IMG/VR virus record: IMGVR_UViG_3300027754_000037
Length of the DNA: 64,000 nucleotides
Reading direction: 5' to 3' (one strand)
DNA from: a virus
Taxonomy: Duplodnaviria > Caudoviricetes
Shown here one piece after another: positions 1-64,000 of this stretch. Within the stretch, counting starts at the first letter, position 1. Each line of letters begins with the position of its first letter. The translations under genes were made by a program, and so were the position numbers. The notes below the pieces were generated by a model. That model searched no databases. It was given only the letters and a program-made list of their open reading frames with translations, and was not told where the DNA came from.

Positions 1-1140
1 GGTGATGCAGGTTTCGGAGCTCAAGGCGACATAGGTGCTCAGGGTGATGCAGGTTTCGGAGCTCAAGGCGATATAGGTGCTCAAGGTGATGCAGGTTTCG
101 GAGCTCAAGGCGACATAGGTGCTCAGGGTGATGCAGGTTTCGGAGCTCAAGGCGATATAGGTGCTCAAGGTGATGCAGGTTTCGGAGCTCAAGGCGACAT
201 AGGTGCCCAAGGTGATGCAGGTTTCGGAGCTCAAGGAGCTCAAGGAGCTCAAGGAGCTCAAGGAGCTCAAGGTAATGCAGGTTTTGGAGCCCAAGGTGAT
301 ATAGGAGCACAAGGCGATGCTGGTTTCGGATCACAAGGTGACATAGGATCACAAGGTGCTCAGGGTGATGCAGGTTTCGGAGCTCAAGGTGATATAGGCG
401 CTCAGGGTGATATAGGAGCTCAAGGCGACATAGGAGCTCAAGGAGCGCAAGGTGGTGCAGGTTTCGGAGCACAAGGCGACATAGGAGCTCAAGGAGCGCA
501 AGGTGATGCAGGTTTTGGAGCCCAAGGCGATATAGGCGCTCAGGGCGATGCAGGTTTCGGAGCACAAGGCGACATAGGAGCTCAAGGAGCGCAAGGTGAT
601 GCAGGTTTTGGAGCCCAAGGCGATATAGGCGCTCAGGGCGATGCAGGTTTCGGAGCTCAAGGCGACATAGGTGCTCAGGGTGATGCAGGTTTCGGAGCTC
701 AAGGCGATATAGGTGCGCAAGGTGATGCAGGTTTTGGAGCCCAAGGCGATATAGGCGCTCAGGGTGATGCAGGTTTCGGAGCTCAAGGCGACATAGGTGC
801 TCAGGGTGATGCAGGTTTCGGAGCTCAAGGCGATATAGGTGCTCAGGGTGATTCAGGTTTTGGAGCTCAAGGCGATATAGGAGCCCAAGGTGATGCGGGT
901 TTCGGAGCTCAAGGCGATATAGGTGCCCAAGGCGCTATAGGAGCACAAGGCGATCCAAATGGTGCGCAAGGATTCCAAGGCAATCAAGGTGTCCTTGGCG
1001 CACAAGGAGCACAAGGAGCACAAGGAGCACAAGGAGCTCAAGGAGCTCAGGGTGCTCAAGGCGCTCAGGGTGCTCAAGGCGCTCAGGGTGCTCAAGGCGC
1101 TCAGGGTGCTCAAGGCGCTCAGGGATTCCAAGGCAATCAA
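1..1140 (+). repeat. Coding tandem repeat: ~42-bp unit (GDA-GF-GAQ-GDI-GAQ) followed by 9-bp GAQ units
   Basis: Unit ggtgatgcaggtttcggagctcaaggcgacataggtgctcag recurs with synonymous variation. Confidence 0.95.
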
Positions 1141-1542
1141 GGTCTAGGATTGCAAGGATTTCAAGGCAATCAAGGCTCACAAGGAGGAGTAGCAGCAACT
1201 GTTATTTTTTCTCAAGGAACCGATATTCCTTCAAGCTCAAATATCGACAATTATAATATTTCAGCAGGAGCTTTTTTCTGTCTTACTGGCACAACTTCAA
1301 GTGCCATAACTGGATTCGCTAATGGTGTCATTGGTAGATATATTGTTGTTGTAAACAACACGAATAAAAATCAAATATTAAGCCAAGAAAATGCTGCATC
1401 AAGTGCTTCTAATCGTTTCGTGTTAGGTGTTGCCAGCAAGGCGATTGATGTAAATCAAACTGCAACTCTTATTTATGTGGGGGGTTTGACTATTGGCGGG
1501 TCTTCAAATCAATCAAGATGGATTTTGACAAGGCCAAATTGA
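1..1542 (+). CDS. Collagen-like fibre protein (5'-truncated by window edge) with non-collagen C-terminal domain
   Basis: Frame +1 reads GDAGFGAQGDIGAQ repeats from base 1, then (GAQ)n, and is the same frame as the 1150..1542 ORF; ends in a ~115 aa globular domain. The listed antisense ORFs here are shadows of the repeat. Confidence 0.9.
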   Translation, partial: GDAGFGAQGDIGAQGDAGFGAQGDIGAQGDAGFGAQGDIGAQGDAGFGAQGDIGAQGDAGFGAQGDIGAQGDAGFGAQGAQGAQGAQGAQGNAGFGAQGDIGAQGDAGFGSQGDIGSQGAQGDAGFGAQGDIGAQGDIGAQGDIGAQGAQGGAGFGAQGDIGAQGAQGDAGFGAQGDIGAQGDAGFGAQGDIGAQGAQGDAGFGAQGDIGAQGDAGFGAQGDIGAQGDAGFGAQGDIGAQGDAGFGAQGDIGAQGDAGFGAQGDIGAQGDAGFGAQGDIGAQGDSGFGAQGDIGAQGDAGFGAQGDIGAQGAIGAQGDPNGAQGFQGNQGVLGAQGAQGAQGAQGAQGAQGAQGAQGAQGAQGAQGAQGAQGAQGFQGNQGLGLQGFQGNQGSQGGVAATVIFSQGTDIPSSSNIDNYNISAGAFFCLTGTTSSAITGFANGVIGRYIVVVNNTNKNQILSQENAASSASNRFVLGVASKAIDVNQTATLIYVGGLTIGGSSNQSRWILTRPN

Positions 1543-2413
1543 GCCCAACGGTTTGCTGTGCCAATAATGTTTGTCGAAAAACCGTCAAGTAATCCTCGAG
1601 CCTATTTTTGGGATTCCACTTTATAAAGCGATTAGTGCGACTAGTTTCCGCCAGAGTGTCTAATCCATCTCCTCTTCTCTTTTCAACATAAGAAATATTC
1701 GTTATGTTCATTAGCTTGACAACTTCATTGATGCTGTAGCTTTTCCCAAATCCCAGATCAATTTGCTGCCCAATGTGTTTGCAACTCAGGGCTTCTAACA
1801 ATCCCTCGCAAATATCATCGATGTGCGTGAAGTCTCTCTTTTGTTGGCCATCTCCGTAAATCGTTGTTTTTTTGTTTTCAAGAATATTATTTTCAAGTAT
1901 TCCAATCAAACATGCTTTTTTATCAGTTCTTGGATGATTTCGTCCATACACATTGAAAAGTCTCGTAATCATCACGGGAGTTTGAAAAACCGTGTCGTAG
2001 AATAGGCAATGTTGTTCTGCCATGATTTTTGAATAAGTGTACGGATTTGCATAAAGATTTGATTTAACAGAACTGGAAGAAATGAAATTTACTGGACACT
2101 CAAGCGTTCTGGCAAGCTCAAGAATTTTCAATGTGCCGTTGGCGTTGATGTCTATGACATTTTCTGGATTACTGAAGCTTGATGCAATGCGAGGCAAAGC
2201 TGCGAGGTGGTAAATGTAATCTATTTTTTTATTGCGGAAATCTTTTGGCAGGTCCATGCGAATATCATGCAGCAGTTTTTTTGTTTTCTCATCGATGAAA
2301 TAATCTTGATTAAAATCATTGTCAAGACAGATAACTTCGTGATTTTCTTTAATGAGACTGTTGCAAAGGTTGCTGCCTACATATCCTGCACCGCCGGTCA
2401 CTAAAATTTTCAT
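1490..2413 (-). CDS. NAD-dependent nucleotide-sugar epimerase/dehydratase (extended SDR)
   Basis: MKILVTGGAGYVGS Rossmann motif, HLAA, YTYSK catalytic YxxxK, RLFNVYG, RDFTHIDD. Confidence 0.92.
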   Translation of the reverse strand: MKILVTGGAGYVGSNLCNSLIKENHEVICLDNDFNQDYFIDEKTKKLLHDIRMDLPKDFRNKKIDYIYHLAALPRIASSFSNPENVIDINANGTLKILELARTLECPVNFISSSSVKSNLYANPYTYSKIMAEQHCLFYDTVFQTPVMITRLFNVYGRNHPRTDKKACLIGILENNILENKKTTIYGDGQQKRDFTHIDDICEGLLEALSCKHIGQQIDLGFGKSYSINEVVKLMNITNISYVEKRRGDGLDTLAETSRTNRFIKWNPKNRLEDYLTVFRQTLLAQQTVGLNLALSKSILIDLKTRQ

Positions 2414-2476
2414 ATTTGTTCCTAATTGCATATAAGTAAATCAATTGTTTCTCAACTACAATAGTGTGGGGGCCAT

Positions 2477-3262
2477 ATGGAAATTGATAAGTCTCATTTT
2501 GATGAAAGCGTCCATGAATTGATCGATTTGCTGTTGTCTAATCAATGGCCTGATGCTGTGCCTGAATTCCTTATTTGCGGTGATAACGAAGAAGAAAAGA
2601 TTATGCGTGGCGAAGGGATTTTGGATTACATCGGATTCAATTTAAAAGACAAAACAGTTTGCGATTTTGGTTGCGGAGAGGTTCATTTGGCCATCGTTGC
2701 TGCAAAACAGGCCAAGAAAGTTGTTGGATATGATATTAAAGAAAGCGGACCAATTGAATGGACTGCGCATGAAAATTTGACTTTAACTTCAAGTTGCAAC
2801 GAGCTTCTCGTTCATGCTCCTTTTGATTATGTAATAGTCTATGATGTCTTGGATCATTGCTCAAATCCTCAAGATGTGCTTCTGCAAATCAAAGCAATTA
2901 CTCATCCAAAATCGAAAGTCTTTATAAGATTTCATAGTTGGATGAGTCGTCACGCCACGCATTTGTACAGACATTTGAATAAGGCTTGGATACATTTAAT
3001 TTTTACACCAGAAGAACTTGAAAAAATGGGTTTAAAATCAGAATTTGTATATCCATATTTTTATCCTATTGATCAGCAAAACAAATGGATTAAATCCATT
3101 GGTTTTAAAGTTGAAAAATCTGAAATATCAAAAACTATTGTAGAACCTTTTTTTAGCAATCCCAAAATTATGGAGAGATTGCCCTTAAACAGATTTGAAA
3201 ACAAGCTGCCTATTTGGCAAATGGCACAGTCATTCAATGATTATTGGCTTATTTCAGAATAA
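2477..3262 (+). CDS. Class I SAM-dependent methyltransferase
   Basis: VCDFGCG motif I, VVGYD, FDYVIVYDVLDH. Confidence 0.8.
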   Translation: MEIDKSHFDESVHELIDLLLSNQWPDAVPEFLICGDNEEEKIMRGEGILDYIGFNLKDKTVCDFGCGEVHLAIVAAKQAKKVVGYDIKESGPIEWTAHENLTLTSSCNELLVHAPFDYVIVYDVLDHCSNPQDVLLQIKAITHPKSKVFIRFHSWMSRHATHLYRHLNKAWIHLIFTPEELEKMGLKSEFVYPYFYPIDQQNKWIKSIGFKVEKSEISKTIVEPFFSNPKIMERLPLNRFENKLPIWQMAQSFNDYWLISE

Positions 3263-3978
3263 TTGTAACCATAAAATGATGCTTTTTCTAAAAAAGAATC
3301 TCTGATTGATCCTTTTGGAATTTCATCTAAAGTAATATCTTTTTTTCTAATTCCCCAATGATTAGTTTGATTGGAAACATTAAATTTAGGTATTTTTTCT
3401 GTGAGATTTAAAAAATCACAGAGCTCGTTAGATAAACCATTTTCAACCTTGTGAACAAATGATGGTCTTGATTTTGAAATCATATTATTCCATTTGACAT
3501 AAAAATAACACGCTCTTTCAATTGCATTTTCAATCGAAGATATTTCAGGCATAGTTTTAATGACAAATCTTTGCCACAAGATTTGTTGATGGCAAGGATA
3601 GGTAAAAAATTTTGCATCTAAAATTTGTGAGCTTATTACTTTCAAAGGGTCTCTGACCAGATGGATTATCTTGGTGTCATTAAAGATATCATCTTTAAGA
3701 AATGGGGTAGCCATATAGCTGGCATCTGCTGCTATTTTGGATGCATCAAACCAATTCGTATCCAGTTTTTGTCTGTTTCGTGGGTCGATCACGCAGCAGG
3801 GGCTAAGGAAAATTTTTGATCGCCCTGCTAATCGATCTTTGGCTCTTTCCAAGCCATCAAAAGTAAATATAGCTTCATGACCACACATGACACCAACGCT
3901 AGACAGTAGCTTCGCCATATAGGCAGTTCCACATCTGCCCGTGCCTGTAACCAAAAATTTGAGTTTGACTGCATTCAT
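3241..3978 (-). CDS. Sulfotransferase-family protein
   Basis: N-terminal VTGTGRCGT (5'-PSB-like loop) and IIHLVRDP (3'-PB-like). Confidence 0.75.
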   Translation of the reverse strand: MNAVKLKFLVTGTGRCGTAYMAKLLSSVGVMCGHEAIFTFDGLERAKDRLAGRSKIFLSPCCVIDPRNRQKLDTNWFDASKIAADASYMATPFLKDDIFNDTKIIHLVRDPLKVISSQILDAKFFTYPCHQQILWQRFVIKTMPEISSIENAIERACYFYVKWNNMISKSRPSFVHKVENGLSNELCDFLNLTEKIPKFNVSNQTNHWGIRKKDITLDEIPKGSIRDSFLEKASFYGYNYSEISQ

Positions 3979-4268
3979 AAAATTGTTCTATGCTTTTTAT
4001 TAGATAAATAAAAATGATTAAAATATCGCAATTTACTTCTTGGAATCATCATAGGAGTGGATGGAATTTTTGCATAGATCAGATTAAACATTTGCATTTT
4101 GACTGTAGAACTACCAATGTTCCGTGGGTAATTCCTGAGAAAAAACCTGCCGGGGGTTTTTATATTAAAATATTGCAAAAAAATTTTCAAAATTAAGGTA
4201 ACAATTTGTCAACTTTGTGTTATGGTGATTTTGGAGTTAATTTTTGAGTATGCTAGACAGGAGGACTT

Positions 4269-5300
4269 ATGGCTGCTGCTACTGTTGACAGATCGGTTGA
4301 GTTGGCCAATCAAATTATCGCTAAGCTGGAGCAAGGCATTATTCCTTGGCGAAGCGTTTATGGTGGGGGCGATACTACGGGTGGAGAAACCATCGTCCGT
4401 GCTAAGCCTGCTAATGTGATGAGCCTAAGGCCATACGAAGGTCGCAATTTTTTGTCGGCACTAACAACCATTGGACTGCAAGGCTGGAACAGCGCTTGGT
4501 TTGCCACTTTCAAGCAATGGCAGAGCGAAGACTGCATGGTGCGAAGAGGCGAACGAGCAACTAGCGTTGTAAGCTGGAGGCAAATGCAAACTGGTATTGA
4601 TCCGCTGACTGGTCAGCCAATCATGGAGTTTTTTCAAAGGTGGTTCAATGTATTCAACATTGAACAGGTCGAAGCCGTTAGCGACAATGGCAAGAAGTTC
4701 CTTGAGCTTTCAAGGGAAGTCATTAAAAGCCCTGTAACAGTTGAAAGGGTGCCTATCACCGAAGTTGATGCAAATGGCGATCTTTACCATCAAATTCCGC
4801 TGTTGGATCGCATTCCTTCAGCAATTGGTTGCAACATCCATATTGACGCAGGCTATGTGGAAGCCCGCTACGATGGTGCGACTGACACTATCCAGATGCC
4901 TCCGATGGTGAAATTCATCAGCACCGATGCCTATTACACAACGCTCCTTCATGAGTCTGTCCATGCGACTATGACGCAGGAAAGGTGTGGTCGGTATCAA
5001 AGCGGTGTTGTGCTAGCCGAAAACAATTACGCCAGAGAGGAGTTGGTTGCAGAGTTTGCCTCCATGTTGTTGGCAGATAAGTTTGGTACGGTTGCGCTTT
5101 ACATCGATAATCATGCTGGGTATATCCAACATTGGATTCGTGCCCTGCGTCAAGAGCCCAAGTTCTTGAAAGATATCATGGGCGATGCGGTGAAGGCTCA
5201 AAGATTCATCATGACCAAGCTGGGGCTCAACAATGGCGGGACGACAGAACTGGCGACTGGGGATACCTCTGACGGAGCAGGAGAAGAAGAAGTTGCGTGA
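4269..5300 (+). CDS. ardC: ArdC-like ssDNA-binding/anti-restriction protein with zincin-like C-terminal domain
   Basis: IPW...N.MS.RPYEGRN N-terminus, FNVFNIEQ, HESVH (HExxH) and YAREELVAE; GGAGG RBS. Confidence 0.88.
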   Translation: MAAATVDRSVELANQIIAKLEQGIIPWRSVYGGGDTTGGETIVRAKPANVMSLRPYEGRNFLSALTTIGLQGWNSAWFATFKQWQSEDCMVRRGERATSVVSWRQMQTGIDPLTGQPIMEFFQRWFNVFNIEQVEAVSDNGKKFLELSREVIKSPVTVERVPITEVDANGDLYHQIPLLDRIPSAIGCNIHIDAGYVEARYDGATDTIQMPPMVKFISTDAYYTTLLHESVHATMTQERCGRYQSGVVLAENNYAREELVAEFASMLLADKFGTVALYIDNHAGYIQHWIRALRQEPKFLKDIMGDAVKAQRFIMTKLGLNNGGTTELATGDTSDGAGEEEVA

Positions 5301-5466
5301 GGTCCAAAAGCGAGTCAGAAGTCGTGCCCGCAGCATTTATCATGTTCCTACCGGACAGGTATATGCCAGCGTGCATGACATGGCCCGTTCATTTGGTGTG
5401 AGTTATCATAATTTGTACAGTCGAATTCGGCGTGATGATGGATCGGTTTTTAAATTTGTAGATTGA
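5233..5466 (+). CDS. Small DNA-binding protein with NUMOD3/NUMOD1-like segments (homing-endonuclease-derived)
   Basis: GIPLTEQEKKKLRE resembles NUMOD3; TGQVYASVHDMARSFGVS resembles a NUMOD1 HTH; followed directly by a terminator. Confidence 0.5.
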   Translation: MAGRQNWRLGIPLTEQEKKKLREVQKRVRSRARSIYHVPTGQVYASVHDMARSFGVSYHNLYSRIRRDDGSVFKFVD

Positions 5467-5469
5467 GTT

Positions 5470-5510
5470 AAGGGGCGACTGACTTTATGCCAGTCGTCCC
5501 TTTATTTTTT
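5470..5510 (+). terminator. Rho-independent terminator
   Basis: AAGGGGCGACTG / CAGTCGTCCCTT stem followed by T-rich tract. Confidence 0.8.
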
Positions 5511-5888
5511 TGAAAAACCTGTAAATCGGCCATGTGATCTTCTTTGGCTAACAAAACAGTCAAAATTATCAGCATGGAAATAAAAAGGAATATTTCTAAA
5601 ACCAAGTCTCTACTTCGCACGGGGTTTTTTTACATCGTTTATGATCACATACAGCGAAACTGCACATGTCGAAAATATTACCATCATTGTCGTTAAAATT
5701 CCCCACAGAAATCCAGAACTGAAATCAGTCATTTTCAACACCTCTATCAAATACTTCAAGATGTTTCGCCCGAAGTAGGCGATTTTCTTCTAGCACATCA
5801 AGATAGCACATCAGCAAATAAACAAAAAGAACAATCCATAAAATGGTCCATAATGTCTGGTAATGTACGAGTTCTGAAATTAATTTTT

Positions 5889-6551
5889 TCATGGGGCATA
5901 GGTGTAAATTATTTTTGTTAATTCTGATGCTATCATGCCTTTTTTGGAATTACCCACAATAGAAATTGGTACATTTGTTGGCAAAGAGGCACCGGAAAAC
6001 AATTTTGTTAAAATATTTCCTATTTTGATTAAGAGGTAAAACCAGTTTGGCACTATGTCTTTGACAAGATATGCTCCGCCTAGATCATAGCCACAATTCA
6101 AGTACATCATTTTAACGGCCTCTGTACAATAAAATGCGTTCGGATCAGTAAAATTAAAATCATAGCTTGGGTCCATGTCCAAAAATCTCTTTATTTGATA
6201 ATCAAGACACAAAACATCTTCATTTTTTAAGTTTTTAAGTCTGTATACGCAGAATTTTGGTGTATCCCAATTGTCAAACCAGTCAATTATTCTTAATTTT
6301 CTGGTTCCCCAATCCGATACATCAATTGCATAGTATTCATCTTTTTCCACTAGGATCAAAGTGCCGTGCGAATAGGAAGAATCTGTGAATTTTTGAATCC
6401 ATCTGCCAAATGGTATTCCCAATGGTCCCTTAACATCAGATGCAGAATATACGATATCGCCTGTTTGAAGTCCGACTTCATTAAGTTTGGCTAAAATTTC
6501 TTTTCTCTTGGTGTAGAGCGGGCCGGGGACAAACATAAAAAAATTCCTCAA
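5889..6551 (-). CDS. Permuted papain-like NlpC/P60 (YiiX/YebB-like) amidase
   Basis: GDIV..., T.SSYSHG (His before Cys), YDFNF...FYCTEAV catalytic Cys. Confidence 0.8.
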   Translation of the reverse strand: MRNFFMFVPGPLYTKRKEILAKLNEVGLQTGDIVYSASDVKGPLGIPFGRWIQKFTDSSYSHGTLILVEKDEYYAIDVSDWGTRKLRIIDWFDNWDTPKFCVYRLKNLKNEDVLCLDYQIKRFLDMDPSYDFNFTDPNAFYCTEAVKMMYLNCGYDLGGAYLVKDIVPNWFYLLIKIGNILTKLFSGASLPTNVPISIVGNSKKGMIASELTKIIYTYAP

Positions 6552-6604
6552 TTAATTTTGCAATTTTATTGATTTGATTCGTATTAATATTGGGGGACAA
6601 AATC

Positions 6605-7429
6605 ATGAACACAATTAGAATTATACTTGCTTTTTTTTGTTTTTTCTCGGCAGCTTTATGTTTTAGTCAATTTCGACCAACTATGCCTCCTCGTCCTCCT
6701 CAACCAGCGCCGCTACGACCTCCAGTTGGAAACATGCAAGGTGGTATGAGTGGTATGCAAGGTGGTATGAGTGGTATGAGTGGTATGAGTGGTATGAGTG
6801 GTATGAGTGGTATGAGTGGTATGAGTGGTATGAGTGGTATGAGTGGTATGAGTGGTATGAGTGGTATGAGTGGTATGCAAGGTGGTATGAGTGGTATGCA
6901 AGGTGGTATGATGGGCGGTGGTATGGGTGGAGGAATGATGGGTGGAGGAATGATGGGCGGTGGCATGGGCGGTGGCATGGGCGGTGGCATGGGCGGTGGC
7001 ATGGGCGGTGGCATGGGCGGTGGCATGGGCGGTAATCCCTTTGGGGGCTACATGCCGGGCAACATCATTCGCCCCACAGGAATGGGTGGTCCATACTCCG
7101 TAATTCCAATTCAAAGTGGATACATGTTGGGTGGCGGTGGTGGCATGATGGGGATGGGTGGCGGCGGAATGGGAGGAATGAGCGGCGGCATGGGCATGGG
7201 AGGAATGCAAGGCGGAATGGGTGGCATGATGGGCGGTGGAATGGGCGGTATGTCAGGTAATGGAATTTCTGGCATGAGTGGTTTTGGTCAGTTTGGCATA
7301 GGTGGCGGTGCATTTGGAATTGGAAATTCTGGCATGGGAGGCATGGGTTCTTTTCAAGGCCTTGGACAGATGGGTAGTGGTTTTGGTGGCATGAAAGGCT
7401 TTGGATTCAATGGTGGCTCCGGTTTGTGA
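6605..7429 (+). CDS. Secreted Gly/Met-rich low-complexity protein
   Basis: Signal-peptide-like MNTIRIILAFFCFFSAALCFSQ, Pro-rich linker, ~11 tandem SGM then GGGM repeats; GTGA overlap with next gene. Confidence 0.75.
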   Translation: MNTIRIILAFFCFFSAALCFSQFRPTMPPRPPQPAPLRPPVGNMQGGMSGMQGGMSGMSGMSGMSGMSGMSGMSGMSGMSGMSGMSGMSGMQGGMSGMQGGMMGGGMGGGMMGGGMMGGGMGGGMGGGMGGGMGGGMGGGMGGNPFGGYMPGNIIRPTGMGGPYSVIPIQSGYMLGGGGGMMGMGGGGMGGMSGGMGMGGMQGGMGGMMGGGMGGMSGNGISGMSGFGQFGIGGGAFGIGNSGMGGMGSFQGLGQMGSGFGGMKGFGFNGGSGL

Positions 7430-8187
7430 AGCCCTTAGTCAGGTGGACTTTTGGACCAACAAAATGTCTTGAAGCTGTAGAGTGTTTGCAAAAATCTATT
7501 TGGTATTTTAGAAGACTTTACCAAAAACAATTTGATTTTGTCGTATTAAACAACAGCTTGCGACAATTGGATGTCCCCATACCCGTCATAAATCAAAAAG
7601 ATTATATCATGTCTTTATCGTTTCCGGCTTTCGGTCCAGCTTGGAAGCTTTTTCCTCCACGCTTCAGACCGGAGTCACATGAAATTTTCATTGACAATGA
7701 CTTTATTCTTTACAAAAAACATCCTGTAATTGATAATTTTCTAAAATCTACTGATATGATTTTTTGCACAGAGGGTTTACAAAGGCGTTTTGGTATTTTT
7801 TCTAATCTCATCGATCAACAAACGAAGATAAATACAGGTTTTTTTGGTGTTCCACCCTTTTTTGAACTTGGGAAAAATATAGAAAATTTAATTTCTTTAT
7901 TTAATTTGCCACCATTTTTCAATATAAAAGAGGAATTCATCGACCGTCAAAAAAAAATTGGCAATAATAAAGTATTTTTTGATCACCTTTCAAGATTTGA
8001 CGAGCAGGGCTGCTTATCGGCTATTTTTACAAAACATAAAAATTTACATATTCTACCTCTTAAAGATATTTCTGTATGCTCCAACAAGATGATTTACGGC
8101 AAGTATGGCGCTCATTTTGTTGGAATCAACAATGGTAAAACATGTTTTTTCAATGAATACAAACAACAAAAACTATTAAAAATGTAG
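7426..8187 (+). CDS. Hypothetical protein, possible GT-A glycosyltransferase
   Basis: IFIDND (DxD-like), INTGFFG, DEQG motifs typical of nucleotide-diphospho-sugar transferases. Confidence 0.55.
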   Translation: MKPLVRWTFGPTKCLEAVECLQKSIWYFRRLYQKQFDFVVLNNSLRQLDVPIPVINQKDYIMSLSFPAFGPAWKLFPPRFRPESHEIFIDNDFILYKKHPVIDNFLKSTDMIFCTEGLQRRFGIFSNLIDQQTKINTGFFGVPPFFELGKNIENLISLFNLPPFFNIKEEFIDRQKKIGNNKVFFDHLSRFDEQGCLSAIFTKHKNLHILPLKDISVCSNKMIYGKYGAHFVGINNGKTCFFNEYKQQKLLKM

Positions 8188-8982
8188 TCCATATCTTGTT
8201 TTATACTGTTGTATAAAAGGTTTGTGTGTATTAGTTGGAAATCTCTTTATGCTTTTGCAAGTTTCATCAATCATTTTTTCTGCCAAGTCATCTTTAATTT
8301 TCCATTTATTACAATATCGTATTAAATTAGTCATTGATAGGATTTTGAAATTTTCAATTTCTTGGCCTTCAAAGTTTATTGATCTTTTGTGAGATAAGTG
8401 CAATTCTCCAAAATTAACAAAAAATGGTTTGTGGCCTGCTGATTCAATTGTTTTTGTCATATCATTATCTGCATACCCGTAACCTACATATTTTTCATCC
8501 ATACCATCACATGACCAGTAGTCTTCCTTCCAGAATAATGTGTTGCCGCTAAATAAGTTTTTTTTCTTGATTTCATTTTTTTGACTTCTTGCCTCAGCAA
8601 TATACTTGTAATTGTAGTTTTCTATGTCTGAATCTTCGTAATCTTTTACAAGTTTAAATAGATTTGTTGTTGTGACAAAATGACCCTTTAACATAAATGC
8701 TGATTGCTCTGCAAAATAATTTTTTGGTAAAATTCTGTCGCTGTCTAGAAGTGCAACAAGAGGATATTGAGCTTGTTTGACACCAAAATTGCATTGTTTT
8801 GGTTTGTTGTAAGAATTCATTTTTAAATTAAAACATTTAGCATTTTTAATCGATGGTCCAGCATCTTGCCACACTACGATTATTTCTTTTTTGATTTCTT
8901 TTTCTCTTTTTTCTAAAAATCTTAAAGTTTGCAACAGGTTTTGTAGTCGGCTTTCACAGGCGTAAAATACAAAAGAAATCAT
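8176..8982 (-). CDS. GT-A glycosyltransferase (GT2 / galactosyltransferase C-terminal-like)
   Basis: LLDSDRIL DxD; GMDEKYVGYGYADND. Confidence 0.8.
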   Translation of the reverse strand: MISFVFYACESRLQNLLQTLRFLEKREKEIKKEIIVVWQDAGPSIKNAKCFNLKMNSYNKPKQCNFGVKQAQYPLVALLDSDRILPKNYFAEQSAFMLKGHFVTTTNLFKLVKDYEDSDIENYNYKYIAEARSQKNEIKKKNLFSGNTLFWKEDYWSCDGMDEKYVGYGYADNDMTKTIESAGHKPFFVNFGELHLSHKRSINFEGQEIENFKILSMTNLIRYCNKWKIKDDLAEKMIDETCKSIKRFPTNTHKPFIQQYKTRYGLHF

Positions 8983-8985
8983 AGT

Positions 8986-9666
8986 TCAAATTTTTCCTAA
9001 ATCTTCTGGTGCGTCTATAGAAACCGTGTCATTCATTTCATGGCATTTTATAGGTATGTTAGTTTCTAAAAATCTTAAAATTTCAACATCTTCTTCTAAT
9101 TCAAGTTGCGATCTTTTGATTTTTGCAAAGGACTCAAGATGTGTCATAAAAAAGCCAAAAACTCCCACATGTTTATAAAATATTTTACCTTTGCTGGGTA
9201 TTAGTGATCGTGAGGCGTATTTTAATATTCTTTGCTTATTAAAAACAATTTTTACGCAGTTGGATTCTTCTGCATTTCTTTTATCTATTTTGCAAAAACC
9301 TGTCGTGACTTCCTTGTTTTTCGGGTCGTGAAGTTTTGTGATATCATGCGGGAACAAAAAAGGTTGATCTCCTTGAACATTGATTATTCGAGTTTTTTTG
9401 TCAACATTCAAAGTTTTTACGGCTTCGTAAACCCTATCGGTTCCAGTTTGATGTTTAAGGTGCGTGATGCAGACTTTAAATTCTTCCTCGACAGTTTGTT
9501 TAATTTTTTCGTCACAAGTCGCTATGATTACATTTTTTTTTCCATATGCCAAAGCAGCATTTCTTGCTGTCTTCAGAATTAAGGGAACGCCATTAATGAG
9601 TTGTAACATTTTGTTTGGAAATCTTTGAGAATTGAGTCTAGCCGGAATGATTATGATAGGATTCAT
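8986..9666 (-). CDS. kdsB: 3-deoxy-manno-octulosonate cytidylyltransferase (CMP-Kdo synthetase)
   Basis: IIIPARLNSQRFPNKML, NVQGDQP, KHVGVF, LE..E..E.LRFLE, SIDAPEDL; start chosen next to upstream stop. Confidence 0.9.
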   Translation of the reverse strand: MNPIIIIPARLNSQRFPNKMLQLINGVPLILKTARNAALAYGKKNVIIATCDEKIKQTVEEEFKVCITHLKHQTGTDRVYEAVKTLNVDKKTRIINVQGDQPFLFPHDITKLHDPKNKEVTTGFCKIDKRNAEESNCVKIVFNKQRILKYASRSLIPSKGKIFYKHVGVFGFFMTHLESFAKIKRSQLELEEDVEILRFLETNIPIKCHEMNDTVSIDAPEDLGKI

Positions 9667-9667
9667 T

Positions 9668-10348
9668 TCATTTTTCTCCGTAAAATTTGATTGTTGCTTC
9701 ATGTTTTTTTGTAAGTTCTTTTGAACAAAACTCTATTCGTTCTCTAAAGCCTTGCATGTTTCTTTCTCTACTTAAACATGGTACATCATCGGCATACCCA
9801 AAGCCTCCATCATGACCGAGCAAAAAAATTTCTTTAAATCCATACAGAGTCAAAAAATGCAATCCCATGATTGCAGTATCTATAGTCAATAATTCATCGT
9901 TGTTGATTTTTTTTATTATCGCATTTGTTTCAAATTCATCTTGATCTTTTTCAAAAAAAATTATTTTTTCTTGGGGCAAATTTACAATCGAGGCCACAGC
10001 TACTGGCGGTGCGTCTAAACCATCATCAAACAAATAAGAAGGCATAACGAAATGTTCAATTCTATCCCAAGCTTCTGCGCTGTTCATTAATGCATTTTTA
10101 TCAAAAAAAAATGCAAAACGAATTGCGGTTTTGATTTTACAGCAAGCTTCGTTTACTGTTGCATAATTAACGAAACTTGAGAATTTGTGAATGGCGTTAA
10201 GGCTTGGACCTTTTGCTGCAAATAAGATTTTATTTTTGTGATTTATAAACTTCTCAAGATTTGTAGATTTTTCAGGAACTAGTTTATTTTTCGGCAGTTT
10301 AAGCCTACAGTTTTCCACAGCTTTGATATAAGAGTCATCCATTGACAT
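9668..10348 (-). CDS. DUF115/Maf-like (ulosonic-acid transferase-like) protein
   Basis: AAKGPSL, ATVNEA, A.MGLHFL..YGFKEIFLLGHDG pattern. Confidence 0.6.
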   Translation of the reverse strand: MSMDDSYIKAVENCRLKLPKNKLVPEKSTNLEKFINHKNKILFAAKGPSLNAIHKFSSFVNYATVNEACCKIKTAIRFAFFFDKNALMNSAEAWDRIEHFVMPSYLFDDGLDAPPVAVASIVNLPQEKIIFFEKDQDEFETNAIIKKINNDELLTIDTAIMGLHFLTLYGFKEIFLLGHDGGFGYADDVPCLSRERNMQGFRERIEFCSKELTKKHEATIKFYGEK

Positions 10349-11522
10349 GAGTCCTATTCAATATTCTTAGAAGTTTATTGTGGGAGCCCGTGTATACAAA
10401 ATTATTGCAGGTAAATTTAATTGGTTCAGCTATGGCTTTTATCAGTCTGTTTTTTTCTAATTCGTCCAATGGTGCGGTTGTAATAATGTTTATGAAATTT
10501 TTGTAACAAACAGCTTGTAAAGTAATTTCCGATTTTGATATTTCATCGTGCAATTCGATACTTGAAATTTTTTTCAAATTAAATGAAACTCTATTGCTCT
10601 CAAATTTAAAAGGTCTGTACCACTTTCCACATTCGCAAATTTGCCATTTATTCTCTATATGTCCTGTGTCATTGTTCCAATAATTTATAAAAGAGCTATT
10701 GAAGTTAAAATAATCTGTGCTTAGTATTTTGCCGTTTATAGTCTGGCTTTCAATGTAAGGCTCATATATGTGCATAGTTTTGCATCTACAGGTGTAAAAT
10801 CCAAATCCTCCGTCCCAACATCGCATGTGATCGCAAAAATAGTCAATTTGTTTATTTTCCACAAGAAGATTTACTTGTTTTTGTTCTGGAGCTTCACAAA
10901 TATTGCTCAATAGGTGACAGATTCTTACTGGTTCTTTTATTACATCCATAAAGATTGATACGAAAGAAAAAGAAGTTAAAAAAATATCAAATTCTTCATG
11001 TGTGAAAATGTTTTTTAGATATTGACAAAATTCTTGTGTTTGCTGTGGGTGATATTGAAAGGAGTGACATTCCGCATGGTCGCTTCCATGACTAAAAAAA
11101 TAATTGTTCCATCTTGGCTTGATAGACTTGTAATAAAAAATATTTTTATTCCAAGTAATTTTTTTGCAATTTTGTATATCTTTTATTCTACTTACCCTTA
11201 AAATCTTTAAAGGTTTTTGTAATAAATTAAATTCTTTCAAAATATGCCGATAGTGATGATTGATTTCTAAATTATAAAATATTTTTTTACTAACCAAATA
11301 TTGAAAAGGATAAGCCATGCTACCGCTGGTCTTAATTTGCTTGCCATTGCGAGCACTAGAGACTAAATTTTCTCTGGTGGAGAAATCTATATTATTCCAA
11401 TAATTTATGATGTTCTTGTTCAGTTTGTCTTTTGTTTCTAAAAGTAAATTTAAATTTTTTGCACAGTCAATCAGCTTGTGATTGAGGAATTGTTCTGCAA
11501 AATCTTTATTTGAAATTAACAT
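10335..11522 (-). CDS. CapK/PaaK-like ANL-family ligase
   Basis: KTSGS P-loop, STDYFN...FINYWNND.G...CECG; start at 11522 next to upstream stop. Confidence 0.65.
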   Translation of the reverse strand: MLISNKDFAEQFLNHKLIDCAKNLNLLLETKDKLNKNIINYWNNIDFSTRENLVSSARNGKQIKTSGSMAYPFQYLVSKKIFYNLEINHHYRHILKEFNLLQKPLKILRVSRIKDIQNCKKITWNKNIFYYKSIKPRWNNYFFSHGSDHAECHSFQYHPQQTQEFCQYLKNIFTHEEFDIFLTSFSFVSIFMDVIKEPVRICHLLSNICEAPEQKQVNLLVENKQIDYFCDHMRCWDGGFGFYTCRCKTMHIYEPYIESQTINGKILSTDYFNFNSSFINYWNNDTGHIENKWQICECGKWYRPFKFESNRVSFNLKKISSIELHDEISKSEITLQAVCYKNFINIITTAPLDELEKNRLIKAIAEPIKFTCNNFVYTGSHNKLLRILNRTHVNG

Positions 11523-11523
11523 T

Positions 11524-12078
11524 TTATCTTTGTGGATTCGGAATAAATTCTGGAGGTACGACCGGCGGTAAGATTCTAGGTATATCCTCGTATTTTTCAA
11601 CACCAATAATATCTCTAATTTCTTTTAATTTGATTCGTTTCAAATACAGCGGAACATATGATCTTCTGATGTCATCCATGAGATCATATAGGCGAATTCT
11701 CTGGTTTACAACTTGGTACATGTATTCAAATCTTTTTCTTTCCAAATAACTCATAAGATGATAGCCGCTACCTTGATTTCTAATCCAGTCACTTCCATGT
11801 TGCATCAATTGTATAAAAGGCACTTCTCTATTCGTCTCATCAAAATAACACACAAGAAAAGTCTCAGGTAAGTCTTTGTATATCACGAGAACTTCGTTCG
11901 CTTTTTTAATTTCTCTAAATAAACTTGCCAAACAGTAATGGCTTTTTGCCTGTTCCACAGTCAAAATACCTGCATTTTCTATTTCTTGATAAAAAAATTC
12001 CTTCATTGGCACCCAAGTTCTGTCTCCTATCCAGTTGAGCACCATCGATAAAAACATTTTGTAGAGGTAGTTCCTCAT
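11524..12078 (-). CDS. Hypothetical protein
   Basis: 184 aa ORF co-directional with the kdsB operon. Confidence 0.6.
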   Translation of the reverse strand: MRNYLYKMFLSMVLNWIGDRTWVPMKEFFYQEIENAGILTVEQAKSHYCLASLFREIKKANEVLVIYKDLPETFLVCYFDETNREVPFIQLMQHGSDWIRNQGSGYHLMSYLERKRFEYMYQVVNQRIRLYDLMDDIRRSYVPLYLKRIKLKEIRDIIGVEKYEDIPRILPPVVPPEFIPNPQR

Positions 12079-12144
12079 GCTTTTATATACTTTTTTTGAA
12101 AAATAAGCTCAACTAAATTTTTGATTTAAAGTGTAAATATTTCC

Positions 12145-13182
12145 ATGATGACCTATTCACATAGAATGAACCCTTATCTGAGAACTTATTTTGCAGAGGA
12201 TGTCAACACAGAACAGCCTCAACAGAATTCTCAACAGCCTCAACAGCCTCAACAAGCTACTGAAAAGCAGCCGGGTTTTTTCCAGTCCGCAATGCAAGGT
12301 TTTAAACAACAATACCAAGCTCAAAAGAATTTTTCTCCTGAAGAGATCAAAAATTACGAGGCTATGGCGGAAAAAATTAAGCCATCTATTGAAAAAGCAC
12401 AAGAGATTACACATCATATTGATCATTGGTTGCACAAACACGCTGTTGCTAAGCAAGTTGCAATTGCCTGCATCGCAGCAGGTTTGACAGGAGGTGCTGG
12501 TGCAATACCTCTAGCAGCGATCAATTACGCTATTATTAAGTTTGCAAGCAAAGCTGTTGATAAAGCTTTTGATGCAGGCCAAAAAGTCGCTGGACAAGTT
12601 GCACAGTTTAGTGCGCAGCAACAATTTCAACCAGAACATCTTTCTTTTGAAGCCTATTTTCAACAGAGAATGCTCTTGGATGAAAGTTTGTGGTCTGATG
12701 CTGGAAAAATCATGGGCCAAACAGCGGGTTATGTAGCTGGAAAAGCTGCCAAATGGAGCGGCGCTGCTATCAATATGTTTAAGACATTATTGACGGGTCT
12801 TAAAAATCAGGCAAGCAGCATCTTAAAATTTGCTTCGGAAAACAAGTTGGTTGTTGCCAAAGCCGCTATCCTGACCGGAATTTCAATACTTGTCGGTGCT
12901 GGGGTAGGTTCAGCATACAAAGCTTTAACTGATCAAAGTCTTGGCGTGCCGCTTGTAAAAGCAATTCTGGATGTTAAATTGGCAACCGCTGCTGAACTTA
13001 CGGAATTGGTTGGTTCGGAAATGATTTCGGCTGTAAAACATCTGCCACAGGAGCTTCAACATCTCACTCACGCAGCACATGCTTCTGGAGAATTTGCTTC
13101 TAATTTAGGCAAAAGCGGAGGAGCTCATGCTGGAGCTTGGGCTGGTACAGGAGCTTTATCCGGCGTTGCCCTAGGACATTAA
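12145..13182 (+). CDS. Putative virion (internal head/ejected) protein, Ala/Gly-rich with hydrophobic hairpins
   Basis: TAAATA at 12134; two similar halves each with a FxxYF..E-type motif. Confidence 0.6.
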   Translation: MMTYSHRMNPYLRTYFAEDVNTEQPQQNSQQPQQPQQATEKQPGFFQSAMQGFKQQYQAQKNFSPEEIKNYEAMAEKIKPSIEKAQEITHHIDHWLHKHAVAKQVAIACIAAGLTGGAGAIPLAAINYAIIKFASKAVDKAFDAGQKVAGQVAQFSAQQQFQPEHLSFEAYFQQRMLLDESLWSDAGKIMGQTAGYVAGKAAKWSGAAINMFKTLLTGLKNQASSILKFASENKLVVAKAAILTGISILVGAGVGSAYKALTDQSLGVPLVKAILDVKLATAAELTELVGSEMISAVKHLPQELQHLTHAAHASGEFASNLGKSGGAHAGAWAGTGALSGVALGH

Positions 13183-13262
13183 AATATATAAAATAAAAAA
13201 GATGTAAAATAACTCAATACGACTTGAATAAATAGTAAAAGAGTCTTATAATAGGAGATATT

Positions 13263-14066
13263 ATGTTTGGATTCAGTACCACCCCACTTGCTTGGCCCAC
13301 ATCTACCACAGGCTATTCCAAATATGTTGGCGGATTTGACGAACCGGATGACGGGTTTGCCCTTCATCCGATCATCATCCCCGAATTTGCTATGCAGGGC
13401 GATGTTTACACCACTCTGTACATCAATACTGACGGTTCCATCACATTCGATGCTGGAAATACTGCCCGTGAAGGACAGCCTTCTGAAAACACTCAAATCT
13501 GTGGCAACAGCGATGATCTTTACATTGATCCGGGTGAGATTACCTTGACTGATGCTACGCTCCACAATGCATACTATAAAGTCGGAAGCGGTTACGCTAA
13601 GATTTTGGTATTCCAAGGATACCTTGACGATCATGACAAAGTTGCTTCATACCTGATCAATATCTACCGTGACAGCACCTTCCAATGGGTTGAAACTCGT
13701 TTGAAAGTACAGAACAACAACGATCCAGATTCTGGCCCTTACAACGGTGGCGGTCCCGATGTATCTCAAGCCTCTTCTACAGTAAGCAAAGTGTGGCGTG
13801 GCGACCTAGAAGGCGACAACTGGGAATTCATGGGAGTTGGAAGCGTCTATGGTGCAACCGAAGTCATCAAGACCTGTTCAAACAATGGTTGCGGAGTTTT
13901 GACTGGTAAGATCTGCAAAATTGGAGCCAGTTCCTGCACCTGTGCTCAATGGAAATTCTACACAGCACAATGCACAAGAATCCAACAATCTCTGGGAATT
14001 TGTAGCGGCAACTCTGGCGCTTATGTCCCCGCAGTCACGGTTTGCAACCAAAGACTATTTTCTTAA
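13263..14066 (+). CDS. Hypothetical virion-surface protein, NIDO-like N-terminus and Cys-rich C-terminus
   Basis: GGAG RBS, TAAATA at 13229; YINTDGSITF motif; 7 Cys in last ~65 aa. Confidence 0.6.
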   Translation: MFGFSTTPLAWPTSTTGYSKYVGGFDEPDDGFALHPIIIPEFAMQGDVYTTLYINTDGSITFDAGNTAREGQPSENTQICGNSDDLYIDPGEITLTDATLHNAYYKVGSGYAKILVFQGYLDDHDKVASYLINIYRDSTFQWVETRLKVQNNNDPDSGPYNGGGPDVSQASSTVSKVWRGDLEGDNWEFMGVGSVYGATEVIKTCSNNGCGVLTGKICKIGASSCTCAQWKFYTAQCTRIQQSLGICSGNSGAYVPAVTVCNQRLFS

Positions 14067-14088
14067 CCTATAGCCAAGACTAACATGT

Positions 14089-14120
14089 TGAGTGGGGAAA
14101 TTAATTTCCCCACTCATTTT
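14089..14120. terminator. Hairpin between convergent genes (likely terminator)
   Basis: TGAGTGGGGAAAT / ATTTCCCCACTCA inverted repeat plus TTTT. Confidence 0.65.
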
Positions 14121-14177
14121 CATTGTTATATGGCTCACTACTCGAATCTTGGTCATACAACGGTCTAAGCCTGCTTC

Positions 14178-14747
14178 TCATCTCCACTTGGGACCGTCAA
14201 ACCAACCAGCAAGACTGTATCGCAGGCCTTTGGTTACCGGATTGGCCTTGTGTCGCAACATAGATGGGAAAAAGATAGCACTACCTTGAGCTTTGGTTCC
14301 AGAATCCAAAGGATTTGTAGCCTCGGTAATCTCGAAGTTACCGCCTTCATATGTCGCAGGATCACTCAACTGAACAATACAACTCATCTTCCTGTGAAAA
14401 AAAGGATCGTTGTTCATCCAGAATACATCATGATGCTCTTTATATTCTCCCTTGTAAGCAGCGTCATATTCTGCCAATTGAATGAAATCTAGCTTGCTCA
14501 AGTGGAAATTAAAATAGTCGTTGTTGGCTTGCATTGCCAGCTTCCACAAATTATCAAAAAGGAAAGCAAACCTTACATCGTCCTTGGGAATAAATCTGAC
14601 CTTGCTTCTTCTATAGACATTATCTACAGTTTCACCACCCGATCCCATGCGAGCATTTATGGGAGGCAAAGTCAACCCATCCTTAATGATTTTTTCACAA
14701 ACTTCTTTGCTAAAGCTTTGATAAAAATAACACCAATCGCCTTTCAT
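14178..14747 (-). CDS. 2OG-Fe(II) oxygenase (PKHD/prolyl-hydroxylase-like)
   Basis: HHD, RKMS...QLS, YEGG, FPS..H, RYSL..W..GPKWR. Confidence 0.9.
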   Translation of the reverse strand: MKGDWCYFYQSFSKEVCEKIIKDGLTLPPINARMGSGGETVDNVYRRSKVRFIPKDDVRFAFLFDNLWKLAMQANNDYFNFHLSKLDFIQLAEYDAAYKGEYKEHHDVFWMNNDPFFHRKMSCIVQLSDPATYEGGNFEITEATNPLDSGTKAQGSAIFFPSMLRHKANPVTKGLRYSLAGWFDGPKWR

Positions 14748-14762
14748 ATGAAACCTCCTCTT

Positions 14763-14948
14763 TTATGGGAGTATGGTTTCTATTTCTTTTTTGGTATTGA
14801 CGGCGATATTGTAGATTACAGAACTTTCATGTGAATCGCCAAATTGCGACTGGCTATATTCGACTATTTCTGAAATAGTTTTATGCAACAAATTTTTAAG
14901 CTGTTCTTCCACACTTGTAGGTTCGCCAGCCAACGAAAAATTTTCCAT
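14763..14948 (-). CDS. Hypothetical small protein
   Basis: 61 aa ORF co-directional with downstream oxygenase. Confidence 0.45.
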   Translation of the reverse strand: MENFSLAGEPTSVEEQLKNLLHKTISEIVEYSQSQFGDSHESSVIYNIAVNTKKEIETILP

Positions 14949-15033
14949 GAGGGCTTTTCCCTGCTTGATTTAAAAATCGATTTATCTTAACATTTTACGA
15001 TGTCCTAGCCAATAAAACAAACCGAGAGATGCC

Positions 15034-16161
15034 ATGAAGAACTGCCAAGCGAAATTTGTTTTTAACACGATGGTTTCTAATGAGGCTCATTGTATAACCA
15101 GAATGCTGGATTCAGTTTACAAATACATCGATTATTGGGTTATTCAAGACAATGGCAGCAAAGATGGAACCCAAGAAATAATTCAAAATTATTTTAAGGA
15201 AAAAAACATCCCCGGTTTTATTTATGAAATTCCTTGGAGCGGTTGTATGGGCTCTAATCGTGACCATACCGTGCAAACATGCCTCCAAACAGATCATGGC
15301 TGTGACTGGATTTTGAGAGTTGACGCAGACGAAGTGCTTGAGGTTGATGATGACTTTGATTGGGGAATTTTTGACGATACCAGCATCCAATCGTTTGATG
15401 TCCCTGCAATTTTAGGCATTAATCGGTTCTTCCGATGCTGGTTGTGGAACGCCCGACTTCCTTGGAAGTTCAAACACGACAAGCGCCATGAATGCGTCTA
15501 TCTAGACAAAGACAACATTGGGGAAGGCTTTCAAAGAGTTGCTCTGCCTTTTACTTTTCGACATAACTTGGTGTCCACCGGCAGGACATCCATGAACCCA
15601 TACAAGTATTACATGGATGCATTGGAAATCGAAAAGGAGTTGTTGGTTAATGACACCATGACTACCGATAGTTATCACCTTTACTACATCGCTAAGAGTT
15701 ACCATGATAATATTCCAAGCGATAAGCTGCCCTTTAAGGACGATCACAACGCAGAACTAGCCCGACGAGGCATTTTCTTTTTTAAGAAGTTTCTAGATGT
15801 AAAACATGATTTTTCAACCACCGGGACTCCTAAACACATTGATGAAATGGCTTACACGGCTTGTATGTGGTTGTCACATCTGTACAACATACTTGGTGAT
15901 ACTGCCAACAAGACCGATATCCTGTTGCGTTCTGAGCCTTTCTGCCCCGAAAGAAACGAACATCTGAAGAGATTGTCGTCTATTTATCGGGATTCGGGTC
16001 AGTACGCCAAAATGCTTGAAACTACTACCCGATGGAATTCGCCAGAAAGAGTTAATCCATTCCCAAGATTTGGCGTGTTTGTCGAAGTGGATTCCTATCA
16101 CGACACATCAGGCATGCCCCAGATGATGCACAAAGAGGCATGTGCCTTGAATGGTCAATGA
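15034..16161 (+). CDS. GT2-family glycosyltransferase with helical (TPR-like) C-terminus
   Basis: VIQDNGSKDGT, LRVDADE DxD, HE motif. Confidence 0.8.
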   Translation: MKNCQAKFVFNTMVSNEAHCITRMLDSVYKYIDYWVIQDNGSKDGTQEIIQNYFKEKNIPGFIYEIPWSGCMGSNRDHTVQTCLQTDHGCDWILRVDADEVLEVDDDFDWGIFDDTSIQSFDVPAILGINRFFRCWLWNARLPWKFKHDKRHECVYLDKDNIGEGFQRVALPFTFRHNLVSTGRTSMNPYKYYMDALEIEKELLVNDTMTTDSYHLYYIAKSYHDNIPSDKLPFKDDHNAELARRGIFFFKKFLDVKHDFSTTGTPKHIDEMAYTACMWLSHLYNILGDTANKTDILLRSEPFCPERNEHLKRLSSIYRDSGQYAKMLETTTRWNSPERVNPFPRFGVFVEVDSYHDTSGMPQMMHKEACALNGQ

Positions 16162-16234
16162 TCATTTATTCCAGACGATTTGGACAACGCTCTTAACAAA
16201 CTTTAAAGGTATTTTAGGGTTGTTAAGTTCCTCT

Positions 16235-16270
16235 TGTCGCTCGTTGGACTGCTCGGTCCAACGAGCGACA
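16235..16270. terminator. 15-bp perfect hairpin between convergent genes
   Basis: TGTCGCTCGTTGGAC-tgctcg-GTCCAACGAGCGACA. Confidence 0.5.
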
Positions 16271-16292
16271 TATGGTTCCAGTTGTTCGAGTT

Positions 16293-16790
16293 CTAGCCTT
16301 CCACATATCTTTGCATTTCTTCAATTAAATCTTCGACATTGTAGTTGATGTTTAGGTCAGGCTTTTCAATCCTTGCATGGGCGAAAACTTCTAAAGTTTT
16401 GTCAAAACTTGTGTCCAAGCACAAAAAAATCTTCTTGTTGCTAGAGATGTATTTGCCAAAATGCAGCAAATTCGTCTGACAAGTCTTTTCGCTGAAGTAA
16501 AAAACTATTGCATCGGCAGACCTCATGTGTGAATGCTCCCACATGATCTGCTTTTTTATTTCACCCTTAGTGTTGTCCAGTCTGGTTAATTTAGGACAAA
16601 TGAGCGTGAGGTTTTTCATGCTCATAGCCTTCATGAGCGTGTCGCCCTCGTTGTATCGAAAATGATCAATCACCTGTTGCTGCCAGTCCTGACCCCTTCC
16701 AGACAAATAAATTGCAAATTCCAACCTTCCTTGACGGCTGAACCAAGATTCACGGTCATTTTGATTGGAAAAGGCTTCGATCACTCTCAT
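16293..16790 (-). CDS. Nucleoside 2-deoxyribosyltransferase-like protein
   Basis: IYLSG....WQ..VI, WEHSHMRSADAIVFYF. Confidence 0.7.
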   Translation of the reverse strand: MRVIEAFSNQNDRESWFSRQGRLEFAIYLSGRGQDWQQQVIDHFRYNEGDTLMKAMSMKNLTLICPKLTRLDNTKGEIKKQIMWEHSHMRSADAIVFYFSEKTCQTNLLHFGKYISSNKKIFLCLDTSFDKTLEVFAHARIEKPDLNINYNVEDLIEEMQRYVEG

Positions 16791-17116
16791 GGCTCATCCT
16801 CTATGTGAAGATCAATAAATTCAATGAACTCGGCAGTAGCCATATTCAAAACAAGTATGCGCATGGCAGGGAAAGTTAATTTAGCATTTTCCAACTGATT
16901 AGACAAGTCTTGAAGGTCTTTCAAGATAAGGTCGTGCTCGATGTAGCCTATAGGCTCTGTAAGAGTTTTTTCTGTGACATAGTCGTGAAAATCATATCTG
17001 TTGTCAAAGTCATAGCAGTTGCAGAATCTCTGATTTTTAGTGTATTGCAACCTGTAAAAATATCGCTTGTCGCTGTAATACTCGAAAAAATAATTTGGAA
17101 TTATGTAATGCATCAC
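16787..17116 (-). CDS. Hypothetical protein
   Basis: ATGA-coupled on both sides. Confidence 0.6.
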   Translation of the reverse strand: MMHYIIPNYFFEYYSDKRYFYRLQYTKNQRFCNCYDFDNRYDFHDYVTEKTLTEPIGYIEHDLILKDLQDLSNQLENAKLTFPAMRILVLNMATAEFIEFIDLHIEDEP

Positions 17117-18138
17117 AAGATGTTTTGCGACAAAACATGCAACATGTTGGAGATATCGTTATAAACCACTTCTTTTTCCTTGCGAATTATCATGCGGTAC
17201 TTTACTTGATCTTCGTCGAGAAATCCTGCCATGTAATTGTTGATGTCTTGTGACACTTGCTCTCTAATAGCCTTATAGTCATAGCTTCCGTTGATTGAAC
17301 TAAACTTGCGTTTACCAATCGGGACATCCACATCACTTGAAGCCGTGCCCTCATCTCCTGAAATTACGATGCAACCACAAGCAGCCATTTCTCTTGGAAT
17401 GCGGTCTCTACCGGGGTGATGTCCAAAATCAATATAAACTTTTGATTTAAGCGCAAGCTGCCTTATCTCTTCTCGACTGAAATTCTCCAACTTGATTACA
17501 ATGCAGTTCATCTCTTCGTATTTTTCAATTATTTTATAGCTGTGAATCAAACCTTTGGCACCATTGTAAAGGATGATGTTGTTTCTTTTATGCAAATTGA
17601 CAAAAAGATCGTAATCTGATTGAAGATAAATTTCATGAGTGTAATCACGCAACATGAAGACGGTACGGGGATCAATCTTACTGCTGTTCACCAAAAAGTC
17701 ATATGCGTATTGAGATTGGCAGGCATGATACATTTTAGGGAGGTTTGGATGATCAAGATTGACGGGTCTGTCGTCGCCCATGCATTCCCAATCTTGCCAC
17801 GGAATTACCCCAAGCCAAAACAAAACCTTCTTGGATTTATAGGGGTCGATGCCTCTTGCCTTGACACATGAATAGATATCTTTATCGCATGGATACCAAT
17901 TAGGTCCCCAGTTAGCGGGGAGGAGGTGAACTTGGTCGGGCTCATCTTCAAGTTCTTCTCTATGTAGAAAGTTTTTAACCCCATAAATTTGATTCCATAG
18001 AGGCACAACTCTGTCGTGTCCCGCTTGTGAATAAATCATGTAGGCATCCTCGCCCAATTCAGTTAACCCAGCGGAAATTTGATGAATCGATTGTTGTCCT
18101 CCAGCATTTCCATAGCCCGAATGCAATAAAAACTTCAT
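17113..18138 (-). CDS. GT-B-fold glycosyltransferase-like protein, paralogue 1
   Basis: KVYIDFGHHPGRDRIPREMAACGC; homologous to 18479 and 28121 ORFs. Confidence 0.75.
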   Translation of the reverse strand: MKFLLHSGYGNAGGQQSIHQISAGLTELGEDAYMIYSQAGHDRVVPLWNQIYGVKNFLHREELEDEPDQVHLLPANWGPNWYPCDKDIYSCVKARGIDPYKSKKVLFWLGVIPWQDWECMGDDRPVNLDHPNLPKMYHACQSQYAYDFLVNSSKIDPRTVFMLRDYTHEIYLQSDYDLFVNLHKRNNIILYNGAKGLIHSYKIIEKYEEMNCIVIKLENFSREEIRQLALKSKVYIDFGHHPGRDRIPREMAACGCIVISGDEGTASSDVDVPIGKRKFSSINGSYDYKAIREQVSQDINNYMAGFLDEDQVKYRMIIRKEKEVVYNDISNMLHVLSQNIL

Positions 18139-18140
18139 TT

Positions 18141-18437
18141 TTATTCCTGCTTACAATTTGAAAGAACTATGTCATAAGTGAGTTCAAAAATTTCAAACTT
18201 GCAAGAATAAATTTCACCTGCAATTCCACAAATAATCCAATCAGACAAACCGCTGAACATAGTTCCTTCGAGAGTTCGCAAATAGATTCCATCCTCGTCA
18301 ACTTGCACATCTCCCTTGTGAATGCTAGAAAGCAACCAAGTTGGTAATTCGCTATCGTTTTTGCGTGCATCCAACACATCGGATGTTTTAATTGCTTGAA
18401 TGGTCACCGGCTTTTTGCGTGCATAGACTACTTTCAC
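18141..18437 (-). CDS. Conserved phage protein (RKKPV...TLEG...DWII.G..GE.Y.CK family)
   Basis: Recognisable motif set of a widespread small phage family. Confidence 0.75.
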   Translation of the reverse strand: MKVVYARKKPVTIQAIKTSDVLDARKNDSELPTWLLSSIHKGDVQVDEDGIYLRTLEGTMFSGLSDWIICGIAGEIYSCKFEIFELTYDIVLSNCKQE

Positions 18438-18478
18438 GAAAATTCTCCAAATTCTATTGTGGTTTACTCAATCATTAT

Positions 18479-19516
18479 ATGCGATTCAAATTTCATTGTA
18501 CTCGCCATTATTCTGGCGGGCCAGATTGCTTGCATCAATTGGCCGGGGCTGTGAAGAGGCGTGGATACTACTCTGCCATCGTATATCCTCCATTTCAAAT
18601 TGATGGCGTTCTGCCATATTACAAAGAAATTTACGACATTCACGCTGTTGAAACAAGAGATGAAAATATCGATGACCCAGACACAGTACAAGTTTTTCCG
18701 GCGGGATGGGGTCCAGATTATTGGCCTATGAGTCAAGACGCACCTTTTTGCGTAAAACCTTCAGGCAACAACCCATTCAAATCAACCAAAATTATGTATT
18801 GGCTTGGTTTTACAGAGTGGCAATTGTGGCAAAATGCAGGATATGACTGCCCTGTAGACTTACATCATCCCCACTTGCAGAAAATGTACCACGCTTGTCA
18901 GTCGCAATTTATTTACGACTATCTCATAGGCAGCAACTTGATAAATTCTGAACAAATATTTTTTGTCAGAGAACATACAGTTGATGCATTCCTCCACAAT
19001 GAAGAAGACATCCAGAAAAGTCTACCTCACAGAAAAAACATAGTTTTGTATAATCCTGCTAAGGGTCCGCAAAATGCAAATATTTTAATTGATGTATGTA
19101 AAGACATCGATTGTGAATTCATTCCCATTCAAAAAATGAGTCACCAAGAAATTTCAGAATTGGGCATGAAATCAAAAGTTTATATTGATTTTGGGCCTTT
19201 TCCCGGCAGAGAAAAGATACACAGAGAAATGGCTATCTGCGGTTGTACAATTATTACGGGATCTGATGGCTGCTCCAACAATCCAATAGATGTGCCTAGT
19301 GGTTCAAGAAAATTTGCCAGAATCGGGGGACACTATGATTGGATCGCCGTTAAAAAACAAATTATTTGGGATTTGGAAAATCACACCGCAGCCCTTGATG
19401 ATCTGCATATGCGTTACTACAGGCAATCGGTGCGAGAGGAAAAACAGCGTTTTGAAAACGATGTAGATGTCATGATAGATGCACTTAAAAATTATGGAAA
19501 TCTTTGTGGTAGTTGA
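18479..19516 (+). CDS. GT-B-fold glycosyltransferase-like protein, paralogue 2
   Basis: MRFKFH start matches paralogues; KVYIDFGPFPGREKIHREMAICGC. Confidence 0.75.
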   Translation: MRFKFHCTRHYSGGPDCLHQLAGAVKRRGYYSAIVYPPFQIDGVLPYYKEIYDIHAVETRDENIDDPDTVQVFPAGWGPDYWPMSQDAPFCVKPSGNNPFKSTKIMYWLGFTEWQLWQNAGYDCPVDLHHPHLQKMYHACQSQFIYDYLIGSNLINSEQIFFVREHTVDAFLHNEEDIQKSLPHRKNIVLYNPAKGPQNANILIDVCKDIDCEFIPIQKMSHQEISELGMKSKVYIDFGPFPGREKIHREMAICGCTIITGSDGCSNNPIDVPSGSRKFARIGGHYDWIAVKKQIIWDLENHTAALDDLHMRYYRQSVREEKQRFENDVDVMIDALKNYGNLCGS

Positions 19517-19517
19517 T

Positions 19518-20171
19518 ATGGAATTACTTCATAGATTTATTCAAAACGCAAATAAAATAATTACTAAACCCTACTTCGTCAAGATCGGCGCTAATGATGG
19601 CGTTGCAAACGATCCGTGTGGGCAGCTACTTCTGCAAAATGAATTTTGGAGAGGTTTGTTGATTGAGCCCGTGCCATACTGCGTTGAAAAACTTTCCGCT
19701 GTTTATCACGATAAGAGCAGATTCGCTATACAGGCCAAGGCTGTGTCGGATTTTGCGGGTAAAAAGAGATTTTATTATGTTGACAAGGATGCCAATCTGT
19801 CACAGGATTTACCAGATTGGTATGACCAACTAGGTTCATTTGATAAACAACATATTATAAAGCATTTAAACGGCATATTAGAGCCTTTTATCAAGGAAGT
19901 CGATATCGATTGTGACACTTTGTCTGAAATATTGCGTATCAACGATGTATCAAAGGTTTCGTTGTTGCACATCGACACCGAGGGACACGATCTTAAAGTT
20001 TTACAAAGTTTAAATTTTGATCAAGTGCTTCCATCATGTATTTTGATCGAACACAGACACCTTTCAGAATCTGATAAAGATGATTTGGTGGCTCTTCTAA
20101 ATTATTGGGATTACAAAATCAAATCCTACGAAGAGGATTTTCTTGCATTTCGTTCCAAATTGATTATTTAA
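19518..20171 (+). CDS. FkbM-family methyltransferase
   Basis: VKIGANDG, LIEPVP, LLHIDTEGHDLKVL. Confidence 0.88.
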   Translation: MELLHRFIQNANKIITKPYFVKIGANDGVANDPCGQLLLQNEFWRGLLIEPVPYCVEKLSAVYHDKSRFAIQAKAVSDFAGKKRFYYVDKDANLSQDLPDWYDQLGSFDKQHIIKHLNGILEPFIKEVDIDCDTLSEILRINDVSKVSLLHIDTEGHDLKVLQSLNFDQVLPSCILIEHRHLSESDKDDLVALLNYWDYKIKSYEEDFLAFRSKLII

Positions 20172-21456
20172 CTTTGTTCCAATTCTTTCTCATGTAATCA
20201 GTAATTCCACTTGGTCTTCCAATTACCTGTCCTGTTTCTGGATCAACTTTTGAAAACAAATTGCGAGCAGACTTAATATAAGAATTTCCATCTTGGCTGT
20301 TGTATATTGTTTGTCCGCTGGGACCATTTGTTGTTACAAACTTGCCGAACTTATCATTATAAGCGTAATCTCCAGAAATTCCAGAAGGAGTCGTATATTG
20401 GGCTGTTGTGCCTTCTCCACCAGTAAGTGCTGAATTATCGACTTTACCGCTGGAGAATCCCTTTGCTTGTGAAGTCTCTTGATTGCCAAGATATTCTCCA
20501 GCATTACTGCCAGTAACGCTGTCATCTCCTAAAGTTGCTGAATTATCAACTTTACCGCTGGAGAATCCCTTTACTTGCGATGATGGTCTATTCCCTCTCG
20601 TTTGTTCAGGCTCTGGTTTTGGTTGTTCCTTGGCAGGCTGTGATGCTTGAGTGCTTGGCGTAAATGCTTGTTGAAGTTTCGATGCACCATATACGCCAGT
20701 TGCTGCTCCAGCAGCACCGGCTGCTGCATTCAAGACTGCTGCTTTTTTAGGATTTTGGGTGGCCCACACCTGTAGTGAGTCCATACTTTTTGCTATTGAC
20801 CGTCTTAATCCTTGGTCTTGATTCAGTATTGGAACTTTTTCAATCACCTTGCCAAGCCATTTTAGTCCGGGTATGCCCTTAAGCGTGCCTGATAACCCAC
20901 CGCCTTGTTTTAAAGACTTATCCAGAACTCCATTACGATATTTGTCTAGTTGATTGGCGATTTTGCCAGTATTGTCTAGAGAATTTTTGATTTTTGCAAC
21001 GATATTTAAATATTTTGAAGCTGCTGGATCGGCAGATAATTTTGTTTTATGTTCTTCGTCAGAAATTTTTTCAGAGGGGCTTTTTGAGATCAATGCTATC
21101 AACTTATCAATCGCTTGTTGAGCCTGTTTATGTACAGGCTCCATAGGCTCTACCCGTGCGCCTTGAAATAACTTGCCCATAACACCAGATGCAGCTTTAC
21201 CGGCTAGACCTCCAGCAACACCTCCTGCGATTGTACCCACAGGACCTAATGCCGATCCTAATGTGGCACCCGCTGCTGCTGCGCCCATCTCTGTGCTAGT
21301 TTTGGCTGGGTTGTAATTCCAACCCTCTTCATTGATGATATCAAAAACTTGATTTAATGCTGCCACATCAACATTTGATTCGATTAAATGATTTGCCAAT
21401 TCTTGTCGAACTGATTTGTAATCTTGTGACAAGGCATATTCGTTGAAATTTCGCAT
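20164..21456 (-). CDS. Putative internal head/ejected virion protein with glycine zippers
   Basis: MRNFNEY N-terminus, TAAATA 5 nt upstream, GxxxG zippers, internal GFSSGKVDNSA duplication. Confidence 0.65.
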   Translation of the reverse strand: MRNFNEYALSQDYKSVRQELANHLIESNVDVAALNQVFDIINEEGWNYNPAKTSTEMGAAAAGATLGSALGPVGTIAGGVAGGLAGKAASGVMGKLFQGARVEPMEPVHKQAQQAIDKLIALISKSPSEKISDEEHKTKLSADPAASKYLNIVAKIKNSLDNTGKIANQLDKYRNGVLDKSLKQGGGLSGTLKGIPGLKWLGKVIEKVPILNQDQGLRRSIAKSMDSLQVWATQNPKKAAVLNAAAGAAGAATGVYGASKLQQAFTPSTQASQPAKEQPKPEPEQTRGNRPSSQVKGFSSGKVDNSATLGDDSVTGSNAGEYLGNQETSQAKGFSSGKVDNSALTGGEGTTAQYTTPSGISGDYAYNDKFGKFVTTNGPSGQTIYNSQDGNSYIKSARNLFSKVDPETGQVIGRPSGITDYMRKNWNKVK

Positions 21457-21557
21457 GACATATTTATTACTTTAATTGTGTTTTCTTTGTCGCTCATTTC
21501 GCATCCACTTAAAATTCAAATTAGCCATTGTACTTATAAAATTCACAAAATTTTCTT

Positions 21558-21746
21558 TCATTGATTACTTCTCCAATCAGATGACCAAGACCAAGACATA
21601 GACCAATACATAGACCTAGGCCAAGACAAAGATAAAGATAAAGACCCAGACCAAAACCTAGACCCAGACCTAGACCAGCATTCTGATTTTGAAGTATTAA
21701 ATCCAAAGCAATTGTTGTAGCTAAAGCTATTTGTTTTAAGGTTCAT
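21558..21746 (-). CDS. Ser/Trp-rich micro-ORF family, unit A5
   Basis: MNLKTNSFSYNNCFGF..KSECWS...DWRSNQ; ATGA-coupled. Confidence 0.65.
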   Translation of the reverse strand: MNLKTNSFSYNNCFGFNTSKSECWSRSGSRFWSGSLSLSLSWPRSMYWSMSWSWSSDWRSNQ

Positions 21747-21988
21747 TGACTAGTGCTCCAATGTTTAGAACAAGCCCCAGACCCAGCCCCAGACCCAGAC
21801 CAAAACATAGAACTAGACCAAAAATTAGACAAAGACCTAGGACTAGACCAATGCCAAGACATATGCCTAGAACTAGACCTATACCTACACAAAAACCAAC
21901 ACATAGATCTAGAAGACCAGCATAGAGATTTTGTATTATTAAATCCAAAACAATAATTATTAGTATTACCAATTGATTTAAGGATCAT
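21743..21988 (-). CDS. Ser/Trp-rich micro-ORF family, unit A4
   Basis: MILKSIGNTNNYCFGF..KSLCWS...KHWSTSQ; ATGA-coupled. Confidence 0.65.
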   Translation of the reverse strand: MILKSIGNTNNYCFGFNNTKSLCWSSRSMCWFLCRYRSSSRHMSWHWSSPRSLSNFWSSSMFWSGSGAGSGACSKHWSTSQ

Positions 21989-22167
21989 TGATTACTGCTC
22001 CAATTAGTTGACCAAGACTCATGCTTAGACCAAGACATAGACCAAAAATACCAAGTCCAAGACCAAGACCTAGGCCAAGAATCAGACCTAGAAATAGAAA
22101 AGCAATTTGATTTTGAATTATCAAGTCCAAAACATTTGTTGTTGCTAAAGGAATTTGCTTTAAACAT
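21985..22167 (-). CDS. Ser/Trp-rich micro-ORF family, unit A3
   Basis: MFKANSFSNNKCFGL..KSNCFS...NWSSNQ; TAATG-coupled. Confidence 0.65.
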   Translation of the reverse strand: MFKANSFSNNKCFGLDNSKSNCFSISRSDSWPRSWSWTWYFWSMSWSKHESWSTNWSSNQ

Positions 22168-22271
22168 TATTGTCCTGTACTCCAAGATCTAGACCTAGAC
22201 CAGCATTTTGATTTTGAATATTTAAATCCAAAGCAATTGTTGTCGCTAAAGCTATTTGTTTTAAGGATCAT
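22167..22271 (-). CDS. Ser/Trp-rich micro-ORF family, short unit A2 (34 aa)
   Basis: MILKTNSFSDNNCFGFKYSKSKCWSRSRSWSTGQ read from sequence. Confidence 0.55.
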   Translation of the reverse strand: MILKTNSFSDNNCFGFKYSKSKCWSRSRSWSTGQ

Positions 22272-22412
22272 ATATTTTTAATCCAATGAGCTGAACAAAA
22301 CCAAGACCAATGCCAAGACATAGACCAATGCCAAGACATAGACCAGCATTTTTATTTTGGATTATTAAAACCAAAACATTTGTTGTCTAAGGCTATTTGT
22401 TTTAAGGATCAT
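22268..22412 (-). pseudogene. Degenerate Ser/Trp-rich unit A1
   Basis: Starts MILKTNS, then frameshifts in the SNN codons and has TAA at the conserved Ser of KS; family tail HW...NI still visible. Confidence 0.6.
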
Positions 22413-22416
22413 CGGT

Positions 22417-23409
22417 TTATGTCAAACCATACATCTCATTCAAAATTTTTACACTCCAAGAAGACTTTCCTAGAGCTATTGATTTACATGGTGCTATAGG
22501 TCGCAAAACCAAACCTTCTGCTGGTTTTCCATTTTGATATTTTTGGGTTTTAGCCATATCAATAAGATCCTGTATGCTGTGTTTTTGAACTCCTCTGTAA
22601 ACTAATGGTGCAATAGGAATAGCATTCGTATTGCAAAATACTAATAGTTCATCATAATTAGAAAACCTATTTTCAGATATAAAATATAAATTGAAAACAG
22701 CAAGCTCTACATCTTTAATTCCAGTTGGATTGTCTTGTATTCCTTGTCCGTAAACCTCTCCTTGAATGCAAATGTCTTTGCCAAAAGATGATAGTTTTTC
22801 ATCAATTTTATATTTTCTGACAATATTCCAGAAAGCATTATTGCCATCTTGTAGCTCAAGATTTCGACTACATGAACCAAACACCCCATCTTTAACGAAA
22901 AATGTACCACTACTTCCATCTATTTTCTGAGTAATGTAAACCTCTTTATCTGCAACTTCTATAATAGAAGCAGGATAATTCCTAAGATTATCCTCATCAG
23001 TTTTAATAAGAAAATTAGGAAAATTTCCTTTAGCATTCCCAGCAAGTTGAAGAGGAACAGGCTTTTCATAATGCCTAGCTTTAATAATATTGCTTACATC
23101 TGTTCCTTCTTCTATTGTTGTGTTGAAATTAGGGAATTGTTCCAATATTTTTATTGGAAAACAAATTCCTTGACTAATTTGTCCTCGAAGTCGAATCGGT
23201 TTGATGCGATAATTCTTAGATGCTAAGAAATCAAAAGAGGGATGTGGATCTACAATGCTATCTATGTTTATGTAAACAACAAGGTCTTCAGGTTTAAATT
23301 CTTCTTTTTTACAAACCACTTGCCAGCCTAATACGGTTACAAGTTCTAATGCTGTTGCATTAGGATGTTCATCAATAGATATAATTTTTTCTATTGTTGC
23401 AATTTTCAA
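22417..23409 (-). CDS. RNA ligase (DRB0094/Rnl2-like family)
   Basis: HPNA..LE...VLGWQVV, LRGQISQG, KTDE, motif I TQKIDGSS, QGEVYG, EGLVLR. Confidence 0.92.
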   Translation of the reverse strand: MKIATIEKIISIDEHPNATALELVTVLGWQVVCKKEEFKPEDLVVYINIDSIVDPHPSFDFLASKNYRIKPIRLRGQISQGICFPIKILEQFPNFNTTIEEGTDVSNIIKARHYEKPVPLQLAGNAKGNFPNFLIKTDEDNLRNYPASIIEVADKEVYITQKIDGSSGTFFVKDGVFGSCSRNLELQDGNNAFWNIVRKYKIDEKLSSFGKDICIQGEVYGQGIQDNPTGIKDVELAVFNLYFISENRFSNYDELLVFCNTNAIPIAPLVYRGVQKHSIQDLIDMAKTQKYQNGKPAEGLVLRPIAPCKSIALGKSSWSVKILNEMYGLT

Positions 23410-23439
23410 ACTAAGTTCTCCGAATGTTTTAACACAACA

Positions 23440-23730
23440 CTATGCAACTGTCCCATCCGGTAAATATTCGACATAAAATTTGAATTTGATTCCTTTTTGC
23501 AAGGACAGTATTTCGCTCCATTGACCGGTTGCGTCTTGGTAAATAACTCGTTTATTGCCATATTCTGAGTAGATTTCCGCAAAAACATTTTCTGCATCAT
23601 TTGTCAAAGTTCTTGAACCCGTGTCTAGGTCGATCAGAAAGACACGGTCTTCATCTACTGCAACAACTTTGTAATCAGCTTTGCACATTTTTTTGGCCTC
23701 GGCCCATCTAAGCAGCGATTCAATGGACAT
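23440..23730 (-). CDS. Conserved hypothetical phage protein
   Basis: DL..G...TNDAE.V...YG.KR.IY.D..G.W pattern. Confidence 0.7.
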   Translation of the reverse strand: MSIESLLRWAEAKKMCKADYKVVAVDEDRVFLIDLDTGSRTLTNDAENVFAEIYSEYGNKRVIYQDATGQWSEILSLQKGIKFKFYVEYLPDGTVA

Positions 23731-23733
23731 ATA

Positions 23734-24099
23734 TTAACTCCACCACTTGTGGTTTTCAACGACTTTTTCCAAACCGTCATAGTCCTGAATGTGCCACCCT
23801 TCGGTTGAATCGAATGGTATTTTTATGATTTTGGGATCGGACAAGCTGTTTTTGGCCTTGTCTCCCAACTCTCGCACCACCGAGATCACAACAGGGCTAG
23901 TACGAATCTTGATTTCGTTCAAGATCCTAAACTTCTTGGAAAACATGTCAGGGTCCAATAAGGCGAAGTCCGCCTGTGGATCAAGGGGCTTGAAGTTTTG
24001 GTCAAATGTTGTGCAACTTAGTCCCAATTCACAACAGCGTTCGATTGCTGCGTCTGAAATTCCAAAGCCCCCATAACATGCGTTAATTATCACTTCCAT
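23734..24099 (-). CDS. Conserved hypothetical phage protein
   Basis: VIINACYGGFG.S...ELG.KA...KI..IP....W.I.DYDG.E pattern. Confidence 0.8.
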   Translation of the reverse strand: MEVIINACYGGFGISDAAIERCCELGLSCTTFDQNFKPLDPQADFALLDPDMFSKKFRILNEIKIRTSPVVISVVRELGDKAKNSLSDPKIIKIPFDSTEGWHIQDYDGLEKVVENHKWWS

Positions 24100-24324
24100 T
24101 TTTTGATCTCTTTATTTCCTTGGAAAATGACTTTACACCCATGAAATCATCTCTTGTGATTTCTTGCCATTCGCCGTTATGTTTTATCTTTATCGTGACC
24201 TTATTCTCTTTAATTAATTCGACAATTTGAACATCAATGTAGTTAAACATGGTAATCCCTCACGGTATTTGCTCAACACCTTGTTGGCGATTTGATATTA
24301 ACATGTTTTTGATTTATGTAAACA

Positions 24325-24810
24325 TCAAAGAGCATAAACTGTGACGGGAATTTCAGACCATAGTCGCACAATCATGCTTTCAATAATCGTCCAATTGCCA
24401 CCAGCCAATCCAGAACCAAACTTAGGACAGGCTATCTGCACTTTTTTGCCAGATTGGATAAGTTCAATTGCTTTCTCTCGAACTTTATTCATGCAGGTTT
24501 GCAATTCAATATATTGCAAACATATTGTTGCTTGATAAGCCAAAGTGGAATTATTTATGCCATTTTGGGCGTACATATTGCAAATTATGATGGGTAGATT
24601 TCCATCCTGTACGAACTGGACAACACCAAGCTTGTCGTCTTTTTTTTGAAAAAATGCTGCCACAGCTTCTGGGAATCTTTTGCCTAAAGGAACTACAAAT
24701 CCTGCGCCCCATTTGTGGACATTGTTGCAAACATGAGGTAAAAGCAAAACCTTTGGACCCTTGATAAGCGATTCAATATCAGCAAATAGGTCGCCAGTTT
24801 TGTATATCAT
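24325..24810 (-). CDS. Macrodomain (ADP-ribose processing, Poa1p/DarG-like)
   Basis: GDLF, HVCNN...WGAGFVV, NMYAQ, PKFGSGLAGGNW. Confidence 0.88.
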   Translation of the reverse strand: MIYKTGDLFADIESLIKGPKVLLLPHVCNNVHKWGAGFVVPLGKRFPEAVAAFFQKKDDKLGVVQFVQDGNLPIIICNMYAQNGINNSTLAYQATICLQYIELQTCMNKVREKAIELIQSGKKVQIACPKFGSGLAGGNWTIIESMIVRLWSEIPVTVYAL

Positions 24811-25068
24811 TTATTTAAGATCCATTGATGGAGACCAGTCATCATAAATACTCCTTAATCTCGGCGCTCTCTTATGGATTTCCAACACCTTTTTTATAGG
24901 CCCCGTGTAATTACTTTCAAAACCCGTGATTTTTCCAACCCAAGTCTTGAAGTTTTTGGCGCTTGGCAAAACAACAAGATCACCAATGACAACTTCAAAA
25001 TCGCACTCATAAGAATATTTTTCATCAATAACTACTTTCATTCCACACTTCCGGCAAATATCTGTCAA
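24811..25068 (-). CDS. Hypothetical protein (SH3-like pattern)
   Basis: Directly abuts macrodomain start; IGDLVVLP...WVGKI. Confidence 0.55.
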   Translation of the reverse strand: MTDICRKCGMKVVIDEKYSYECDFEVVIGDLVVLPSAKNFKTWVGKITGFESNYTGPIKKVLEIHKRAPRLRSIYDDWSPSMDLK

Positions 25069-25591
25069 TGAAATGTTGGATGTTCGGAGAGCTTAAAAGT
25101 GGCACAGCCTGTCTGATCTTTTCAACTTCCCAATCCCACCATTTAATTTTCAGCATGGCATCGATCTGTTCGTCAGAGAATCTTTTTCTGATGATTTTTG
25201 CAGGATTTCCACCAACAATCGTGTAGGGTGGTACATCTTTCACAACATGAGAATTTGCTCCGATAACGGCCCCGTCACCCACGGTCACTCCACTCATGAA
25301 CATTGCGTGATTACCTACAAACACATCGTTTCCAATTGTCACATTCCCACGATTGAGTGGCATGCCTTTGGGATCGTGTGGGAAAATATCCTTGTTTTCA
25401 AATCCAAAAGGATATGTTGATATCCATGATGTGTCATGATCACCAAAAATCGCACCTATACACCACCCAAGACTGCAAAATTTTCCAGTAATAAAAATAT
25501 CATCGCAACCACCGGTCGTCCAAATTGTGAGATGATCAGTTCCGTAAGAATATTCTCCGAACTGCGTGATTGTTTTGATGTCAACAGGCAT
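25025..25591 (-). CDS. CatB/Vat-like hexapeptide O-acetyltransferase, paralogue 1
   Basis: GKFCS, ISTYPF, GNDVFVG, GVTVGDGAVIGA, GGNPAK.IRKRF, WWDW. Confidence 0.92.
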   Translation of the reverse strand: MPVDIKTITQFGEYSYGTDHLTIWTTGGCDDIFITGKFCSLGWCIGAIFGDHDTSWISTYPFGFENKDIFPHDPKGMPLNRGNVTIGNDVFVGNHAMFMSGVTVGDGAVIGANSHVVKDVPPYTIVGGNPAKIIRKRFSDEQIDAMLKIKWWDWEVEKIRQAVPLLSSPNIQHFIDRYLPEVWNESSY

Positions 25592-25605
25592 TTTTGACTC
25601 CAATT

Positions 25606-25860
25606 TTAAATATCAGAGTGCCTATGATGGGAAATTATTTTATCCAATTCAAAAAGTCTTTCTAAGTCATTTTCGACCGCATCAACTTCGTGCCATGCTG
25701 CGGTCAATTTCTGACGAATGGAGTCATTTTGATCGGCACTTGTTTCCATTTCAGCAAGTACCAAACAAATGTTTTTCATCAACGATTCAGAGTAATTATC
25801 ACACAACTGATCACCCCGCATATGAAGCCTGCCAAAAAAATTTGCGTGATTGTTTTCCAT
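25606..25860 (-). CDS. Hypothetical protein
   Basis: 84 aa helical ORF ending 15 nt before the likely next start. Confidence 0.5.
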   Translation of the reverse strand: MENNHANFFGRLHMRGDQLCDNYSESLMKNICLVLAEMETSADQNDSIRQKLTAAWHEVDAVENDLERLFELDKIISHHRHSDI

Positions 25861-25933
25861 TTCATTAAAATAACTCCAAAACTAATTTAAAATAAATCTC
25901 TCTGAATTGCAAGAAGAAATCAAGAAGGACAAA

Positions 25934-26458
25934 ATGGCCATAGAGACCAAGTATTCTTATAACATTGAAAACATTCAGTTATTTTCCGACCCTGAATCCA
26001 CCAGTTGGATTCACATCGGCAAATTTTGCTCAATCGGCCCAAATATAAAGGCTTATGTTTCTGGACACAACATGCAAATGATTTCTACATATCCATTTTT
26101 AAGGCACAAAGAGGAATTTCCCAAAGGCAGGCACAATAACGCATCCAAAGGCGATATTGTAATTGGAAATGATGTGTGGATCGGTGCCAGATCAATACTC
26201 TTGAATGGTGTCAAAATTGGAGATGGAGCTATTATTGGCGCAGGCTCGGTGGTTTGCAAAGACATTGCACCCTACACCGTGGCAGCGGGCAATCCCTGTA
26301 AGCCAATTCGCAAAAGATATTCAGATGAACAGATTGATGCCCTGCTGAAAATACAATGGTGGACTTGGGATCATCCAAAGATTAACGAAGCCCTGCCATT
26401 GCTTCAGAGCAACGATGTGCAGGGCTTCATAGACAAATATTTGCCAAAATTAGGATAA
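25934..26458 (+). CDS. CatB/Vat-like hexapeptide O-acetyltransferase, paralogue 2
   Basis: IGKFCSIG, ISTYPF, IGNDVWIG, GVKIGDGAIIGAGS, AGNPCK.IRKRY, WWTW. Confidence 0.92.
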   Translation: MAIETKYSYNIENIQLFSDPESTSWIHIGKFCSIGPNIKAYVSGHNMQMISTYPFLRHKEEFPKGRHNNASKGDIVIGNDVWIGARSILLNGVKIGDGAIIGAGSVVCKDIAPYTVAAGNPCKPIRKRYSDEQIDALLKIQWWTWDHPKINEALPLLQSNDVQGFIDKYLPKLG

Positions 26459-26469
26459 GTCGGCAATGT

Positions 26470-26751
26470 TCACTCTCCCACTAATTCCAAATCTTTGATC
26501 CATACAATCTCGCCAGCATCGTTTATGCGCACAAGCTCGAATTCCGGCTCTTGTAGACCTGCTTTCAGATATTCCTGTGCCAGTTTTTCGTGACTGATTT
26601 TGGCATTGTTGATGCTGTCGAAATATAGAACTAAGTCAGAGTATTCTTTTACTGTGATGTCTACAAAGTCCTCACTTACGATATACCTGCTATTTTTGAA
26701 ACGCAGACACAATATCTCATGGAAGGCGGGTGGTTTTATTACAGCGTTCAT
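26470..26751 (-). CDS. Hypothetical protein
   Basis: 93 aa ORF with GGAG RBS; weak similarity in style to 31000 ORF. Confidence 0.55.
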   Translation of the reverse strand: MNAVIKPPAFHEILCLRFKNSRYIVSEDFVDITVKEYSDLVLYFDSINNAKISHEKLAQEYLKAGLQEPEFELVRINDAGEIVWIKDLELVGE

Positions 26752-26840
26752 GCAATTCTCCTTGTTTACAAACTTAACACGGAATGCTAAAACCGTTCCT
26801 AAAAATCTACCTAAATCTACTCATGAGTCATAAATAATAT

Positions 26841-27272
26841 ATGAACTTCAAAATATGGCTGGAAAATCAAGAACCACTAAAAACACTACAAGAATTAAAC
26901 AACCTTGTACCAGAAATCATTCGAGCAGCACAACAAGCTTATAACTCTTGGGCACAAAATGATGACGGAATAGATGACGAATTGGGAGTAGGAGGTATCT
27001 GTCAAGACATAGCTAGCGAAATATGCGGGGTTATCAGCAATCATGGATTTGATTGCACCACAGTATCACAGGAAATAGGAGAACAACATGTTTATACAGT
27101 TGTCAAACTGGAAGAAGGCGTATATGAAATAGATATACCGCCCAGCGTCTACGAAACAGGAGGTGGATATAGCTGGAGAAAAATACACAATATAATATTC
27201 AATAAAAATCACTTGATTATTCATAAAATAGACGGCGATCCAGAAAGCTTTGATAACTACACCGGATACTAA
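26841..27272 (+). CDS. Putative internal head protein
   Basis: MNFKIWLE N-terminus, TAAATA at 26831; GGIC..IA...H.Y motif. Confidence 0.7.
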   Translation: MNFKIWLENQEPLKTLQELNNLVPEIIRAAQQAYNSWAQNDDGIDDELGVGGICQDIASEICGVISNHGFDCTTVSQEIGEQHVYTVVKLEEGVYEIDIPPSVYETGGGYSWRKIHNIIFNKNHLIIHKIDGDPESFDNYTGY

Positions 27273-27273
27273 T

Positions 27274-27906
27274 CTAATTTGGACGAAAAGCTTTAGGCAA
27301 AATTAATTTCTTTCCGAAAATATATGGGACAGTTGTTGTAGCAACAATAAGTTCCATATCTGGAAGCTTTATTCCAGCTTCAGCCCACTTCTCTTCCAGC
27401 TTATCGTACACTTCAATGGCTTGTTCGATATTATTGTATTCGAGTTCAAAATTGCCGATTTCTTCGTCCTTGTGCCACTCATTGCTCATCATGTCTCTGG
27501 CTTCCGCAAATCTACCACCCACAAACCGAAGCTTGAAACAATAATTGTCAATATAATTGCAATTCATATACTCCCAATCAATCTGATGCCAAAGTAGATC
27601 TTTCTTGTTGGTCTGTTGTTGCAACGACATCCTCACAGCGGCGACCAAATGACTGCCCTTAAACCAGACGCATTGAAGATATCCCCACGACCGGAATAAT
27701 GCTTCAATTATTCCTTGTGGGCTTTCTGTAAGGTTGTCGAGTTGCTTTACATTCGCATTCACTTGTAGTATACACTCGGAGTTGTGCAAAAAATTCACAT
27801 CAAAAATAGGGAGTCTTAATATGGCTTTAAATAAAGACATAGTCTTCAATGCCTTTGTTCGCAAACGGAATCTTACAGATGCTGAACTTGCTGAATACAC
27901 GGGCAT
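27274..27906 (-). CDS. Hypothetical protein (start uncertain)
   Basis: Long ORF; 5' end overlaps the divergent 27821 gene. Confidence 0.5.
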   Translation of the reverse strand: MPVYSASSASVRFRLRTKALKTMSLFKAILRLPIFDVNFLHNSECILQVNANVKQLDNLTESPQGIIEALFRSWGYLQCVWFKGSHLVAAVRMSLQQQTNKKDLLWHQIDWEYMNCNYIDNYCFKLRFVGGRFAEARDMMSNEWHKDEEIGNFELEYNNIEQAIEVYDKLEEKWAEAGIKLPDMELIVATTTVPYIFGKKLILPKAFRPN

Positions 27907-28141
27907 TCATGGCAATAGTGTTCGTCCTGTTCGTCTTAGCCTCGAAAGGCTTGGAGCTATTCGCAAAACTGAGAAAAAAAGGCAAGGCTATAGAGTTTAT
28001 GAGGTCAACAAGGATTATGACTTCACAAAAACTCAAAAAAAGCCAAGCTATTCCTCTCTGTTCACGGCTCTTTGCAAGCAGCGCAAAATGCACAGAGAGG
28101 CTATTGAAAAGATTAACAAGTTATTGAACAGGATCTCCTAG
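27821..28141 (+). CDS. Winged helix-turn-helix DNA-binding protein
   Basis: GGGAG RBS; LTDAELAEYTGIHGNSVRPVRLSLERLGAI followed by beta-wing. Confidence 0.7.
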   Translation: MALNKDIVFNAFVRKRNLTDAELAEYTGIHGNSVRPVRLSLERLGAIRKTEKKRQGYRVYEVNKDYDFTKTQKKPSYSSLFTALCKQRKMHREAIEKINKLLNRIS

Positions 28142-29140
28142 AATATTGAGCATATGCCCAATGTCCTTCAGAGCAACAGTTTTTTCACGGCCTACTGATG
28201 ACCTGTATTCTACCATGTGAGTCTCCACAAGAGCTTCTTCATGGTGAGACAGGTCATATCTTATTTGCTCACGAATTGCCAAATAATCATAGTGACCTGC
28301 CAGTCTAGGAAACTTGCGTCTGCCGTTGGGGACATCGACAGGATTACCGCTAGCTCCCTCGTCGCCGGTAATGACTGTACAACCACAAGCAGCCATTTCC
28401 CTGTGCATTTTCTCTCTGCCTCCAAAAGGCCCGAAATCGATACAAACCTTCGCTCTTAGTCCCCACATTCGCATTTCTTCGTGCGTCATATTGATCAACG
28501 GCACGAATTTTATGTCACCGCATAATTCCATGATTTTGCCAGTATGTTCAATTCCTTTGGTTGGGTTGTAGACAACTATGTCTTCTCTTTTTGCGCCATC
28601 AAGAACTGTAGGCTCATCATGAATGAATATAGGATTGGTGTAATCTCGCAGAAAAAATAATTTATTTTCAGGTATTTGACCGCTACCTGCAAGAAAGTCA
28701 TATGCACGCTGTGATGCACAGGCGTGAAAACACAACTGCAAATTGGGATGACTCAAATCGGGCCAAGCATCTTGTTCAATAGCCCAATCTTGCCAGAGGC
28801 CAACTCCCAACCAGCACATGATCTTCTTTGACTTATAAAGATTTTCACCTTCAAAATGCAGGCAACTTGGCGTATCCGGCGAGAATTGATACCAGTTTGG
28901 CCCCCAACCCGCTGGCATCATTTGAACTGTGTCGGGATCATCACGGTTTTCTTCTCTGGTTTCACGAAATCGCAGCCCGTATCTGCTTGCAAAAGGTTCC
29001 AATATGGGAAAAAGATCAGACACAGGTTCGTATATCATCGCTGCATACTTGCCTATTTCCAGAAGCATTCCACATGTTTGGTGCATCGCATCTGCGCCAC
29101 CACGGTTGTTATATGAACTATGAATCTTGAATCGCATCAA
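28121..29140 (-). CDS. GT-B-fold glycosyltransferase-like protein, paralogue 3
   Basis: KVCIDFGPFGGREKMHREMAACGC; homologous to 17113 and 18479 ORFs. Confidence 0.75.
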   Translation of the reverse strand: MMRFKIHSSYNNRGGADAMHQTCGMLLEIGKYAAMIYEPVSDLFPILEPFASRYGLRFRETREENRDDPDTVQMMPAGWGPNWYQFSPDTPSCLHFEGENLYKSKKIMCWLGVGLWQDWAIEQDAWPDLSHPNLQLCFHACASQRAYDFLAGSGQIPENKLFFLRDYTNPIFIHDEPTVLDGAKREDIVVYNPTKGIEHTGKIMELCGDIKFVPLINMTHEEMRMWGLRAKVCIDFGPFGGREKMHREMAACGCTVITGDEGASGNPVDVPNGRRKFPRLAGHYDYLAIREQIRYDLSHHEEALVETHMVEYRSSVGREKTVALKDIGHMLNILGDPVQ

Positions 29141-29160
29141 ATCACTCCTAAAATAAAACT

Positions 29161-30213
29161 ATGAGCAATTACATAGACCATCTGCCAACTTGGGAAGAGT
29201 TAGCCAAATCCCATGATTTTTCCCGCTGTACCGTGCTTGAATACGGTTGTGGAGTCGGCACCAAAACTCTTTGTAAACTATTTAAAAAATGCGTCAGCGT
29301 TGAATTATATCATGAAGACTTTTTGTTGCCAAATTGGTTTCAACAATTATCAGATGATCTTGAACAAAACCAAATAAGCAACTGGTGCGGAAAGCTAGTC
29401 CGTGTAGACGGCTCAATTTGTCAAATCGAAGATGAAATTCGTAAAAACAATTTAATCCAAACTAGAAATCTTGATTCGCCATCCAAGGATTTTCTTAAAC
29501 AGGTTGTTCAAAGTGACATCGAAAAACATCGTCCCGATGTCGTCTTTGTTGATCCGGGTATTCATTTGCGGGGAGAAATCGCAAGAATAATCATGGAAAA
29601 TTACTGGTCGCCTCTAGTTGTACTCCACGATTACAACTGGCAAGATGACAGGTATGGCTACCATCTGCTGAAAGACATTTCTAATTATTCTTTGAGCGTT
29701 CCGATTCCGGGTGGTCTTGGCACAGCGGTCTACTCTCAATCCGTCACAGATTGCCTTGTCAAAAATCTCACAAAATTCAAAGATAATCGGGGATTTTTTT
29801 CTGAAATATTCAACCAGAATAATTTTGATTTTGTAGTAAAACAAATCAATCATAGTCACAGCAAAAAGGGAACTCTAAGAGGCATTCACAAAGCGCCATT
29901 TGAAAAGCTTGTCACATGCGTTAGTGGTCGTATTTTGGATGTGTGCGTTGATTTACGGCCAGAAAGTCCCACTTATCTTCATCATGTGGCTGTGGAACTC
30001 AACGAGCAGAATGGATTGCAATTACTGGTTCCCAAGAATTGCGGTCATGCTTTTTTGGCGTTAGAAGAGGCCACAATCATCTACAGCCAGTCAGATGTGT
30101 ACTGCCCCAGAAAGGAATCGTCTGTAAGATTTGATGATCCAAAAGTCGGGATCAAATGGCCTATCATGGAATACATCATTTCTGATAAAGACCTTGCGAA
30201 TCCTAGCCTTTAG
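29161..30213 (+). CDS. rmlC: Methyltransferase-like domain fused to dTDP-4-dehydrorhamnose 3,5-epimerase
   Basis: N-term VLEYGCG and VFVDPG; C-term DNRGFFSE, GTLRGIH, DVCVDLRPESPT, HAF, DDP..GIKWP, SDKD. Confidence 0.88.
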   Translation: MSNYIDHLPTWEELAKSHDFSRCTVLEYGCGVGTKTLCKLFKKCVSVELYHEDFLLPNWFQQLSDDLEQNQISNWCGKLVRVDGSICQIEDEIRKNNLIQTRNLDSPSKDFLKQVVQSDIEKHRPDVVFVDPGIHLRGEIARIIMENYWSPLVVLHDYNWQDDRYGYHLLKDISNYSLSVPIPGGLGTAVYSQSVTDCLVKNLTKFKDNRGFFSEIFNQNNFDFVVKQINHSHSKKGTLRGIHKAPFEKLVTCVSGRILDVCVDLRPESPTYLHHVAVELNEQNGLQLLVPKNCGHAFLALEEATIIYSQSDVYCPRKESSVRFDDPKVGIKWPIMEYIISDKDLANPSL

Positions 30214-30913
30214 GGTCATACCAAACTGCTTCCGTGGCAAATCCGCTGGCATCGTCAGACGGTGTATTGGTGAAATAATACATGGCAATAGAGTATCGAC
30301 ATACATCTTCAGGACACATCAAAACATCTGGGTGACCATGTAGTGCTTTGTCAGTAGTGTTGAAAAGCACGGCACGATTGAATATAGGCAAGACTTCGAC
30401 CTTTTTCTCCATGCTGTGATATTCAAACAATTGCAATGAACCGCCCCACTCGGGTTGCCACTCACGGTTCAAATACAGCAACAAGTTCACCCTGCGAAAC
30501 ATTTGATTGTTCATAGGGTGCATGGCGTAATCTGTATGAATTCCTAGTTTTCCCCCGCTGGCAATTTTATGCAAACCACCACCAGTCATGCTCAAATCGG
30601 GAACTAAACCCTGAATTCCAGTCAAATCCTCAACAAATTTGATAAATCGTGGTGAATTCAGATAGTCCAGCAATAATCGTGTTAAATCGGGTATTTGTTC
30701 CAGATTTCTTTGGTCGCTCGGTGTGTTCCACTTTTTCACTTGAAATTTGTGGTCGTTACCTTCCCTCCCCCAATCTTTAAAATTGACAATTTCGTCAACA
30801 ACCGTATTCAAAAATTTTTCATTTTGAATAAAGTTATCAATTGCGATATAAGGGAAAGGCAATGCAGAAGCATAGTTGGTGTGAAGCTGTCTGCCTAACT
30901 TGTGATTTATCAT
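30203..30913 (-). CDS. 2OG-Fe(II) oxygenase
   Basis: GGGLH, HTD, RRVNLLLYLN, WGGSL, HGHP, RYSIAMYY. Confidence 0.9.
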   Translation of the reverse strand: MINHKLGRQLHTNYASALPFPYIAIDNFIQNEKFLNTVVDEIVNFKDWGREGNDHKFQVKKWNTPSDQRNLEQIPDLTRLLLDYLNSPRFIKFVEDLTGIQGLVPDLSMTGGGLHKIASGGKLGIHTDYAMHPMNNQMFRRVNLLLYLNREWQPEWGGSLQLFEYHSMEKKVEVLPIFNRAVLFNTTDKALHGHPDVLMCPEDVCRYSIAMYYFTNTPSDDASGFATEAVWYDPKG

Positions 30914-30999
30914 GAAGATAAATAAGTAAATTTTTTATTTTTTGACAAGTTTGTGTTAAAGTACAAAATCCAATGAGTTTTTAAATCCTTTGGAAATGC

Positions 31000-31353
31000 T
31001 TGATGAATTATTTCTTTGATTCAACTGATTGCAAGATAATCACACAAAGTCAGGCATATGTCATTCCACGATCAATCGGACAAGAAATCAGAAAACAACC
31101 TTGTTTTTTGATGTTTGATTCCGGCAGGGTCGTTTCATTTTGGGATTTGAGCAACCAGCATTACTCTTGTGACATTGAAAATCAGATCATTTCGGTTAAC
31201 TCCACTCTTCAAGTACGCAAAGTGATCAACGATCTTAAAAAGGCATACTCTGAGGCTGGATTGCAAATTCCGGGTCTGTCGCTTATTTTCTGTCGGATAA
31301 GTCTCGTAGGAAAAAACCCTGTAATTAGCCATGAACATAAATTCTTTACTTGA
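31000..31353 (+). CDS. Hypothetical protein
   Basis: 117 aa ORF co-directional with downstream genes. Confidence 0.5.
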   Translation: MMNYFFDSTDCKIITQSQAYVIPRSIGQEIRKQPCFLMFDSGRVVSFWDLSNQHYSCDIENQIISVNSTLQVRKVINDLKKAYSEAGLQIPGLSLIFCRISLVGKNPVISHEHKFFT

Positions 31354-31669
31354 TCAAATCAAAAACACCTATTCAGATGTTGCCATCTATGCCAAGGAAG
31401 ACTCTCTTGTAATCAACCTTAATTACATCAAAGTCCCAGAAGCGCATCAGAACAAAGGAATTGGCTCTAAAATCATAGAAATTTTGCAGGAATATGCTAC
31501 AAACGCATCGAAGGCAATTGTCATAGAGCCGATGCCACAAAAAGGCAAAATTCTGGCTTTAAAACGATTTTATAAGAGACATGGCTTTGTCCCTAACTCT
31601 GGAAATTATTTTGTAGTTTCTTTCAACAGAAAGTGGACTGAGACTTGGTATTGGAGACCGAATTTTTAG
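31331..31669 (+). CDS. GNAT-family acetyltransferase
   Basis: V....QNKGIGS motif A, RFYKRHGF motif B. Confidence 0.8.
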   Translation: MNINSLLDQIKNTYSDVAIYAKEDSLVINLNYIKVPEAHQNKGIGSKIIEILQEYATNASKAIVIEPMPQKGKILALKRFYKRHGFVPNSGNYFVVSFNRKWTETWYWRPNF

Positions 31670-31725
31670 AACTTCGGATTAGAAGTTTTTTGACGAATAT
31701 TTGCCAATTCACAGTAAATAAAAAC

Positions 31726-32595
31726 ATGATAAAATCTTTTCTTGAATATTTGGCTGAAGCCACTAAGGGCAACCAGCCCAAGATCAAAATCGTTGCCATT
31801 CAGGGATCGCCAAGAACAATAGATTCTTGTTCAGGTGGAGATTCCAAAACTTCTTTTTTACTCAAGAAGGCAATCGATAGTCTTTCCAACGATATTGTCG
31901 TAGATTTGATTGATTTGAAAGTGATGGATACCGATCCTCAGGTTCGACCTTGTAAGGGTTGTATAGGCACTTCCAACGGCTTTCATTGCCATTTCCCATG
32001 CAGTTGTTATGACAAGGACGATGGCACCAACGATTTAATGCATGAAGAAAATGTATATGAAAGAATGCAAAAAGCAGATGGCTTTGTGGTTTTCACTCCT
32101 GTGCATTGGTCTGGACCTAGCAGTCAAGTTAAGGCATTTTTCGACAGGTTGGTTTGTGTTAATCTGACTCTGACAAGAGAAGATGCCAAGAAGCTTTACG
32201 GCAAAGATATCAAAGACCCGAAGAAGACTATCGCTGCTGAACAATCTGGAAAGTATAGGGATTTGCTAAAAAATCACTTTGAAGGTAAGTTCGGAGCTTT
32301 TTTCATTCACGGTGATGACGGAGCAAATGATTACAACAATGGCAAAATTCCCCTGTCGATGGCACAACATAAGTCAATGGATTACATGAGCCCCAAAGAG
32401 GGGATCATGCCTATTGTCAACCAATGCAGATATTCTGGTATTTTTGTGCATGAAGATTGCATTCATGGGCAAGTTTTTGGTTACAAAAAACCATATAGTC
32501 AAAATAATATCGACATTAAGAAAAGCGAAATGATTGAAAAAGCTTCAAAATTAGTCGATTGTCTTGTCCAACACATTCGTAAATCCAAAAATTGA
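31726..32595 (+). CDS. Flavodoxin-like NADPH-dependent FMN reductase / iron-sulfur flavoprotein
   Basis: IQGSPR, PCKGC...CHFPC.C, ADG...TPV.W, FFDR; N-term MIKSFLEYLAE. Confidence 0.85.
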   Translation: MIKSFLEYLAEATKGNQPKIKIVAIQGSPRTIDSCSGGDSKTSFLLKKAIDSLSNDIVVDLIDLKVMDTDPQVRPCKGCIGTSNGFHCHFPCSCYDKDDGTNDLMHEENVYERMQKADGFVVFTPVHWSGPSSQVKAFFDRLVCVNLTLTREDAKKLYGKDIKDPKKTIAAEQSGKYRDLLKNHFEGKFGAFFIHGDDGANDYNNGKIPLSMAQHKSMDYMSPKEGIMPIVNQCRYSGIFVHEDCIHGQVFGYKKPYSQNNIDIKKSEMIEKASKLVDCLVQHIRKSKN

Positions 32596-32978
32596 GCTTA
32601 TGTTGCAGCAACATAAATTCATGTTATACTGCTTCTGTTCTTGTCCCGAAGGCCATGCTTAAGAAAGTTAAAAACATGTCAGATGAAATTGTTATGCCAG
32701 AGATCAAGCACTCTGAAAAGATGCGAGATAGTTTGAAGAATTTCGTAGGCCAGCCAATCGCAATACTTTGTGCACGATTTAATTATCGTGGCATCTTGAG
32801 TCATGTTGGCGATGATCATCTTGTTTTGGCGCAGGCCCGTGCTGTGGAATCCAGCGGCGCAAGTAGCCAAGAACGACCTACTAATGAGGACGCTATAGGT
32901 TGCTCTATTTTTATTAGTCTTAATGCTGTCGAATTGGTATATTGGCCTCGTTGGGCATATGCCTCTTTGGATGACTGA
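32592..32978 (+). CDS. Hypothetical protein, possible Sm/LSm-like fold (start probably 32655 or 32676)
   Basis: GQPIAILC..FNYRGIL..VGDDHLVL pattern. Confidence 0.55.
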   Translation: MSLCCSNINSCYTASVLVPKAMLKKVKNMSDEIVMPEIKHSEKMRDSLKNFVGQPIAILCARFNYRGILSHVGDDHLVLAQARAVESSGASSQERPTNEDAIGCSIFISLNAVELVYWPRWAYASLDD

Positions 32979-33615
32979 TATAACTTCGACACTCAGGAAT
33001 TCACTCATGAAGAACACGGGATATGAGGCTTGGAAGGCTCGTTTGGATTTTATGTCCAAAGAGTTTCCTTTTACAACTCATAAGCAGGGCATCGTCACGA
33101 TCAAAAATGAAGATGGTGCCCTTCATGCTGATGATCAACCTGCTTGGCGTTCTCCCACAAGAATCATGTGGTTTCAGAACAACAGAAAGAATGGCATAGA
33201 TGCGGACATATACGGAACAATCACCTATTACTACGAAAATATCCGTATTCCTCCTAAGTTTCATGCTGCCGTCAAAAATCCAAGCTTGCTCACCTTAGAG
33301 GAAGTCCTTGGTCATCCCAATCAAGAAGTTCGCTTCGTAGGGATGAAAATAATTGGGTTTGATGCGATTCGTAAAAGCAAGAACGCAAAAACCATTCACC
33401 GGGACAATAAAACCGGAGCAGAACTATTCCATGTCATGGGTATTTTTGAGGAACCCGTAGCCTTTGTATCGGTTCTCAACAGCACACCTGAGTCTGATGG
33501 GACATTTAAAAGATATTTTCTCTGCGTTCCATCGGACAAAAAAACTTGTCGGTCTGCAATAGCTTGGACCTTCAGGATGGAAGAAGATGAATATAGTCCA
33601 TCTGTGGAAACTTGA
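32971..33615 (+). CDS. DUF6745-like protein
   Basis: N.EVR, V.NSTPE.DGT.K.Y.L.VP, A.AWTF; ATGA-coupled. Confidence 0.7.
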   Translation: MTDITSTLRNSLMKNTGYEAWKARLDFMSKEFPFTTHKQGIVTIKNEDGALHADDQPAWRSPTRIMWFQNNRKNGIDADIYGTITYYYENIRIPPKFHAAVKNPSLLTLEEVLGHPNQEVRFVGMKIIGFDAIRKSKNAKTIHRDNKTGAELFHVMGIFEEPVAFVSVLNSTPESDGTFKRYFLCVPSDKKTCRSAIAWTFRMEEDEYSPSVET

Positions 33616-33647
33616 GGTTTGTTACTATTTAAATTTAGAGGTATATT

Positions 33648-33977
33648 ATGACCAATTTTCAAGCTCGTCAAGGCGACATCATGTTTCGTAGCTGCGACTC
33701 TCCGAACATTACCAAGATGCGCAAAAAGAACGATAATATCCTTGCTCTGGGAGAGGTCACAGGACACTCCCACGCCGTAAAGTCCCATGAAGCAGGCACT
33801 TACGATAGTTATGTCGATGAAAACGGCGACATTTACATGTTGTCTACAGACAAAAACTTTGTCGTTGAACACGATGAACACAATCCTATTACCATGCCCA
33901 AGGGCGAATGGATTTGTGTCAGCAGGCAGATAGAGTTTGACCCTGTAGCAAACTCTCGTAGAATTGTTGCTGATTAA
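33648..33977 (+). CDS. Conserved phage protein (RQGD...GE.TGH.H...HDEH family)
   Basis: RQGD, LALGEVTGHSH, EHDEH, RQ.E.DP; partner of preceding gene. Confidence 0.75.
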   Translation: MTNFQARQGDIMFRSCDSPNITKMRKKNDNILALGEVTGHSHAVKSHEAGTYDSYVDENGDIYMLSTDKNFVVEHDEHNPITMPKGEWICVSRQIEFDPVANSRRIVAD

Positions 33978-34029
33978 GAAATTTTAAAAAAGCCTCACGA
34001 TAAAAAGTGAAGTTTTTCGTTTCTATCAA

Positions 34030-34075
34030 TCTAATTTAATCCCATAGTCACTAACTACTATGGGATTAAATTAGA
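34030..34075 (+). promoter_or_regulatory. 19-bp inverted repeat covering the RBS of the 34083 gene
   Basis: TCTAATTTAATCCCATAGT-cactaact-ACTATGGGATTAAATTAGA; right arm overlaps AGAGG. Confidence 0.7.
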
Positions 34076-34082
34076 GGTTTTT

Positions 34083-34472
34083 ATGAAGAATTTCAGAGAA
34101 TGGGTTGCAGATCGTGGCGGAGCTCCCTATAGGATTGGCAGAGAAGAGCAAGAATTGCTTCAAATGTCGCTCATTCGTTTTGTGAACAAGGCTGGAGTGA
34201 CAGGCTTAATGAAGGATATGAAACCTCTCAACAATGGTTTCACTATGGCATTCAGTCCCAACGAGACTGGTGGTCGCACGGTAGTGAAAGTTTATCTGGA
34301 TGAGGCTCCCTTTAAACCCAAAAGACAAGGCGACCTGCCTCCCAATTTAAAAGCTGATGTGATGATATTTAACAGTCGTCGTGATAGTCTCATGAGACAG
34401 CCTGTCCGCACCATGCGTGATTTACACCCCACAGAACTGTCTGCCCTGCTGTCCCAAATGGCTATGCGATAA
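34083..34472 (+). CDS. Putative internal head protein
   Basis: MKNFREWV N-terminus; GAGG RBS. Confidence 0.65.
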   Translation: MKNFREWVADRGGAPYRIGREEQELLQMSLIRFVNKAGVTGLMKDMKPLNNGFTMAFSPNETGGRTVVKVYLDEAPFKPKRQGDLPPNLKADVMIFNSRRDSLMRQPVRTMRDLHPTELSALLSQMAMR

Positions 34473-34569
34473 TTCTAGCGACATGAACTAGCATCAGTCA
34501 ACCGTGTAGGTGTGTCGGACGATGGTGATTGTGTAGTTTTAGCGGGCAAAGAATTCACATCTTCTCTTG

Positions 34570-35406
34570 TCATGAAATAGTAACCTTTAATTTTGCCTTA
34601 TAGCCCTTAGGTAAAAGATTTTTGACACCCATCAACTCGCCTTCCTTGTCATCCATTCTGACAATCACCTCTTTGCGACTCAGATTCAACAATATTTGAC
34701 CAGTAGTCTGCATGTTGTGCTCTGTTTTAGTCCTATAAGGATTTAGGAAAGGGTCTTGGACATATTTCTTTTTCAAAATATTCAAGACATCCATCGGATT
34801 CTTTGCAGATTGCAACTTCTCCTGCGCTAGCTCCATTCTGCTGTGTGATGACTCTTTCCTCTTGCCACGAGTATATCCTAAACCCGTATGATGGATTCCG
34901 TGATTTGACCTGACTATGATTTTTTGATTCGACTTTTCTATGATTGGTTCATACTTGCGGGAAACCTCAAGCACATATGTCTCTTCCCCATCGCTGACTA
35001 TAGTTTGTCCAGTTAAAGGCGTGCCACCATTTTTATTGCCCAATAAACACTCAACCACATCTTCAATTTTTTTATATGTTAATGCCTTGCGTATCTTCTT
35101 GCCGTCCTTGGTCATCTTCTTTTTCTTGACACCGCCTATCTTTGATTCTTTGGACTCTTTCTCGTCTATAAAAACCAACAGACTGCTGTTCACGATGCCG
35201 ATGCCGTGCTCGTTCATCCCCTCACTCCAGTCCGTCTCGGTGTCATACCAGAGAACAACCTCGGTGCCTTCAATTAACTCATGCAGAATTTCAACTTTAG
35301 CCTTGTAGCCACGATCACGGTTTTTGGCCAAAACAAGTCCTTGAGGCAGGTCTACCGCTGAAACAACACATTCATTGATCTCGTTGATAAATTGTTTAAA
35401 ATCCAT
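34570..35406 (-). CDS. N-terminal-nucleophile (Ntn) hydrolase-like protein with capsid-targeting-like propeptide
   Basis: MDFKQFINEINE then C13 VV...VLAKNRDR, EGMNEHGIGIVNS, RSNHG. Confidence 0.7.
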   Translation of the reverse strand: MDFKQFINEINECVVSAVDLPQGLVLAKNRDRGYKAKVEILHELIEGTEVVLWYDTETDWSEGMNEHGIGIVNSSLLVFIDEKESKESKIGGVKKKKMTKDGKKIRKALTYKKIEDVVECLLGNKNGGTPLTGQTIVSDGEETYVLEVSRKYEPIIEKSNQKIIVRSNHGIHHTGLGYTRGKRKESSHSRMELAQEKLQSAKNPMDVLNILKKKYVQDPFLNPYRTKTEHNMQTTGQILLNLSRKEVIVRMDDKEGELMGVKNLLPKGYKAKLKVTIS

Positions 35407-35432
35407 TTATTTTTCCCTCTTATTTTTATGTA

Positions 35433-35675
35433 TTAAAATCGTAGAAAAATAAAGAATAATATAGTTTCAAGAAAGGGCACGGTACTTACAAAACAAGATA
35501 AAATTTTGTTTTTAATATTTAGGGAAAGCACAGCACTTGAAAGACACACAAATGGAAAGCAAAAAAACATCGATGACAAAAAATCACCCGATGTTCCAGC
35601 CAGTAGACAAGGTATAAAAAACAAAACACCAGCCAATATGTTAATCGTGGTCATTAACCATATGATTTTATCCAT
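35433..35675 (-). CDS. Small membrane protein
   Basis: Three hydrophobic segments. Confidence 0.55.
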   Translation of the reverse strand: MDKIIWLMTTINILAGVLFFIPCLLAGTSGDFLSSMFFCFPFVCLSSAVLSLNIKNKILSCFVSTVPFLETILFFIFLRF

Positions 35676-35727
35676 GCAATATTAATTGTTTTTGCTGTCT
35701 GTTTTTCTGCCTGACCTTGCATTTGTA

Positions 35728-36411
35728 TTACAATCCTTGCGCCAAATTCCTCAGCAATTCACGATTGTCGTACATCACAATATCATCGAAACCTTCGCTT
35801 GGAGATACCTCCTCAAAACTTGAAAACATCCTGTCAAAAGCAGAATCCGGTATAGTCTTCGACCCACCAGAATCTCGAATCTCTTTGGCTCTCTTCGCAG
35901 CAACTTTTTTAATCACATCCTCTGACCCTTGGAATGGGAAAATGACCGCAACCTTGTGGAAGCCCTCTTCTTGTCCTTTGACGGCCTCTAATGCACTTTT
36001 ACGAGCTTTAACATTCATGTTGGTCATGTCAACGACAATATTCTGACCAGATTCGACTGCTCTTGAAATTCTCTGACGCAGAATAGAGTTGATTTGATTG
36101 TTTGCCTGCACGATCTTGTCATAAGACATAGGTTGCCAAGTCATAAAAGCTGGAGATGCAAATACCCGACCATACTTGGGATGGTTGTCGCCAACTTGAG
36201 AATTTGGAGGAGGAACCATAAACATGTCGTCATAAGTCATTTGCAATCTGCCAGCAACACGGTCAACTATGATGTCTCTGTTGATGATGTAAGGCTCATC
36301 ATGAAAATTGTTTTCAATCCAAGTAGACTTTCCAACAGATGGAGGTCCAACCAAAACAAATATTTTCCTCTTACCATCAGCTTTTTCGACCCATTGAGCG
36401 AATGCCTTCAT
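35728..36411 (-). CDS. P-loop kinase (AAA_33/polynucleotide-kinase-like)
   Basis: VLVGPPSVGKSTW, INRD, VVDMTN...RK; N-term MKAFAQWVE; ATGA-coupled. Confidence 0.8.
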   Translation of the reverse strand: MKAFAQWVEKADGKRKIFVLVGPPSVGKSTWIENNFHDEPYIINRDIIVDRVAGRLQMTYDDMFMVPPPNSQVGDNHPKYGRVFASPAFMTWQPMSYDKIVQANNQINSILRQRISRAVESGQNIVVDMTNMNVKARKSALEAVKGQEEGFHKVAVIFPFQGSEDVIKKVAAKRAKEIRDSGGSKTIPDSAFDRMFSSFEEVSPSEGFDDIVMYDNRELLRNLAQGL

Positions 36412-36653
36412 GTCTTTTCCTCTTTGTCTGTATGTGACCAAATATAATAGCCCCTTAAATGCATAATGATAAACACGCAGTTCATCATCATGCAGGCTAG
36501 ACTTTCTACCATGAAACCTAAAATAATACCAAAGGTATTGCCTGTAACCCCAAAAAGGAAACCTAAACGATTTTTATTGCCCACAAGCCAGAGTTGTGTC
36601 ACTACAACCAAAAAAATGATCCAATCTACACCGTAATATTTGAAAATGTTCAT
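36408..36653 (-). CDS. Small membrane protein (PnuC-like half transporter)
   Basis: DW...LWLVGNK..GF..G..GN with three hydrophobic helices. Confidence 0.55.
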   Translation of the reverse strand: MNIFKYYGVDWIIFLVVVTQLWLVGNKNRLGFLFGVTGNTFGIILGFMVESLACMMMNCVFIIMHLRGYYIWSHTDKEEKT

Positions 36654-36702
36654 TTTTTATTTGGCTACACATTGTGGATTGTCGGCGGTAAATCCATAAA
36701 AT

Positions 36703-37077
36703 TCAAAAAACATTGTCATCGCTGCTTTCCTTGGGCTTCTGGCTGATCATATGCCGGATGGTTCTGGCGATCTGCTCCAAAGCCTCCGCTGTTTGCTCGT
36801 CAGCTTGTCCCAAATAAATCTGGATTCTATTGTATTTGTCGGCACGGCGATCTTTTACCTCGACTGCTGTGCCATAAACTTGCGCAATCAATTCGTCACC
36901 ATACTTGTGCTGATTCTGGGCAATAGTCAGACTCACTCTGCCTTCCAAATGCAACTTTTTAGTCTTGTAAGCCACTTCCCCACGGCAATTTTCCATGCTC
37001 CTCTCCCACATGTGAAATGTGATGCCGTGAGCCATATCGTTCTGTCGTGTGTCTCTTCGTCGATTCCAAGCACTCAT
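36703..37077 (-). CDS. Hypothetical protein
   Basis: 124 aa ORF with GGAG RBS. Confidence 0.6.
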   Translation of the reverse strand: MSAWNRRRDTRQNDMAHGITFHMWERSMENCRGEVAYKTKKLHLEGRVSLTIAQNQHKYGDELIAQVYGTAVEVKDRRADKYNRIQIYLGQADEQTAEALEQIARTIRHMISQKPKESSDDNVF

Positions 37078-37494
37078 CGCAATCTCCTAAAATTTTTATG
37101 ATCTTATCACCTTACCACAAAAATTTCAAAAAAAAACTAGGCAAATAAACCTACGACATTGTCCACCACTTTTCTTTGCCGAACATACGCAAATTAACAC
37201 AAAATCCTTGCAATACAAAATCTCTTTCTTTAGAATCGTTTATCATGATTTTTCGCAACACAAGCTGGTCCAACACAACACTTTTTAGTGCTGATTTTTT
37301 GTATAGCTTCGCATTTAAAACAGATATAGATTATTCAATGAATTGGCGCAGTTTTCATCAAGTCTCAGTCGAATACCCACCTCAAATTTTTGCCTCTAAC
37401 TGCCAATCCAGCCGTTGCTGGAGCAACCTCTGATTTACAAACCAAATAAATGATGTTAAGTTTGCCGTGACTGTATTCAAGCACGGAGACCTAC

Positions 37495-37722
37495 ATGGAA
37501 GTCCAAGTCAACGATATTGTTCAAATCAATCCAGAAGTCAACCACCACGACGGTTTCTGGGCCGGAAACCTACTTGTAGTCACAGAAGTCAAAAGTTGGG
37601 GAGTTCAAGGTTATTGCAGAACACCTGAAGGCTATGCATATATGCGCCTCAAAAATGACCAATACGAAAAAGTTGGAGCTTTAGTCTGGACTCCTGAAAG
37701 CATAGTTAAGGAGAAATCATGA
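37495..37722 (+). CDS. Conserved hypothetical phage protein
   Basis: DIVQINP...VVTEVKSWGVQGY pattern; GGAG RBS. Confidence 0.7.
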   Translation: MEVQVNDIVQINPEVNHHDGFWAGNLLVVTEVKSWGVQGYCRTPEGYAYMRLKNDQYEKVGALVWTPESIVKEKS

Positions 37723-37904
37723 ATGCACCAGATGGAGAAATGAAACTTGTGGTTTGGAAAGAAGAAAAAAACAAATGGCTATGGCAGATCGAAGAAAATG
37801 GCAAAAAAATAAAAGGTCGAAATGTGGATGGCAAAGCAGAATCATTTCAAGAAGCATATACCGCAGCTAAAAAGAGATTGCTGCAAGAAAAAAGAAAAGA
37901 GTAG
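37719..37904 (+). CDS. Hypothetical small protein
   Basis: ATGA-coupled. Confidence 0.55.
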   Translation: MNAPDGEMKLVVWKEEKNKWLWQIEENGKKIKGRNVDGKAESFQEAYTAAKKRLLQEKRKE

Positions 37905-37966
37905 CAATCAAAGGTTGTTCTAGCACTCAAAAAACACTATCCTCCAAGTTTTACAAGGAGGAAGAA

Positions 37967-38722
37967 ATGGGAATTCATAGAGGCACCACAAGACCAGATG
38001 GCAAAATGTTTTGGGCATATCGATTCAGATACGGCAAAAAAACAGAAATTTGGATCAAACCAGAACAGTACCAAAGACGAGAAAACACACGAATTGCCTA
38101 CTCAAAGAATAGAAACAATAAAATGCGTGAAAAACTTCAAGATATTCCTCCTGAAGAAAAAAATTATGTGGGAAAATATTGTCCTGAAAAAGGACTTTAT
38201 TTTTTAAAATATTATGTCAGCGGAAACGCAGTATACGGCACTTTAGAAGAACTCAAAACCTTCAGGTTGGCCCAAAAGAAAAGAAATAGAGAATATCTTG
38301 ATCGCTGCAAGGAACAGTTTCCATTACCCAATCTGTCTTTTGGCGATCAACACCCAAACGATCCAAACCTCTTTGTAATCGCTGTCCGTAGGAATAAATT
38401 ATTTTTTGGCTCCCGTGAACAATATGAATCTAAAAGACAAAGACTTAACGAATCCTATAAAAGATACAAGCAAAAAAATCGAGAAATAATCAAGATCAAA
38501 AATAAAAAAATTACTGAAGAAAAAACAAAGTTCCTTAATGAAAATCCTCACCTTAAAAGGTTCAGAGGTGATATTGATCCCCTTTTCAATAAGATATTCT
38601 GGGGATATAACTCCAGACACAACGAAGTCTGGCTTAAACCCGATGTTTACCATCAGAGAAGATTGCGGGCCAATAAAAGGACAAGCTTGCTTAAAAAGAA
38701 CAAAAAACTACCACAGCAATAA
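37967..38722 (+). CDS. Basic hypothetical protein with repeated RG...FW.Y...E.W.KP..Y module
   Basis: Module at both N- and C-terminus; Lys/Arg-rich, resembles homing-endonuclease accessory repeats. Confidence 0.6.
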   Translation: MGIHRGTTRPDGKMFWAYRFRYGKKTEIWIKPEQYQRRENTRIAYSKNRNNKMREKLQDIPPEEKNYVGKYCPEKGLYFLKYYVSGNAVYGTLEELKTFRLAQKKRNREYLDRCKEQFPLPNLSFGDQHPNDPNLFVIAVRRNKLFFGSREQYESKRQRLNESYKRYKQKNREIIKIKNKKITEEKTKFLNENPHLKRFRGDIDPLFNKIFWGYNSRHNEVWLKPDVYHQRRLRANKRTSLLKKNKKLPQQ

Positions 38723-38725
38723 TCA

Positions 38726-38908
38726 ATGATCCTTAAAGCAAATACTTATAGCAACAACAATTGTTTTGGATTTGATAATCCAAAATCAATTTGCTGGTCT
38801 ATTTCTAGGTCTTGGTCTTTGTCTTGGCTTTGGTCTTGGTCTTGGTCTTGGTCTTGGTCTAGGTCTGGGTGGTGGTCATCTCATGGAGCAGCAATATATG
38901 ATCCTTAA
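38726..38908 (+). CDS. Ser/Trp-rich micro-ORF family, unit B1
   Basis: MILKANTYSNNNCFGF..KSICWS; 1-nt deletion in the HW codons shifts the tail frame. Confidence 0.6.
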   Translation: MILKANTYSNNNCFGFDNPKSICWSISRSWSLSWLWSWSWSWSWSRSGWWSSHGAAIYDP

Positions 38909-39113
38909 ATCAAATTCATATAGCAATAACAATTGCTTTGGATTTAATACTCCAAAATCAAATTGCTGGTCTATGTCTAGGTCTAGGTCTTGGTCTAGGG
39001 ATTGGGATTGGGATTGGTCTATGTCTATGTCTATGGATTGGTCTTGGTCTAGGTCTATGTCTAGGTCTAGGTCTTGGTCTTTTTGGTCTAAACATTGGAG
39101 TGCCAATATATGA
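38898..39113 (+). CDS. Ser/Trp-rich micro-ORF family, unit B2
   Basis: MILKSNSYSNNNCFGF..KSNCWS...KHWSANI. Confidence 0.65.
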   Translation: MILKSNSYSNNNCFGFNTPKSNCWSMSRSRSWSRDWDWDWSMSMSMDWSWSRSMSRSRSWSFWSKHWSANI

Positions 39114-39343
39114 TCCTTAAAGCAAATACTTATAGCAATAACAGATGCTTTGGATTTAATACTCCAAAATCAAATTGCTGGTCTAGGTCTTGGTCTGGGT
39201 CTAGGTCTATGTTTAGGTCTATGTCTTGGTCTTGGTCTTGGTCTTGGTCTTGGTCTATGTCTATGTCTTGGTCTAGGTCTATGTCTAGGTCTATGTCTAG
39301 GTCTTGGTCTTTTTGGTCTAAACATTGGAGTGCCAATATATGA
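39110..39343 (+). CDS. Ser/Trp-rich micro-ORF family, unit B3
   Basis: ATGA-coupled; MILKANTYSNNRCFGF...KHWSANI. Confidence 0.65.
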   Translation: MILKANTYSNNRCFGFNTPKSNCWSRSWSGSRSMFRSMSWSWSWSWSWSMSMSWSRSMSRSMSRSWSFWSKHWSANI

Positions 39344-39576
39344 TCCTTAAAGCAAATACTTATAGCAACAACAAATGTTTTGGATTTAAATATCCAAAAT
39401 CAAATTGCTGGTCTAGGTCTTGGTCTGGGTCTAGGTCTATGTTTAGGTCTATGTCTTGGTCTTGGTCTTGGTCTTGGTCTATGTCTTGGTCTAGGGATTG
39501 GTCTATGTCTAGGTCTTGGACTTATTCTTTGTCTAGGTGTGAGTGGTGGTCATCTCATTGGAGCAGTAGCATATGA
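39340..39576 (+). CDS. Ser/Trp-rich micro-ORF family, unit B4
   Basis: ATGA-coupled; MILKANTYSNNKCFGF...SHWSSSI. Confidence 0.65.
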   Translation: MILKANTYSNNKCFGFKYPKSNCWSRSWSGSRSMFRSMSWSWSWSWSMSWSRDWSMSRSWTYSLSRCEWWSSHWSSSI

Positions 39577-39782
39577 TCTTTAAAACAGCCGCTCATATTG
39601 ATAATTATTGTTTTGGATTTAATAATTCAAAATCTCTGTGCTGGTCTAATTCTAAATATAATTCTAATTCTTGGTCTTGGCTTTTTCCTTGGTCTCAGCT
39701 TTGGGTTAGATTTAAATCTAGATCTTGGTCTAGGTCTAGGTCTAGGTATTAGTGGTCAACTCATTGGAGTAATAATCAATGA
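39573..39782 (+). pseudogene. Ser/Trp-rich unit B5 with premature TAG at 39750
   Basis: MIFKTAAHIDNNCFGF..KSLCWS...RY*WSTHWSNNQ; TAG where TGG expected. Confidence 0.55.
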
Positions 39783-39901
39783 TCCTTAAAACAAATAGCC
39801 ATAGCAATAACAGATGCTTTGGATTTAATAATCCAAAATCAAATTGCTGGTCTTGGTCTGGGGCTTGGTCTTGTTCTAAACATTGGAGCAGCAATCAATG
39901 A
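39779..39901 (+). CDS. Ser/Trp-rich micro-ORF family, short unit B6 (40 aa)
   Basis: MILKTNSHSNNRCFGFNNPKSNCWSWSGAWSCSKHWSSNQ. Confidence 0.6.
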   Translation: MILKTNSHSNNRCFGFNNPKSNCWSWSGAWSCSKHWSSNQ

Positions 39902-39914
39902 TAATCAATGAATT

Positions 39915-40916
39915 TCATGATTTCCTAACTAGATTTCCAAAGAATTGAGAAGTAGCATTATTCCAAGTATAATTTTTAAGCACATGCTCTCTGCAATTGT
40001 TATTTTGAATAAGATCATGACATTCTTTAACCGCAAAGCTCAAGTCAAAATTGGCACAACCTATTCGCTTGCCTCCTGCAACTATTTCACCAGCCCCTTT
40101 ACAATCGTAACAAGCTACTGGTAGTCCACAAGACATTGCTTCGATGTTGACCAGTCCAAATGTATCAAATTTGCTTGGGAAAACAAAGATGTCATGGGAA
40201 GCTAATTCGACAGCCAACTCTTCACCATGCAAGAATCCGGTAAATCTTACATCAGGGTGATAAAAAATACAATTTTCAAGACTTATTCCATCTCCAATTA
40301 TTGTCTTTTCATATCTGTTATCCAATTCTAGAAAATTTTTAATGCCTTTCTCTGGACTCACTCTACCACAATACACTAATTTCTTTCTTTGATTTCTTTC
40401 TTTTGGAATAGGCTTAAATAGCTCTGTGTCTACTCCCCTGCTCCATATTTTTATAGGTGCAGTAAATCCATAAGATTTAAGTATTAGTATATTTTGCTCA
40501 GTAGTAGCCATTACACATTCAGACTTATTATGAAACCATCTCAAATATTTCTTGGATAATCTTAGTCCAAATCCAAATGTTTTATAGAAGAAGTTTGGAA
40601 TATCTGTGTGATAAGCTGTGGTGAATTTATAACCTTTTTTAATACAATATTTTCTAACAGCTAATCCAATTATTCCTTCTGTGCTGATGTGAACATAATC
40701 AGCCCATTCTATTTTATCTTTGATTGTTTTAGTTCTGACCCAGTATGGAGAAAATACATCTTTGGTGAATGGAACTTTGAAACACCAGTAATCAGATGGA
40801 CAAATAACTTTTATAGTATGCCCCATCTCTTCTAATGTTTTTATTGTATTTTTTAATGTATTAACAACACCGTTCACTTGTGGCTCCCAAGCATCTGTAG
40901 CTATAAGTATATTCAT
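39915..40916 (-). CDS. GT4 glycosyltransferase, Agt-like (glycosyl-diacylglycerol synthase)
   Basis: TDAWEPQVNGVV.TL, VHISTEG.IG, TTAYHT, RWFHN, WSRGVD.ELF, GRVS.EK, FPS..DTFGLV.IEAM. Confidence 0.88.
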   Translation of the reverse strand: MNILIATDAWEPQVNGVVNTLKNTIKTLEEMGHTIKVICPSDYWCFKVPFTKDVFSPYWVRTKTIKDKIEWADYVHISTEGIIGLAVRKYCIKKGYKFTTAYHTDIPNFFYKTFGFGLRLSKKYLRWFHNKSECVMATTEQNILILKSYGFTAPIKIWSRGVDTELFKPIPKERNQRKKLVYCGRVSPEKGIKNFLELDNRYEKTIIGDGISLENCIFYHPDVRFTGFLHGEELAVELASHDIFVFPSKFDTFGLVNIEAMSCGLPVACYDCKGAGEIVAGGKRIGCANFDLSFAVKECHDLIQNNNCREHVLKNYTWNNATSQFFGNLVRKS

Positions 40917-41590
40917 ATATCGTTCAAATGAACTGCTCCTTCCATTATGGTTAAATAAGAACAAGGTTTATCAGTCCAGCAACCGGAATTGCCGTACCAT
41001 ATACCTTCTACTAAAGTTGTTTCTTGGAAATGAGTATGACCGCAACAAACTATATCCGCTCCTTTATCTTTCGCATACTTCAACGCTTCTTTCTTTATTC
41101 TGTCACTATTTCTTAGGAATGTTTTACTGTTCTTTTTGGCATAGACAGCGAGAGAATGAGTTCTATCTATTTTCTGCATCAACCAATATATTCCATCAGC
41201 AAAATAAGTAAATATTGGATACTGTTGAATGAAACTGTCAAAACTATCTCCATGTAAACAAATTACTTTTTTATCGCCACTCTCAAAAACAAATTCTTGC
41301 GTAAATTCTAATCCTAAAAGATTGCTGACGAATTCATAATGCCCATCGTGATTGCCGTTAATCCAAACTACTTCTGTTTTTTTAGATAATTTTCTAAGGT
41401 CTTTTAAAATGTGCCAATGTGATTTTGGTAATTTGTTGAAATTTAAACAATCAAATAAATCTCCATTGACAATTAGCTTTTGAGTTTGTATTTTATCATC
41501 TTGTATCTTTTTCAAAAACTTGTCCAAAGCTTCCGCTTGGCAAACATCAGAGCCGAGGTGAATGTCAGATATGATGATCGCATCAAACAT
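40913..41590 (-). CDS. Metallophosphoesterase of the LpxH/PlcP family (phospholipase C-like)
   Basis: SDIHLG, NGDLFD, GNHD, HGDSFD, CGHTH, NSGCW; ATGA-coupled to the GT4 gene. Confidence 0.88.
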   Translation of the reverse strand: MFDAIIISDIHLGSDVCQAEALDKFLKKIQDDKIQTQKLIVNGDLFDCLNFNKLPKSHWHILKDLRKLSKKTEVVWINGNHDGHYEFVSNLLGLEFTQEFVFESGDKKVICLHGDSFDSFIQQYPIFTYFADGIYWLMQKIDRTHSLAVYAKKNSKTFLRNSDRIKKEALKYAKDKGADIVCCGHTHFQETTLVEGIWYGNSGCWTDKPCSYLTIMEGAVHLNDI

Positions 41591-41640
41591 AATATATTTA
41601 ATGCAAATTACTTCTGAAGTTTTGTTAAAATATAATTAAG

Positions 41641-41889
41641 ATATAAAGAAGGTTTTGCGATGCTCTTTTTTGGCTGTTCTCTCCTGATGTGGAAATCGAT
41701 GAACTAAAATGGCATCGGGATAGGGAAGATCGTTGGGTTATGCCTTTGGGTGACAATAATTGGCAATATTAAGAAGATAATCAGCTTCCTAGAACAATAA
41801 AAGAAAAGATATACATAAAATAAGGAACTTGTCATAGAGTAATCAAAGGAACAACAGATTTGAAAATATTGATAGAAAAAAAAGAATAG
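41641..41889 (+). pseudogene. Pseudogene of a small cupin-like phage protein (WHRDRED family)
   Basis: Frame reads FSPDVEIDELKWHRDREDRW...WQY*EDNQLP...IK*GTCHRVIKGTTDL with TAA at 41770 and 41821; no in-frame start. Confidence 0.65.
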
Positions 41890-41952
41890 TGAACATTAAA
41901 AAACTACTTCAATAATTTTTTATTGAAGTAGTTTAATAGTGCGCTGATAATA

Positions 41953-42978
41953 TCAGGAGTTGGTTCCAAAAGGCATGCTAGGTGTTTGTCCTGAGTCTGT
42001 AATAACATCACCTTGAATCCAATATGCATTTCCTAGACTAGTTGCTACTACATAACTACCTATTATTCCCCCGGTTCTATTATTTGTACCATATTCTATT
42101 TTATTATTTCCAGTAGATGCAGCAAAAGTTCTAACATCATTAGTAGCATCTTTGTGTAGAGTTAAGCTTCCGGTCATAGTATCGGTAAATGGATAACATT
42201 GGATGAAGAACTGATCGGGTCGAACAGTAGTGAGAAAGTGAAAAGTTTGTCCAATAGTAGTAGTGTTTAGTGCTGGTAGTGTAATGAATCCATTTATATT
42301 ATCTAAGACAAACAATTTGCCATTATCTGATGCAGATATTTGGTGAACGGAAAGAGACACAACGGAATCTGTATAGGAGACAATAGCAGTTGGGTTGAAA
42401 TTTCCGAGAGAAGGTAATCCAGCACTAATTGGCACCCATCCCCCACTAGATTTGAAGTAAAGAACATCTCCATTACGAGTTAAGCTTCCAGTATCGCCTT
42501 CCAATACAGGTAGTGCTCCTAAGTTTGGCAAATTCATAGTGGCATCTTTTCCGAATTTCCATTGATGTTCAGTAGTTAATCGATTTGTTCTAATATAAAT
42601 ATTGTCATTGTGATTAACATCAAGATGACGGTCATCATTGCCAATAATCAAGTCACCTTCATCTCCACTAGAGATGTGTATGTGTGGAGCATCATAAGCA
42701 CTAGTGGGATATATTCTAATATATTGTCCATATCCTATTGCTTCAGAGGTATTATTTGGAACTAAAGTAATCTCTCCGTTTGGAGAAATGCTAGTTGCGC
42801 CTTGAGGAGTGGTATTGAATCCAATTTCTCCATTTTCTCCAACAATTTTTAAGTGATTAAAAGTTATATCTCCTAATACATTTACTGCTAGATTTTGTGG
42901 TTTTATATTATTTTGAATTCTTGGAAAAATCTTTTCTACTGAACCGGGTCCCGATCCTTCGCTTGATGTAGCTCCCAT
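41953..42978 (-). CDS. Virion structural/fibre or decoration-like protein
   Basis: GGAG RBS; beta-rich Gly/Thr composition; ASDNGKLFVL...TLPA...G.TF.F C-terminal domain. Confidence 0.65.
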   Translation of the reverse strand: MGATSSEGSGPGSVEKIFPRIQNNIKPQNLAVNVLGDITFNHLKIVGENGEIGFNTTPQGATSISPNGEITLVPNNTSEAIGYGQYIRIYPTSAYDAPHIHISSGDEGDLIIGNDDRHLDVNHNDNIYIRTNRLTTEHQWKFGKDATMNLPNLGALPVLEGDTGSLTRNGDVLYFKSSGGWVPISAGLPSLGNFNPTAIVSYTDSVVSLSVHQISASDNGKLFVLDNINGFITLPALNTTTIGQTFHFLTTVRPDQFFIQCYPFTDTMTGSLTLHKDATNDVRTFAASTGNNKIEYGTNNRTGGIIGSYVVATSLGNAYWIQGDVITDSGQTPSMPFGTNS

Positions 42979-43048
42979 GATTATCTCCTTTTGGAAGAAT
43001 ATACAAATTATATATTATTGACTATTTATATTTCAGTTTGATTTGTTT

Positions 43049-43156
43049 AGAAAATTCAAGTGTAACTGTGGGTTTGAGATTGACAGGGACTTGAATGCTG
43101 CGCTAAAATTAAGAGATACCGTAAGTTTCAAACCCGTTAGTGAGAGAAATGTCTGA
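43049..43156 (+). mobile_element. tnpB: Remnant 3' end of an IS200/IS605-family tnpB
   Basis: RKFKCNCGFEIDRDLNAALKLRDTVS: zinc-finger end plus DRDxNAA RuvC-III motif; no upstream ORF. Confidence 0.75.
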
Positions 43157-43343
43157 TGTTGATTACCAACGGACATGACTGTGCGATATTTAGCTTAATA
43201 TACTCTGGTAGCCATAACTGGAAGAACAACTGGTGCTTATGCGATACTAGAGCAATGACATCCAGATCAGCGTTGGTCTTTTCGCATAATTGGCAAATGA
43301 ATATAAGTTGCAGCCAGAAGAACGATTCGTCTCTGTGGGGAAT

Positions 43344-43574
43344 CTAAATTCTGCCGTATTGTTGGAGAATTTTTTTCATTTCATCTTTGTTTTCTGCATT
43401 ATCAAGCAAATATTTAACATCATAAGCAGACAATTTTTTTATTTTTTCTGAACCTAATATTTTTGCCATTTCATTTTTGTCTTTTGCATAACGAAGCAAA
43501 TAATAAGCATTATTATCAGTTAATTCTTTTTTATATTGAAGAATTAAGTTTGCTATTGCATCTTTGTTTATCAT
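43344..43574 (-). CDS. Small helical-repeat protein
   Basis: YLL..A..K.EM.KIL repeated twice. Confidence 0.55.
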   Translation of the reverse strand: MINKDAIANLILQYKKELTDNNAYYLLRYAKDKNEMAKILGSEKIKKLSAYDVKYLLDNAENKDEMKKILQQYGRI

Positions 43575-43803
43575 CTTTTACAAAAGCAATTTTCCGCTTA
43601 TTAAATCCTTGCTCTTGATGGGTAACAACTTCCCACTCGCCATCTTCTAAGGAAAATAAAGTATTAAATTCAAAATCTGGATAAATTCTACTTTCCGCAA
43701 TTTCTTTATTGACATGATGAAATCTTATATCTACTTCATCAGGTTTTGTAATTTTTGTACAGAATGATTCGTTTTGCCAAGAATTCACATCTTCTCTTGT
43801 CAT
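43531..43803 (-). CDS. Hypothetical protein
   Basis: GAGG RBS; 90 aa ORF. Confidence 0.55.
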   Translation of the reverse strand: MTREDVNSWQNESFCTKITKPDEVDIRFHHVNKEIAESRIYPDFEFNTLFSLEDGEWEVVTHQEQGFNKRKIAFVKDDKQRCNSKLNSSI

Positions 43804-43944
43804 CGAAAATCATCCTCATAGGCACAATAAATTATGTTCCTCTTAATTATATTCTGGTTTGACGAAAAAAGCAAAGACTTTCTATTGATATTTTTTTTGG
43901 TTAAAGTTAGGGTGGTTTTTCTTGGCTCAAGGATCATGTTTAGG

Positions 43945-45270
43945 TCACAGCCTCGTCCATCCTCTCGCTCTAGCATCTTCAGGGTCTTGTTTCCCAGCCC
44001 AATAACGATAGGTGTCCACAGGCACCTGCGCTATATCCTTGACTGCACCCCTCACAACCTTTTTCGTCTTTTCAAAACCACGGGTAAAATCACCAATATT
44101 CGCAATCTGCACCCTCAAATCATTAGGGAATTTCTCCACAGCATCTGACATCCTGTCGGGCTCGGAGGTTTCAGGGCTGTTAATCAAATCGGAATAAATC
44201 CTCTTAGCTAACCGGCGTTGCTCTTTAATACCCATTTCCACAAAATTGGAAACAATATAGTTGGCCTCTTCAAAATCAACTGGACGACTACTTTTTCTTA
44301 TTTCACCATTCTTGATAGTTGACATAATAATGACAAGTTGACCTCTCGAATCTTCAAGTCCAGCATTGATTGAAATCCAAGGCGCTGAGACAAGAATGTT
44401 CCTGACTTCCGACCTAACAAGTTCGCTATAAGGCAAACTACCACCCATTACCAATATTTTTCCCGAGAAGCTTTTTATATTCTCAGTCTTCGCAACACGA
44501 ACTCTTTCCCGCTCCTCTGCCTCCTCTTGACGAATCCGAGATTCCTCTTGCCCAATCCGATTCGACTCACGCTCCGCAGCTATGCGAGCATTCTCTCGAC
44601 GCTCCCTCCTCTTGAATACACTATCATTATAATCTCTTTCTGTTTTACTAAATTTATTCATAATCAAATTCTTCTTCTCTTCCAAATCACTCAATGTCCT
44701 CCTGTCAGTCGCAAATCCAGTTCCACTATTGATCCTGTCGTAAATTCTTCCTATCGCCTTTTCCACTTTTACAAGCTCGATCTTAGCCGTCTGCATCTTG
44801 TATGCAGGCATCACATTTGCAACTAAATCCACCTCTCTCACTTTGTCCTTCGCCAAATACAAATAAGGAGAAACCATCAAAAATCCAGCACCACTAGGAG
44901 GATTAGGTCTTAAGAAACTTCTGTAGAAAAGATCGTAAGGTATTGCCATCCCCTCTTCAGCAGGACTAAATTTCAAACCATTTACCTTCTCAGTCTTAAA
45001 TAATTTCTGCACACAAGACAATAATTTGTTGTAAACGGCAGTTGAACTAGTTCCAGATGTATTGGTAGTCCTAGTACCACGAGGACCTTCAAAATATACA
45101 CTCCAAACATAGTCCACACCTTGTTCAAAACCCTTGGTCATCTTCACTTTGTATTCCTTGCCATCATGCTTGAAACTGCATAAAATCAAAGAACCTCGAA
45201 CCTCGAAATCCAAATCTTCCGCAGATAATGTCATCGCCTCCATAAATTGCAAATAATCAGCAAAATTCAT
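43945..45270 (-). CDS. Putative internal head/ejected protein with central coiled coil
   Basis: MNFADYLQFME N-terminus; Glu/Arg-rich coiled coil. Confidence 0.65.
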   Translation of the reverse strand: MNFADYLQFMEAMTLSAEDLDFEVRGSLILCSFKHDGKEYKVKMTKGFEQGVDYVWSVYFEGPRGTRTTNTSGTSSTAVYNKLLSCVQKLFKTEKVNGLKFSPAEEGMAIPYDLFYRSFLRPNPPSGAGFLMVSPYLYLAKDKVREVDLVANVMPAYKMQTAKIELVKVEKAIGRIYDRINSGTGFATDRRTLSDLEEKKNLIMNKFSKTERDYNDSVFKRRERRENARIAAERESNRIGQEESRIRQEEAEERERVRVAKTENIKSFSGKILVMGGSLPYSELVRSEVRNILVSAPWISINAGLEDSRGQLVIIMSTIKNGEIRKSSRPVDFEEANYIVSNFVEMGIKEQRRLAKRIYSDLINSPETSEPDRMSDAVEKFPNDLRVQIANIGDFTRGFEKTKKVVRGAVKDIAQVPVDTYRYWAGKQDPEDARARGWTRL

Positions 45271-45301
45271 ATCCACCCCCCCCATTAAACTCTCTACTAA
45301 A

Positions 45302-45443
45302 CTATCTAGGCAAATTGCAACCCACTTTACATCGATATCAAACCATCTTAAAACCTATATGACACTCTTCACTAAAGGAAACTAACCCATGAATACCATA
45401 AAACTAATTCGCCCACCGGCTATCTAGGCAAATTGTAAACCAC
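45302..45443 (+). repeat. Two 24-bp direct repeats between divergent virion genes
   Basis: CTATCTAGGCAAATTG(C/T)AA(C/A)CCAC at 45302 and 45420. Confidence 0.75.
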
Positions 45444-45465
45444 CTGCTGATTCATATATAATTTC

Positions 45466-46812
45466 ATGAAAAACTTTATAGAATTCTTGGCACAAAGAGA
45501 TCCCAATCTATTACAAGAATATATAGATTTAGCTAGCCTGTCAGAAAACTCTTGGTATAAATACATGATACCATTAATGCTAGGAGCACAAGCAAATGCT
45601 CAATCAGCAACTCCTACAGAAATAGGAGCACACGCAATTGATCAACCAAGAACTCCTACAGAACTTGTCCAAAAACAAAACTATAATCAAACGCAAAACT
45701 ACAATAAAGGTTTTAAAGATATAACAAAAGCAAATACTGAAAAAGAAATCTATAGCCGAATGTTTCACCAAGGAACAACAATTGATGACCTAATCAAAAA
45801 TACAAAAAGCAAAGGATTTGAACAAAAATCTAAAAAAGTTGACGATAAAATCAATGCTATGAAATTGCCACAAAATTTCAGAACCAATATCCCACTAACT
45901 CATATCGAAGATAACTACAAACCAGAAGAAATACTATTTAGAAAAATAGTAAATCCATATGAAACACTCAAATCAACTATACCAGATCCAGAAAAGTTTC
46001 AAAAAGATTACAATAATTTAAAAAGTAATCCAGATGATATAGGATTTGCTATGAATAAAGATAGATTAATGAATAACAAAGTTCTTTTAATCGTTGTTAC
46101 AGATCAAGCTATGAAAAGATTCAATCCAAATGCAGAAGGATACGCCTCAAGACTATCAACAGCAGATGATCAAACTGATATTAACACAGTAGTTTTACCA
46201 AAAAGAGCAGTAAAAGAAATTAAAGATGGAAAAATTACACTAACCGATGAAGGAGAACAAACTCTCAGACATGAACTAAGACACACAACACAGGAAGGTA
46301 AACCCGGAGAAAGATCACAAAACTCCATGTCAACATACGATACAGGATGGTATAAGCATTACATGAATGATCCACTAGAAATCGGAGTAAGATTAGGAGA
46401 ATTAAAAAACCATCTATCAACCAAAACTCTATTGCAATTGACCAGCCATAATCCAACTCATAATGATAATATAAAAGAAATTATCAAAGATGTTGGAGGA
46501 AATGAAAAAGAATTGCTCAAATTGTTTATGGGACTAAATCAATATAAAAATACTACAATAAAAAAAGAAAAAATCACAGGAATTGACGCACTTCAAAAAT
46601 CATTTCTCAATTCCGGCAAGGTTACTGTGAACTCAAAGGACAATACAATAAAATATATAAAAGAAAAATTGGCAAAATCTAATGATGATATAGATAGTCT
46701 TTTTAAACATTATGAAAAACTATCAGATCAAGAAAAAGAAGCACTAATGAAAGAACTTCTTGATAATTATGACAATGTAGTAAAAAATGATACCAAAACA
46801 TTTAACACCTAA
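45466..46812 (+). CDS. Putative internal head protein with HExxH zincin-like motif
   Basis: MKNFIEFL N-terminus; TLRHELRH followed by YMNDPLE. Confidence 0.65.
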   Translation: MKNFIEFLAQRDPNLLQEYIDLASLSENSWYKYMIPLMLGAQANAQSATPTEIGAHAIDQPRTPTELVQKQNYNQTQNYNKGFKDITKANTEKEIYSRMFHQGTTIDDLIKNTKSKGFEQKSKKVDDKINAMKLPQNFRTNIPLTHIEDNYKPEEILFRKIVNPYETLKSTIPDPEKFQKDYNNLKSNPDDIGFAMNKDRLMNNKVLLIVVTDQAMKRFNPNAEGYASRLSTADDQTDINTVVLPKRAVKEIKDGKITLTDEGEQTLRHELRHTTQEGKPGERSQNSMSTYDTGWYKHYMNDPLEIGVRLGELKNHLSTKTLLQLTSHNPTHNDNIKEIIKDVGGNEKELLKLFMGLNQYKNTTIKKEKITGIDALQKSFLNSGKVTVNSKDNTIKYIKEKLAKSNDDIDSLFKHYEKLSDQEKEALMKELLDNYDNVVKNDTKTFNT

Positions 46813-46858
46813 ATCAACAAAATATCATTGTTGATTTGAAATTACTTAAACAATAAGA

Positions 46859-46943
46859 GGAAAAGTATCCAAGAGGACAAAGGATTTTGACCGTAAGTCA
46901 AAAGGGCTGAGACCATTCGTGAGTTCGACTCTCACCTTTTCCA
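46859..46943 (+). tRNA. tRNA-Tyr (GTA), long variable arm, CCA not encoded
   Basis: Acceptor GGAAAAG/CTTTTCC, discriminator A, D-loop GG, anticodon stem TTTGA/TCAAA with GTA at 46893-46895, T-arm GTGAG-TTCGACT-CTCAC. Confidence 0.9.
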
Positions 46944-46976
46944 TTAATTGCGCTCGTTGCTTAAAGGAGATTTAGT

Positions 46977-47354
46977 ATGGAAGATCGTAATAATAAAAAA
47001 TCTGAATCTTGTGCCGTTCTATGTCCCCTGAAAATGACCGAAAAAGCAATAGTTAGGGTTAAATCAATTATTTTAGAAGCAGATTACGATACTCCTGTTT
47101 ATCTTAGAGTAAAAGTACAAGGAGGAGGTTGCAGCGGATTTCAAAACAAACTGGATCTAGACCCAAATTATAACGATAAACTTGATCATTTGTTTAATTT
47201 TGATGGCATTGGAGTAATTGTTGATAGAAGAAGTATGCTTTATCTAGAAGATGCTGAAGTTGATTTTCATGATGAATTTAATAAGAATGGATTCTCAGTA
47301 AATAATCCAGCAGCAAAAACCACTTGCGGTTGCGGAAGTAGCTACTCAGTTTGA
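46977..47354 (+). CDS. iscA: HesB/IscA/ErpA iron-sulfur cluster carrier
   Basis: LRVKVQGGGCSG, VD..S..YL....VDF, NP.A..TCGCGSS. Confidence 0.93.
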   Translation: MEDRNNKKSESCAVLCPLKMTEKAIVRVKSIILEADYDTPVYLRVKVQGGGCSGFQNKLDLDPNYNDKLDHLFNFDGIGVIVDRRSMLYLEDAEVDFHDEFNKNGFSVNNPAAKTTCGCGSSYSV

Positions 47355-47364
47355 ATAATTAATA

Positions 47365-47510
47365 TACTCTACACAACACACGCAGAATACTCTACACAAC
47401 CCTGTGGAATACTCTACACAACCCTGTGGAATACTCTACACAACACACGCAGAATACTCTACACAAATCCTTTCACAAATCCTTTCACAAATACCCTTCA
47501 CAATTTCAAT
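47365..47510 (+). repeat. Iteron-like array: 5 x TACTCTACACAA at 22-23 bp spacing, then 3 x ~12-bp CCTTTCACAA-type units
   Basis: Copies start at 47365, 47388, 47410, 47432, 47455. Confidence 0.85.
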
Positions 47511-48142
47511 ACACACAATCATGATCAGATGTCATCAGAAAGGCCTTAAATTTCACTTATAAGAGGACTTCATAGAAAAATTGACTCTATACCTTGATTT
47601 TGTGAAGAAGCCGTAAAAGTGGCCAAATACACACAGGTAGCATGTGAACATATTTTTTCTGTGAAGCAATATCTGCAAAGCACCTAAAAGTCATATGTTT
47701 TTTTTGTGAAGGGTAAATTGGGAAGGCAAAGTGACTTGTGAAGTTAAAAATAATAGAGATACTGTGAATCTCCACAAGTCGCTATTAAATTACCCACAGA
47801 ACACCACCCTCACCCACAAGGCTCCACATGTCAACACATGTCATAGGAAGGAGTTGGAGGTGCTTTGAATGATGGTAATGCTGTGGATCGCTGTGGAAAG
47901 AGCTTGTTTTAAGGAGAGTATGCACAAGGACTGGTTTTTGGAACTTGTGAAAGGGGCTTTTGGAGTGAATATAATGAAAAACACGGGTTTTGCATGTAGT
48001 GCTGAAAGGCTTGTGAGAAAGGGCTTAAAGGGGATTTGAGGGGGAGACCCGAAATTTTGACCTAAGAAGGGTCAAGCCAGCACCCCATTTTCTCCCCAAT
48101 TACTCCACAATTCCCCCCTAAACAACTACATTTCCTCCAAAC

Positions 48143-48167
48143 TAAGTCCTTATATACCAAGGACTTA
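48143..48167. promoter_or_regulatory. Dyad site AAGTCCTT-N7-AAGGACTT (copy 1)
   Basis: TAAGTCCTT-atatacc-AAGGACTTA; second copy at 54599. Confidence 0.55.
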
Positions 48168-48515
48168 CGGCGACAAACCCTAATTGTCAACTCAAAATAT
48201 CTCTAAAGAAAAAACTACCAATCAAGTCCATAATTTTCTCTCAATTTGCTATACCAGGAGGGGACAATTCAAGAATAAACTACAAAGTTGGTGTGGAAAG
48301 CAAATTTTAAGGACATTTTAGACTTATGTAGTAGTAAAATTGAATTTGTGAAGGGTTATTGAGAGTAAAATAGTGCATAATTAATTCCAAAGTGCCTCTA
48401 GAGGGGTGTGTAAGGGGTTGTGAATGGCCAAAAGGGTATTGGATTGTGAGTCAGAGTCTTCACAAAAGCCTTAAAAACAAGGGGAATTGCTGTGGAAGGG
48501 TTGCCAGAGCTTATC

Positions 48516-48559
48516 CAGAGGGAAGTCAGAGGGAAGTCAGAGGGAAGTCAGAGGGAATT
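48516..48559 (+). repeat. 4 x 11-bp tandem repeat CAGAGGGAAGT
   Basis: Three exact copies plus CAGAGGGAATT. Confidence 0.85.
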
Positions 48560-48600
48560 GCCAGAGACTTGAGGTGCTGTGAGGATAAGAATAGCCTAAT

Positions 48601-48643
48601 TGTACCTACAGATGGCGAATTTTTTAGGATAATTGTACCTACA
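48601..48643. promoter_or_regulatory. Two copies of dyad TGTA-CC-TACA (AATTGTACCTACAG)
   Basis: At 48601 and 48634; further copies 49869, 51216, 56833 and inverted at 52970. Confidence 0.65.
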
Positions 48644-48669
48644 GGACTTTTTTTGGGAAATTTCTGTGG

Positions 48670-48697
48670 TTAATTGTATTTTTGAAACGAAACTTCC
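48670..48697 (+). promoter_or_regulatory. Repeated early-promoter-like motif, copy 1
   Basis: TTAATTGTATTTTTGAAACGAAACTTCC, 28 nt before ATG 48726. Confidence 0.8.
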
Positions 48698-48725
48698 TGT
48701 TGTCTTATGAAAGGGGGATTCTCTA

Positions 48726-49802
48726 ATGCAAAGCCACTTTGTATTCTTTGGTTCCAAGGATTCTAAGTCCCGTCCTGAGCCTACAGACCTTGAGAAAAGG
48801 GCCAAGATTGACCGAAACAATCCAACAGCACCATTTTCCCGGTTCGTCGGGAATGATCGTGCTGTGAAGAAACTACAGGTAGCAGCATACAAGGCCTTGG
48901 GTCATCCTAACCATATGATGCGAGACTTGAGTTTCGCCATATATGGCCCCGCAAGCGCAGGCAAGACTACCCTTGCCCGCCTGTATGCCGAAACTGTGCA
49001 GTTGCCTTTCCTTGAGGTAAGTCCAAAATCACTCAAAACAGCCGATGATCTGTTCGATCAGATCAAAGTTGTCCTGAAGGATGCTGGCATTCCCCTAGTG
49101 GAAGGCAAGACAAATCACTATAAGCTACCTCCAATAGTGATTTTTATTGATGAAGTCCATGCTCTTGTGGACAGCGTGGTGCAAGGTCTGCTCAAAGCAA
49201 CCGAGTACAACGATGCAATTCTAGCAACTGAGAGTGGTAAAGTCCTTGATTGCTATGCAGCAACATGGATGATCGCCACTACAGATGAGGGAAAGTTGTT
49301 CGATGCCTTCAGAACTAGATTCAGCCCTGTGCAGTTGAAATATCTTACAAAGGATGAATTGTCCAAGATCGTTCACAAGGCTCACCCAGATTTGACATCT
49401 GAGGTGTGCGGTATTGTGGCGCACTACAACTCAAGAGTTCCACGCAAGGCACTTGAGTTTGCCCGCTACATGAAGCTTGTGCGTGAGATGGACAAGTCTA
49501 TTGATTGGAGCGAGATTGCACAGCAGGTGGCTGAGGACGAGGGTATTGACAAGTTTGGGATGTCAGAAGTCCACTTTAAGGTTCTGAAGTCCCTTGCTAC
49601 CGGCCCCGTGGCCCAGAGTCGAATGACGACTGTTGTAGGTAGAAAAATAGATGAGGTTGAGAAGTTTATCATGCCTTGGCTGATGACCGAGACTGATGAC
49701 CAACCAGCATTAGTTGGAGTTAGCCGTAGGGGTTATGTGCTGACTGATGCTGGGCGAGAACAACTCTCGCTCCGTGGGATTGATACAGCAATTGCTGCAT
49801 AG
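48726..49802 (+). CDS. ruvB: RuvB-like AAA+ ATPase (Holliday junction helicase family)
   Basis: GPASAGKTTLA Walker A, IFIDEVH Walker B, ATTD, FRTRF Arg finger, VPRKA sensor 2, C-terminal wHTH with RRGYVLT. Confidence 0.85.
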   Translation: MQSHFVFFGSKDSKSRPEPTDLEKRAKIDRNNPTAPFSRFVGNDRAVKKLQVAAYKALGHPNHMMRDLSFAIYGPASAGKTTLARLYAETVQLPFLEVSPKSLKTADDLFDQIKVVLKDAGIPLVEGKTNHYKLPPIVIFIDEVHALVDSVVQGLLKATEYNDAILATESGKVLDCYAATWMIATTDEGKLFDAFRTRFSPVQLKYLTKDELSKIVHKAHPDLTSEVCGIVAHYNSRVPRKALEFARYMKLVREMDKSIDWSEIAQQVAEDEGIDKFGMSEVHFKVLKSLATGPVAQSRMTTVVGRKIDEVEKFIMPWLMTETDDQPALVGVSRRGYVLTDAGREQLSLRGIDTAIAA

Positions 49803-49806
49803 TGAT

Positions 49807-49848
49807 ATCGGCTAGAAGCTTCAGTCATAGGCTTCTAGCCGATTTTTT
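49807..49848 (+). terminator. Rho-independent terminator
   Basis: ATCGGCTAGAAGC / GCTTCTAGCCGAT stem plus T tract. Confidence 0.8.
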
Positions 49849-49904
49849 CTGTTGGGATTTAGGGGAATTGTACCTACAGGATAAATGTCAAAAAACTCCT
49901 GAAT

Positions 49905-49932
49905 TTAATTGTATTTTTGAAACGGAACTTCC
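49905..49932 (+). promoter_or_regulatory. Repeated early-promoter-like motif, copy 2
   Basis: TTAATTGTATTTTTGAAACGGAACTTCC then GTATCACTTTG. Confidence 0.85.
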
Positions 49933-49979
49933 GTATCACTTTGTCAGGTTTCAATTTAAAGAATTTAAAGGAGTTTGCA

Positions 49980-50282
49980 ATGATCCCTTCTTTCAAAAAA
50001 CTGTCAGAAAGTTTTGGCCCCCTGAAGGCGAAAATTGTGCGAAAGATAATGGAAAATTTCCATAATAGGGGCCGGTCGGGGTGTTACAAAACAATGGAGC
50101 AGATTGATGTTGTTCTGAATGGTCATGGAGTCGAATTCATCGATGCTGGGAAAGGCCGCAAAAGTCCCGCCATCACTTATGTGAACATGGGCGACACTTA
50201 CGATTGTACGGTCATGTGGGTAAATGGAAGTTTTAGAGTAGGGTGTTGGGGCGATATTGTAGAGCAGGGCAACTACGCCTGA
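49980..50282 (+). CDS. Conserved hypothetical phage protein
   Basis: AAGGAG RBS; G.GVE.I...Y.NMGDTY..T...WGD.VE pattern. Confidence 0.75.
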   Translation: MIPSFKKLSESFGPLKAKIVRKIMENFHNRGRSGCYKTMEQIDVVLNGHGVEFIDAGKGRKSPAITYVNMGDTYDCTVMWVNGSFRVGCWGDIVEQGNYA

Positions 50283-50302
50283 TTCCAAAAAAATTCCTGA
50301 AT

Positions 50303-50330
50303 TTAATTGTATTTTTCAGACGGAACTTCC
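50303..50330 (+). promoter_or_regulatory. Repeated early-promoter-like motif, copy 3
   Basis: TTAATTGTATTTTTCAGACGGAACTTCC. Confidence 0.85.
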
Positions 50331-50369
50331 GTATCACTTTGTAAGGGTCAAATAACGAAGGAGTTTGTA

Positions 50370-50639
50370 ATGAGCAATCGAGCATTTATCGAATCTGTAA
50401 CTGTAACAGACAATAAGACTAAAGAAGAAGGTTCTTTTATAAAGATTTATGACGATTATGGAACAGCTTATATCTCAGTAGAAAATGCTATAGATGATGA
50501 TTTTGCTATTTTGAAAGCAGCAACTTCATCGTTTGATGAGGTCGCCAAGGGCATTCTTGACCATGTTAATGAAATGGAAAAAGGATTGCACATATGTGGA
50601 ACATGGTACAACTGGGATGAAATTAAAGATATGTTCTAA
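50370..50639 (+). CDS. Hypothetical protein
   Basis: AAGGAG RBS before ATG 50370; acidic. Confidence 0.7.
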   Translation: MSNRAFIESVTVTDNKTKEEGSFIKIYDDYGTAYISVENAIDDDFAILKAATSSFDEVAKGILDHVNEMEKGLHICGTWYNWDEIKDMF

Positions 50640-50650
50640 AATTCCTGAAT

Positions 50651-50678
50651 TTAATTGTATTTTTGAAACGGAACTTCC
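50651..50678 (+). promoter_or_regulatory. Repeated early-promoter-like motif, copy 4
   Basis: TTAATTGTATTTTTGAAACGGAACTTCC. Confidence 0.85.
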
Positions 50679-50719
50679 GTATCACTTTGTAAGGTTCAAA
50701 TAAAGAAAAGGAAAAGATC

Positions 50720-51136
50720 ATGACCATCACTTTGACCGGAAAAAATGCAATCGAGTATATCAAGGCTGTCATTCGGCCACGGATGGACGAAAACATCCCC
50801 GGTTTGATGATTTTCGGAAACGAGGTTGACGGGGATGGCGTGGAAAATGCCACCCTTGGGCATGCCATCGATGCTGCCGACGAGGACGGCAGCTTGGTTT
50901 CTTACGGCTTAACGGAAAAAACCACCAATGCGGAATTTTTCACGATGGCCGAAACCGCAGCAGGTTCTTTTAGACTCGAAAAAATCGAAAAAGGAATCGC
51001 TAGCGTGACTTGGGATGCTGATCAAATAGATTGGCAGGAAATTATTCCACCAATGTTCCGGGGTCATGAAGAAGAAATAAAAGGATTGGCGGAACAATGC
51101 TACCAAAAATGGATGAAAGAGGATGAAGGAGTCTGA
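50720..51136 (+). CDS. Hypothetical acidic protein
   Basis: AAGGA RBS; follows motif copy 4. Confidence 0.7.
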   Translation: MTITLTGKNAIEYIKAVIRPRMDENIPGLMIFGNEVDGDGVENATLGHAIDAADEDGSLVSYGLTEKTTNAEFFTMAETAAGSFRLEKIEKGIASVTWDADQIDWQEIIPPMFRGHEEEIKGLAEQCYQKWMKEDEGV

Positions 51137-51152
51137 GTTTATCGCTATTCAC

Positions 51153-51193
51153 AAAGACTGACAGAGGAATAAACTCCTCTGTCAGTCTTTTTT
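51153..51193 (+). terminator. Rho-independent terminator
   Basis: AAAGACTGACAGAGG / CCTCTGTCAGTCTTT stem plus T tract. Confidence 0.85.
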
Positions 51194-51252
51194 TATTTGC
51201 ATTCTTTAGGGGAATTGTACCTACAGGATAAATGTCAAAAAAATTCCTGAAT

Positions 51253-51280
51253 TTAATTGTATTTTTGGAACGGAACTTCC
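51253..51280 (+). promoter_or_regulatory. Repeated early-promoter-like motif, copy 5
   Basis: TTAATTGTATTTTTGGAACGGAACTTCC. Confidence 0.85.
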
Positions 51281-51331
51281 GTATCACTTTGTCAGAAGCA
51301 ATTTACTAAGGTTTAAACAATAGGAGTGCCC

Positions 51332-51514
51332 ATGCTGGTTTCAAAAGATTATTACACCTGTGATGATGCTATGGTAGTAACCATAGAAGGAGTTTTTGAA
51401 GGCAAGGAAGCAGAATGGGATGGCTGCACTTCCCATACTGATAAGAGAATCGAATGGGAACAAGAGCCAGAAGATGGCTGGGTTTACAAAGATTTTAGTT
51501 TTCGAGCGAATTAG
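51332..51514 (+). CDS. Hypothetical small protein
   Basis: AGGAG RBS; follows motif copy 5. Confidence 0.65.
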   Translation: MLVSKDYYTCDDAMVVTIEGVFEGKEAEWDGCTSHTDKRIEWEQEPEDGWVYKDFSFRAN

Positions 51515-51757
51515 GAGCCTTGACGAATAAGGTTCAACCAACGAAAAGGAAAAGGAAAAGATCAATGAAAATTATCAGCAGTCATTTAACACGAGCATCT
51601 GCCCGTAATTCAGCAAAACGGGGCCAAAGGGTAATCAAGGCCGGGTTTTTCTCAAATGGATCATTCGGACTATTCAGTCCCGGCAATCATCATGGTGGTT
51701 TGGTTTTGATTCATGTTTGGCATGTTGTTTCAAACTAAGGTTCAATAAAAAGGAGTT

Positions 51758-52006
51758 ATGAACATGAAAGATTACGCCGCCGTAGTGGTGGAAGTTATGG
51801 CCGGAGCTTCGGCTGGAGAGGGTTGGGATGCCAACCGCTCATTCTGGGCCGATGAAGATGGGGCATGGGATGGCCTACAGGTTGGGGAACATGTGATGGT
51901 GGATGGGGAGTTATATGTAAAATACGGGGAGTGGGAGGAATACTCCTGTGGGGTCGATTGTTGTGGTTGGGCCAATTTTGGCCTAGCTAAAGTCACTTTC
52001 AAGTGA
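51758..52006 (+). CDS. Hypothetical acidic Trp-rich protein
   Basis: AAGGAG RBS. Confidence 0.65.
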   Translation: MNMKDYAAVVVEVMAGASAGEGWDANRSFWADEDGAWDGLQVGEHVMVDGELYVKYGEWEEYSCGVDCCGWANFGLAKVTFK

Positions 52007-52054
52007 CTCAATCCACTTCTTGGGATTTCAAAAAGTTAAAAAGAGGAATTCGCA

Positions 52055-52462
52055 ATGATCAAGGGATTGGCTTATACATGCGCTCCGATTCTTGGCCTTA
52101 AAGAAGCCAAGGATCGGAAGAAAGTGCTAGATGATTATCGAAAACTGGGACAGGAGGAGGCCGAGTTGCTCCTGACCCAGCGTCTTGATGATTTGGAATA
52201 TATTGATCTTGGCAACAACGAGGGGTTGCCTGCCGATGATTGGATGATTGCTCAGATCGGCGGTGGTGACGGCAAGGTTGTCTTGCACCCTTATACATAC
52301 AATGAGGAAAGTCCAATGATGGACGATTACCTAAAGCCTGAAAAAAGCTACACCACCCAAGGCGACCCCGTTTGGGTATGCAAAGGTTTTGCCTTGGAGA
52401 TCCACGAGGCAGAACTAAGGCGCATTCACCCGTGGTTGAAAGCAATCAATATCATCAAATAG
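52055..52462 (+). CDS. Hypothetical protein
   Basis: GAGG RBS; followed by terminator. Confidence 0.7.
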   Translation: MIKGLAYTCAPILGLKEAKDRKKVLDDYRKLGQEEAELLLTQRLDDLEYIDLGNNEGLPADDWMIAQIGGGDGKVVLHPYTYNEESPMMDDYLKPEKSYTTQGDPVWVCKGFALEIHEAELRRIHPWLKAINIIK

Positions 52463-52465
52463 CAG

Positions 52466-52494
52466 GAGGGGGCTTCGGCCCCCTCTTTTTTTTT
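52466..52494 (+). terminator. Rho-independent terminator (UUCG tetraloop)
   Basis: GAGGGGGC-TTCG-GCCCCCTC-T9. Confidence 0.92.
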
Positions 52495-52546
52495 GGCAAT
52501 TTTAGCTCCTTTCAATAATATTGATCCATAGATACATGCTGTACTT

Positions 52547-52879
52547 TCAACGATCCTCCTGCTTTGCCCGCACACAGTACCTCAGATGGAAAAAGTTGTT
52601 GCCAGTAGGGTGCAAATCCATGCCAAATTCCTGCAATCCGTAAAGTTTATACACATAGGTCTTGGCATCAGTTCGCTCCAGTTCTGCCTTGATTTGTTCA
52701 AGATTGCCAAACTTACTTGTCGTGCATTGAGCCGGTTGACCATCCTCATCCATGAATGTTGCTTCTTGGACAATACGAAACTTAGCGTCAATCAGCGACA
52801 ACGGTAACTCTTGTTTGGACTGAATGGTTTTTTGAGCCGCCAGAAACGCTCTTTGCTCGATGTTTGTTGTTTCACTCAT
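52547..52879 (-). CDS. Hypothetical protein
   Basis: 110 aa, GAGG RBS on minus strand; only clear minus-strand gene of the right-hand module. Confidence 0.6.
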   Translation of the reverse strand: MSETTNIEQRAFLAAQKTIQSKQELPLSLIDAKFRIVQEATFMDEDGQPAQCTTSKFGNLEQIKAELERTDAKTYVYKLYGLQEFGMDLHPTGNNFFHLRYCVRAKQEDR

Positions 52880-53066
52880 ATTGCAACATCCTCTTTGGTT
52901 TCGCTAAAATTTTTAAACCTTATAAACTGTACTATACCAGCAAGTACAGCCTTCAACAATTTTTTATCCTGTAGGTACAATTTGTCTAAAACTTCTGAAA
53001 GTTTTCGAGATACTCTAAATTATTTCGTGTTAGATTGTAGATAATTGCAATAACGAAATTAGGAGT

Positions 53067-53738
53067 ATGTCCATGAGAAATTTTAGTGAATGGCTAAGTG
53101 ATTTTTCAGAAGTAAGTGATATTAAAATATGTGAATCCAGTTTAACCCGCATGATGTCCCTTCAGAATTCCCCTTGGTGCATCATTACAGCATACCGCAA
53201 GAAGAATTCTGACGGTACAGTTAGAAACAGAGATCAGAACATCGCTGCCAACAGGGTTCTTCGTGGAAAGTTGAACAGCATGAAGATGGGAGTACATCAG
53301 TTGATTGGGCATTGGCGTGAGTGTAAGGACAGCAATATTCCATACCCTCAATGTCCTGAAGAGATGAAAGTCGATGTAATTGAGCGGTCTTACTTTGTGG
53401 CGAAACCCCCAGAAGTGGAAATTGAAGATTTTGAAACGCTTATGCTTCAACTGTGCCGTGAATTTAACCAAGATGGAGTTTTGCTGAGTGATGGGCAATC
53501 CGTCAAGCTTGCCTATCCAAGCGGTGAAAAGGATGTAATTGGCAGCAGCAATATGGCATTGAACAAGGTTGCTCAGGCTTATAGTCAGCACATCATGAAG
53601 CAGAATGTTCCATTTGTGTTTGAAGGGTTTCAACAATTTCATGGGAATGCTGCACGGCAAGGTTCTTCCAAGAGCGGGCTAACCCTTCCACCCTTGGATG
53701 AGAACTTTGTTGTCCTTGCCGCAAAACAATTAAACTAG
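53067..53738 (+). CDS. Putative internal head protein (ESSL.R...IITAYR family)
   Basis: MRNFSEWL N-terminus; ESSLTR, IITAYR, N..ANR.L..KL, G.W.E, QDGVL. Confidence 0.7.
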   Translation: MSMRNFSEWLSDFSEVSDIKICESSLTRMMSLQNSPWCIITAYRKKNSDGTVRNRDQNIAANRVLRGKLNSMKMGVHQLIGHWRECKDSNIPYPQCPEEMKVDVIERSYFVAKPPEVEIEDFETLMLQLCREFNQDGVLLSDGQSVKLAYPSGEKDVIGSSNMALNKVAQAYSQHIMKQNVPFVFEGFQQFHGNAARQGSSKSGLTLPPLDENFVVLAAKQLN

Positions 53739-53762
53739 CATTTATAAATTCTTAAATCCTTA

Positions 53763-53799
53763 AACCAGCGGGAGTTATGACTCTCGTTGGTTTTTTTTT
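53763..53799 (+). terminator. Rho-independent terminator
   Basis: AACCAGCGGGAG / CTCTCGTTGGTT stem plus T tract. Confidence 0.8.
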
Positions 53800-53804
53800 G
53801 GAAT

Positions 53805-53832
53805 TTAATTGTATTTTTCAAACAAAACTTCC
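53805..53832 (+). promoter_or_regulatory. Repeated early-promoter-like motif, copy 6
   Basis: TTAATTGTATTTTTCAAACAAAACTTCC. Confidence 0.85.
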
Positions 53833-53871
53833 TGTAGCACTATAGGTTCCATTACTTTGGAGGAAGTTTCC

Positions 53872-54186
53872 ATGAAATGTCAATGGTGCGTAAAGGCTCC
53901 CGCCGAAAAGGCCGCTGGCGAGTTGTCTGTTTGTAGCAATTGTTACAAGAACATTCAACAGTACCACAAATGTAATGTTTGTGGTTGTGAGATTGATGCA
54001 GACCTTGCGAGGTTTCGTCGCAAGCGTTTTGAAACTGGCACTTGCCTGAGCGCAAGTTGCTCCCGCAAGGAATTGATTGCGAGGGGCAGCGTTTGTTGCG
54101 AGCGGGCGAAGTTGCGTAACTGCTCCTGCGCTCGTAGTTTAGAGTGTGATCGGCATGGCATCCGTTGTACCGGAACCCACAACTAA
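53872..54186 (+). CDS. Cys-rich multi-zinc-finger protein
   Basis: GGAGG RBS; three CxxC pairs plus Cx4C, CC, CxC and CxxHxxxC in 104 aa. Confidence 0.7.
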   Translation: MKCQWCVKAPAEKAAGELSVCSNCYKNIQQYHKCNVCGCEIDADLARFRRKRFETGTCLSASCSRKELIARGSVCCERAKLRNCSCARSLECDRHGIRCTGTHN

Positions 54187-54196
54187 GGAGTATTCA

Positions 54197-54595
54197 ATGA
54201 ACCTGCAAATTTCCAATCGAAAGTTAGCTGTTGCTCGTAAGTCTCAAATTTTGGCTTTGGCCAAGGCTGGCAAGCCTCGTCCCAACAGCAAGGATTCCGC
54301 CCTAGGAAAGGCATTGAGGAAATACATCACCAATGGCAGCACCAGCTATGATGGTGAATTCAAGAAAGAAGTTTTGCGGGTTGCCCCAGAGGGATGGTTC
54401 CGCAACGAGGCGGAAAAAAAGAAGGCGAAGCTGGTTAAGATGGCTAAGGCTGGAAAGCCTCGTCCAAGCTTTTCCACTTCTTTGGGTAAGGCATTGAAGT
54501 TTTACACTTCCCATTCCCATACCGCTTACTGTAAAGAAACCACCTTGGAGTTGTTATCAATAGCTCCACATTGGTTTCGACGGGCAGTAATTTGA
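54197..54595 (+). CDS. Basic protein with two tandem AKAGKPRP...LGKAL..Y...AP.WF repeats
   Basis: AAGGAG RBS; internal duplication visible. Confidence 0.75.
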   Translation: MNLQISNRKLAVARKSQILALAKAGKPRPNSKDSALGKALRKYITNGSTSYDGEFKKEVLRVAPEGWFRNEAEKKKAKLVKMAKAGKPRPSFSTSLGKALKFYTSHSHTAYCKETTLELLSIAPHWFRRAVI

Positions 54596-54598
54596 TGC

Positions 54599-54621
54599 AA
54601 GTCCTTTTATTGTAAGGACTT
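54599..54621. promoter_or_regulatory. Dyad site AAGTCCTT-N7-AAGGACTT (copy 2)
   Basis: AAGTCCTT-ttattgt-AAGGACTT, 24 nt before motif copy 7. Confidence 0.55.
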
Positions 54622-54645
54622 AAAAATTACAATAAATTACTGAAT

Positions 54646-54673
54646 TTAATTGTATTTTTCAAACGAAACTTCC
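54646..54673 (+). promoter_or_regulatory. Repeated early-promoter-like motif, copy 7
   Basis: TTAATTGTATTTTTCAAACGAAACTTCC. Confidence 0.85.
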
Positions 54674-54717
54674 AGTATCACTTTGGAGAGACAGTTTTAA
54701 CCAGTAAGGAGACTGCA

Positions 54718-55272
54718 ATGTCTGACTACACATCTGCCCCAGCATGTCAACTCCTCGCAACGCATTGCTGCGTTTGCGGGCGACCCCTAGTTGACGCAAT
54801 TAGCGTCAGCTTGGGTATCGGCCCTGAGTGCAGGGGCGGGGCCAATGGCGGGATCACTTCCGAGCAGCAGGAAGCTGCAAACAAAATCACCTTCCTTGCT
54901 GCAATTGCAGCGCAGGAGGGGAAGATTGAGGAGGTGCGGGGTCATGCCGATGCCTTGCGGGTGCTGGGACTCAGCGTTTTGGCAGAAAAGGTGGCCGAGA
55001 GGTTCACCAAAGCCGAAAGGCAGGCCAAAATCTCCATCGTTGAGGATGGCGATATCCTCAAGGTGGACACCCCTTTCCGCCGTGGCGATAAGGATGCCTT
55101 TATTGCGGCATGGAGGGGCATTCCCGGTCGCCGTTACAAGAACGGGGCCAACTTGATCCCCAAGTCTGAAAAGCAGGCCTTGTATGGCCTGCTCCAGCAG
55201 TTCTTCCCCGGCCAGTATGCTGTGGGGCCGAAGGGGGTTTTCCGAATTCCCAAGCCAGAAGTCGAGGCCTAA
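54718..55272 (+). CDS. DUF6011-like zinc-finger protein
   Basis: CCVCGRPLVDA.S...GIGPEC; AAGGAG RBS. Confidence 0.75.
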   Translation: MSDYTSAPACQLLATHCCVCGRPLVDAISVSLGIGPECRGGANGGITSEQQEAANKITFLAAIAAQEGKIEEVRGHADALRVLGLSVLAEKVAERFTKAERQAKISIVEDGDILKVDTPFRRGDKDAFIAAWRGIPGRRYKNGANLIPKSEKQALYGLLQQFFPGQYAVGPKGVFRIPKPEVEA

Positions 55273-55281
55273 GCCTCACTC

Positions 55282-55310
55282 AGCCCCCTAGGCAACTAGG
55301 GGGCTTTTTT
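55282..55310 (+). terminator. Rho-independent terminator
   Basis: AGCCCCCTAG-GCAA-CTAGGGGGCT-TTTTT. Confidence 0.9.
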
Positions 55311-55349
55311 ATTTGTGCAGGACATTTTTTTTAACATGGGAGGTCAATT

Positions 55350-55625
55350 ATGGCTAAGAAATACAAGTTGATCTGCAAGCTGACCCGTCCTGTTGTAACG
55401 AACGAGGGCGATTTCATACCTGCTGGCACCCCTTGTGAGGTGCTGCGTTGGGATAAAACAGAAAACGGTAAGATCGAGGTCCGCACCAAGGCGTATATGT
55501 ACGCTGACGATCTTGGCGAGGATCGTAATGGGCCTGTTCCCGTTGTAAACACGGGATTGATCATAGCGGTCGATCCGATTGACCTTGAGTACAAGGATTC
55601 TTTTTCAATCAATTCTGTGGAGTAA
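55350..55625 (+). CDS. Hypothetical protein
   Basis: GGAGG RBS. Confidence 0.7.
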   Translation: MAKKYKLICKLTRPVVTNEGDFIPAGTPCEVLRWDKTENGKIEVRTKAYMYADDLGEDRNGPVPVVNTGLIIAVDPIDLEYKDSFSINSVE

Positions 55626-55865
55626 CTGAGATGAAAATGAAAGTCGATGCTGACAAGGTTATTGATCTTTACCCCTTTCCGCCGTGGCGATAAGGATGCC
55701 TTCATTGCTGCGTGGAGAGGAATTCCCGGTCGCCGTTACAAGAACGGGGCCAACTTGATCCCTAGAACTGAGAAGCAGGCCTTGTATGGCCTGCTCCAGC
55801 AATTCTTCCCCGGCCAGTATGCTGTGGGGCCGAAAGGGGTTTTCCGAATTCCCAAGCCGGAATAA
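55619..55865 (+). pseudogene. Out-of-frame chimera of the 55974 gene 5' end and the 54718 gene 3' end
   Basis: 55619-55670 matches 55962-56013 (5 mismatches in 52 nt); 55671-55862 matches 55069-55260; ATG 55631 hits TAA after 20 codons. Confidence 0.8.
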
Positions 55866-55885
55866 ATTCCAAAATATTCCTGAAT

Positions 55886-55913
55886 TTAATTGTATTTTTG
55901 AAACGGAACTTCC
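55886..55913 (+). promoter_or_regulatory. Repeated early-promoter-like motif, copy 8
   Basis: TTAATTGTATTTTTGAAACGGAACTTCC. Confidence 0.85.
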
Positions 55914-55973
55914 GTATCACTATGAAGGGAGCCACTAGAGAGCTACCTTCAAGGACACCTTGGAGCAACTGAG

Positions 55974-56204
55974 ATGAAAATGAAAGTTGATGCCAGCAAG
56001 GTTATTGATCTTTTGGTTGCTGCCTACAGGGAGCGACTTGAGGACGATGGCGATCTTGTTGCCGATGAGTTGGGCGAAAACTGGCCCAACGAGATCGAGC
56101 GGGTCGAATATGATCCCGCAAAAGACGAAATCAAATTCATCCCATCTGAGGAAGGACTTGAAACCCTTCCCCAATCCTTTGTTCGCCAACTCAAGGAGAT
56201 TTGA
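55974..56204 (+). CDS. Hypothetical acidic protein
   Basis: GGAG RBS; 76 aa. Confidence 0.7.
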   Translation: MKMKVDASKVIDLLVAAYRERLEDDGDLVADELGENWPNEIERVEYDPAKDEIKFIPSEEGLETLPQSFVRQLKEI

Positions 56205-56205
56205 T

Positions 56206-56757
56206 ATGAAATTGCGAATTGGAAGTGCTTCCCCTTGGGGCAGAATTCACCATCTAAAGGAAGTTGCGGAGGGCATATTGAAGGCTTCAACGGCATCTCA
56301 CGGGGGGATTAAGCTTTCCTCCGGCCGGAATCGTCAAATGCCCGCAGCATTCAAGGTTGCGGGAGGGTGGTACGAGGAGGATTGCGAGGCATCGAAGGTT
56401 ATCGCAGTTTTTCATGAACACTTCGACCCAAAGGAGGTGGATTATGCGGTTGGAGGCCTCAAGAATTGGTATCCAGTTGAGTACGAACTGTGGTCCGGCA
56501 ACAAAGTTGCCTTGGAGGAATCGCTTGTTCTTCAGGAGAAACGATTCCTTGAAGTAAACTATGACAAGTTTCTTGTGTGTGCTGCTTGGGGAGACTGGCG
56601 GACGAATGTTCCCAAGGGCATGGTTGGGGTGCAGGCCCGCCTGAATAATGCGACTGGAACTGATAAGTATTTCTTGGTGCCAGCCGAAGAGTACGCCAAC
56701 AGGCAGCACCAGTTTGTGATCGACATAGATCGTCACAAAGAAATAGATTCTATCTGA
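56206..56757 (+). CDS. DUF7007-like protein
   Basis: SPWG, STASHGGIKLS, WYEEDCE, WGDW...VP.G, YFLVP..EY; AAGGAG RBS. Confidence 0.75.
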   Translation: MKLRIGSASPWGRIHHLKEVAEGILKASTASHGGIKLSSGRNRQMPAAFKVAGGWYEEDCEASKVIAVFHEHFDPKEVDYAVGGLKNWYPVEYELWSGNKVALEESLVLQEKRFLEVNYDKFLVCAAWGDWRTNVPKGMVGVQARLNNATGTDKYFLVPAEEYANRQHQFVIDIDRHKEIDSI

Positions 56758-56782
56758 AGATAGATTCTGCCAGAGATATGCC

Positions 56783-56812
56783 AGAGGGATGCAACAGCAT
56801 CCCTCTTTTTTT
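56783..56812 (+). terminator. Rho-independent terminator
   Basis: AGAGGGATGC-AACA-GCATCCCTCT plus T tract. Confidence 0.85.
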
Positions 56813-56890
56813 TGTCCAGAATTTAGACTGATTGTACCTACAGGCCCCCTTGCGGGAAAGTAAGGAAAATATTTTAAAAAATTCTGCAAT

Positions 56891-56918
56891 TTAATTGTAT
56901 TTTTAAAACGGAACTTCC
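56891..56918 (+). promoter_or_regulatory. Repeated early-promoter-like motif, copy 9 (drives 56957-E2-JAB)
   Basis: TTAATTGTATTTTTAAAACGGAACTTCC. Confidence 0.85.
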
Positions 56919-56956
56919 TGTAAAGCTTTGTCAGAAGTAATCTAAAGGAGTAACCC

Positions 56957-57763
56957 ATGCGTCAAGCATTGTTTTTGCTGGCAGATGAGATCAGCAAGGC
57001 TGTTCTCAAGCAGTCTTACAAGAACATCCCTGACCAGATCAAGGCTGGGATGTTATTGCATGAGCAGAAACCATTTTACAACAAGAATGTGGGTCTGACC
57101 CACCTTGTTGTTGTGGCTATCCTGCACCAAATTTTTCATGAAAGGGGTGTAAAGTACAAATCTAGTGAGGTGCTGGAATTACCAGCAGTCAGGAACGCCT
57201 TGCTGGTAAAACATACCTTCAAGACTGCTGAAGGTAAACTGTTTTTTGCGGGCGGGATGTCTACCTTCACCCCTGACCCCATTGATGCACTTGCTGGAAA
57301 CATATTGAATTTTTTCGTGGAGAATGGTTGCCATAACTGTGGTTATGGCACCATCAAGACCGAGGATGACTTGGTTTGTCCCGTCTGTCTTGATGGAGAA
57401 GTCCGCAAGAAAATGTTGGCAGTATATGGGTCTTCTTTTGCTGATGAATCTTGGCATATCCTGAGTGAAGCGATTGGTCCAGATTGTAGCGAGATGCTTC
57501 TGGATTTATCATCTTTCACTCACAAGTATCAAACAAGTAAGCACTTTCTGAAAGCGGTGACAGCTTTGATGTTCAAGGATGAGGATCACGATGTTGATCC
57601 TCAATCTGAGGGGCTGTTGGAAGAAGAGTTTGGCACTTTCATCAGCGCCGATCTTGAAAAGCTTCTTGACATTCCTTTCCCGATGGGGACCGCCAAGCAA
57701 ATCCTCGAGCAGGTGGACGAGTCGTACGACGATGACTTGGGTTTTAAAGGCAACGACGAATAA
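56957..57763 (+). CDS. Hypothetical protein with central Zn ribbon, first gene of the Ubl-conjugation operon
   Basis: AAGGAG RBS; CHNC-x11-CPVC; acidic C-terminus. Confidence 0.7.
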   Translation: MRQALFLLADEISKAVLKQSYKNIPDQIKAGMLLHEQKPFYNKNVGLTHLVVVAILHQIFHERGVKYKSSEVLELPAVRNALLVKHTFKTAEGKLFFAGGMSTFTPDPIDALAGNILNFFVENGCHNCGYGTIKTEDDLVCPVCLDGEVRKKMLAVYGSSFADESWHILSEAIGPDCSEMLLDLSSFTHKYQTSKHFLKAVTALMFKDEDHDVDPQSEGLLEEEFGTFISADLEKLLDIPFPMGTAKQILEQVDESYDDDLGFKGNDE

Positions 57764-57794
57764 TTTTTCTAAACGCAAGAAAAGGAGTGCAACC

Positions 57795-59237
57795 ATGAGT
57801 TCAAGTGAAGTTGTTGACAAAGTCGTCAAAAGGATGCAATGGCAAGAAGATCGGCAGATGATGTCGATTCTTGATGCAATCACGGAAGGAACCGTGAGAG
57901 GTATCAGAGAAAGCCTGAAGGTTACTGTTGAGGAACAGACCGCTGGAGCGGTTCAGGCATTTGTCTCTGACACTAGTGTGCGTCTCATTGATGTGGCAAC
58001 TTCTTGGACTAACGAGCAGTCCAAGAAGTTGATTGTATTTCCTGTTGGCACACGCTATGTGCAGAGGGATGATAAGAGTACCAACATCGTCATTGAGGAA
58101 GCGCCTCGTTGCAGACGGGTCGCTTTCAATGACCGAAATGGTGATGTCAAGCATTATTATGTTTCCTTGCCATACATCCAGTATGTCATCACCTTTAGTA
58201 AACACGGGCGTGGTGAAAAGTTTCGGCAGATGAAAATCAGTTGTAGCAAGCAACCAATCGATTCATTGACATCGATTGTTTATGATCTTCCTTTGCCGAA
58301 CATGGGTTATGGAAACCGCTTTGGTGTATGTACTGGAGGCAGTTCAAGTGGCATGGAATTGCCTGAAGGGAGCGATGCTTTCACCGAGAAGTGTGAAACG
58401 CTGATCACTAGTTTTTGGAGCAGCGAGTTCAACACCGATCTCAGTTCCAATTTGGTGAGCTTCTTTCAGAAGAATTTTGGCTACGATACTCTGGAGGGGC
58501 AGCACCCTATTCAGCGTATTCACAATTGCTTCAGCAATTGGGCAGAGGTTTCCAAGCAGCACCCAATGTGGTCTTTGGGTGCTGATGTGAAATTGCCACA
58601 GGAGGCAGGGTGGCAGCTTGGTAGGCTCATCGATAGCGACTTGACCAGTCGTGGCAGCAAGGCAGCGATGACTCGCAACCTGAAACAACAGGTTACCGAG
58701 GGGTTGTTTGCCTTGTCTACTAATGCTGTCGATGCCATGCGGACTCTTTCCATCGAGGAACAGGGTCAGCTTTTGGCCAACAAGCAGAAGTTGGCTGAGT
58801 GTTATCGTAGCAATCTTCATTCCGCCTATTCGGTTCTTGAAGCCGAGACTATGGCTGGCTTTGAGGAATTCAAGTTGAAGGAGTTGGAGAAGGTTCAACA
58901 GGATCGTCGCAAGGTCGATGAGATGGTGCGAAAGATCGCTGAGGACCGTCAGAAGTTTGATTTAGAGATGCTCAAGACCAAGATTGAGCTTTCTGCTGTC
59001 CACAAATTTTTGGAGGCTGAAAAGGTCAAGGTTGCGCTAATACAGGCGCAGGCAGAGGAGATCATTGCTCGTGGTGTTGTTGCTATTGAGCCTGTAGTCA
59101 AGCGTGGTCGTGGTCGGCCTCGCAAGGAAAAGCCTCCTGTTCCTCTGGGACCGGATGGCCAACCCATCAATCGGGGTCGTGGTCGGCCCCGCAAGACCCC
59201 GATTGTTCTTCGTCACGCATCACTTATGAGGAGCTAA
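57795..59237 (+). CDS. Prokaryotic E2 (family D / PRTRC protein B-like) fused to coiled coil and two AT-hooks
   Basis: AAGGAG RBS; LPLPN.....GVCTG (putative catalytic Cys), FWSSEFNTDL; heptad region; GRGRPRK twice. Confidence 0.82.
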   Translation: MSSSEVVDKVVKRMQWQEDRQMMSILDAITEGTVRGIRESLKVTVEEQTAGAVQAFVSDTSVRLIDVATSWTNEQSKKLIVFPVGTRYVQRDDKSTNIVIEEAPRCRRVAFNDRNGDVKHYYVSLPYIQYVITFSKHGRGEKFRQMKISCSKQPIDSLTSIVYDLPLPNMGYGNRFGVCTGGSSSGMELPEGSDAFTEKCETLITSFWSSEFNTDLSSNLVSFFQKNFGYDTLEGQHPIQRIHNCFSNWAEVSKQHPMWSLGADVKLPQEAGWQLGRLIDSDLTSRGSKAAMTRNLKQQVTEGLFALSTNAVDAMRTLSIEEQGQLLANKQKLAECYRSNLHSAYSVLEAETMAGFEEFKLKELEKVQQDRRKVDEMVRKIAEDRQKFDLEMLKTKIELSAVHKFLEAEKVKVALIQAQAEEIIARGVVAIEPVVKRGRGRPRKEKPPVPLGPDGQPINRGRGRPRKTPIVLRHASLMRS

Positions 59238-59238
59238 G

Positions 59239-60264
59239 ATGATTAATTTTCCCGTGTTCCTGAATATTCCCGGCACCAAGCTGCCTGAAACCGGAATCTA
59301 CTATGTGGTTGCCAAGGACGGCATCTACATGAGGACAGACAGGAACTTTGGAAGTGCATTGGTCAAGGTTGAAGAAATTCCTCACCTTGCTGCTGCTCCC
59401 ACTCAAGCAAGTTTCAACCTTCCCAAGATTCCAGCAACGATCATTGGGCAGGCATTGATGTTCTTCCGTGAAGTGTTCGTTGAGTACAAAACGGAGAGCT
59501 ATTTGACCCTTCTGTATTCCAAGAAATTGGGTCAGTATCGTCTGTGGTGCCCCAAACAGGAAGTCAGCTACAGTTCTGTCAGCTATGACAGAACTGACAG
59601 CGTTCCTGTCGAGGAGCGGAATTACATGGGTAGCGATGGTCCCGGCTGGCAAAATGTGGGGACTATTCACTCCCATTGTGACTTCTCAGCTTTCCACAGC
59701 GGTACGGATGAGTTTGATGAATCCACCTTTGATGGAATTCACATCACCCTTGGCCATGTGAACCGCAATGATTTCAGCATTGTGGCTAGCATTGCCATCA
59801 ACGACAACCGCTTCCCGAAGGCGATTGCCGATGTGTGTGATGGTGTGCCCAACACTTCTTCCGAAGTTGTTGAGGAAGAGGGAGATGGTCCATTCAAAGG
59901 TCAGATATTCAAGCGTCAAGAGTTGTACCACCGTCTTGCGCTGAACGACGAGCAGCAGGCATGGTTGGAAAACGAATTGGAGATAACCATCCGAAATGAA
60001 TGGTTGCCCAAGGTCACTAGAAAGATCTCGAGACACCCCAAGGGAATTAGTCGCCTTGGACTGAGCGTGGAAGAGGTAGAGTGTGAGGAGTTCGAGTTCG
60101 ATGGACTGGAGCAGGGCTTGTTCCCTGACTCCGGTCCAAGGATCGAAGATGGAATATATGTTGATGAAGATGAGATATCATTTGATCCTACTGAACGGCA
60201 ACTCCGTAGTTTTGGATATCGTCGTGATGAACATGGTTTCAAGTATCGGCATGAAGGTGATTAG
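59239..60264 (+). CDS. JAB/MPN+ (JAMM) metallopeptidase, deubiquitinase-like
   Basis: HSHCDFSAFHSGTD equals H-x-H-x7-S-x2-D; YYVVAKDG.Y N-terminus as in PRTRC protein A; starts 1 nt after E2 stop. Confidence 0.9.
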   Translation: MINFPVFLNIPGTKLPETGIYYVVAKDGIYMRTDRNFGSALVKVEEIPHLAAAPTQASFNLPKIPATIIGQALMFFREVFVEYKTESYLTLLYSKKLGQYRLWCPKQEVSYSSVSYDRTDSVPVEERNYMGSDGPGWQNVGTIHSHCDFSAFHSGTDEFDESTFDGIHITLGHVNRNDFSIVASIAINDNRFPKAIADVCDGVPNTSSEVVEEEGDGPFKGQIFKRQELYHRLALNDEQQAWLENELEITIRNEWLPKVTRKISRHPKGISRLGLSVEEVECEEFEFDGLEQGLFPDSGPRIEDGIYVDEDEISFDPTERQLRSFGYRRDEHGFKYRHEGD

Positions 60265-60284
60265 TTCGGAAAATATTTTTTGAG

Positions 60285-60312
60285 TTAATTGTATTTTTGA
60301 AACGAAACTTCC
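60285..60312 (+). promoter_or_regulatory. Repeated early-promoter-like motif, copy 10 (drives E1-Ubl)
   Basis: TTAATTGTATTTTTGAAACGAAACTTCC. Confidence 0.85.
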
Positions 60313-60335
60313 TGTAGTCCTTTGTGGAGGTGTTA

Positions 60336-61073
60336 ATGGCAAACAACATCAAGGTGATTGGTGCTGGTGGCATAGGACTGTGCGTGTTGCCGGTCCTATG
60401 CCGGTTTTTAAACTTCGAGGACGAGACTTTTCCCGAACCTGTTCTCACCGTGGTTGACGGCGACCAGTACGAGGAGAATAATCGTGCTCGTCAAGAGTTC
60501 GAGGATTGTGGCCCCAAGTCAACCATCACGGTTGAGAGGTTGAGGGGTCAATTTCCTCGAATTGAGTTTAGAGACAAGTCCGAGTTCGTTGATGATGCGA
60601 ATGTCGGATTGATTGTCCGTGAAGGAGATGTGGTTTTACTCTGTGTGGACAACCACAAGAGTAGGAAGATCGTGAGTGATCGTGCTTGTCAGTTGCGCAA
60701 TGTCACCGTGATTAGTGGTGGTAATGACCGGACTGACGGCAATGTGCTCATCCACATTCGTCGTGGCGGGGTTGACTTGACCCCGCCATTGGCGAGTCAC
60801 TACCATCCCGAGATCAGTAATCCTACTGATCTCCATCCTCATGAGCACAATCAGCCGGGGAGTTGTTCCCGGCTTGCTGAGGAAGTTCCTCAGTTGGTGA
60901 TCATGAATAATCTAATCGCTGCAAAAATGCTTGCAGCTTTTTACACTCTCACCGATCCCGTGTTATATTCGGAACAGGTGGAAAAAAAACCGCATCGATA
61001 TGCGGAGGTGCTGTGTGATCTCAGCACTTTGACTAGTGTAGTTCGTGACCGGCATGTAAAAAGAGGAGCATGA
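60336..61073 (+). CDS. ThiF/E1 ubiquitin-like activating enzyme
   Basis: IGAGGIG, VDGD..E.NN..RQ, LCVDN, SGGN, PGSC putative catalytic Cys; GGAGG RBS. Confidence 0.92.
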   Translation: MANNIKVIGAGGIGLCVLPVLCRFLNFEDETFPEPVLTVVDGDQYEENNRARQEFEDCGPKSTITVERLRGQFPRIEFRDKSEFVDDANVGLIVREGDVVLLCVDNHKSRKIVSDRACQLRNVTVISGGNDRTDGNVLIHIRRGGVDLTPPLASHYHPEISNPTDLHPHEHNQPGSCSRLAEEVPQLVIMNNLIAAKMLAAFYTLTDPVLYSEQVEKKPHRYAEVLCDLSTLTSVVRDRHVKRGA

Positions 61074-61381
61074 AAATGAGCGACCAAAATCAGAACCCCA
61101 CCAATGGTTTTGCCAACAGCCCTGATGCCCAGAGTGTCGATGTTCTAGGTGTGTTGAGCGGGTTACAGGCAAGCAACTGCAAGGTTGTTCACGGTGCTGC
61201 CGAGGGCATCCACCCAGTTGCCCTAAATAGCGTGAGTGCTGTTCGTGGGACATTTTCGGTGGCATACAACATCCCCGCTGACGCTTTGTCCTTTGTGGAT
61301 GGAGTTTCGGTTGCGGAAGATTACATCCTCCAGCCTAACGAAACGCTGGAGTTCATCAAGCAGGCGGGCGTGAAGGGTTAA
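61070..61381 (+). CDS. Ubiquitin-like (beta-grasp) modifier with terminal Gly
   Basis: ATGA-coupled to E1; NIP.DA..FVDG..V..DYILQPNETLEFIKQAGVKG-stop. Confidence 0.85.
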   Translation: MKMSDQNQNPTNGFANSPDAQSVDVLGVLSGLQASNCKVVHGAAEGIHPVALNSVSAVRGTFSVAYNIPADALSFVDGVSVAEDYILQPNETLEFIKQAGVKG

Positions 61382-61405
61382 TCGCCCTTCGCCCGTTCTC
61401 TCTGC

Positions 61406-61441
61406 CCCCGCAAGGCCCACAAAGCCTTGCGGGGGTTTTTT
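61406..61441 (+). terminator. Rho-independent terminator closing the Ubl operon
   Basis: CCCCGCAAGGC / GCCTTGCGGGG perfect 11-bp stem plus T tract. Confidence 0.9.
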
Positions 61442-61492
61442 ATGTCGGGACCAAACTGCAAGCCTCAGAAAAATTCTAGAAAAAAATTGAAT

Positions 61493-61520
61493 TTAATTGT
61501 ATTTTTGAAACAGAACTTCC
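61493..61520 (+). promoter_or_regulatory. Repeated early-promoter-like motif, copy 11
   Basis: TTAATTGTATTTTTGAAACAGAACTTCC. Confidence 0.85.
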
Positions 61521-61559
61521 TTATCACTTTGTATAGAGTTAAACAAAAGGAGGTGAGCC

Positions 61560-61898
61560 ATGACCAGTTCAGATCGCACTCCCAGCTACATTATCAAGGC
61601 TGTCCGTGCAGGGGCCAAAAAGGACAAAATTCTCGCCACCTATGCCGATGGGAGCACCGTGCTAGTGGTCAAGTCGGGAGGCAGCAAGTATGACCGGTTG
61701 GCAATTTACGGTCTATGTTCTAGGTGTCCTGAGTGGATTACAGGCACGGGCAAGAAAGGCTACTACTTCTGCCGCCTTGGGCCGAGCAGGAGCGTCAAGC
61801 TCCTTGATGGCGGGTTCAGTTGGAGTTACCCCAAGCCCGGTAAATTCGAGGGCTACCCGCTGGTCGGCTTGGTCACCATCGAAGATACCGCAGAATAG
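61560..61898 (+). CDS. Hypothetical protein
   Basis: AGGAGG RBS. Confidence 0.7.
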   Translation: MTSSDRTPSYIIKAVRAGAKKDKILATYADGSTVLVVKSGGSKYDRLAIYGLCSRCPEWITGTGKKGYYFCRLGPSRSVKLLDGGFSWSYPKPGKFEGYPLVGLVTIEDTAE

Positions 61899-61931
61899 AT
61901 ACCGATGTACGCTAAACAAGGGAGCAACACC

Positions 61932-62483
61932 ATGACCATTGCATTCAACTCTTTCGTGCGTCGTCAGACGGCAGAATCTCCTTTCTCTCACTTCTCTCGT
62001 TGGACTTTGTCCGATGAGAAGGTTTTAGAAATGGTCCAAGCCAACTTGGAAAAGGCCAAGAAGGGCTACAGGGACGGGGTGATTTTGGTCCCTGTGGCCC
62101 CTGAAGGGTTCTTCTCCAGCGTCATCCAGCTTCAAGCTGGTGACAAGCTGCATGGCGAGTTCAAAGCCCGCCGTGATGGGGAAGAGCCCCGCAAAACTCT
62201 CCACGCCAATGGGCAGAAGATCGCTGCCCAGAGTGTGGATGTTGTCCTCTACAGCAAAGAGGTGCTGGCTGAGGGCAAGGAAAACAGCACGGATGCTGAT
62301 TGGGAAATAGTCAGCTTCAATGCTAGTCCAGAAGTTGGTGAGATGCCGATCCAACCTGACACATTAATCGCTAACCACTTCCAGTTAAGTGGTGGAACGG
62401 CGACGAACATGAGTGACTCCGAATTCGTGGAGGCTCTCAAACAGTCTGTCCTGTATTGGAAGGACAAGGCTTTGGTTGGTTGA
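61932..62483 (+). CDS. DUF3228-like protein
   Basis: F.RRQ...S.FSH, GYRDGV.LVP, ARR.GEEP, MPI.P.T...NHF..SGGT. Confidence 0.75.
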   Translation: MTIAFNSFVRRQTAESPFSHFSRWTLSDEKVLEMVQANLEKAKKGYRDGVILVPVAPEGFFSSVIQLQAGDKLHGEFKARRDGEEPRKTLHANGQKIAAQSVDVVLYSKEVLAEGKENSTDADWEIVSFNASPEVGEMPIQPDTLIANHFQLSGGTATNMSDSEFVEALKQSVLYWKDKALVG

Positions 62484-62504
62484 TTTCAACAAGGAGGAAA
62501 TCTG

Positions 62505-62696
62505 ATGCTTCACCGCATGGATAATGGTGACATTTTGAATGTCAGTCACATCGTTAGCATCACCTTGAGTGGCGACTTCACAGTAGTTGCCTTGGTCAAC
62601 TCTCAAGAGTTTCATTACCGTGGCGACATTCGCAGCAAGTTGTTGATGGACTTCAACATCGTTCTAACCTCTCATGACAAAAGGAGTCAAATATGA
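62505..62696 (+). CDS. Hypothetical small protein
   Basis: AGGAGG RBS. Confidence 0.6.
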   Translation: MLHRMDNGDILNVSHIVSITLSGDFTVVALVNSQEFHYRGDIRSKLLMDFNIVLTSHDKRSQI

Positions 62697-62914
62697 AAAT
62701 TGCACATGTGAGCTTCTCCAACTGGGGAGGCGTGGTGGAAGCCATGCTTATCCCCAAGGATGAGGAGGCAAGGGTCAAGTGGGTACGAATCCCCACAAAG
62801 CGGGTCAAGCACCCACACCGCAAGGCTCTGCGTTGGCTTGCGGCAAACCACCCACAGGCTAGCCATAGTTACCATGTGGAAACAGGTGCGTGTGGCCCCT
62901 GCGAGTACAACTGA
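62693..62914 (+). CDS. Hypothetical small protein
   Basis: AAGGAG RBS; ATGA-coupled. Confidence 0.6.
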   Translation: MKIAHVSFSNWGGVVEAMLIPKDEEARVKWVRIPTKRVKHPHRKALRWLAANHPQASHSYHVETGACGPCEYN

Positions 62915-62972
62915 GAAAAGGTGGAGATTTTTGTTGATTTATCGTCCCAGATCGTGTTAAGGTAAGTTTGTC

Positions 62973-63165
62973 GCAGGGTGTCTGGGGGGTTGTAACTAAA
63001 CCCCTGTTGTAGTTGTGAGGTTTTTTCTTTTCCCTCTTACGATAAAAGCCTATAGGGATAAGCTCCTCCCTATCACCAGATATACATGGAAAAGCTTTTA
63101 TACCAACTGAATCAGAACAGGAATCGGTTCTGATGCTACAACAACAGCCCCTGCAACCTTTTTTT
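62973..63165 (+). ncRNA. Candidate structured non-coding RNA (strand uncertain)
   Basis: Nested helices 62973-78/63149-54, 62986-91/62999-63004, 63005-13/63135-43, 63052-58/63067-73, 63111-18/63127-34, then T7. Confidence 0.4.
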
Positions 63166-63191
63166 CACCAAAAGTCAAAAAACTTTTGCGT

Positions 63192-63219
63192 GTAATTGTA
63201 TTTAAGTCACAAAACTTCC
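63192..63219 (+). promoter_or_regulatory. Repeated early-promoter-like motif, degenerate copy 12
   Basis: GTAATTGTATTTAAGTCACAAAACTTCC. Confidence 0.6.
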
Positions 63220-63288
63220 GATTAGACATTAGGCAACCTGCACTTTGCAAGTTGCCTAATGTCTAATTTTAATCTTAAGGAGTTTCTC

Positions 63289-63747
63289 ATGAATTGGATC
63301 AATGATGTTTTTTCCGTTCTAAGCGCACGAAATGCACCTATCAATAAGAAAGTCAAAAAGCCCGTGCCGACCAACAGTATCCTGACTCTGTATCCTTACA
63401 AGTCTTATGGCACTTGGGTGTTTGATGACGCTGCTACAGGACTTGTCCGAGAAGCTTTTGTTCAAGGCATCCCAGAAATTCTAGAGAAAGCTCTTGAAGA
63501 TGCTGGCATACCTCTAGACGAGGCAGAAGATGGTTGCAGCCTAGTGTTCAGCAAAAATAAGTTCCCAGATGCTACTGTCGTGCTTACACGCCTTGAAGGT
63601 GACAAGTTTAACAAGAGCTATGAGGGTAACTGGTACGAATCTCAAGATGGACTGAAGGGGTGGTTGTGCCCCGCTCTGTTCTGTTACTTCCAAGAGGCCC
63701 CTGAGAAAATCTACTGCAAAGTAGGTTGCAAGCCCAAGAAAAAGTAA
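63289..63747 (+). CDS. DUF6717-like protein
   Basis: PYK..GTWVFDD...GL..E.FV.G, FS...FP, GWLCPAL..YF; AAGGAG RBS before 63289. Confidence 0.75.
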   Translation: MNWINDVFSVLSARNAPINKKVKKPVPTNSILTLYPYKSYGTWVFDDAATGLVREAFVQGIPEILEKALEDAGIPLDEAEDGCSLVFSKNKFPDATVVLTRLEGDKFNKSYEGNWYESQDGLKGWLCPALFCYFQEAPEKIYCKVGCKPKKK

Positions 63748-63761
63748 TTAATTTAATTTTC

Positions 63762-63795
63762 AGAACCCACAGAAATGTTCTGTGGGTTCTTTTTT
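63762..63795 (+). terminator. Rho-independent terminator
   Basis: AGAACCCACAGA / TCTGTGGGTTCT stem plus T tract. Confidence 0.88.
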
Positions 63796-63822
63796 CACAG
63801 TTCAACCAAATAGGAGACGCAA

Positions 63823-64000
63823 ATGAGCACAAGAGCCACTTACGAATTCAAAGACAAAAAAGCGCCAACCTTTTGTGTTTATATCCATCACGATGGGTAT
63901 CCAGATGGTGCTGCTGCATACTTCTACAACACCCTCATCAACCCCAGCAAAGGAAACTTTGCAACGCAATTTATTCGGTGCAATGAAGGCGCAGAACTAA
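63823..64000 (+). CDS. Conserved hypothetical phage protein (3'-truncated)
   Basis: AGGAG RBS; MSTRA...VYIHHDGYP motif. Confidence 0.7.
   Translation, partial: MSTRATYEFKDKKAPTFCVYIHHDGYPDGAAAYFYNTLINPSKGNFATQFIRCNEGAEL

Follow-up and report, generated by a model that had tools for sequence, protein, structure and literature searches.

A cluster of short Ser/Trp-rich open reading frames, largely written in a hexanucleotide repeat, raises the question whether these are genes at all, which of several open frames is read and what the products might do. We analyzed such a cluster in a 64,000-nucleotide stretch of viral DNA, here called the window (Caudoviricetes, IMG/VR record IMGVR_UViG_3300027754_000037). 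The source is a huge freshwater T4-like phage; the record covers 144 kb or about 33% of the genome and carries eleven tandem putative micro-protein genes in two inverted arrays, B and A (Table 1). The original prediction had described six coupled units with leader, a core of TGGTCT, AGGTCT and ATGTCT hexamers and ATGA overlaps, all of which were found in array B. Array A (A1–A5), the GGAG of the tail at 9 nt and a palindrome in leader codons 13–20 are additional observations.

Layout of the arrays and their junctions

Each unit consists of its own ATG, a 25-residue leader with two Cys and a core in which NGGTCT hexamers encode X-Ser, X being mostly W, R or M. Tandem Repeats Finder reported a period of 230 nt with 89% identity (score 893), and the 144-kb record contains 11 copies of a 38-nt leader motif, as compared to 0 of the reversed control. 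Exact pieces of the array are present in Logan contigs from four freshwater sequencing runs, one dated 2025; these matches are to assembled contigs only, all breaking inside the array. Since the pieces recur across these runs, the array is no assembly artefact. No RNA run containing the array was found among the sequencing runs listed.

Table 1. Positions of array units, junction and palindrome examples, and neighboring genes in the window.
Feature	Position	Strand	Remarks
Array A (A1–A5)	21558–22412	-	five units, inverted relative to array B
A5	21558–21746	-	62 aa
A4	21743–21988	-	81 aa; core most complex and least repetitive of the window
A3	21985–22167	-	60 aa from ATG at 22167; one leader codon missing (MFK, not MILK)
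A2	22167–22271	-	34 aa
A1	22272–22412	-	pseudogene: leader indel, in-frame stops
RNA ligase gene	22417–23409	-	directly upstream of A1
Sm/LSm-fold protein gene	32655–32978	+	between the arrays; 5.7 kb upstream of B, adjacent to neither
251-aa basic protein gene	37967–38722	+	directly upstream of B1
Array B	38726–39901	+	six units
B1	38726–38908	+	60 aa; leader intact
Imperfect palindrome (example)	38764–38785	+	TTTTGGATT-N4-AATCCAAAA, leader codons 13–20
B2	38898–39113	+	71 aa, intact
Junction (example)	39095–39113	+	tail codons CAT TGG AGT supply GGAG; stop overlaps ATG (ATGA)
B3	39110–39343	+	77 aa, intact
B4	39340–39576	+	78 aa, intact
B5	39573–39782	+	59-aa ORF 39573–39752, stop TAG at 39750–39752
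B6	39779–39901	+	40 aa; shortest form, essentially leader plus tail
GT4 glycosyltransferase gene	39915–40964	-	convergent; ends 13 nt from B6 end

Eight of the eleven units are intact and three are damaged, suggesting that constraint on individual copies is loose. The predicted frameshift in the tail of B1 results from a 1-nt deletion (CATGG for CATTGG), and the shifted ORF overruns the ATG of B2. In B5 the TAG does end the ORF as described, but its proposed origin by a TGG to TAG change is not established, since the aligned codon in B4 is GAG. Downstream of this TAG, a remnant tail (WSTHWSNNQ) and an ATGA junction follow, both out of the stop's reach; the Logan contig of the 2025 run lists no difference from the window at the TAG. 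B1 starts 3 nt past the stop of the 251-aa gene, with which it is probably co-transcribed, and A1 starts 4 nt past the stop of the RNA ligase gene. At the far ends, A5 is ATGA-coupled to a 29-aa ORF (21472–21561), and behind B6 come a duplicated junction and the 3' end of the GT4 gene, which is paired with a metallophosphoesterase gene. The 251-aa gene does not qualify as a specific partner, given that in three other viral contigs its orthologues precede a 167-aa gene and no array.

Stop and start overlap as ATGA at every junction except the frameshifted B1/B2 and the broken A1/A2. A GGAG lies 9 nt before the ATG in eight of nine downstream units (B2–B6, A3–A5); in A2, located behind the broken A1, TTGGATT takes its place, and GGAG is absent upstream of B1. 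This phage makes use of SD-like motifs, which stand before 38% of its long ORFs versus 10% of random positions. The GGAG of each following unit sits within the H-W-S tail codons (CAT TGG AGY) of the previous one. The fixed tail described before is indeed conserved, but it is not purely a peptide feature. The next cistron draws both its Shine-Dalgarno site and its ATGA junction from this stretch, so that the tail may be conserved for reasons other than what the peptide does. Neither a 27-nt promoter-like motif of the right-hand region nor the T4 late-promoter consensus TATAAATA was found near the arrays.

The cores contain 143 S, 81 W, 37 R, 25 M and 10 G. Ser is encoded by TCT in 134 of 143 cases, a uniformity that points to recent slippage and not to lasting selection on the peptide. 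In-frame indels of 18 nt (B2 versus B3) and 3 nt (B4 versus B3) agree with the predicted in-frame length variation driven by the hexamer. B3 and B4 do not differ through the early core, suggesting a recent duplication, and the 3' ends of B2 and B3 are identical. Such mosaic units point to birth-and-death by unequal crossing-over plus slippage.

Relatives, the (Ser-X)n class and the Sm-like gene

Coupled arrays with a MI[LIF]K start, a CW motif and a W..N[IQ] tail were detected in the IMG/VR records G001, G002, G003, G004 and G006 and in the metagenome contig L324. Their bodies are complex and non-repetitive, and the arrays lie in variable accessory regions whose neighbors differ from one relative to the next. 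The start M-[INT]-[ILF]-K-x-N on an ORF of 34–81 aa is found in 10 of 11 window units (the exception is A3) and in the relatives, together with C-W-[SNTE] after the leader, a Trp/Ser-rich body, a tail W 3–5 residues from the stop and an ATGA overlap whose ATG has TTGGA exactly 10 nt upstream. The junction pattern matched 98 times in viral contigs, with small Trp-rich ORFs in only five of these (G001, G004, G006). The leader DNA pattern, run against viral and metagenome collections, retrieved only G001; the other seven metagenome matches are due to chance. Judged by these shared sequence features, we assign the units to a micro-protein family that is restricted to one group of huge freshwater T4-like phages. 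The unit ends are also collinear with a 73-aa MILK...HWNQ[AE]I protein of the relatives, but similarity is weak (E 0.02–0.04) and we therefore keep it as a lead only.

Database searches returned little beyond this family. Pfam gave nothing above noise on the peptides (best match EAGR box, E 0.06), and neither a word-indexed protein search nor the ESM Atlas yielded a usable match to B3. When a profile built from the 11 units was run against 1.84 billion representatives, it retrieved only B5 itself and P0002, a secreted repeat protein that looks unrelated. With P0003 as query the ESM Atlas returned plant DUF4216 clusters only, which share too few features and were treated as chance. Exact look-up in a collection of 15 billion proteins found one of eight window peptides, the 59-aa product of B5 (P0001); neither the Sm-like protein nor the unit of G001 is in that collection.

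The original prediction mentioned similar SRSW-rich ORFs in other environmental phages, and these do exist. Arrays of (GGTCTN)7 occur in at least 120 viral contigs, and among the 120 loci listed 81 carry W/R/G-Ser ORFs. Each of the two hexamer types, NGG-TCT and NGG-AGC, is present in at least 120 viral contigs. Among the listed GGTCTN loci with S-X ORFs an Sm-like partner is encoded upstream in 50 of 81, and counting all class loci listed an Sm-fold partner was found in 57. It is the sole conserved neighbor: every other neighbor cluster occurs in at most 6 of 82 class loci listed. A literature search found no paper on such a module of Sm-like and (Ser-X)n proteins.

The window phage encodes a homolog of this Sm-fold partner. 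Its protein matches an HMM of the 57 class partners (E 1.1e-8), AlphaFold2 predicts its structure with a pLDDT of 80.5, and in Foldseek the best 50 PDB matches of this model are all Sm/LSm proteins with a target-normalised TM-score up to 0.83. In GenBank phages tblastn gave no match for the window protein and one unannotated metagenomic phage record only for a class partner. A 75-aa ORF (37495–37722) was considered as a second Sm-like gene and rejected, as it shows no similarity. Three early proteins of T4, GoF, MotB.1 and Frd.2, have a predicted LSm-like fold and a suspected role in RNA stability (PMC12152347). They resemble the window protein as small LSm-fold proteins of a T4-type phage and differ in that the abstract and section headings mention no repeat-peptide partner (PMC12152347).

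The window units share with the class the NGGTCT hexamers read as X-Ser, small ORFs with their own ATG and leader, basic and probably disordered products, and abutting tandem copies with a common leader, as in L012 and L027 with eight copies each. Several features set them apart. The two-gene module of the class is defined by peptide genes that follow the Sm-like gene directly and in the same orientation, whereas in the window the distance is 5.7 kb; eleven solo orthologs of the Sm-like gene in related contigs likewise have no S-X ORF within 4 kb. As the gene is not adjacent, the functional link is weaker here than in the class. The window leader comprises 25 residues with two Cys compared to about 10 basic residues in the class, a conserved HW-S tail is present, the X position is taken by W, R or M while G is scarce (Met and Trp over-represented), as against W, R and G in the class, the copies number 11 in two inverted arrays, and the family also occurs with non-repetitive bodies.

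Which frame is read

The window leaders by themselves do not separate the frames, with pN/pS values of 0.62 (Ser-Trp) and 0.59 (+1, Leu-Gly). No stop interrupts the +1 frame in any unit, B5 included, and two antisense frames (Arg-Pro and Asp-Gln) are open through most of the array. Leader codon 7 specifies Ser in different units by AGC, TCA or TCC, and at the B6 site AGC in the window stands against TCA in the contig of the 2025 run. In the relatives, two orthologue pairs (n=2) gave pN/pS of 0.28 and 0.18 in the ATG frame, while the other two forward frames contain 3–8 stops. Gene callers also predict family members in the ATG (Ser-Trp) frame (P0001, P0003–P0007). As the relatives have non-repetitive bodies and a single open frame, we regard Ser-Trp as very probably the frame that is read. 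The same data bear out the diversifying family of small aromatic/Ser peptides that had been proposed. From these comparisons the units are very probably translated genes in the Ser-Trp frame.

We also considered that the locus might be a non-coding repeat, composed of a microsatellite and one 22-bp palindrome per unit with incidental ORFs, which could serve as protein-binding array, as RNA sponge (e.g. for the Sm-like protein) or as recombination substrate. The leader is conserved in nucleotide blocks including third codon positions, the similar pN/pS in both frames and the nearly uniform TCT would fit such a repeat, and the hexamer is open in four frames. All units carry a palindrome with a stem of 6–10 bp (88% of cells paired, four G.U pairs), and RNA folding z-scores range from -2 to -2.7 in five of nine units. 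However, the other four fold no better than shuffles, and no compensatory change or covariation between units was detected for an RNA hairpin. The palindrome is missing from relatives outside G000/G001, which nevertheless keep the family; relatives retain ATG, coupling, leader and tail around non-repetitive bodies with one open frame under purifying selection. In the class, the S-X reading stays constant between TCT-type and AGC-type hexamers: peptides sharing a leader type encode Ser by TCT in L064 and L087 but by AGC in L172. A non-coding repeat is thus improbable.

Translation of another frame would yield hydrophobic (Gly-Leu/Cys-Leu)n peptides from the +1 frame or (Arg-Pro/Arg-His)n peptides from the antisense strand. 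Besides the open frames themselves, this is compatible with the most variable hexamer base being synonymous in both the Gly-Leu and the Arg-Pro reading and with three antisense ORFs that start with ATG (complement of the tail CAT or of a core ATG codon). The +1 frame, however, lacks both an ATG and an SD and offers just an internal TTG. In class loci with an Sm-like partner, 74 of 104 GGTCTN arrays have an ATG within 40 codons in the S-X frame, in other frames at most 15 of 104. Since stops also close the alternative frames in non-repetitive relatives, we give this reading hardly any chance.

Possible functions of the peptides

Products of the units have a pI of 8.8–11.9, a net charge of +2 to +10 and up to 13 Trp. 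For B3, with a pI of 11.9, a net charge of +10, 11 Trp and 25 Ser, AlphaFold2 gave no confident structure (mean pLDDT 47) and disorder is predicted. Our best guess, drawn from composition and analogy, is that these disordered cationic/aromatic peptides bind RNA or some other polyanion. On balance we favor a reading in which coupled Ser-Trp micro-proteins with slippage-built middles contact RNA or another polyanion, perhaps together with the Sm-fold protein; its RNA- or Sm-linked part, suggested by analogy, is tentative.

The arrays themselves show part of how such a system would work. Each array stands 3–4 nt behind an ordinary gene, its cistrons are laid out for coupled translation, the HWS codons providing GGAG and the stop overlapping the next ATG, and in the non-repetitive relatives this frame is under purifying selection. 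Beyond this, in the window phage the NGGTCT microsatellite would have taken over the central part of the protein, producing (W/R/M-Ser)n. Slippage and unequal crossing-over between units would then alter length, charge and copy number and regularly break copies. The peptides would most likely act by binding a polyanion weakly at many points, RNA being the most plausible one, and may cooperate with the phage Sm-fold protein as in the Sm-like and (Ser-X)n module of other phages. Host take-over or counter-defence would be the likely setting.

Several known systems resemble parts of this picture. Eukaryotic SR-protein RS domains and the Arg-Gly tails of SmB, SmD1, SmD3 and LSm4 are likewise disordered Ser/Gly-basic dipeptide repeats and are tied to RNA-binding Sm/LSm or RRM modules, just as the window phage has an Sm-fold gene. 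Unlike these, the window repeats are separate tiny phage genes with Trp and Met as major partners of Ser, and no kinase or methyltransferase link was found for them. The antimicrobial peptides indolicidin, tritrpticin and synthetic (RW)n are also short, cationic and rich in Trp and Arg; they bind membranes and nucleic acids. Indolicidin and tritrpticin are secreted host-defence peptides without Ser alternation, whereas the window peptides would be intracellular and have no visible signal peptide. The GGGGCC expansion of C9orf72 is, similarly, a hexanucleotide microsatellite with several frames and both strands open, giving dipeptide repeats including Arg-rich ones. In contrast to the window arrays with ATG, SD, coupling and one favored frame, it is pathological and translated without ATG.

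A more far-reaching and unlikely version is that the Trp/Arg/Met-Ser peptides and the Sm-fold protein form a phage ribonucleoprotein or condensate system with peptide valency and charge tuned by slippage. In this way a prokaryotic virus would have its own counterpart of the Sm/LSm proteins and their low-complexity tails, with scaffolding peptides tuned each generation via slippage and unequal crossing-over among coupled copies. An extended strand would place Trp/Arg about 7 Å apart on one face, where they might stack on successive ssRNA bases.

Similarly unlikely, but the likeliest of the alternatives, is that the peptides are translated but serve as basic peptides that are packaged, injected or expendable in some other way, as protamine-like DNA counter-ions or as decoys or inhibitors of host defence, with no RNA or Sm role. 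Their turnover would be driven by an arms race, as would befit a locus resembling the internal-protein (IP) loci of T-even phages. IP loci are hypervariable tandem small genes which encode a conserved N-terminal capsid-targeting sequence followed by unrelated bodies. The resemblance extends to the T4-like phage background, the constant short N-terminus before a fast-changing body, basic products and, in IP loci, high turnover between strains. The variable accessory regions with differing neighbors fit this as well, as do the three broken copies, which birth-and-death evolution predicts, and an Sm-like gene unlinked to the arrays in the window phage and related contigs. However, the T4-type targeting leader has about 10 residues and ends in an [LI]-x-E prohead-protease site, and no such site is present in the 11 leaders, where acidic residues occur only in A5 (E22) and in B1, B5, A2 and A3 (one Asp each). 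Also unlike IP loci, the bodies are low-complexity repeats. No defence or anti-defence family was matched, Pfam again giving nothing on the peptides.

The conserved leader and variable core had been likened to RiPP precursors, i.e. a two-Cys leader recognised by a modifying enzyme and a Trp/Ser core as substrate of Trp cross-linking or Ser modification. Constant leader, variable core and constant tail recur in many precursor-like copies, and radical-SAM cross-linking enzymes do act on Trp-/Ser-rich cores (darobactin, triceptides). Yet a conserved leader with a variable core, although present in the window units, is not RiPP-specific, and the comparison gained no support. No radical-SAM or YcaO gene is present in the 144-kb record (which covers about one third of the genome), the genes next to the arrays encode the RNA ligase, the 251-aa basic protein, GT4 and the metallophosphoesterase, and no enzyme gene is conserved near the class loci listed, the Sm-fold protein being the only constant companion there. 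The two-Cys segment is absent from the relatives and class leaders have only about 10 residues, making a RiPP-like pathway very improbable.

O-glycosylation of the Ser-X repeats by phage glycosyltransferases, paralleling the Ser-X dipeptide repeats that GT4 enzymes glycosylate in SRRPs of Gram-positive bacteria, is suggested by this alternation and by the GT4 gene close to B6, but has next to no probability: that gene, the sole nearby glycosyltransferase, is convergent and paired with the metallophosphoesterase gene, no glycosyltransferase is a conserved neighbor in the class loci listed or in the relatives, and SRRPs have a signal peptide, very long Ser-X regions, a cell-wall anchor and a dedicated GtfA/B and accessory Sec locus, whereas the window ORFs span 34–81 aa with a polar N-terminus and no signal peptide or anchor visible.

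If the favored reading of coupled, slippage-built Ser-Trp micro-proteins holds, huge freshwater phages of a whole group maintain, at several genome positions, a rapidly evolving multigene family that encodes tiny disordered Trp/Ser/Arg proteins; in the window phage a microsatellite writes the middles of these proteins. Hexanucleotide slippage would then act in nature to generate and diversify dipeptide-repeat proteins translated from regular start sites. The window family also connects to a much larger, unannotated class in which phage (Ser-X)n peptides go together with Sm-fold proteins; most ORFs of this class escape gene callers, as the single window peptide among eight in the 15-billion-protein collection illustrates. 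The non-repetitive relatives provide a first handle on the origin of such repeat peptides.

Two arrays of coupled micro-protein genes

The six-unit array of the original prediction (array B) was confirmed and is complemented by a second, inverted array of five units (array A). Each unit of array B starts with ATGAT.CTTAAA (M-I-L-K) and consists of a leader of 25 residues with two cysteines nine residues apart (N-N-x-C-F-G-F-N-x-P-K-S-x-C-W-S), a core that is nearly all TGGTCT, AGGTCT and ATGTCT hexamers and an end of the form [KS]-H-W-S-x-x-[IQ]. The units are coupled cistrons, the stop codon overlapping the next start codon as ATGA, and the products of B1 to B6 are 60, 71, 77, 78, 59 and 40 aa long. 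One T is missing from the tail of B1 (CATGG for CATTGG) and reading continues past the start of B2, B5 ends at a TAG nine codons short of its tail and A1 is a pseudogene. Since the codon of B4 matching this TAG is GAG, the ancestral codon of B5 is uncertain; a contig from a 2025 sequencing run has no listed difference from the window at this TAG.

Features of the window and their coordinates
Feature	Position (nt)	Strand	Remark
First ORF, open-ended	1-1125		collagen-like GGAGCTCAAGGNGAT... repeats
Gly/Met-rich 9-27-nt repeats	6741-7221		where ORFs of both strands overlap
Gene next beyond the 29-aa ORF	20164-21456		starts MRNFNEYAL...
Short ORF after array A, 29 aa	21472-21561	-	ATGA-coupled; MKENFVNFIS...
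Array A, inverted units A1-A5	21558-22412	-	second array
Sm/LSm-fold gene	32655-32978	+	HMM and predicted fold; between arrays A and B
Coupled small ORFs, 75 aa and 61 aa	37495-37904	+	upstream of 251-aa gene
251-aa basic protein gene	37967-38722	+	directly upstream of B1
Array B, six head-to-tail units	38726-39901	+	sequence reading
Leader palindrome (example)	38764-38785
Hexamer core used for depth	38769-39505
Short ORF after array B, 16 aa	39898-39948	+	ATGA-coupled; MIINEFHDFL...
27-nt motif TAATTGTATTTTTNNAACNNAACTTCC, 12 copies	48671-63219	+

A leader-pattern search found 11 copies in total in the 144-kb record and no match for the reversed pattern as control; Tandem Repeats Finder returned a period of 230 nt at 89% identity. 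Four freshwater runs, one of them from 2025, yielded separately assembled contigs with exact pieces of the array, which excludes an assembly artefact. Over the hexamer core, summed depth in four freshwater metagenomes runs into the thousands, far more than the roughly 76 of the phage itself; NGGTCT arrays of many other organisms or viruses must thus be common in lake samples.

Start signals, leader palindrome and flanking genes

Both arrays are appended straight onto ordinary genes: B1 starts 3 nt beyond the stop codon of the 251-aa basic protein gene and A1 4 nt beyond that of an RNA ligase gene. A TGGAG ends 9 nt before the ATG in eight of nine non-first units, the exception being A2, which lies behind the broken A1. 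SD-like motifs were found for 38% of the phage's long ORFs versus 10% of random positions, showing that the phage uses them. The GGAG of each junction is provided by the W-S codons of the preceding unit's HWS tail, and translational coupling therefore explains much of this tail and of the leader's M-I (ATGAT). The fixed tail of the original prediction is thus not a feature of the peptide alone: it also carries the GGAG for the next unit and the ATGA overlap. The 27-nt promoter-like motif TAATTGTATTTTTNNAACNNAACTTCC (0 copies expected by chance) has none of its 12 copies near array A or B and hence does not drive either array.

An imperfect 22-bp palindrome, TTTTGGATT-N4-AATCCAAAA, spans leader codons 13-20 at the same place in every unit. 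Among 12 copies 88% of positions are paired, four changes lead to G.U pairs (C to T in three or four units) and compensatory changes are absent; folding was no better than for shuffled sequence in four of nine units. The palindrome may be an RNA hairpin, a protein-binding site or a coincidence.

The short ORFs behind both arrays and the gene next beyond the 29-aa ORF have N-termini like T4-type capsid-targeting leaders. The 251-aa protein has no Pfam match and contains two internal copies of F-W-x-Y...E-[IV]-W-[IL]-K-P-[ED]-x-Y-x-[RQ]-R; three T4-like contigs have orthologues at 38-41% identity, and in the contig examined the gene is flanked by a 146-aa ORF and a 167-aa gene. Neither of the coupled 75-aa and 61-aa ORFs matched a family, and profile comparison ruled out the 75-aa ORF as a relative of the Sm-like partner proteins described below.

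Relatives, turnover and reading frame

The same kind of coupled array is present in five related phage records (G001, G002, G003, G004 and G006) and in a 2.8-kb contig (L324). Their units have an MI[LIF]K-x-N start, a C-W motif, a Trp/Ser-rich body far less repetitive than the window cores and a W..N[IQ] tail, with TTGGA at the junctions exactly 10 nt ahead of the next ATG. The two-Cys CFGF leader form is confined to the window's record (G000) and to G001, which has one locus with a 73-aa unit and decayed remnants and one with a 60-aa unit; in the remaining relatives a shorter leader runs from MILK-x-N-x-F-S directly to [KR]-C-W-S. Because the flanking genes vary by record (RNA ligase, GT4, DUF5131, Mom-like protein, P-loop kinase), the arrays lie in variable accessory regions. 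One coupled array of the relatives is headed by a non-repetitive 73-aa protein with a MILK start and the end ...S-I-C-W-T...S-E-H-W-N-Q-[AE]-I plus ATGA. Its ends show a weak likeness to the end of the unit leader and to the tail (E 0.02-0.04), and it is possibly the ancestor type of the units. P0002, an unannotated 201-aa metagenomic singleton protein whose N-terminus looks like a signal peptide, contains five tandem copies of M-K-N-L-C-L-G-x5-K-S-x-C-Y-S, matching the unit leader in Cys spacing and the K-S-x-C-aromatic-S motif (profile E 8e-5).

Within array B an identical stretch through the early core is shared by B3 and B4 and an identical 3' end by B2 and B3. These runs and indels of 18 nt and 3 nt point to unequal crossing-over plus slippage and, together with 3 damaged copies out of 11, to birth-and-death turnover. 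Slippage in the cores seems to be recent, since TCT accounts for 134 of 143 core Ser codons. In-frame length variation and mosaic units bear out the diversifying peptide family proposed initially.

The window sequence by itself leaves the reading frame undecided: four frames of the hexamer are free of stops, the +1 (Gly-Leu) frame stays open throughout every unit, and leader pN/pS of the window units does not separate the frames (0.62 for Ser-Trp, 0.59 for +1). Three lines of sequence comparison decide for Ser-Trp as the frame presumably read. Leader codon 7 encodes Ser in every spelling seen (AGC, TCA or TCC, depending on the unit), and a contig of a 2025 run aligned to B6 has TCA for the window's AGC at the Ser codon. 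In non-repetitive members from the relatives the ATG frame is the sole open forward frame, the other two having 3-8 stops; public gene callers predict the database proteins P0001 and P0003-P0007 in this frame, and two orthologue pairs of relatives show purifying selection in it (pN/pS 0.28 and 0.18). In the wider class, partner-bearing loci have an in-frame ATG within 40 codons for the S-X frame in 74 of 104 arrays and for any other frame in at most 15. Selection in the relatives and these counts uphold the Ser-Trp reading first proposed, and the units are very probably translated genes in this frame.

The (Ser-X)n class, its Sm-like partner and possible functions

At least 120 viral contigs contain the pattern (GGTCTN)7, and 81 of 120 loci among the matches listed have (Ser-X)n ORFs in which X is mainly W, R or G, which bears out the initial mention of similar ORFs in other environmental phages. 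Several loci carry tandem copies with a common short leader; L012 and L027, for instance, have eight each. In 57 of the loci listed, a small partner protein of about 86-115 aa is encoded immediately upstream; this Sm-like partner is the sole conserved neighbour, every other neighbour cluster being found in at most 6 of 82 listed loci. The same partner accompanies GGAGCN arrays, in which Ser is AGC, at 13 of the listed loci, and L172 of this type shares the leader type MNQAIL..G with TCT-type L064 and L087. The X-Ser reading is constant between hexamer types while the other frames shift (Gly-Leu to Gly-Ala).

A search of the record with an HMM of the 57 partner proteins gave one ORF, 32583-32975 (E 1.1e-8). 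AlphaFold2 with a 44-sequence alignment predicted an N-terminal helix and, after it, six short strands (mean pLDDT 80.5), and the best 50 PDB matches that Foldseek gave for this model are without exception Sm/LSm proteins, with a highest target-normalised TM-score of 0.83. From HMM match and fold we conclude that the phage encodes a partner homologue. This gene is located 5.7 kb upstream of array B with a DUF6745 gene next downstream, whereas in the class the partner lies just upstream; without the adjacency that defines the two-gene module the window arrays are not plain members of it. Its orthologues at 11 loci of related viral contigs (59-71% identity) have no S-X ORF within 4 kb. The window's Sm-like protein has no match among GenBank phage records, and a class partner matches one of them, a metagenomic record without annotation. 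We found no account of (Ser-X)n peptides in the literature on repeat strings, phage Sm-like proteins and Trp/Ser repeats. The nearest paper describes LSm-like folds for three early proteins of T4, GoF, MotB.1 and Frd.2, which may act in RNA stability (PMC12152347).

The unit products (34-81 aa, pI 8.8-11.9, net charge +2 to +10) contain up to 13 Trp, up to 25 Ser and between 2 and 5 Cys, and their N-termini are not hydrophobic. They gave no matches in Pfam or the ESM Atlas, and AlphaFold2 predicted no structure (mean pLDDT 47). The peptides would be disordered polycations with Ser as every second residue, an alternation that would place Trp, Arg and Met on the same side of the chain when it is extended. 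Chains of this kind would bind polyanions by many weak cation-pi and stacking contacts, with copy number and repeat length setting the valency. RNA would be the most plausible target because the class pairs such peptides with an Sm-fold protein; by this analogy an RNA/Sm-linked mechanism is the favoured functional reading, though with low confidence.

The chief competing function is that of packaged or decoy basic peptides in an arms race, like T-even internal-protein loci, but the leader has no [LI]-x-E protease site. The RiPP precursor logic suggested originally is unsupported: the leader/core layout fits it and nothing more, radical-SAM and YcaO genes are absent from the 144-kb record, which covers roughly one third of the genome, and the class shows no conserved enzyme neighbour. 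Glycosylation of the peptides has only a GT4 gene to point to, 13 nt away but convergent. A non-coding repeat is contradicted by the relatives.

In run X1 the depth of the G001-type contig is nearly equal to that of the window's own contig (73.5 versus 76.4). G001 (IMGVR_UViG_3300027754_005796; G001-type contigs L010, L009 and L367) is without RNA ligase and Sm-like gene, and completeness is 33% for G000 and 40% for G001. The two records may be parts of one phage genome or may represent two close relatives; if they are one genome, the micro-protein family has at least four loci.

Follow-up and report, generated by a model that had tools for sequence, protein, structure and literature searches.

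The window, that is, the whole 64,000-nucleotide stretch of DNA analysed here, carries at positions 56957-61381 five co-directional genes arranged as two putative promoter-to-terminator units. In order, they encode a Zn-ribbon protein, an E2-like protein, a JAMM/JAB peptidase, a minimal ThiF-type E1 and a small Gly-ended protein:

56877..56935 (core 56892-56918), plus strand: promoter-like repeat, copy 9, heading the ORF268-E2-JAB unit
56957..57763, plus strand: ORF268, Zn-ribbon protein of 268 aa with four invariant Cys
57795..59237, plus strand: E2-like protein of 480 aa, Prok-E2_D-like, with a fold model; conserved start at 57795
59239..60264, plus strand: JAB/JAMM metallopeptidase of 341 aa, PRTRC-A-like; JAMM motif at nt 59668-59709
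60270..60329 (core 60286-60312), plus strand: promoter-like repeat, copy 10, heading the E1-Ubl unit
60336..61073, plus strand: minimal single-domain ThiF/MoeB-type E1 of 245 aa; ThiF above the Pfam cut-off
61070..61381, plus strand: ubiquitin-like tag (Ubl) of 103 aa with a Gly end and a beta-grasp-like core
61404..61446, plus strand: intrinsic terminator closing the E1-Ubl unit

The E2 and JAB genes are 1 nt apart, the E1 and Ubl reading frames overlap by ATGA, and the Ubl gene is followed by a strong terminator (61404-61436; 13-bp stem with 10 G-C pairs, 7-nt loop, T run). These junctions, along with the E2, JAB, E1 and Ubl motifs, had been described in an earlier note on this DNA, and each was located where it had been claimed, confirming that the cassette is real. 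The four genes of that description stand, but it overlooked a fifth, ORF268, in the first unit. Profiles, fold models and family alignments also support the proposed identities of the E2-like, JAB, E1 and beta-grasp-like proteins, although it had gone unnoticed that the cassette falls short of the curated cut-off of every named family except ThiF. Judged by sequence comparison, the pattern lies far above chance: the catalytic residues are invariant in an alignment of 52 family members (20-38% identity), and 67 of 73 related loci share the complete E2-JAB-E1-Ubl order.

A promoter-like motif with the core TAATTGTATTTTTGAAACGGAACTTCC recurs on the plus strand only, 12 times within the window and 19 times over the 144-kb record, and each copy precedes a start codon by 44-137 nt. 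The two halves of the cassette are headed, as previously proposed, by copies 9 and 10, at 56892 and 60286, and in the relative L013 the motif also precedes the ORF267 homolog and E1. A promoter scan returned no sigma-70 call for the repeat; we infer a promoter function for it, in which case the phage would express the cassette from its own repeated element, present here twice, perhaps early in infection as had been supposed. A lake metatranscriptome library contains contigs identical to 57727-57990 and 60352-60675, a weak hint of expression; an RNA library can, however, hold DNA. Mass spectrometry has detected cassette homologs in Salmonella phage Arash (PMC10585845).

The cassette proteins

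The E2-like protein comprises a long N-terminal helix, a UBC-like core (approximately residues 70-265, nt 58002-58589), a helical/coiled-coil region and two AT-hooks (nt 59100-59126 and 59169-59195), with the motifs LPLPN...VCTG at residues 165-181 and FWSSEFN at residues 207-213. It belongs to a family of at least 497 clusters at 50% identity. Taken alone, the sequence reaches 15.4 bits (E 0.016) against Pfam Prok-E2_D, below the gathering cut-off of 25 that applies to both Prok-E2_D and Prok-JAB, while 23 of the 52 family members match this profile, the best at 4.9e-9. Residues P83, E101, R107, P126, C179, G181, W208, F212 and W249 are invariant across the 52 aligned sequences; C179 (nt 58329-58331), the sole invariant Cys, is the candidate catalytic residue. 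The AF2 model (pLDDT 84.6) matches the AFDB clusters 'PRTRC system protein B' (6.2e-8) and 'UBC core domain' (2.4e-5) and aligns with UbcH7 at Z 5.1 over 118 residues, with UbcH7, UBC9 and Cdc34 ranging from Z 4.6 to 5.1, where about 5 is weak; Foldseek found nothing significant for it among PDB and Swiss-Prot models. Model and family profile place the protein with Prok-E2_D, PRTRC protein B and UBC folds, in agreement with the earlier assignment. The AT-hooks are conserved in the clade of ~480-aa E2s, are kept in E2 relatives down to about 25-36% identity, and should hold the E2 on AT-rich DNA. Most of the wider family lacks them (present in 0 of 65 E2s), so such tethering would be a trait of this clade rather than of the system.

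The JAB peptidase contains the full JAMM motif HSHCDFSAFHSGTD at residues 144-157, with E86 upstream of it and H144, H146, S154 and D157 within it all invariant, and it carries an acidic C-terminal extension. Its matches to Prok-JAB (5.5e-4, 20.2 bits) and PRTRC_A (1e-8) both fall below cut-off, and it is homologous to gp215 of Bacillus phage WH1 (hhalign 95%) and gp247c of Salmonella phage Arash.

The E1 displays the motifs GAGGIG, DGD, NNRARQ and GSC, with GxGxxG at residues 9-14, and its C16, C103 and C177 are invariant, the candidate catalytic residue being C177 (nt 60864-60866). Its match to Pfam ThiF (7.2e-16, 58.5 bits) is the only one in the cassette above cut-off; that to PRTRC_ThiF (3.4e-13) falls below, and the protein also matches the MoeB structure 1jw9 (3.7e-6).

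The Ubl ends in AGVKG directly before the stop codon (Gly103, nt 61376-61378), an invariant end for which the family consensus reads ...AG.KG. Residues 1-35, which hold a conserved short helix motif, are probably disordered, and the beta-grasp-like core spans approximately residues 36-103. The protein has no Pfam match of its own and a poor AF2 model (pLDDT 58), whose closest structural neighbours are MoaD, ThiS and ubiquitin (Z up to 4.2); among named Atlas clusters, the ThiS family is nearest (0.93). Short C-terminal extensions are typical of Ubl precursors, and 1-7 residues follow the terminal Gly in 14 of 52 distinct family Ubls and in a natural variant of this phage. A trimming role for the JAB is therefore also likely in the family, and its earlier reading as a deconjugase rather than a maturation protease was too narrow.

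A complex model of two E1 copies with the tag scored 0.75, as against 0.01 for the best of three controls; of 80 solved complexes, 58 attain that mark, as do 2 of 110 mismatched pairs. At least 96% of contacts are shared between runs, with a partner pLDDT of at least 88, and the modelled tag tail (residues 96-103) lies in the E1 nucleotide-binding/adenylation site, contacting E1 residues 9, 11-14, 103-107 and 127-131. Since MoeB-MoaD-type complexes have been solved, this result indicates a resemblance to such complexes and may reflect memorised structures.

In ORF268, C125, C128, C141 and C144 are arranged as a Zn ribbon and are invariant in four homologs, the only ones among 5.8 billion proteins, each encoded directly upstream of an E2. 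The protein has no match in Pfam, NCBIfam, PHROG or Atlas, is missing from all 73 more distant cassettes, and is possibly an accessory or specificity factor. Identities to the relative L014 (Ubl 81%, E1 81%, JAB 79%, E2 56%, ORF268 37%) indicate that the candidates for facing the target, E2 and ORF268, evolve fastest.

Distribution and relation to known systems

The carrier is a very large freshwater phage. Its record includes a baseplate wedge gene (phrog_219, 7.5e-29), Phage_base_V and Tail_P2_I, and the nearest relative of the contig is a 595-kb uncultured phage, bearing out the viral origin presumed before. Among the 73 related loci, E2 is found in 67, JAB in 70, E1 in 73 and Ubl in 67, always in the same order; 68 loci lie on IMG/VR viral contigs of up to 527 kb and five on MAG contigs (185,579 species genomes searched). 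Syntenic cassettes were thus sought and found in viral metagenome data, and this distribution upholds the suggestion that the cassette belongs to phages rather than being a stray host fragment. Cultured phages, for example Salmonella phage Arash, also hold unrecognised versions. As had been remarked for the window, no ParB, PRTRC E/F or CD-NTase was found, here across the 144-kb record.

PRTRC is a ParB-related, ThiF-related cassette (NCBIfam TIGR03734-03742) of plasmids and integrative elements, for which we know of no function. It provides the best sequence and fold relatives (PRTRC_A for the JAB, PRTRC_ThiF for the E1, protein B clusters for the E2 model) and shares the minimal single-domain E1, the small Gly-ended beta-grasp tag and carriage on mobile elements. 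However, the phage matches lie far under the curated cut-offs, with no sequence match to PRTRC_B or PRTRC_C; ParB and PRTRC E/F are missing from the record, the order is E2-JAB-E1-Ubl, the 480-aa E2 has a coiled-coil region and AT-hooks, the carrier is a huge phage, and the lineage is nearly confined to viral contigs. The PRTRC cassette corresponds to the Prok-E2_D / Prok-JAB / E1 / Prok_Ub clusters of Iyer, Burroughs and Aravind (2006; PMC1779556). Type II CBASS, with Cap2 (an E2-E1 fusion) and Cap3 (JAB), also uses E1, E2 and JAB chemistry in phage-bacterium conflict, but the phage cassette has neither a CD-NTase (SMODS absent) nor an E2-E1 fusion, and its conjugated moiety would be a free Ubl rather than the C-terminus of an enzyme. 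The cassette belongs to none of PRTRC, Bil and CBASS but to a phage lineage that has PRTRC as a distant relative.

A putative conjugation pathway and its alternatives

We consider it probable (about 0.62) that the cassette is a phage-owned ubiquitin-like protein conjugation pathway, with host DNA-associated proteins as best-guess targets. Homology and the docking model suggest that the ThiF-type E1 would bind the tag and adenylate Gly103; from the invariant residues, the tag thioester would probably pass via E1 Cys177 to E2 Cys179, and the E2 would then couple the tag to lysines of target proteins. The JAB/JAMM peptidase would trim C-terminal extensions of tag precursors, where present, and reverse or edit conjugates. 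The cassette contains no recognisable E3; targets are likely selected by the variable C-terminal part of the E2 (coiled-coil-like region and AT-hooks) and, in this lineage, by the fast-evolving ORF268. Because the AT-hooks should keep the E2 on DNA, our best guess is that DNA-associated host proteins would be tagged during takeover or counter-defence.

Bil, a bacterial anti-phage defence made up of BilA (Ubl), BilB (E2), BilC (JAB) and BilD (E1), likewise places four matching activities on separate proteins, JAB peptidase included, with no E3, so that target choice would fall to the E2. The strongest alternative, though an unlikely one, is a phage-carried defence or exclusion system of this kind, in which the tag would be put on structural proteins of superinfecting competitors, spoiling assembly. 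Anti-rival defence genes are common in phages, relatives carry E2 paralogs in tandem (2-3) and E2s that differ greatly in size, as expected of an arms race, and Bil, representing the only characterised stand-alone bacterial E1/E2/JAB/Ubl systems, acts in this way (PMC11601596). Nevertheless, no PADLOC defence model matched, the E1 is a 245-aa MoeB-like single domain instead of the large tandem-domain BilD type with its mobile Cys domain, the Bil Ubl is ISG15-like, and Bil is host-encoded against phages whereas this cassette is phage-encoded. It also sits in a train of apparently promoter-driven small genes beside a SAM-lyase-like anti-restriction gene, which in a huge, apparently non-integrating phage fits takeover better than lysogen-expressed defence, and the AT-hooks suggest DNA-bound rather than virion targets.

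Next in order, and improbable, is self-modification, with the tag placed on proteins of the phage itself (for replication, packaging or the virion) or serving as a JAB-cleaved assembly chaperone. A chaperone role has been proposed in lambda for the pair TAPI (Ubl) and TAPK (JAB plus NlpC/P60) of lambda/T1, whose part in tail assembly is the only long-known case of a phage-encoded Ubl and JAB (PMC1779556), and the Arash homologs were present in a virion preparation. TAPI and TAPK, however, work without E1 or E2, by proteolytic processing only and from within the tail module, whereas the present cassette occupies a separate transcription module distant from the tail module (~102-130 kb of the record). 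Since the Arash preparation also contained ribonucleotide reductase and RNA polymerase, presence there does not equate to a structural role.

MoeB/ThiF-type E1s serve sulfur transfer in cells, and with an E1 closest to MoeB/ThiF and a tag whose nearest named relatives are ThiS and MoaD, the E1 might instead make a ThiS/MoaD/TtuB-like tag thiocarboxylate for tRNA, DNA or cofactor thiolation, the 'E2' doing otherwise. The cassette shares the E1 fold and the predicted entry of the tag tail into the nucleotide site with MoeB-MoaD and ThiF-ThiS complexes, but these belong to housekeeping sulfur-carrier biosynthesis without E2 or JAB. We regard this alternative as very unlikely, given that the E1 has no rhodanese domain, the cassette has no sulfurtransferase or ThiG/MoaE-type partner, and sulfur transfer needs neither the JAB nor the E2-like protein with its invariant Cys, both of which stay linked to E1 and the tag in 67 of 73 loci. 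Least probable of all, and close to negligible, is a PRTRC-type cassette from an island, plasmid or ICE of bacterial origin that was fused to phage sequence in the record: its IMG/VR label is 'provirus' (CheckV completeness 33%), G+C climbs at 48 kb from ~0.35-0.42 to 0.43-0.50, and the DUF6011, DUF7007 and ArdC-like genes of the record are known from plasmids too, but the record contains no integrase, ParB or PRTRC B/C/E/F, phage-type genes flank both sides (PHA02142-type RNA ligase, tRNA, collagen-like protein, baseplate), and the matching cassette lies within viral contigs of 190-527 kb while being almost missing from the 185,579 species genomes.

Our literature search found no paper on phage-borne Ubl cassettes, and to our knowledge E1/E2/JAB/Ubl kits have hitherto been studied in bacteria only, as anti-phage defences or plasmid cassettes. 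If the cassette is a conjugation pathway, as we favour, a phage would carry a complete Ubl-tagging kit of its own, including a transfer enzyme that is apparently tethered to DNA.

Gene layout and viral setting

Five co-directional genes on the + strand fill the stretch 56891-61441 and form two transcription-unit-like blocks, each headed by a copy of a repeated promoter-like element. The earlier note had read this stretch as a complete ubiquitin-like (Ubl) conjugation cassette on the strength of short protein motifs, every one of which was located in the sequence. The start of the E2-like gene was set by conservation among homologs. The features of the cassette, together with three genes elsewhere in the window, are listed below.

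Features of the cassette and related genes (window coordinates)
56892, +: core of promoter-like copy 9, heading block 1
56957-57763, +: ORF268, zinc-ribbon protein, block 1
57795-59237, +: E2-like protein, block 1
59239-60264, +: JAB protein, block 1
60286, +: promoter-like copy 10, heading block 2
60336-61073, +: E1 protein, block 2
61070-61381, +: Ubl-like tag of 103 aa, block 2, overlapping E1 by ATGA
61404-61436, +: strong terminator closing block 2
53067-53738: SAM-lyase-like protein (PF23780, 5e-7), sharing the promoter module of the cassette
4269-5300: ArdC-like antirestriction protein (ArdcN and MPTase-PolyVal)
22417-23409: RNA ligase, PHA02142 type

The repeated element is about 45 nt long, with the core TAATTGTATTTTTGAAACGGAACTTCC containing the palindrome GGAAC/TTCC. 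It occurs in 19 copies in the 144-kb record, on the + strand only and confined to 48.6-74.5 kb (window 48655-63236, record 64515-74540). Every copy precedes a start codon by 44-137 nt, mostly with a terminator on its 5' side, and heads a unit of one to three genes that is commonly closed by a terminator. In a close relative, copies are kept before the same two genes (the ORF268 homolog and E1). No copy scored in a sigma-70 consensus scan, and a sigma-70 reading of the element (TTGAAA and, after 17 nt, a T-rich hexamer of variable sequence) is conceivable but weak. Because the element is such a poor sigma-70 match, it may be read by a phage-specific factor.

Two duplications lie close upstream of the cassette. 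One of 192 nt (93% identity, window 55069-55260 and 55671-55862) puts the C-terminal third of a DUF6011 protein (54718-55272) into a 72-aa ORF, and one of 53 nt (91% identity) joins 55618-55670 with 55961-56013; both look like recombination between adjacent promoter-headed units. Further upstream lies a tRNA-Tyr gene (46859-46943), and after it come tandem repeats of 22 nt (47364-47473) and of 11 nt (48497-48565). This region, 46859-48565, ends just before the first promoter copy, at a rise in G+C, and may be a module boundary, a regulatory region or an origin-like one.

The viral origin on which the earlier reading depends is borne out by the whole record (144,066 bp; CheckV completeness 33%), of which the window is the first 64 kb and in which 110-120 kb encodes a baseplate hub (Phage_base_V), a baseplate wedge (phrog_219, 7.5e-29) and Tail_P2_I, and in which no integrase was found. 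No bacterial housekeeping-type genes were seen among the ORFs scanned, and most of the large ORFs have no Pfam match. Those matches that were obtained are of large-phage type, and include a collagen-like protein, an epimerase, glycosyltransferases, a CCA-adding-type nucleotidyltransferase and the tRNA-Tyr gene, as well as the ArdC-like, RNA ligase and SAM-lyase-like genes listed. Judged by the wedge protein, the nearest GenBank phage is an uncultured 595-kb phage (46% identity), and the same DNA was found again in freshwater and lake metagenomes from about 15 studies. We conclude that the record is part of a huge freshwater myophage; its IMG/VR label "provirus" is unsupported and unlikely to hold. 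The neighbours of the cassette, namely the SAM-lyase-like gene and many small promoter-driven genes, would fit a takeover module. RNA-library contigs identical to 5' parts of the E2 and E1 genes cover three short parts of the stretch and give a weak hint that those parts are transcribed; the parts left uncovered are no evidence of silence.

Components of the cassette

The E1 protein is a minimal single-domain enzyme of 245 aa with a GxGxxG loop (GAGGIG, residues 9-14), and it scores above the gathering threshold for ThiF (PF00899, 58.5 bits, cut-off 28.1). Its best NCBIfam match is PRTRC_ThiF, followed by ThiF and MoeB, all below cut-off, and MoeB is its only solved relative by sequence (1jw9, 3.7e-6). 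An invariant cysteine, Cys177 in the GSC motif, is a candidate catalytic residue for an E1~Ubl thioester. The JAB protein has the full JAMM motif (E ... HxH x7 S xx D), with E86, H144, H146, S154 and D157 invariant among five homologs. Its own Prok-JAB score (PF14464, 20.2 bits) falls under the cut-off of 25, which is passed by two of its relatives: the JAB of L032, a related locus, with 27.7 bits, and gp247c of Salmonella phage Arash with 31.8 bits.

No Pfam match was obtained for the tag. Its stand-alone model is poor (pLDDT 58), rising to a pLDDT of 89 within the complex model. Structure comparison matched it best to MoaD, ThiS, TtuB, SAMP and ubiquitin (Z up to 4.2), to which its secondary structure likewise points; an Atlas feature search returned a ThiS-family cluster (0.93), and a relative of the tag matches TGS (2.6e-4) and ThiS-like. 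The C-terminal AGVKG is invariant, within an end, ...G.KG, that is conserved family-wide. Among 52 distinct tags, 38 stop at the glycine and 14 carry one to seven extra residues. Natural variants of this phage's own tag also add seven residues after AGVKG (10001-10318 of locus L021; a continuation behind window 61377), and strains with this extension would need C-terminal processing of the tag. Tag C-termini of this kind resemble those of Ubl precursors that require trimming, so in this family JAB probably serves as maturase as well as deconjugase. A 36-nt repeat (86% identity, window 61136-61171 and 61711-61746) encodes the conserved VDVLGVLSGLQA motif of the N-terminal extension of the tag; its second copy differs in frame from the 112-aa ORF of the next unit and is in frame with an overlapping 81-aa ORF (61690-61935).

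Docking of two E1 copies with tag residues 30-103 gave a score of 0.75, against 0.01 for the best of three controls, and so passed a mark attained by 58 of 80 solved complexes and by 2 of 110 mismatched pairs. At least 96% of contacts are shared between runs, with a partner pLDDT of at least 88. In the model, tag residues 96-103 touch E1 residues 9, 11-14 (the Gly-rich loop), 103-107 and 127-131, which make up the adenylation site. The model supports E1-tag binding; complexes of MoeB-MoaD type have been solved, so that the pass shows likeness to these, may have been learned from them, and is not proof that this pair binds.

The E2-like protein is more divergent. By itself it scores 15.4-16.3 bits (E 0.016) against Prok-E2_D (PF14460), for which the cut-off is 25; 23 of the 52 members of the family alignment match this profile at E <= 0.01, the best at 4.9e-9. 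A profile of the N-terminal 300 residues recovered 497 representative proteins from 1.84 billion, 120 of them at E <= 1e-10. No match was found by tblastn against 50,697 GenBank phage records, nor did a pattern scan of IMG/VR that used E2 alone confirm any relative. Nine positions are invariant in the 52-member alignment (20-38% identity), among them the W..S.FN.DL helix and Cys179, the sole invariant cysteine, which lies ten residues past the PLPN motif (166-169).

An AlphaFold model built from this alignment (pLDDT 84.6, pTM 0.71) has a 65-residue N-terminal helix followed by a core of sheet plus helices. In AFDB, the core matches "PRTRC system protein B" clusters (6.2e-8 and 6.4e-6) and a "UBC core domain-containing protein" cluster (2.4e-5, TM by hit 0.64). 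Residues 70-265 align to UbcH7, UBC9 and Cdc34 over 117-129 residues with modest scores (Z 4.6-5.1), the UbcH7 alignment having a Z of 5.1 and an rmsd of 4.2 over 118 residues. Foldseek of the model against the PDB gave no match at E <= 0.001 (UbcH7 rows at probability 0.44), and comparison with Swiss-Prot AlphaFold models gave no meaningful match. When the PDB candidates were re-examined, nearly every chain covering the core was a UBC enzyme, a uniform set with weak Z scores. A wide VIA-align search was dominated by the N-terminal helix and is uninformative on the core. With the (H/L)PN motif and the cysteine that follows it, the modelled protein has a UBC-like fold with Cys179 as the candidate catalytic residue.

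Past the core, an E/K/Q-rich helical region leads to two canonical AT-hooks (K/N-RGRGRPRK). Relatives with as little as 36% identity retain them, as do about 15 representative clusters of ~480-aa proteins, and database proteins that match only the tail of E2 carry Pfam AT_hook. The E2 of this clade is accordingly predicted, from its sequence, to sit on AT-rich DNA. ORF268 has no Pfam, NCBIfam, PHROG or PADLOC match, and Atlas feature and structure searches found nothing useful (TM about 0.3). It is absent from all 73 loci that carry related cassettes, and only four homologs were found anywhere.

Relatives and known systems

The closest relatives of the cassette come from metagenomic contigs only and keep the order ORF267-E2-JAB-E1-Ubl. 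Compared with L014, a relative at 53% identity, the tag and E1 are each 81% identical, JAB 79%, E2 56% and ORF268 37%. The enzymatic core is strongly constrained; E2 and ORF268 evolve rapidly, as would be expected of parts that face targets. An alignment of E1 was used to seed scans of IMG/VR, which yielded 68 loci on contigs of up to 527 kb, and of one genome per species for 185,579 prokaryote species, which yielded five, all on MAG contigs. A Terminase_6N search of the five MAG genomes gave one match, on a different contig, and is uninformative on mis-binned phage DNA. Custom HMMs run on the ORFs of these 73 loci recovered E1 in all 73, JAB in 70, and E2 and the tag in 67 each, the missing genes falling mostly at contig ends. 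The order E2-JAB-E1-Ubl holds without exception, and syntenic cassettes of the kind that the earlier note proposed to look for in viral metagenome databases occur among the IMG/VR loci.

Several variations on this plan were observed. In three IMG/VR contigs of 340, 134 and 527 kb (L029-L031), two or three tandem E2 paralogs precede one JAB-E1-Ubl set, which suggests several target specificities served by one activating enzyme. Other loci encode E2 proteins of 800-1200 aa. A clade formed by L032 and about 35 similar loci has E2 proteins of roughly 860 aa and JAB proteins of roughly 530 aa, weak zinc-ribbon or Prok-RING_1 matches being noted in one JAB; its tags measure roughly 155 aa, and their weak Rho_N-like match at the N-terminus (E 0.001) may be another link to nucleic-acid binding. 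In L024, a 239-kb relative, a sigma-70-family gene (6514-7029) lies immediately upstream of E2 and slightly overlaps it, and a CsrA-like gene follows the tag.

Relatives are also found in cultured phages. In Salmonella phage Arash (OQ632216.1, 176281-179301), gp248c, gp247c and gp246c stand in the same order as in the cassette. The E2-like gp248c aligns to the family alignment by hhalign (72%, 3.3e-5), with PFPN..C.G and FN.DL aligned; gp247c is above the Prok-JAB cut-off, and gp246c matches ThiF (7.8e-15). Two of the three carry the annotation "structural protein" on the basis of mass spectrometry; a Ubl pathway was recognised in none of them. In the Arash paper, which mentions neither ThiF nor ubiquitin, gp246 and gp248 are listed among the proteins that mass spectrometry picked up in a particle preparation, along with many enzymes (PMC10585845). 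In Bacillus phage vB_BceM_WH1 (gp213-gp218), a JAB gene (hhalign 95% to the JAB alignment) adjoins a ThiF gene, followed by a NADAR gene; gp213 was considered as an E2 and rejected, as hhalign gave coiled-coil overlap only, at a probability of 0.5%. In Acinetobacter phage ME3 (ME3_129-ME3_140), like WH1 a jumbo phage, two genes bear the annotations "PRTRC system protein A" and ThiF, with a JAB of the same family adjoining ThiF, near a polymerase-beta-type nucleotidyltransferase.

Three known kinds of system bear comparison with the cassette. Nearest is the PRTRC / Prok-E2_D cassette, which is carried by plasmids and integrative elements and is itself uncharacterised (PMC1779556). The N-terminal part of JAB is homologous to PRTRC protein A but not an equivalog (35 bits, cut-off 101.8; E 1e-8), and E1 likewise falls short of the PRTRC ThiF-family protein (49.5 bits, cut-off 144.75; NCBIfam TIGR03734-03742). 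PRTRC_B, the E2-like member, has no sequence match in the record, whereas AFDB clusters of that name do match the E2 model. For PRTRC_C, the small Ubl, a search of the 144-kb record at E <= 1 found nothing, and the tag is of a different beta-grasp-like family. ParB and PRTRC E/F (TIGR03734, TIGR03741, TIGR03742) have no match in the record, which is incomplete, and none near the cassette. The Bil system is similar in that E1, E2, JAB and Ubl are distinct proteins and no E3 is present; however, BilABCD has a tandem-domain E1 (adenylation domains, both inactive and active, together with a Cys domain), in contrast to the single 245-aa domain here. PADLOC, for its part, gave no match for E2, JAB, E1 or the tag, save a spurious JetA match on the coiled-coil region. 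Type II CBASS (Cap2/Cap3) requires a CD-NTase and an E2-E1 fusion; the cassette is not CBASS, since no CD-NTase is present (SMODS is absent from the record), and E2 and E1 are encoded by different genes, each in its own transcription unit. Given these differences from PRTRC, Bil and CBASS, we class the cassette as a phage-specific variant within a type of system that is already known.

Predicted pathway and significance

At the level of sequence, four predicted activities are encoded with conserved catalytic residues by genes that are locked together in phages. In the pathway that they would form, E1 would adenylate Gly103 of the tag and then carry the tag as a thioester at Cys177, from which it would pass to Cys179 of E2. 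E2 itself would pick lysine-bearing targets without a recognisable E3, perhaps helped in this clade by ORF268, and JAB would trim precursors and remove conjugates. Because the AT-hooks predict that E2 sits on AT-rich DNA, we favour DNA-associated host proteins as likely targets, during takeover or counter-defence. A more far-reaching reading is that bacterial viruses have their own Ubl "writer and eraser" system with an AT-hook-anchored E2, that it is used in takeover to tag DNA-bound host proteins (e.g., nucleoid-associated silencers or DNA-targeting defence proteins), which are disabled or redirected, and that it is spread over hundreds of large-phage lineages, including cultured ones. This reading is tentative, and we put its probability at about 0.3.

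No description of a phage-encoded E1/E2/JAB/Ubl pathway was found in the literature searched, which included jumbo-phage reviews, the Bub paper, Iyer 2006 and recent papers on bacterial ubiquitination; subscription journals were thinly covered, and absence is unproven. The novelty lies in how large and how strictly syntenic this family is, in its near-confinement to viral contigs and in the clade whose E2 bears AT-hooks. The system is directly testable, being compact (four or five genes), with clear catalytic residues for mutation and relatives in Arash, vB_BceM_WH1 and ME3. Since the tag ends in ...K-G, trypsin would leave a single-Gly remnant on modified lysines, and the AT-hook-bearing E2 offers a specific, checkable prediction of where the system acts. 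If such a pathway operates in phages, the large PRTRC / Prok-E2_D group, without known function, would gain an experimental handle.

The first demonstrations that Ubl conjugation operates in bacteria are recent and concern host defence alone (CBASS Cap2, Bil). Should phages have such a pathway of their own, both sides of the conflict would use protein tagging as a weapon, and the system, if the more far-reaching reading is true, would be the prokaryotic-virus counterpart of the exploitation of ubiquitination by eukaryotic viruses.
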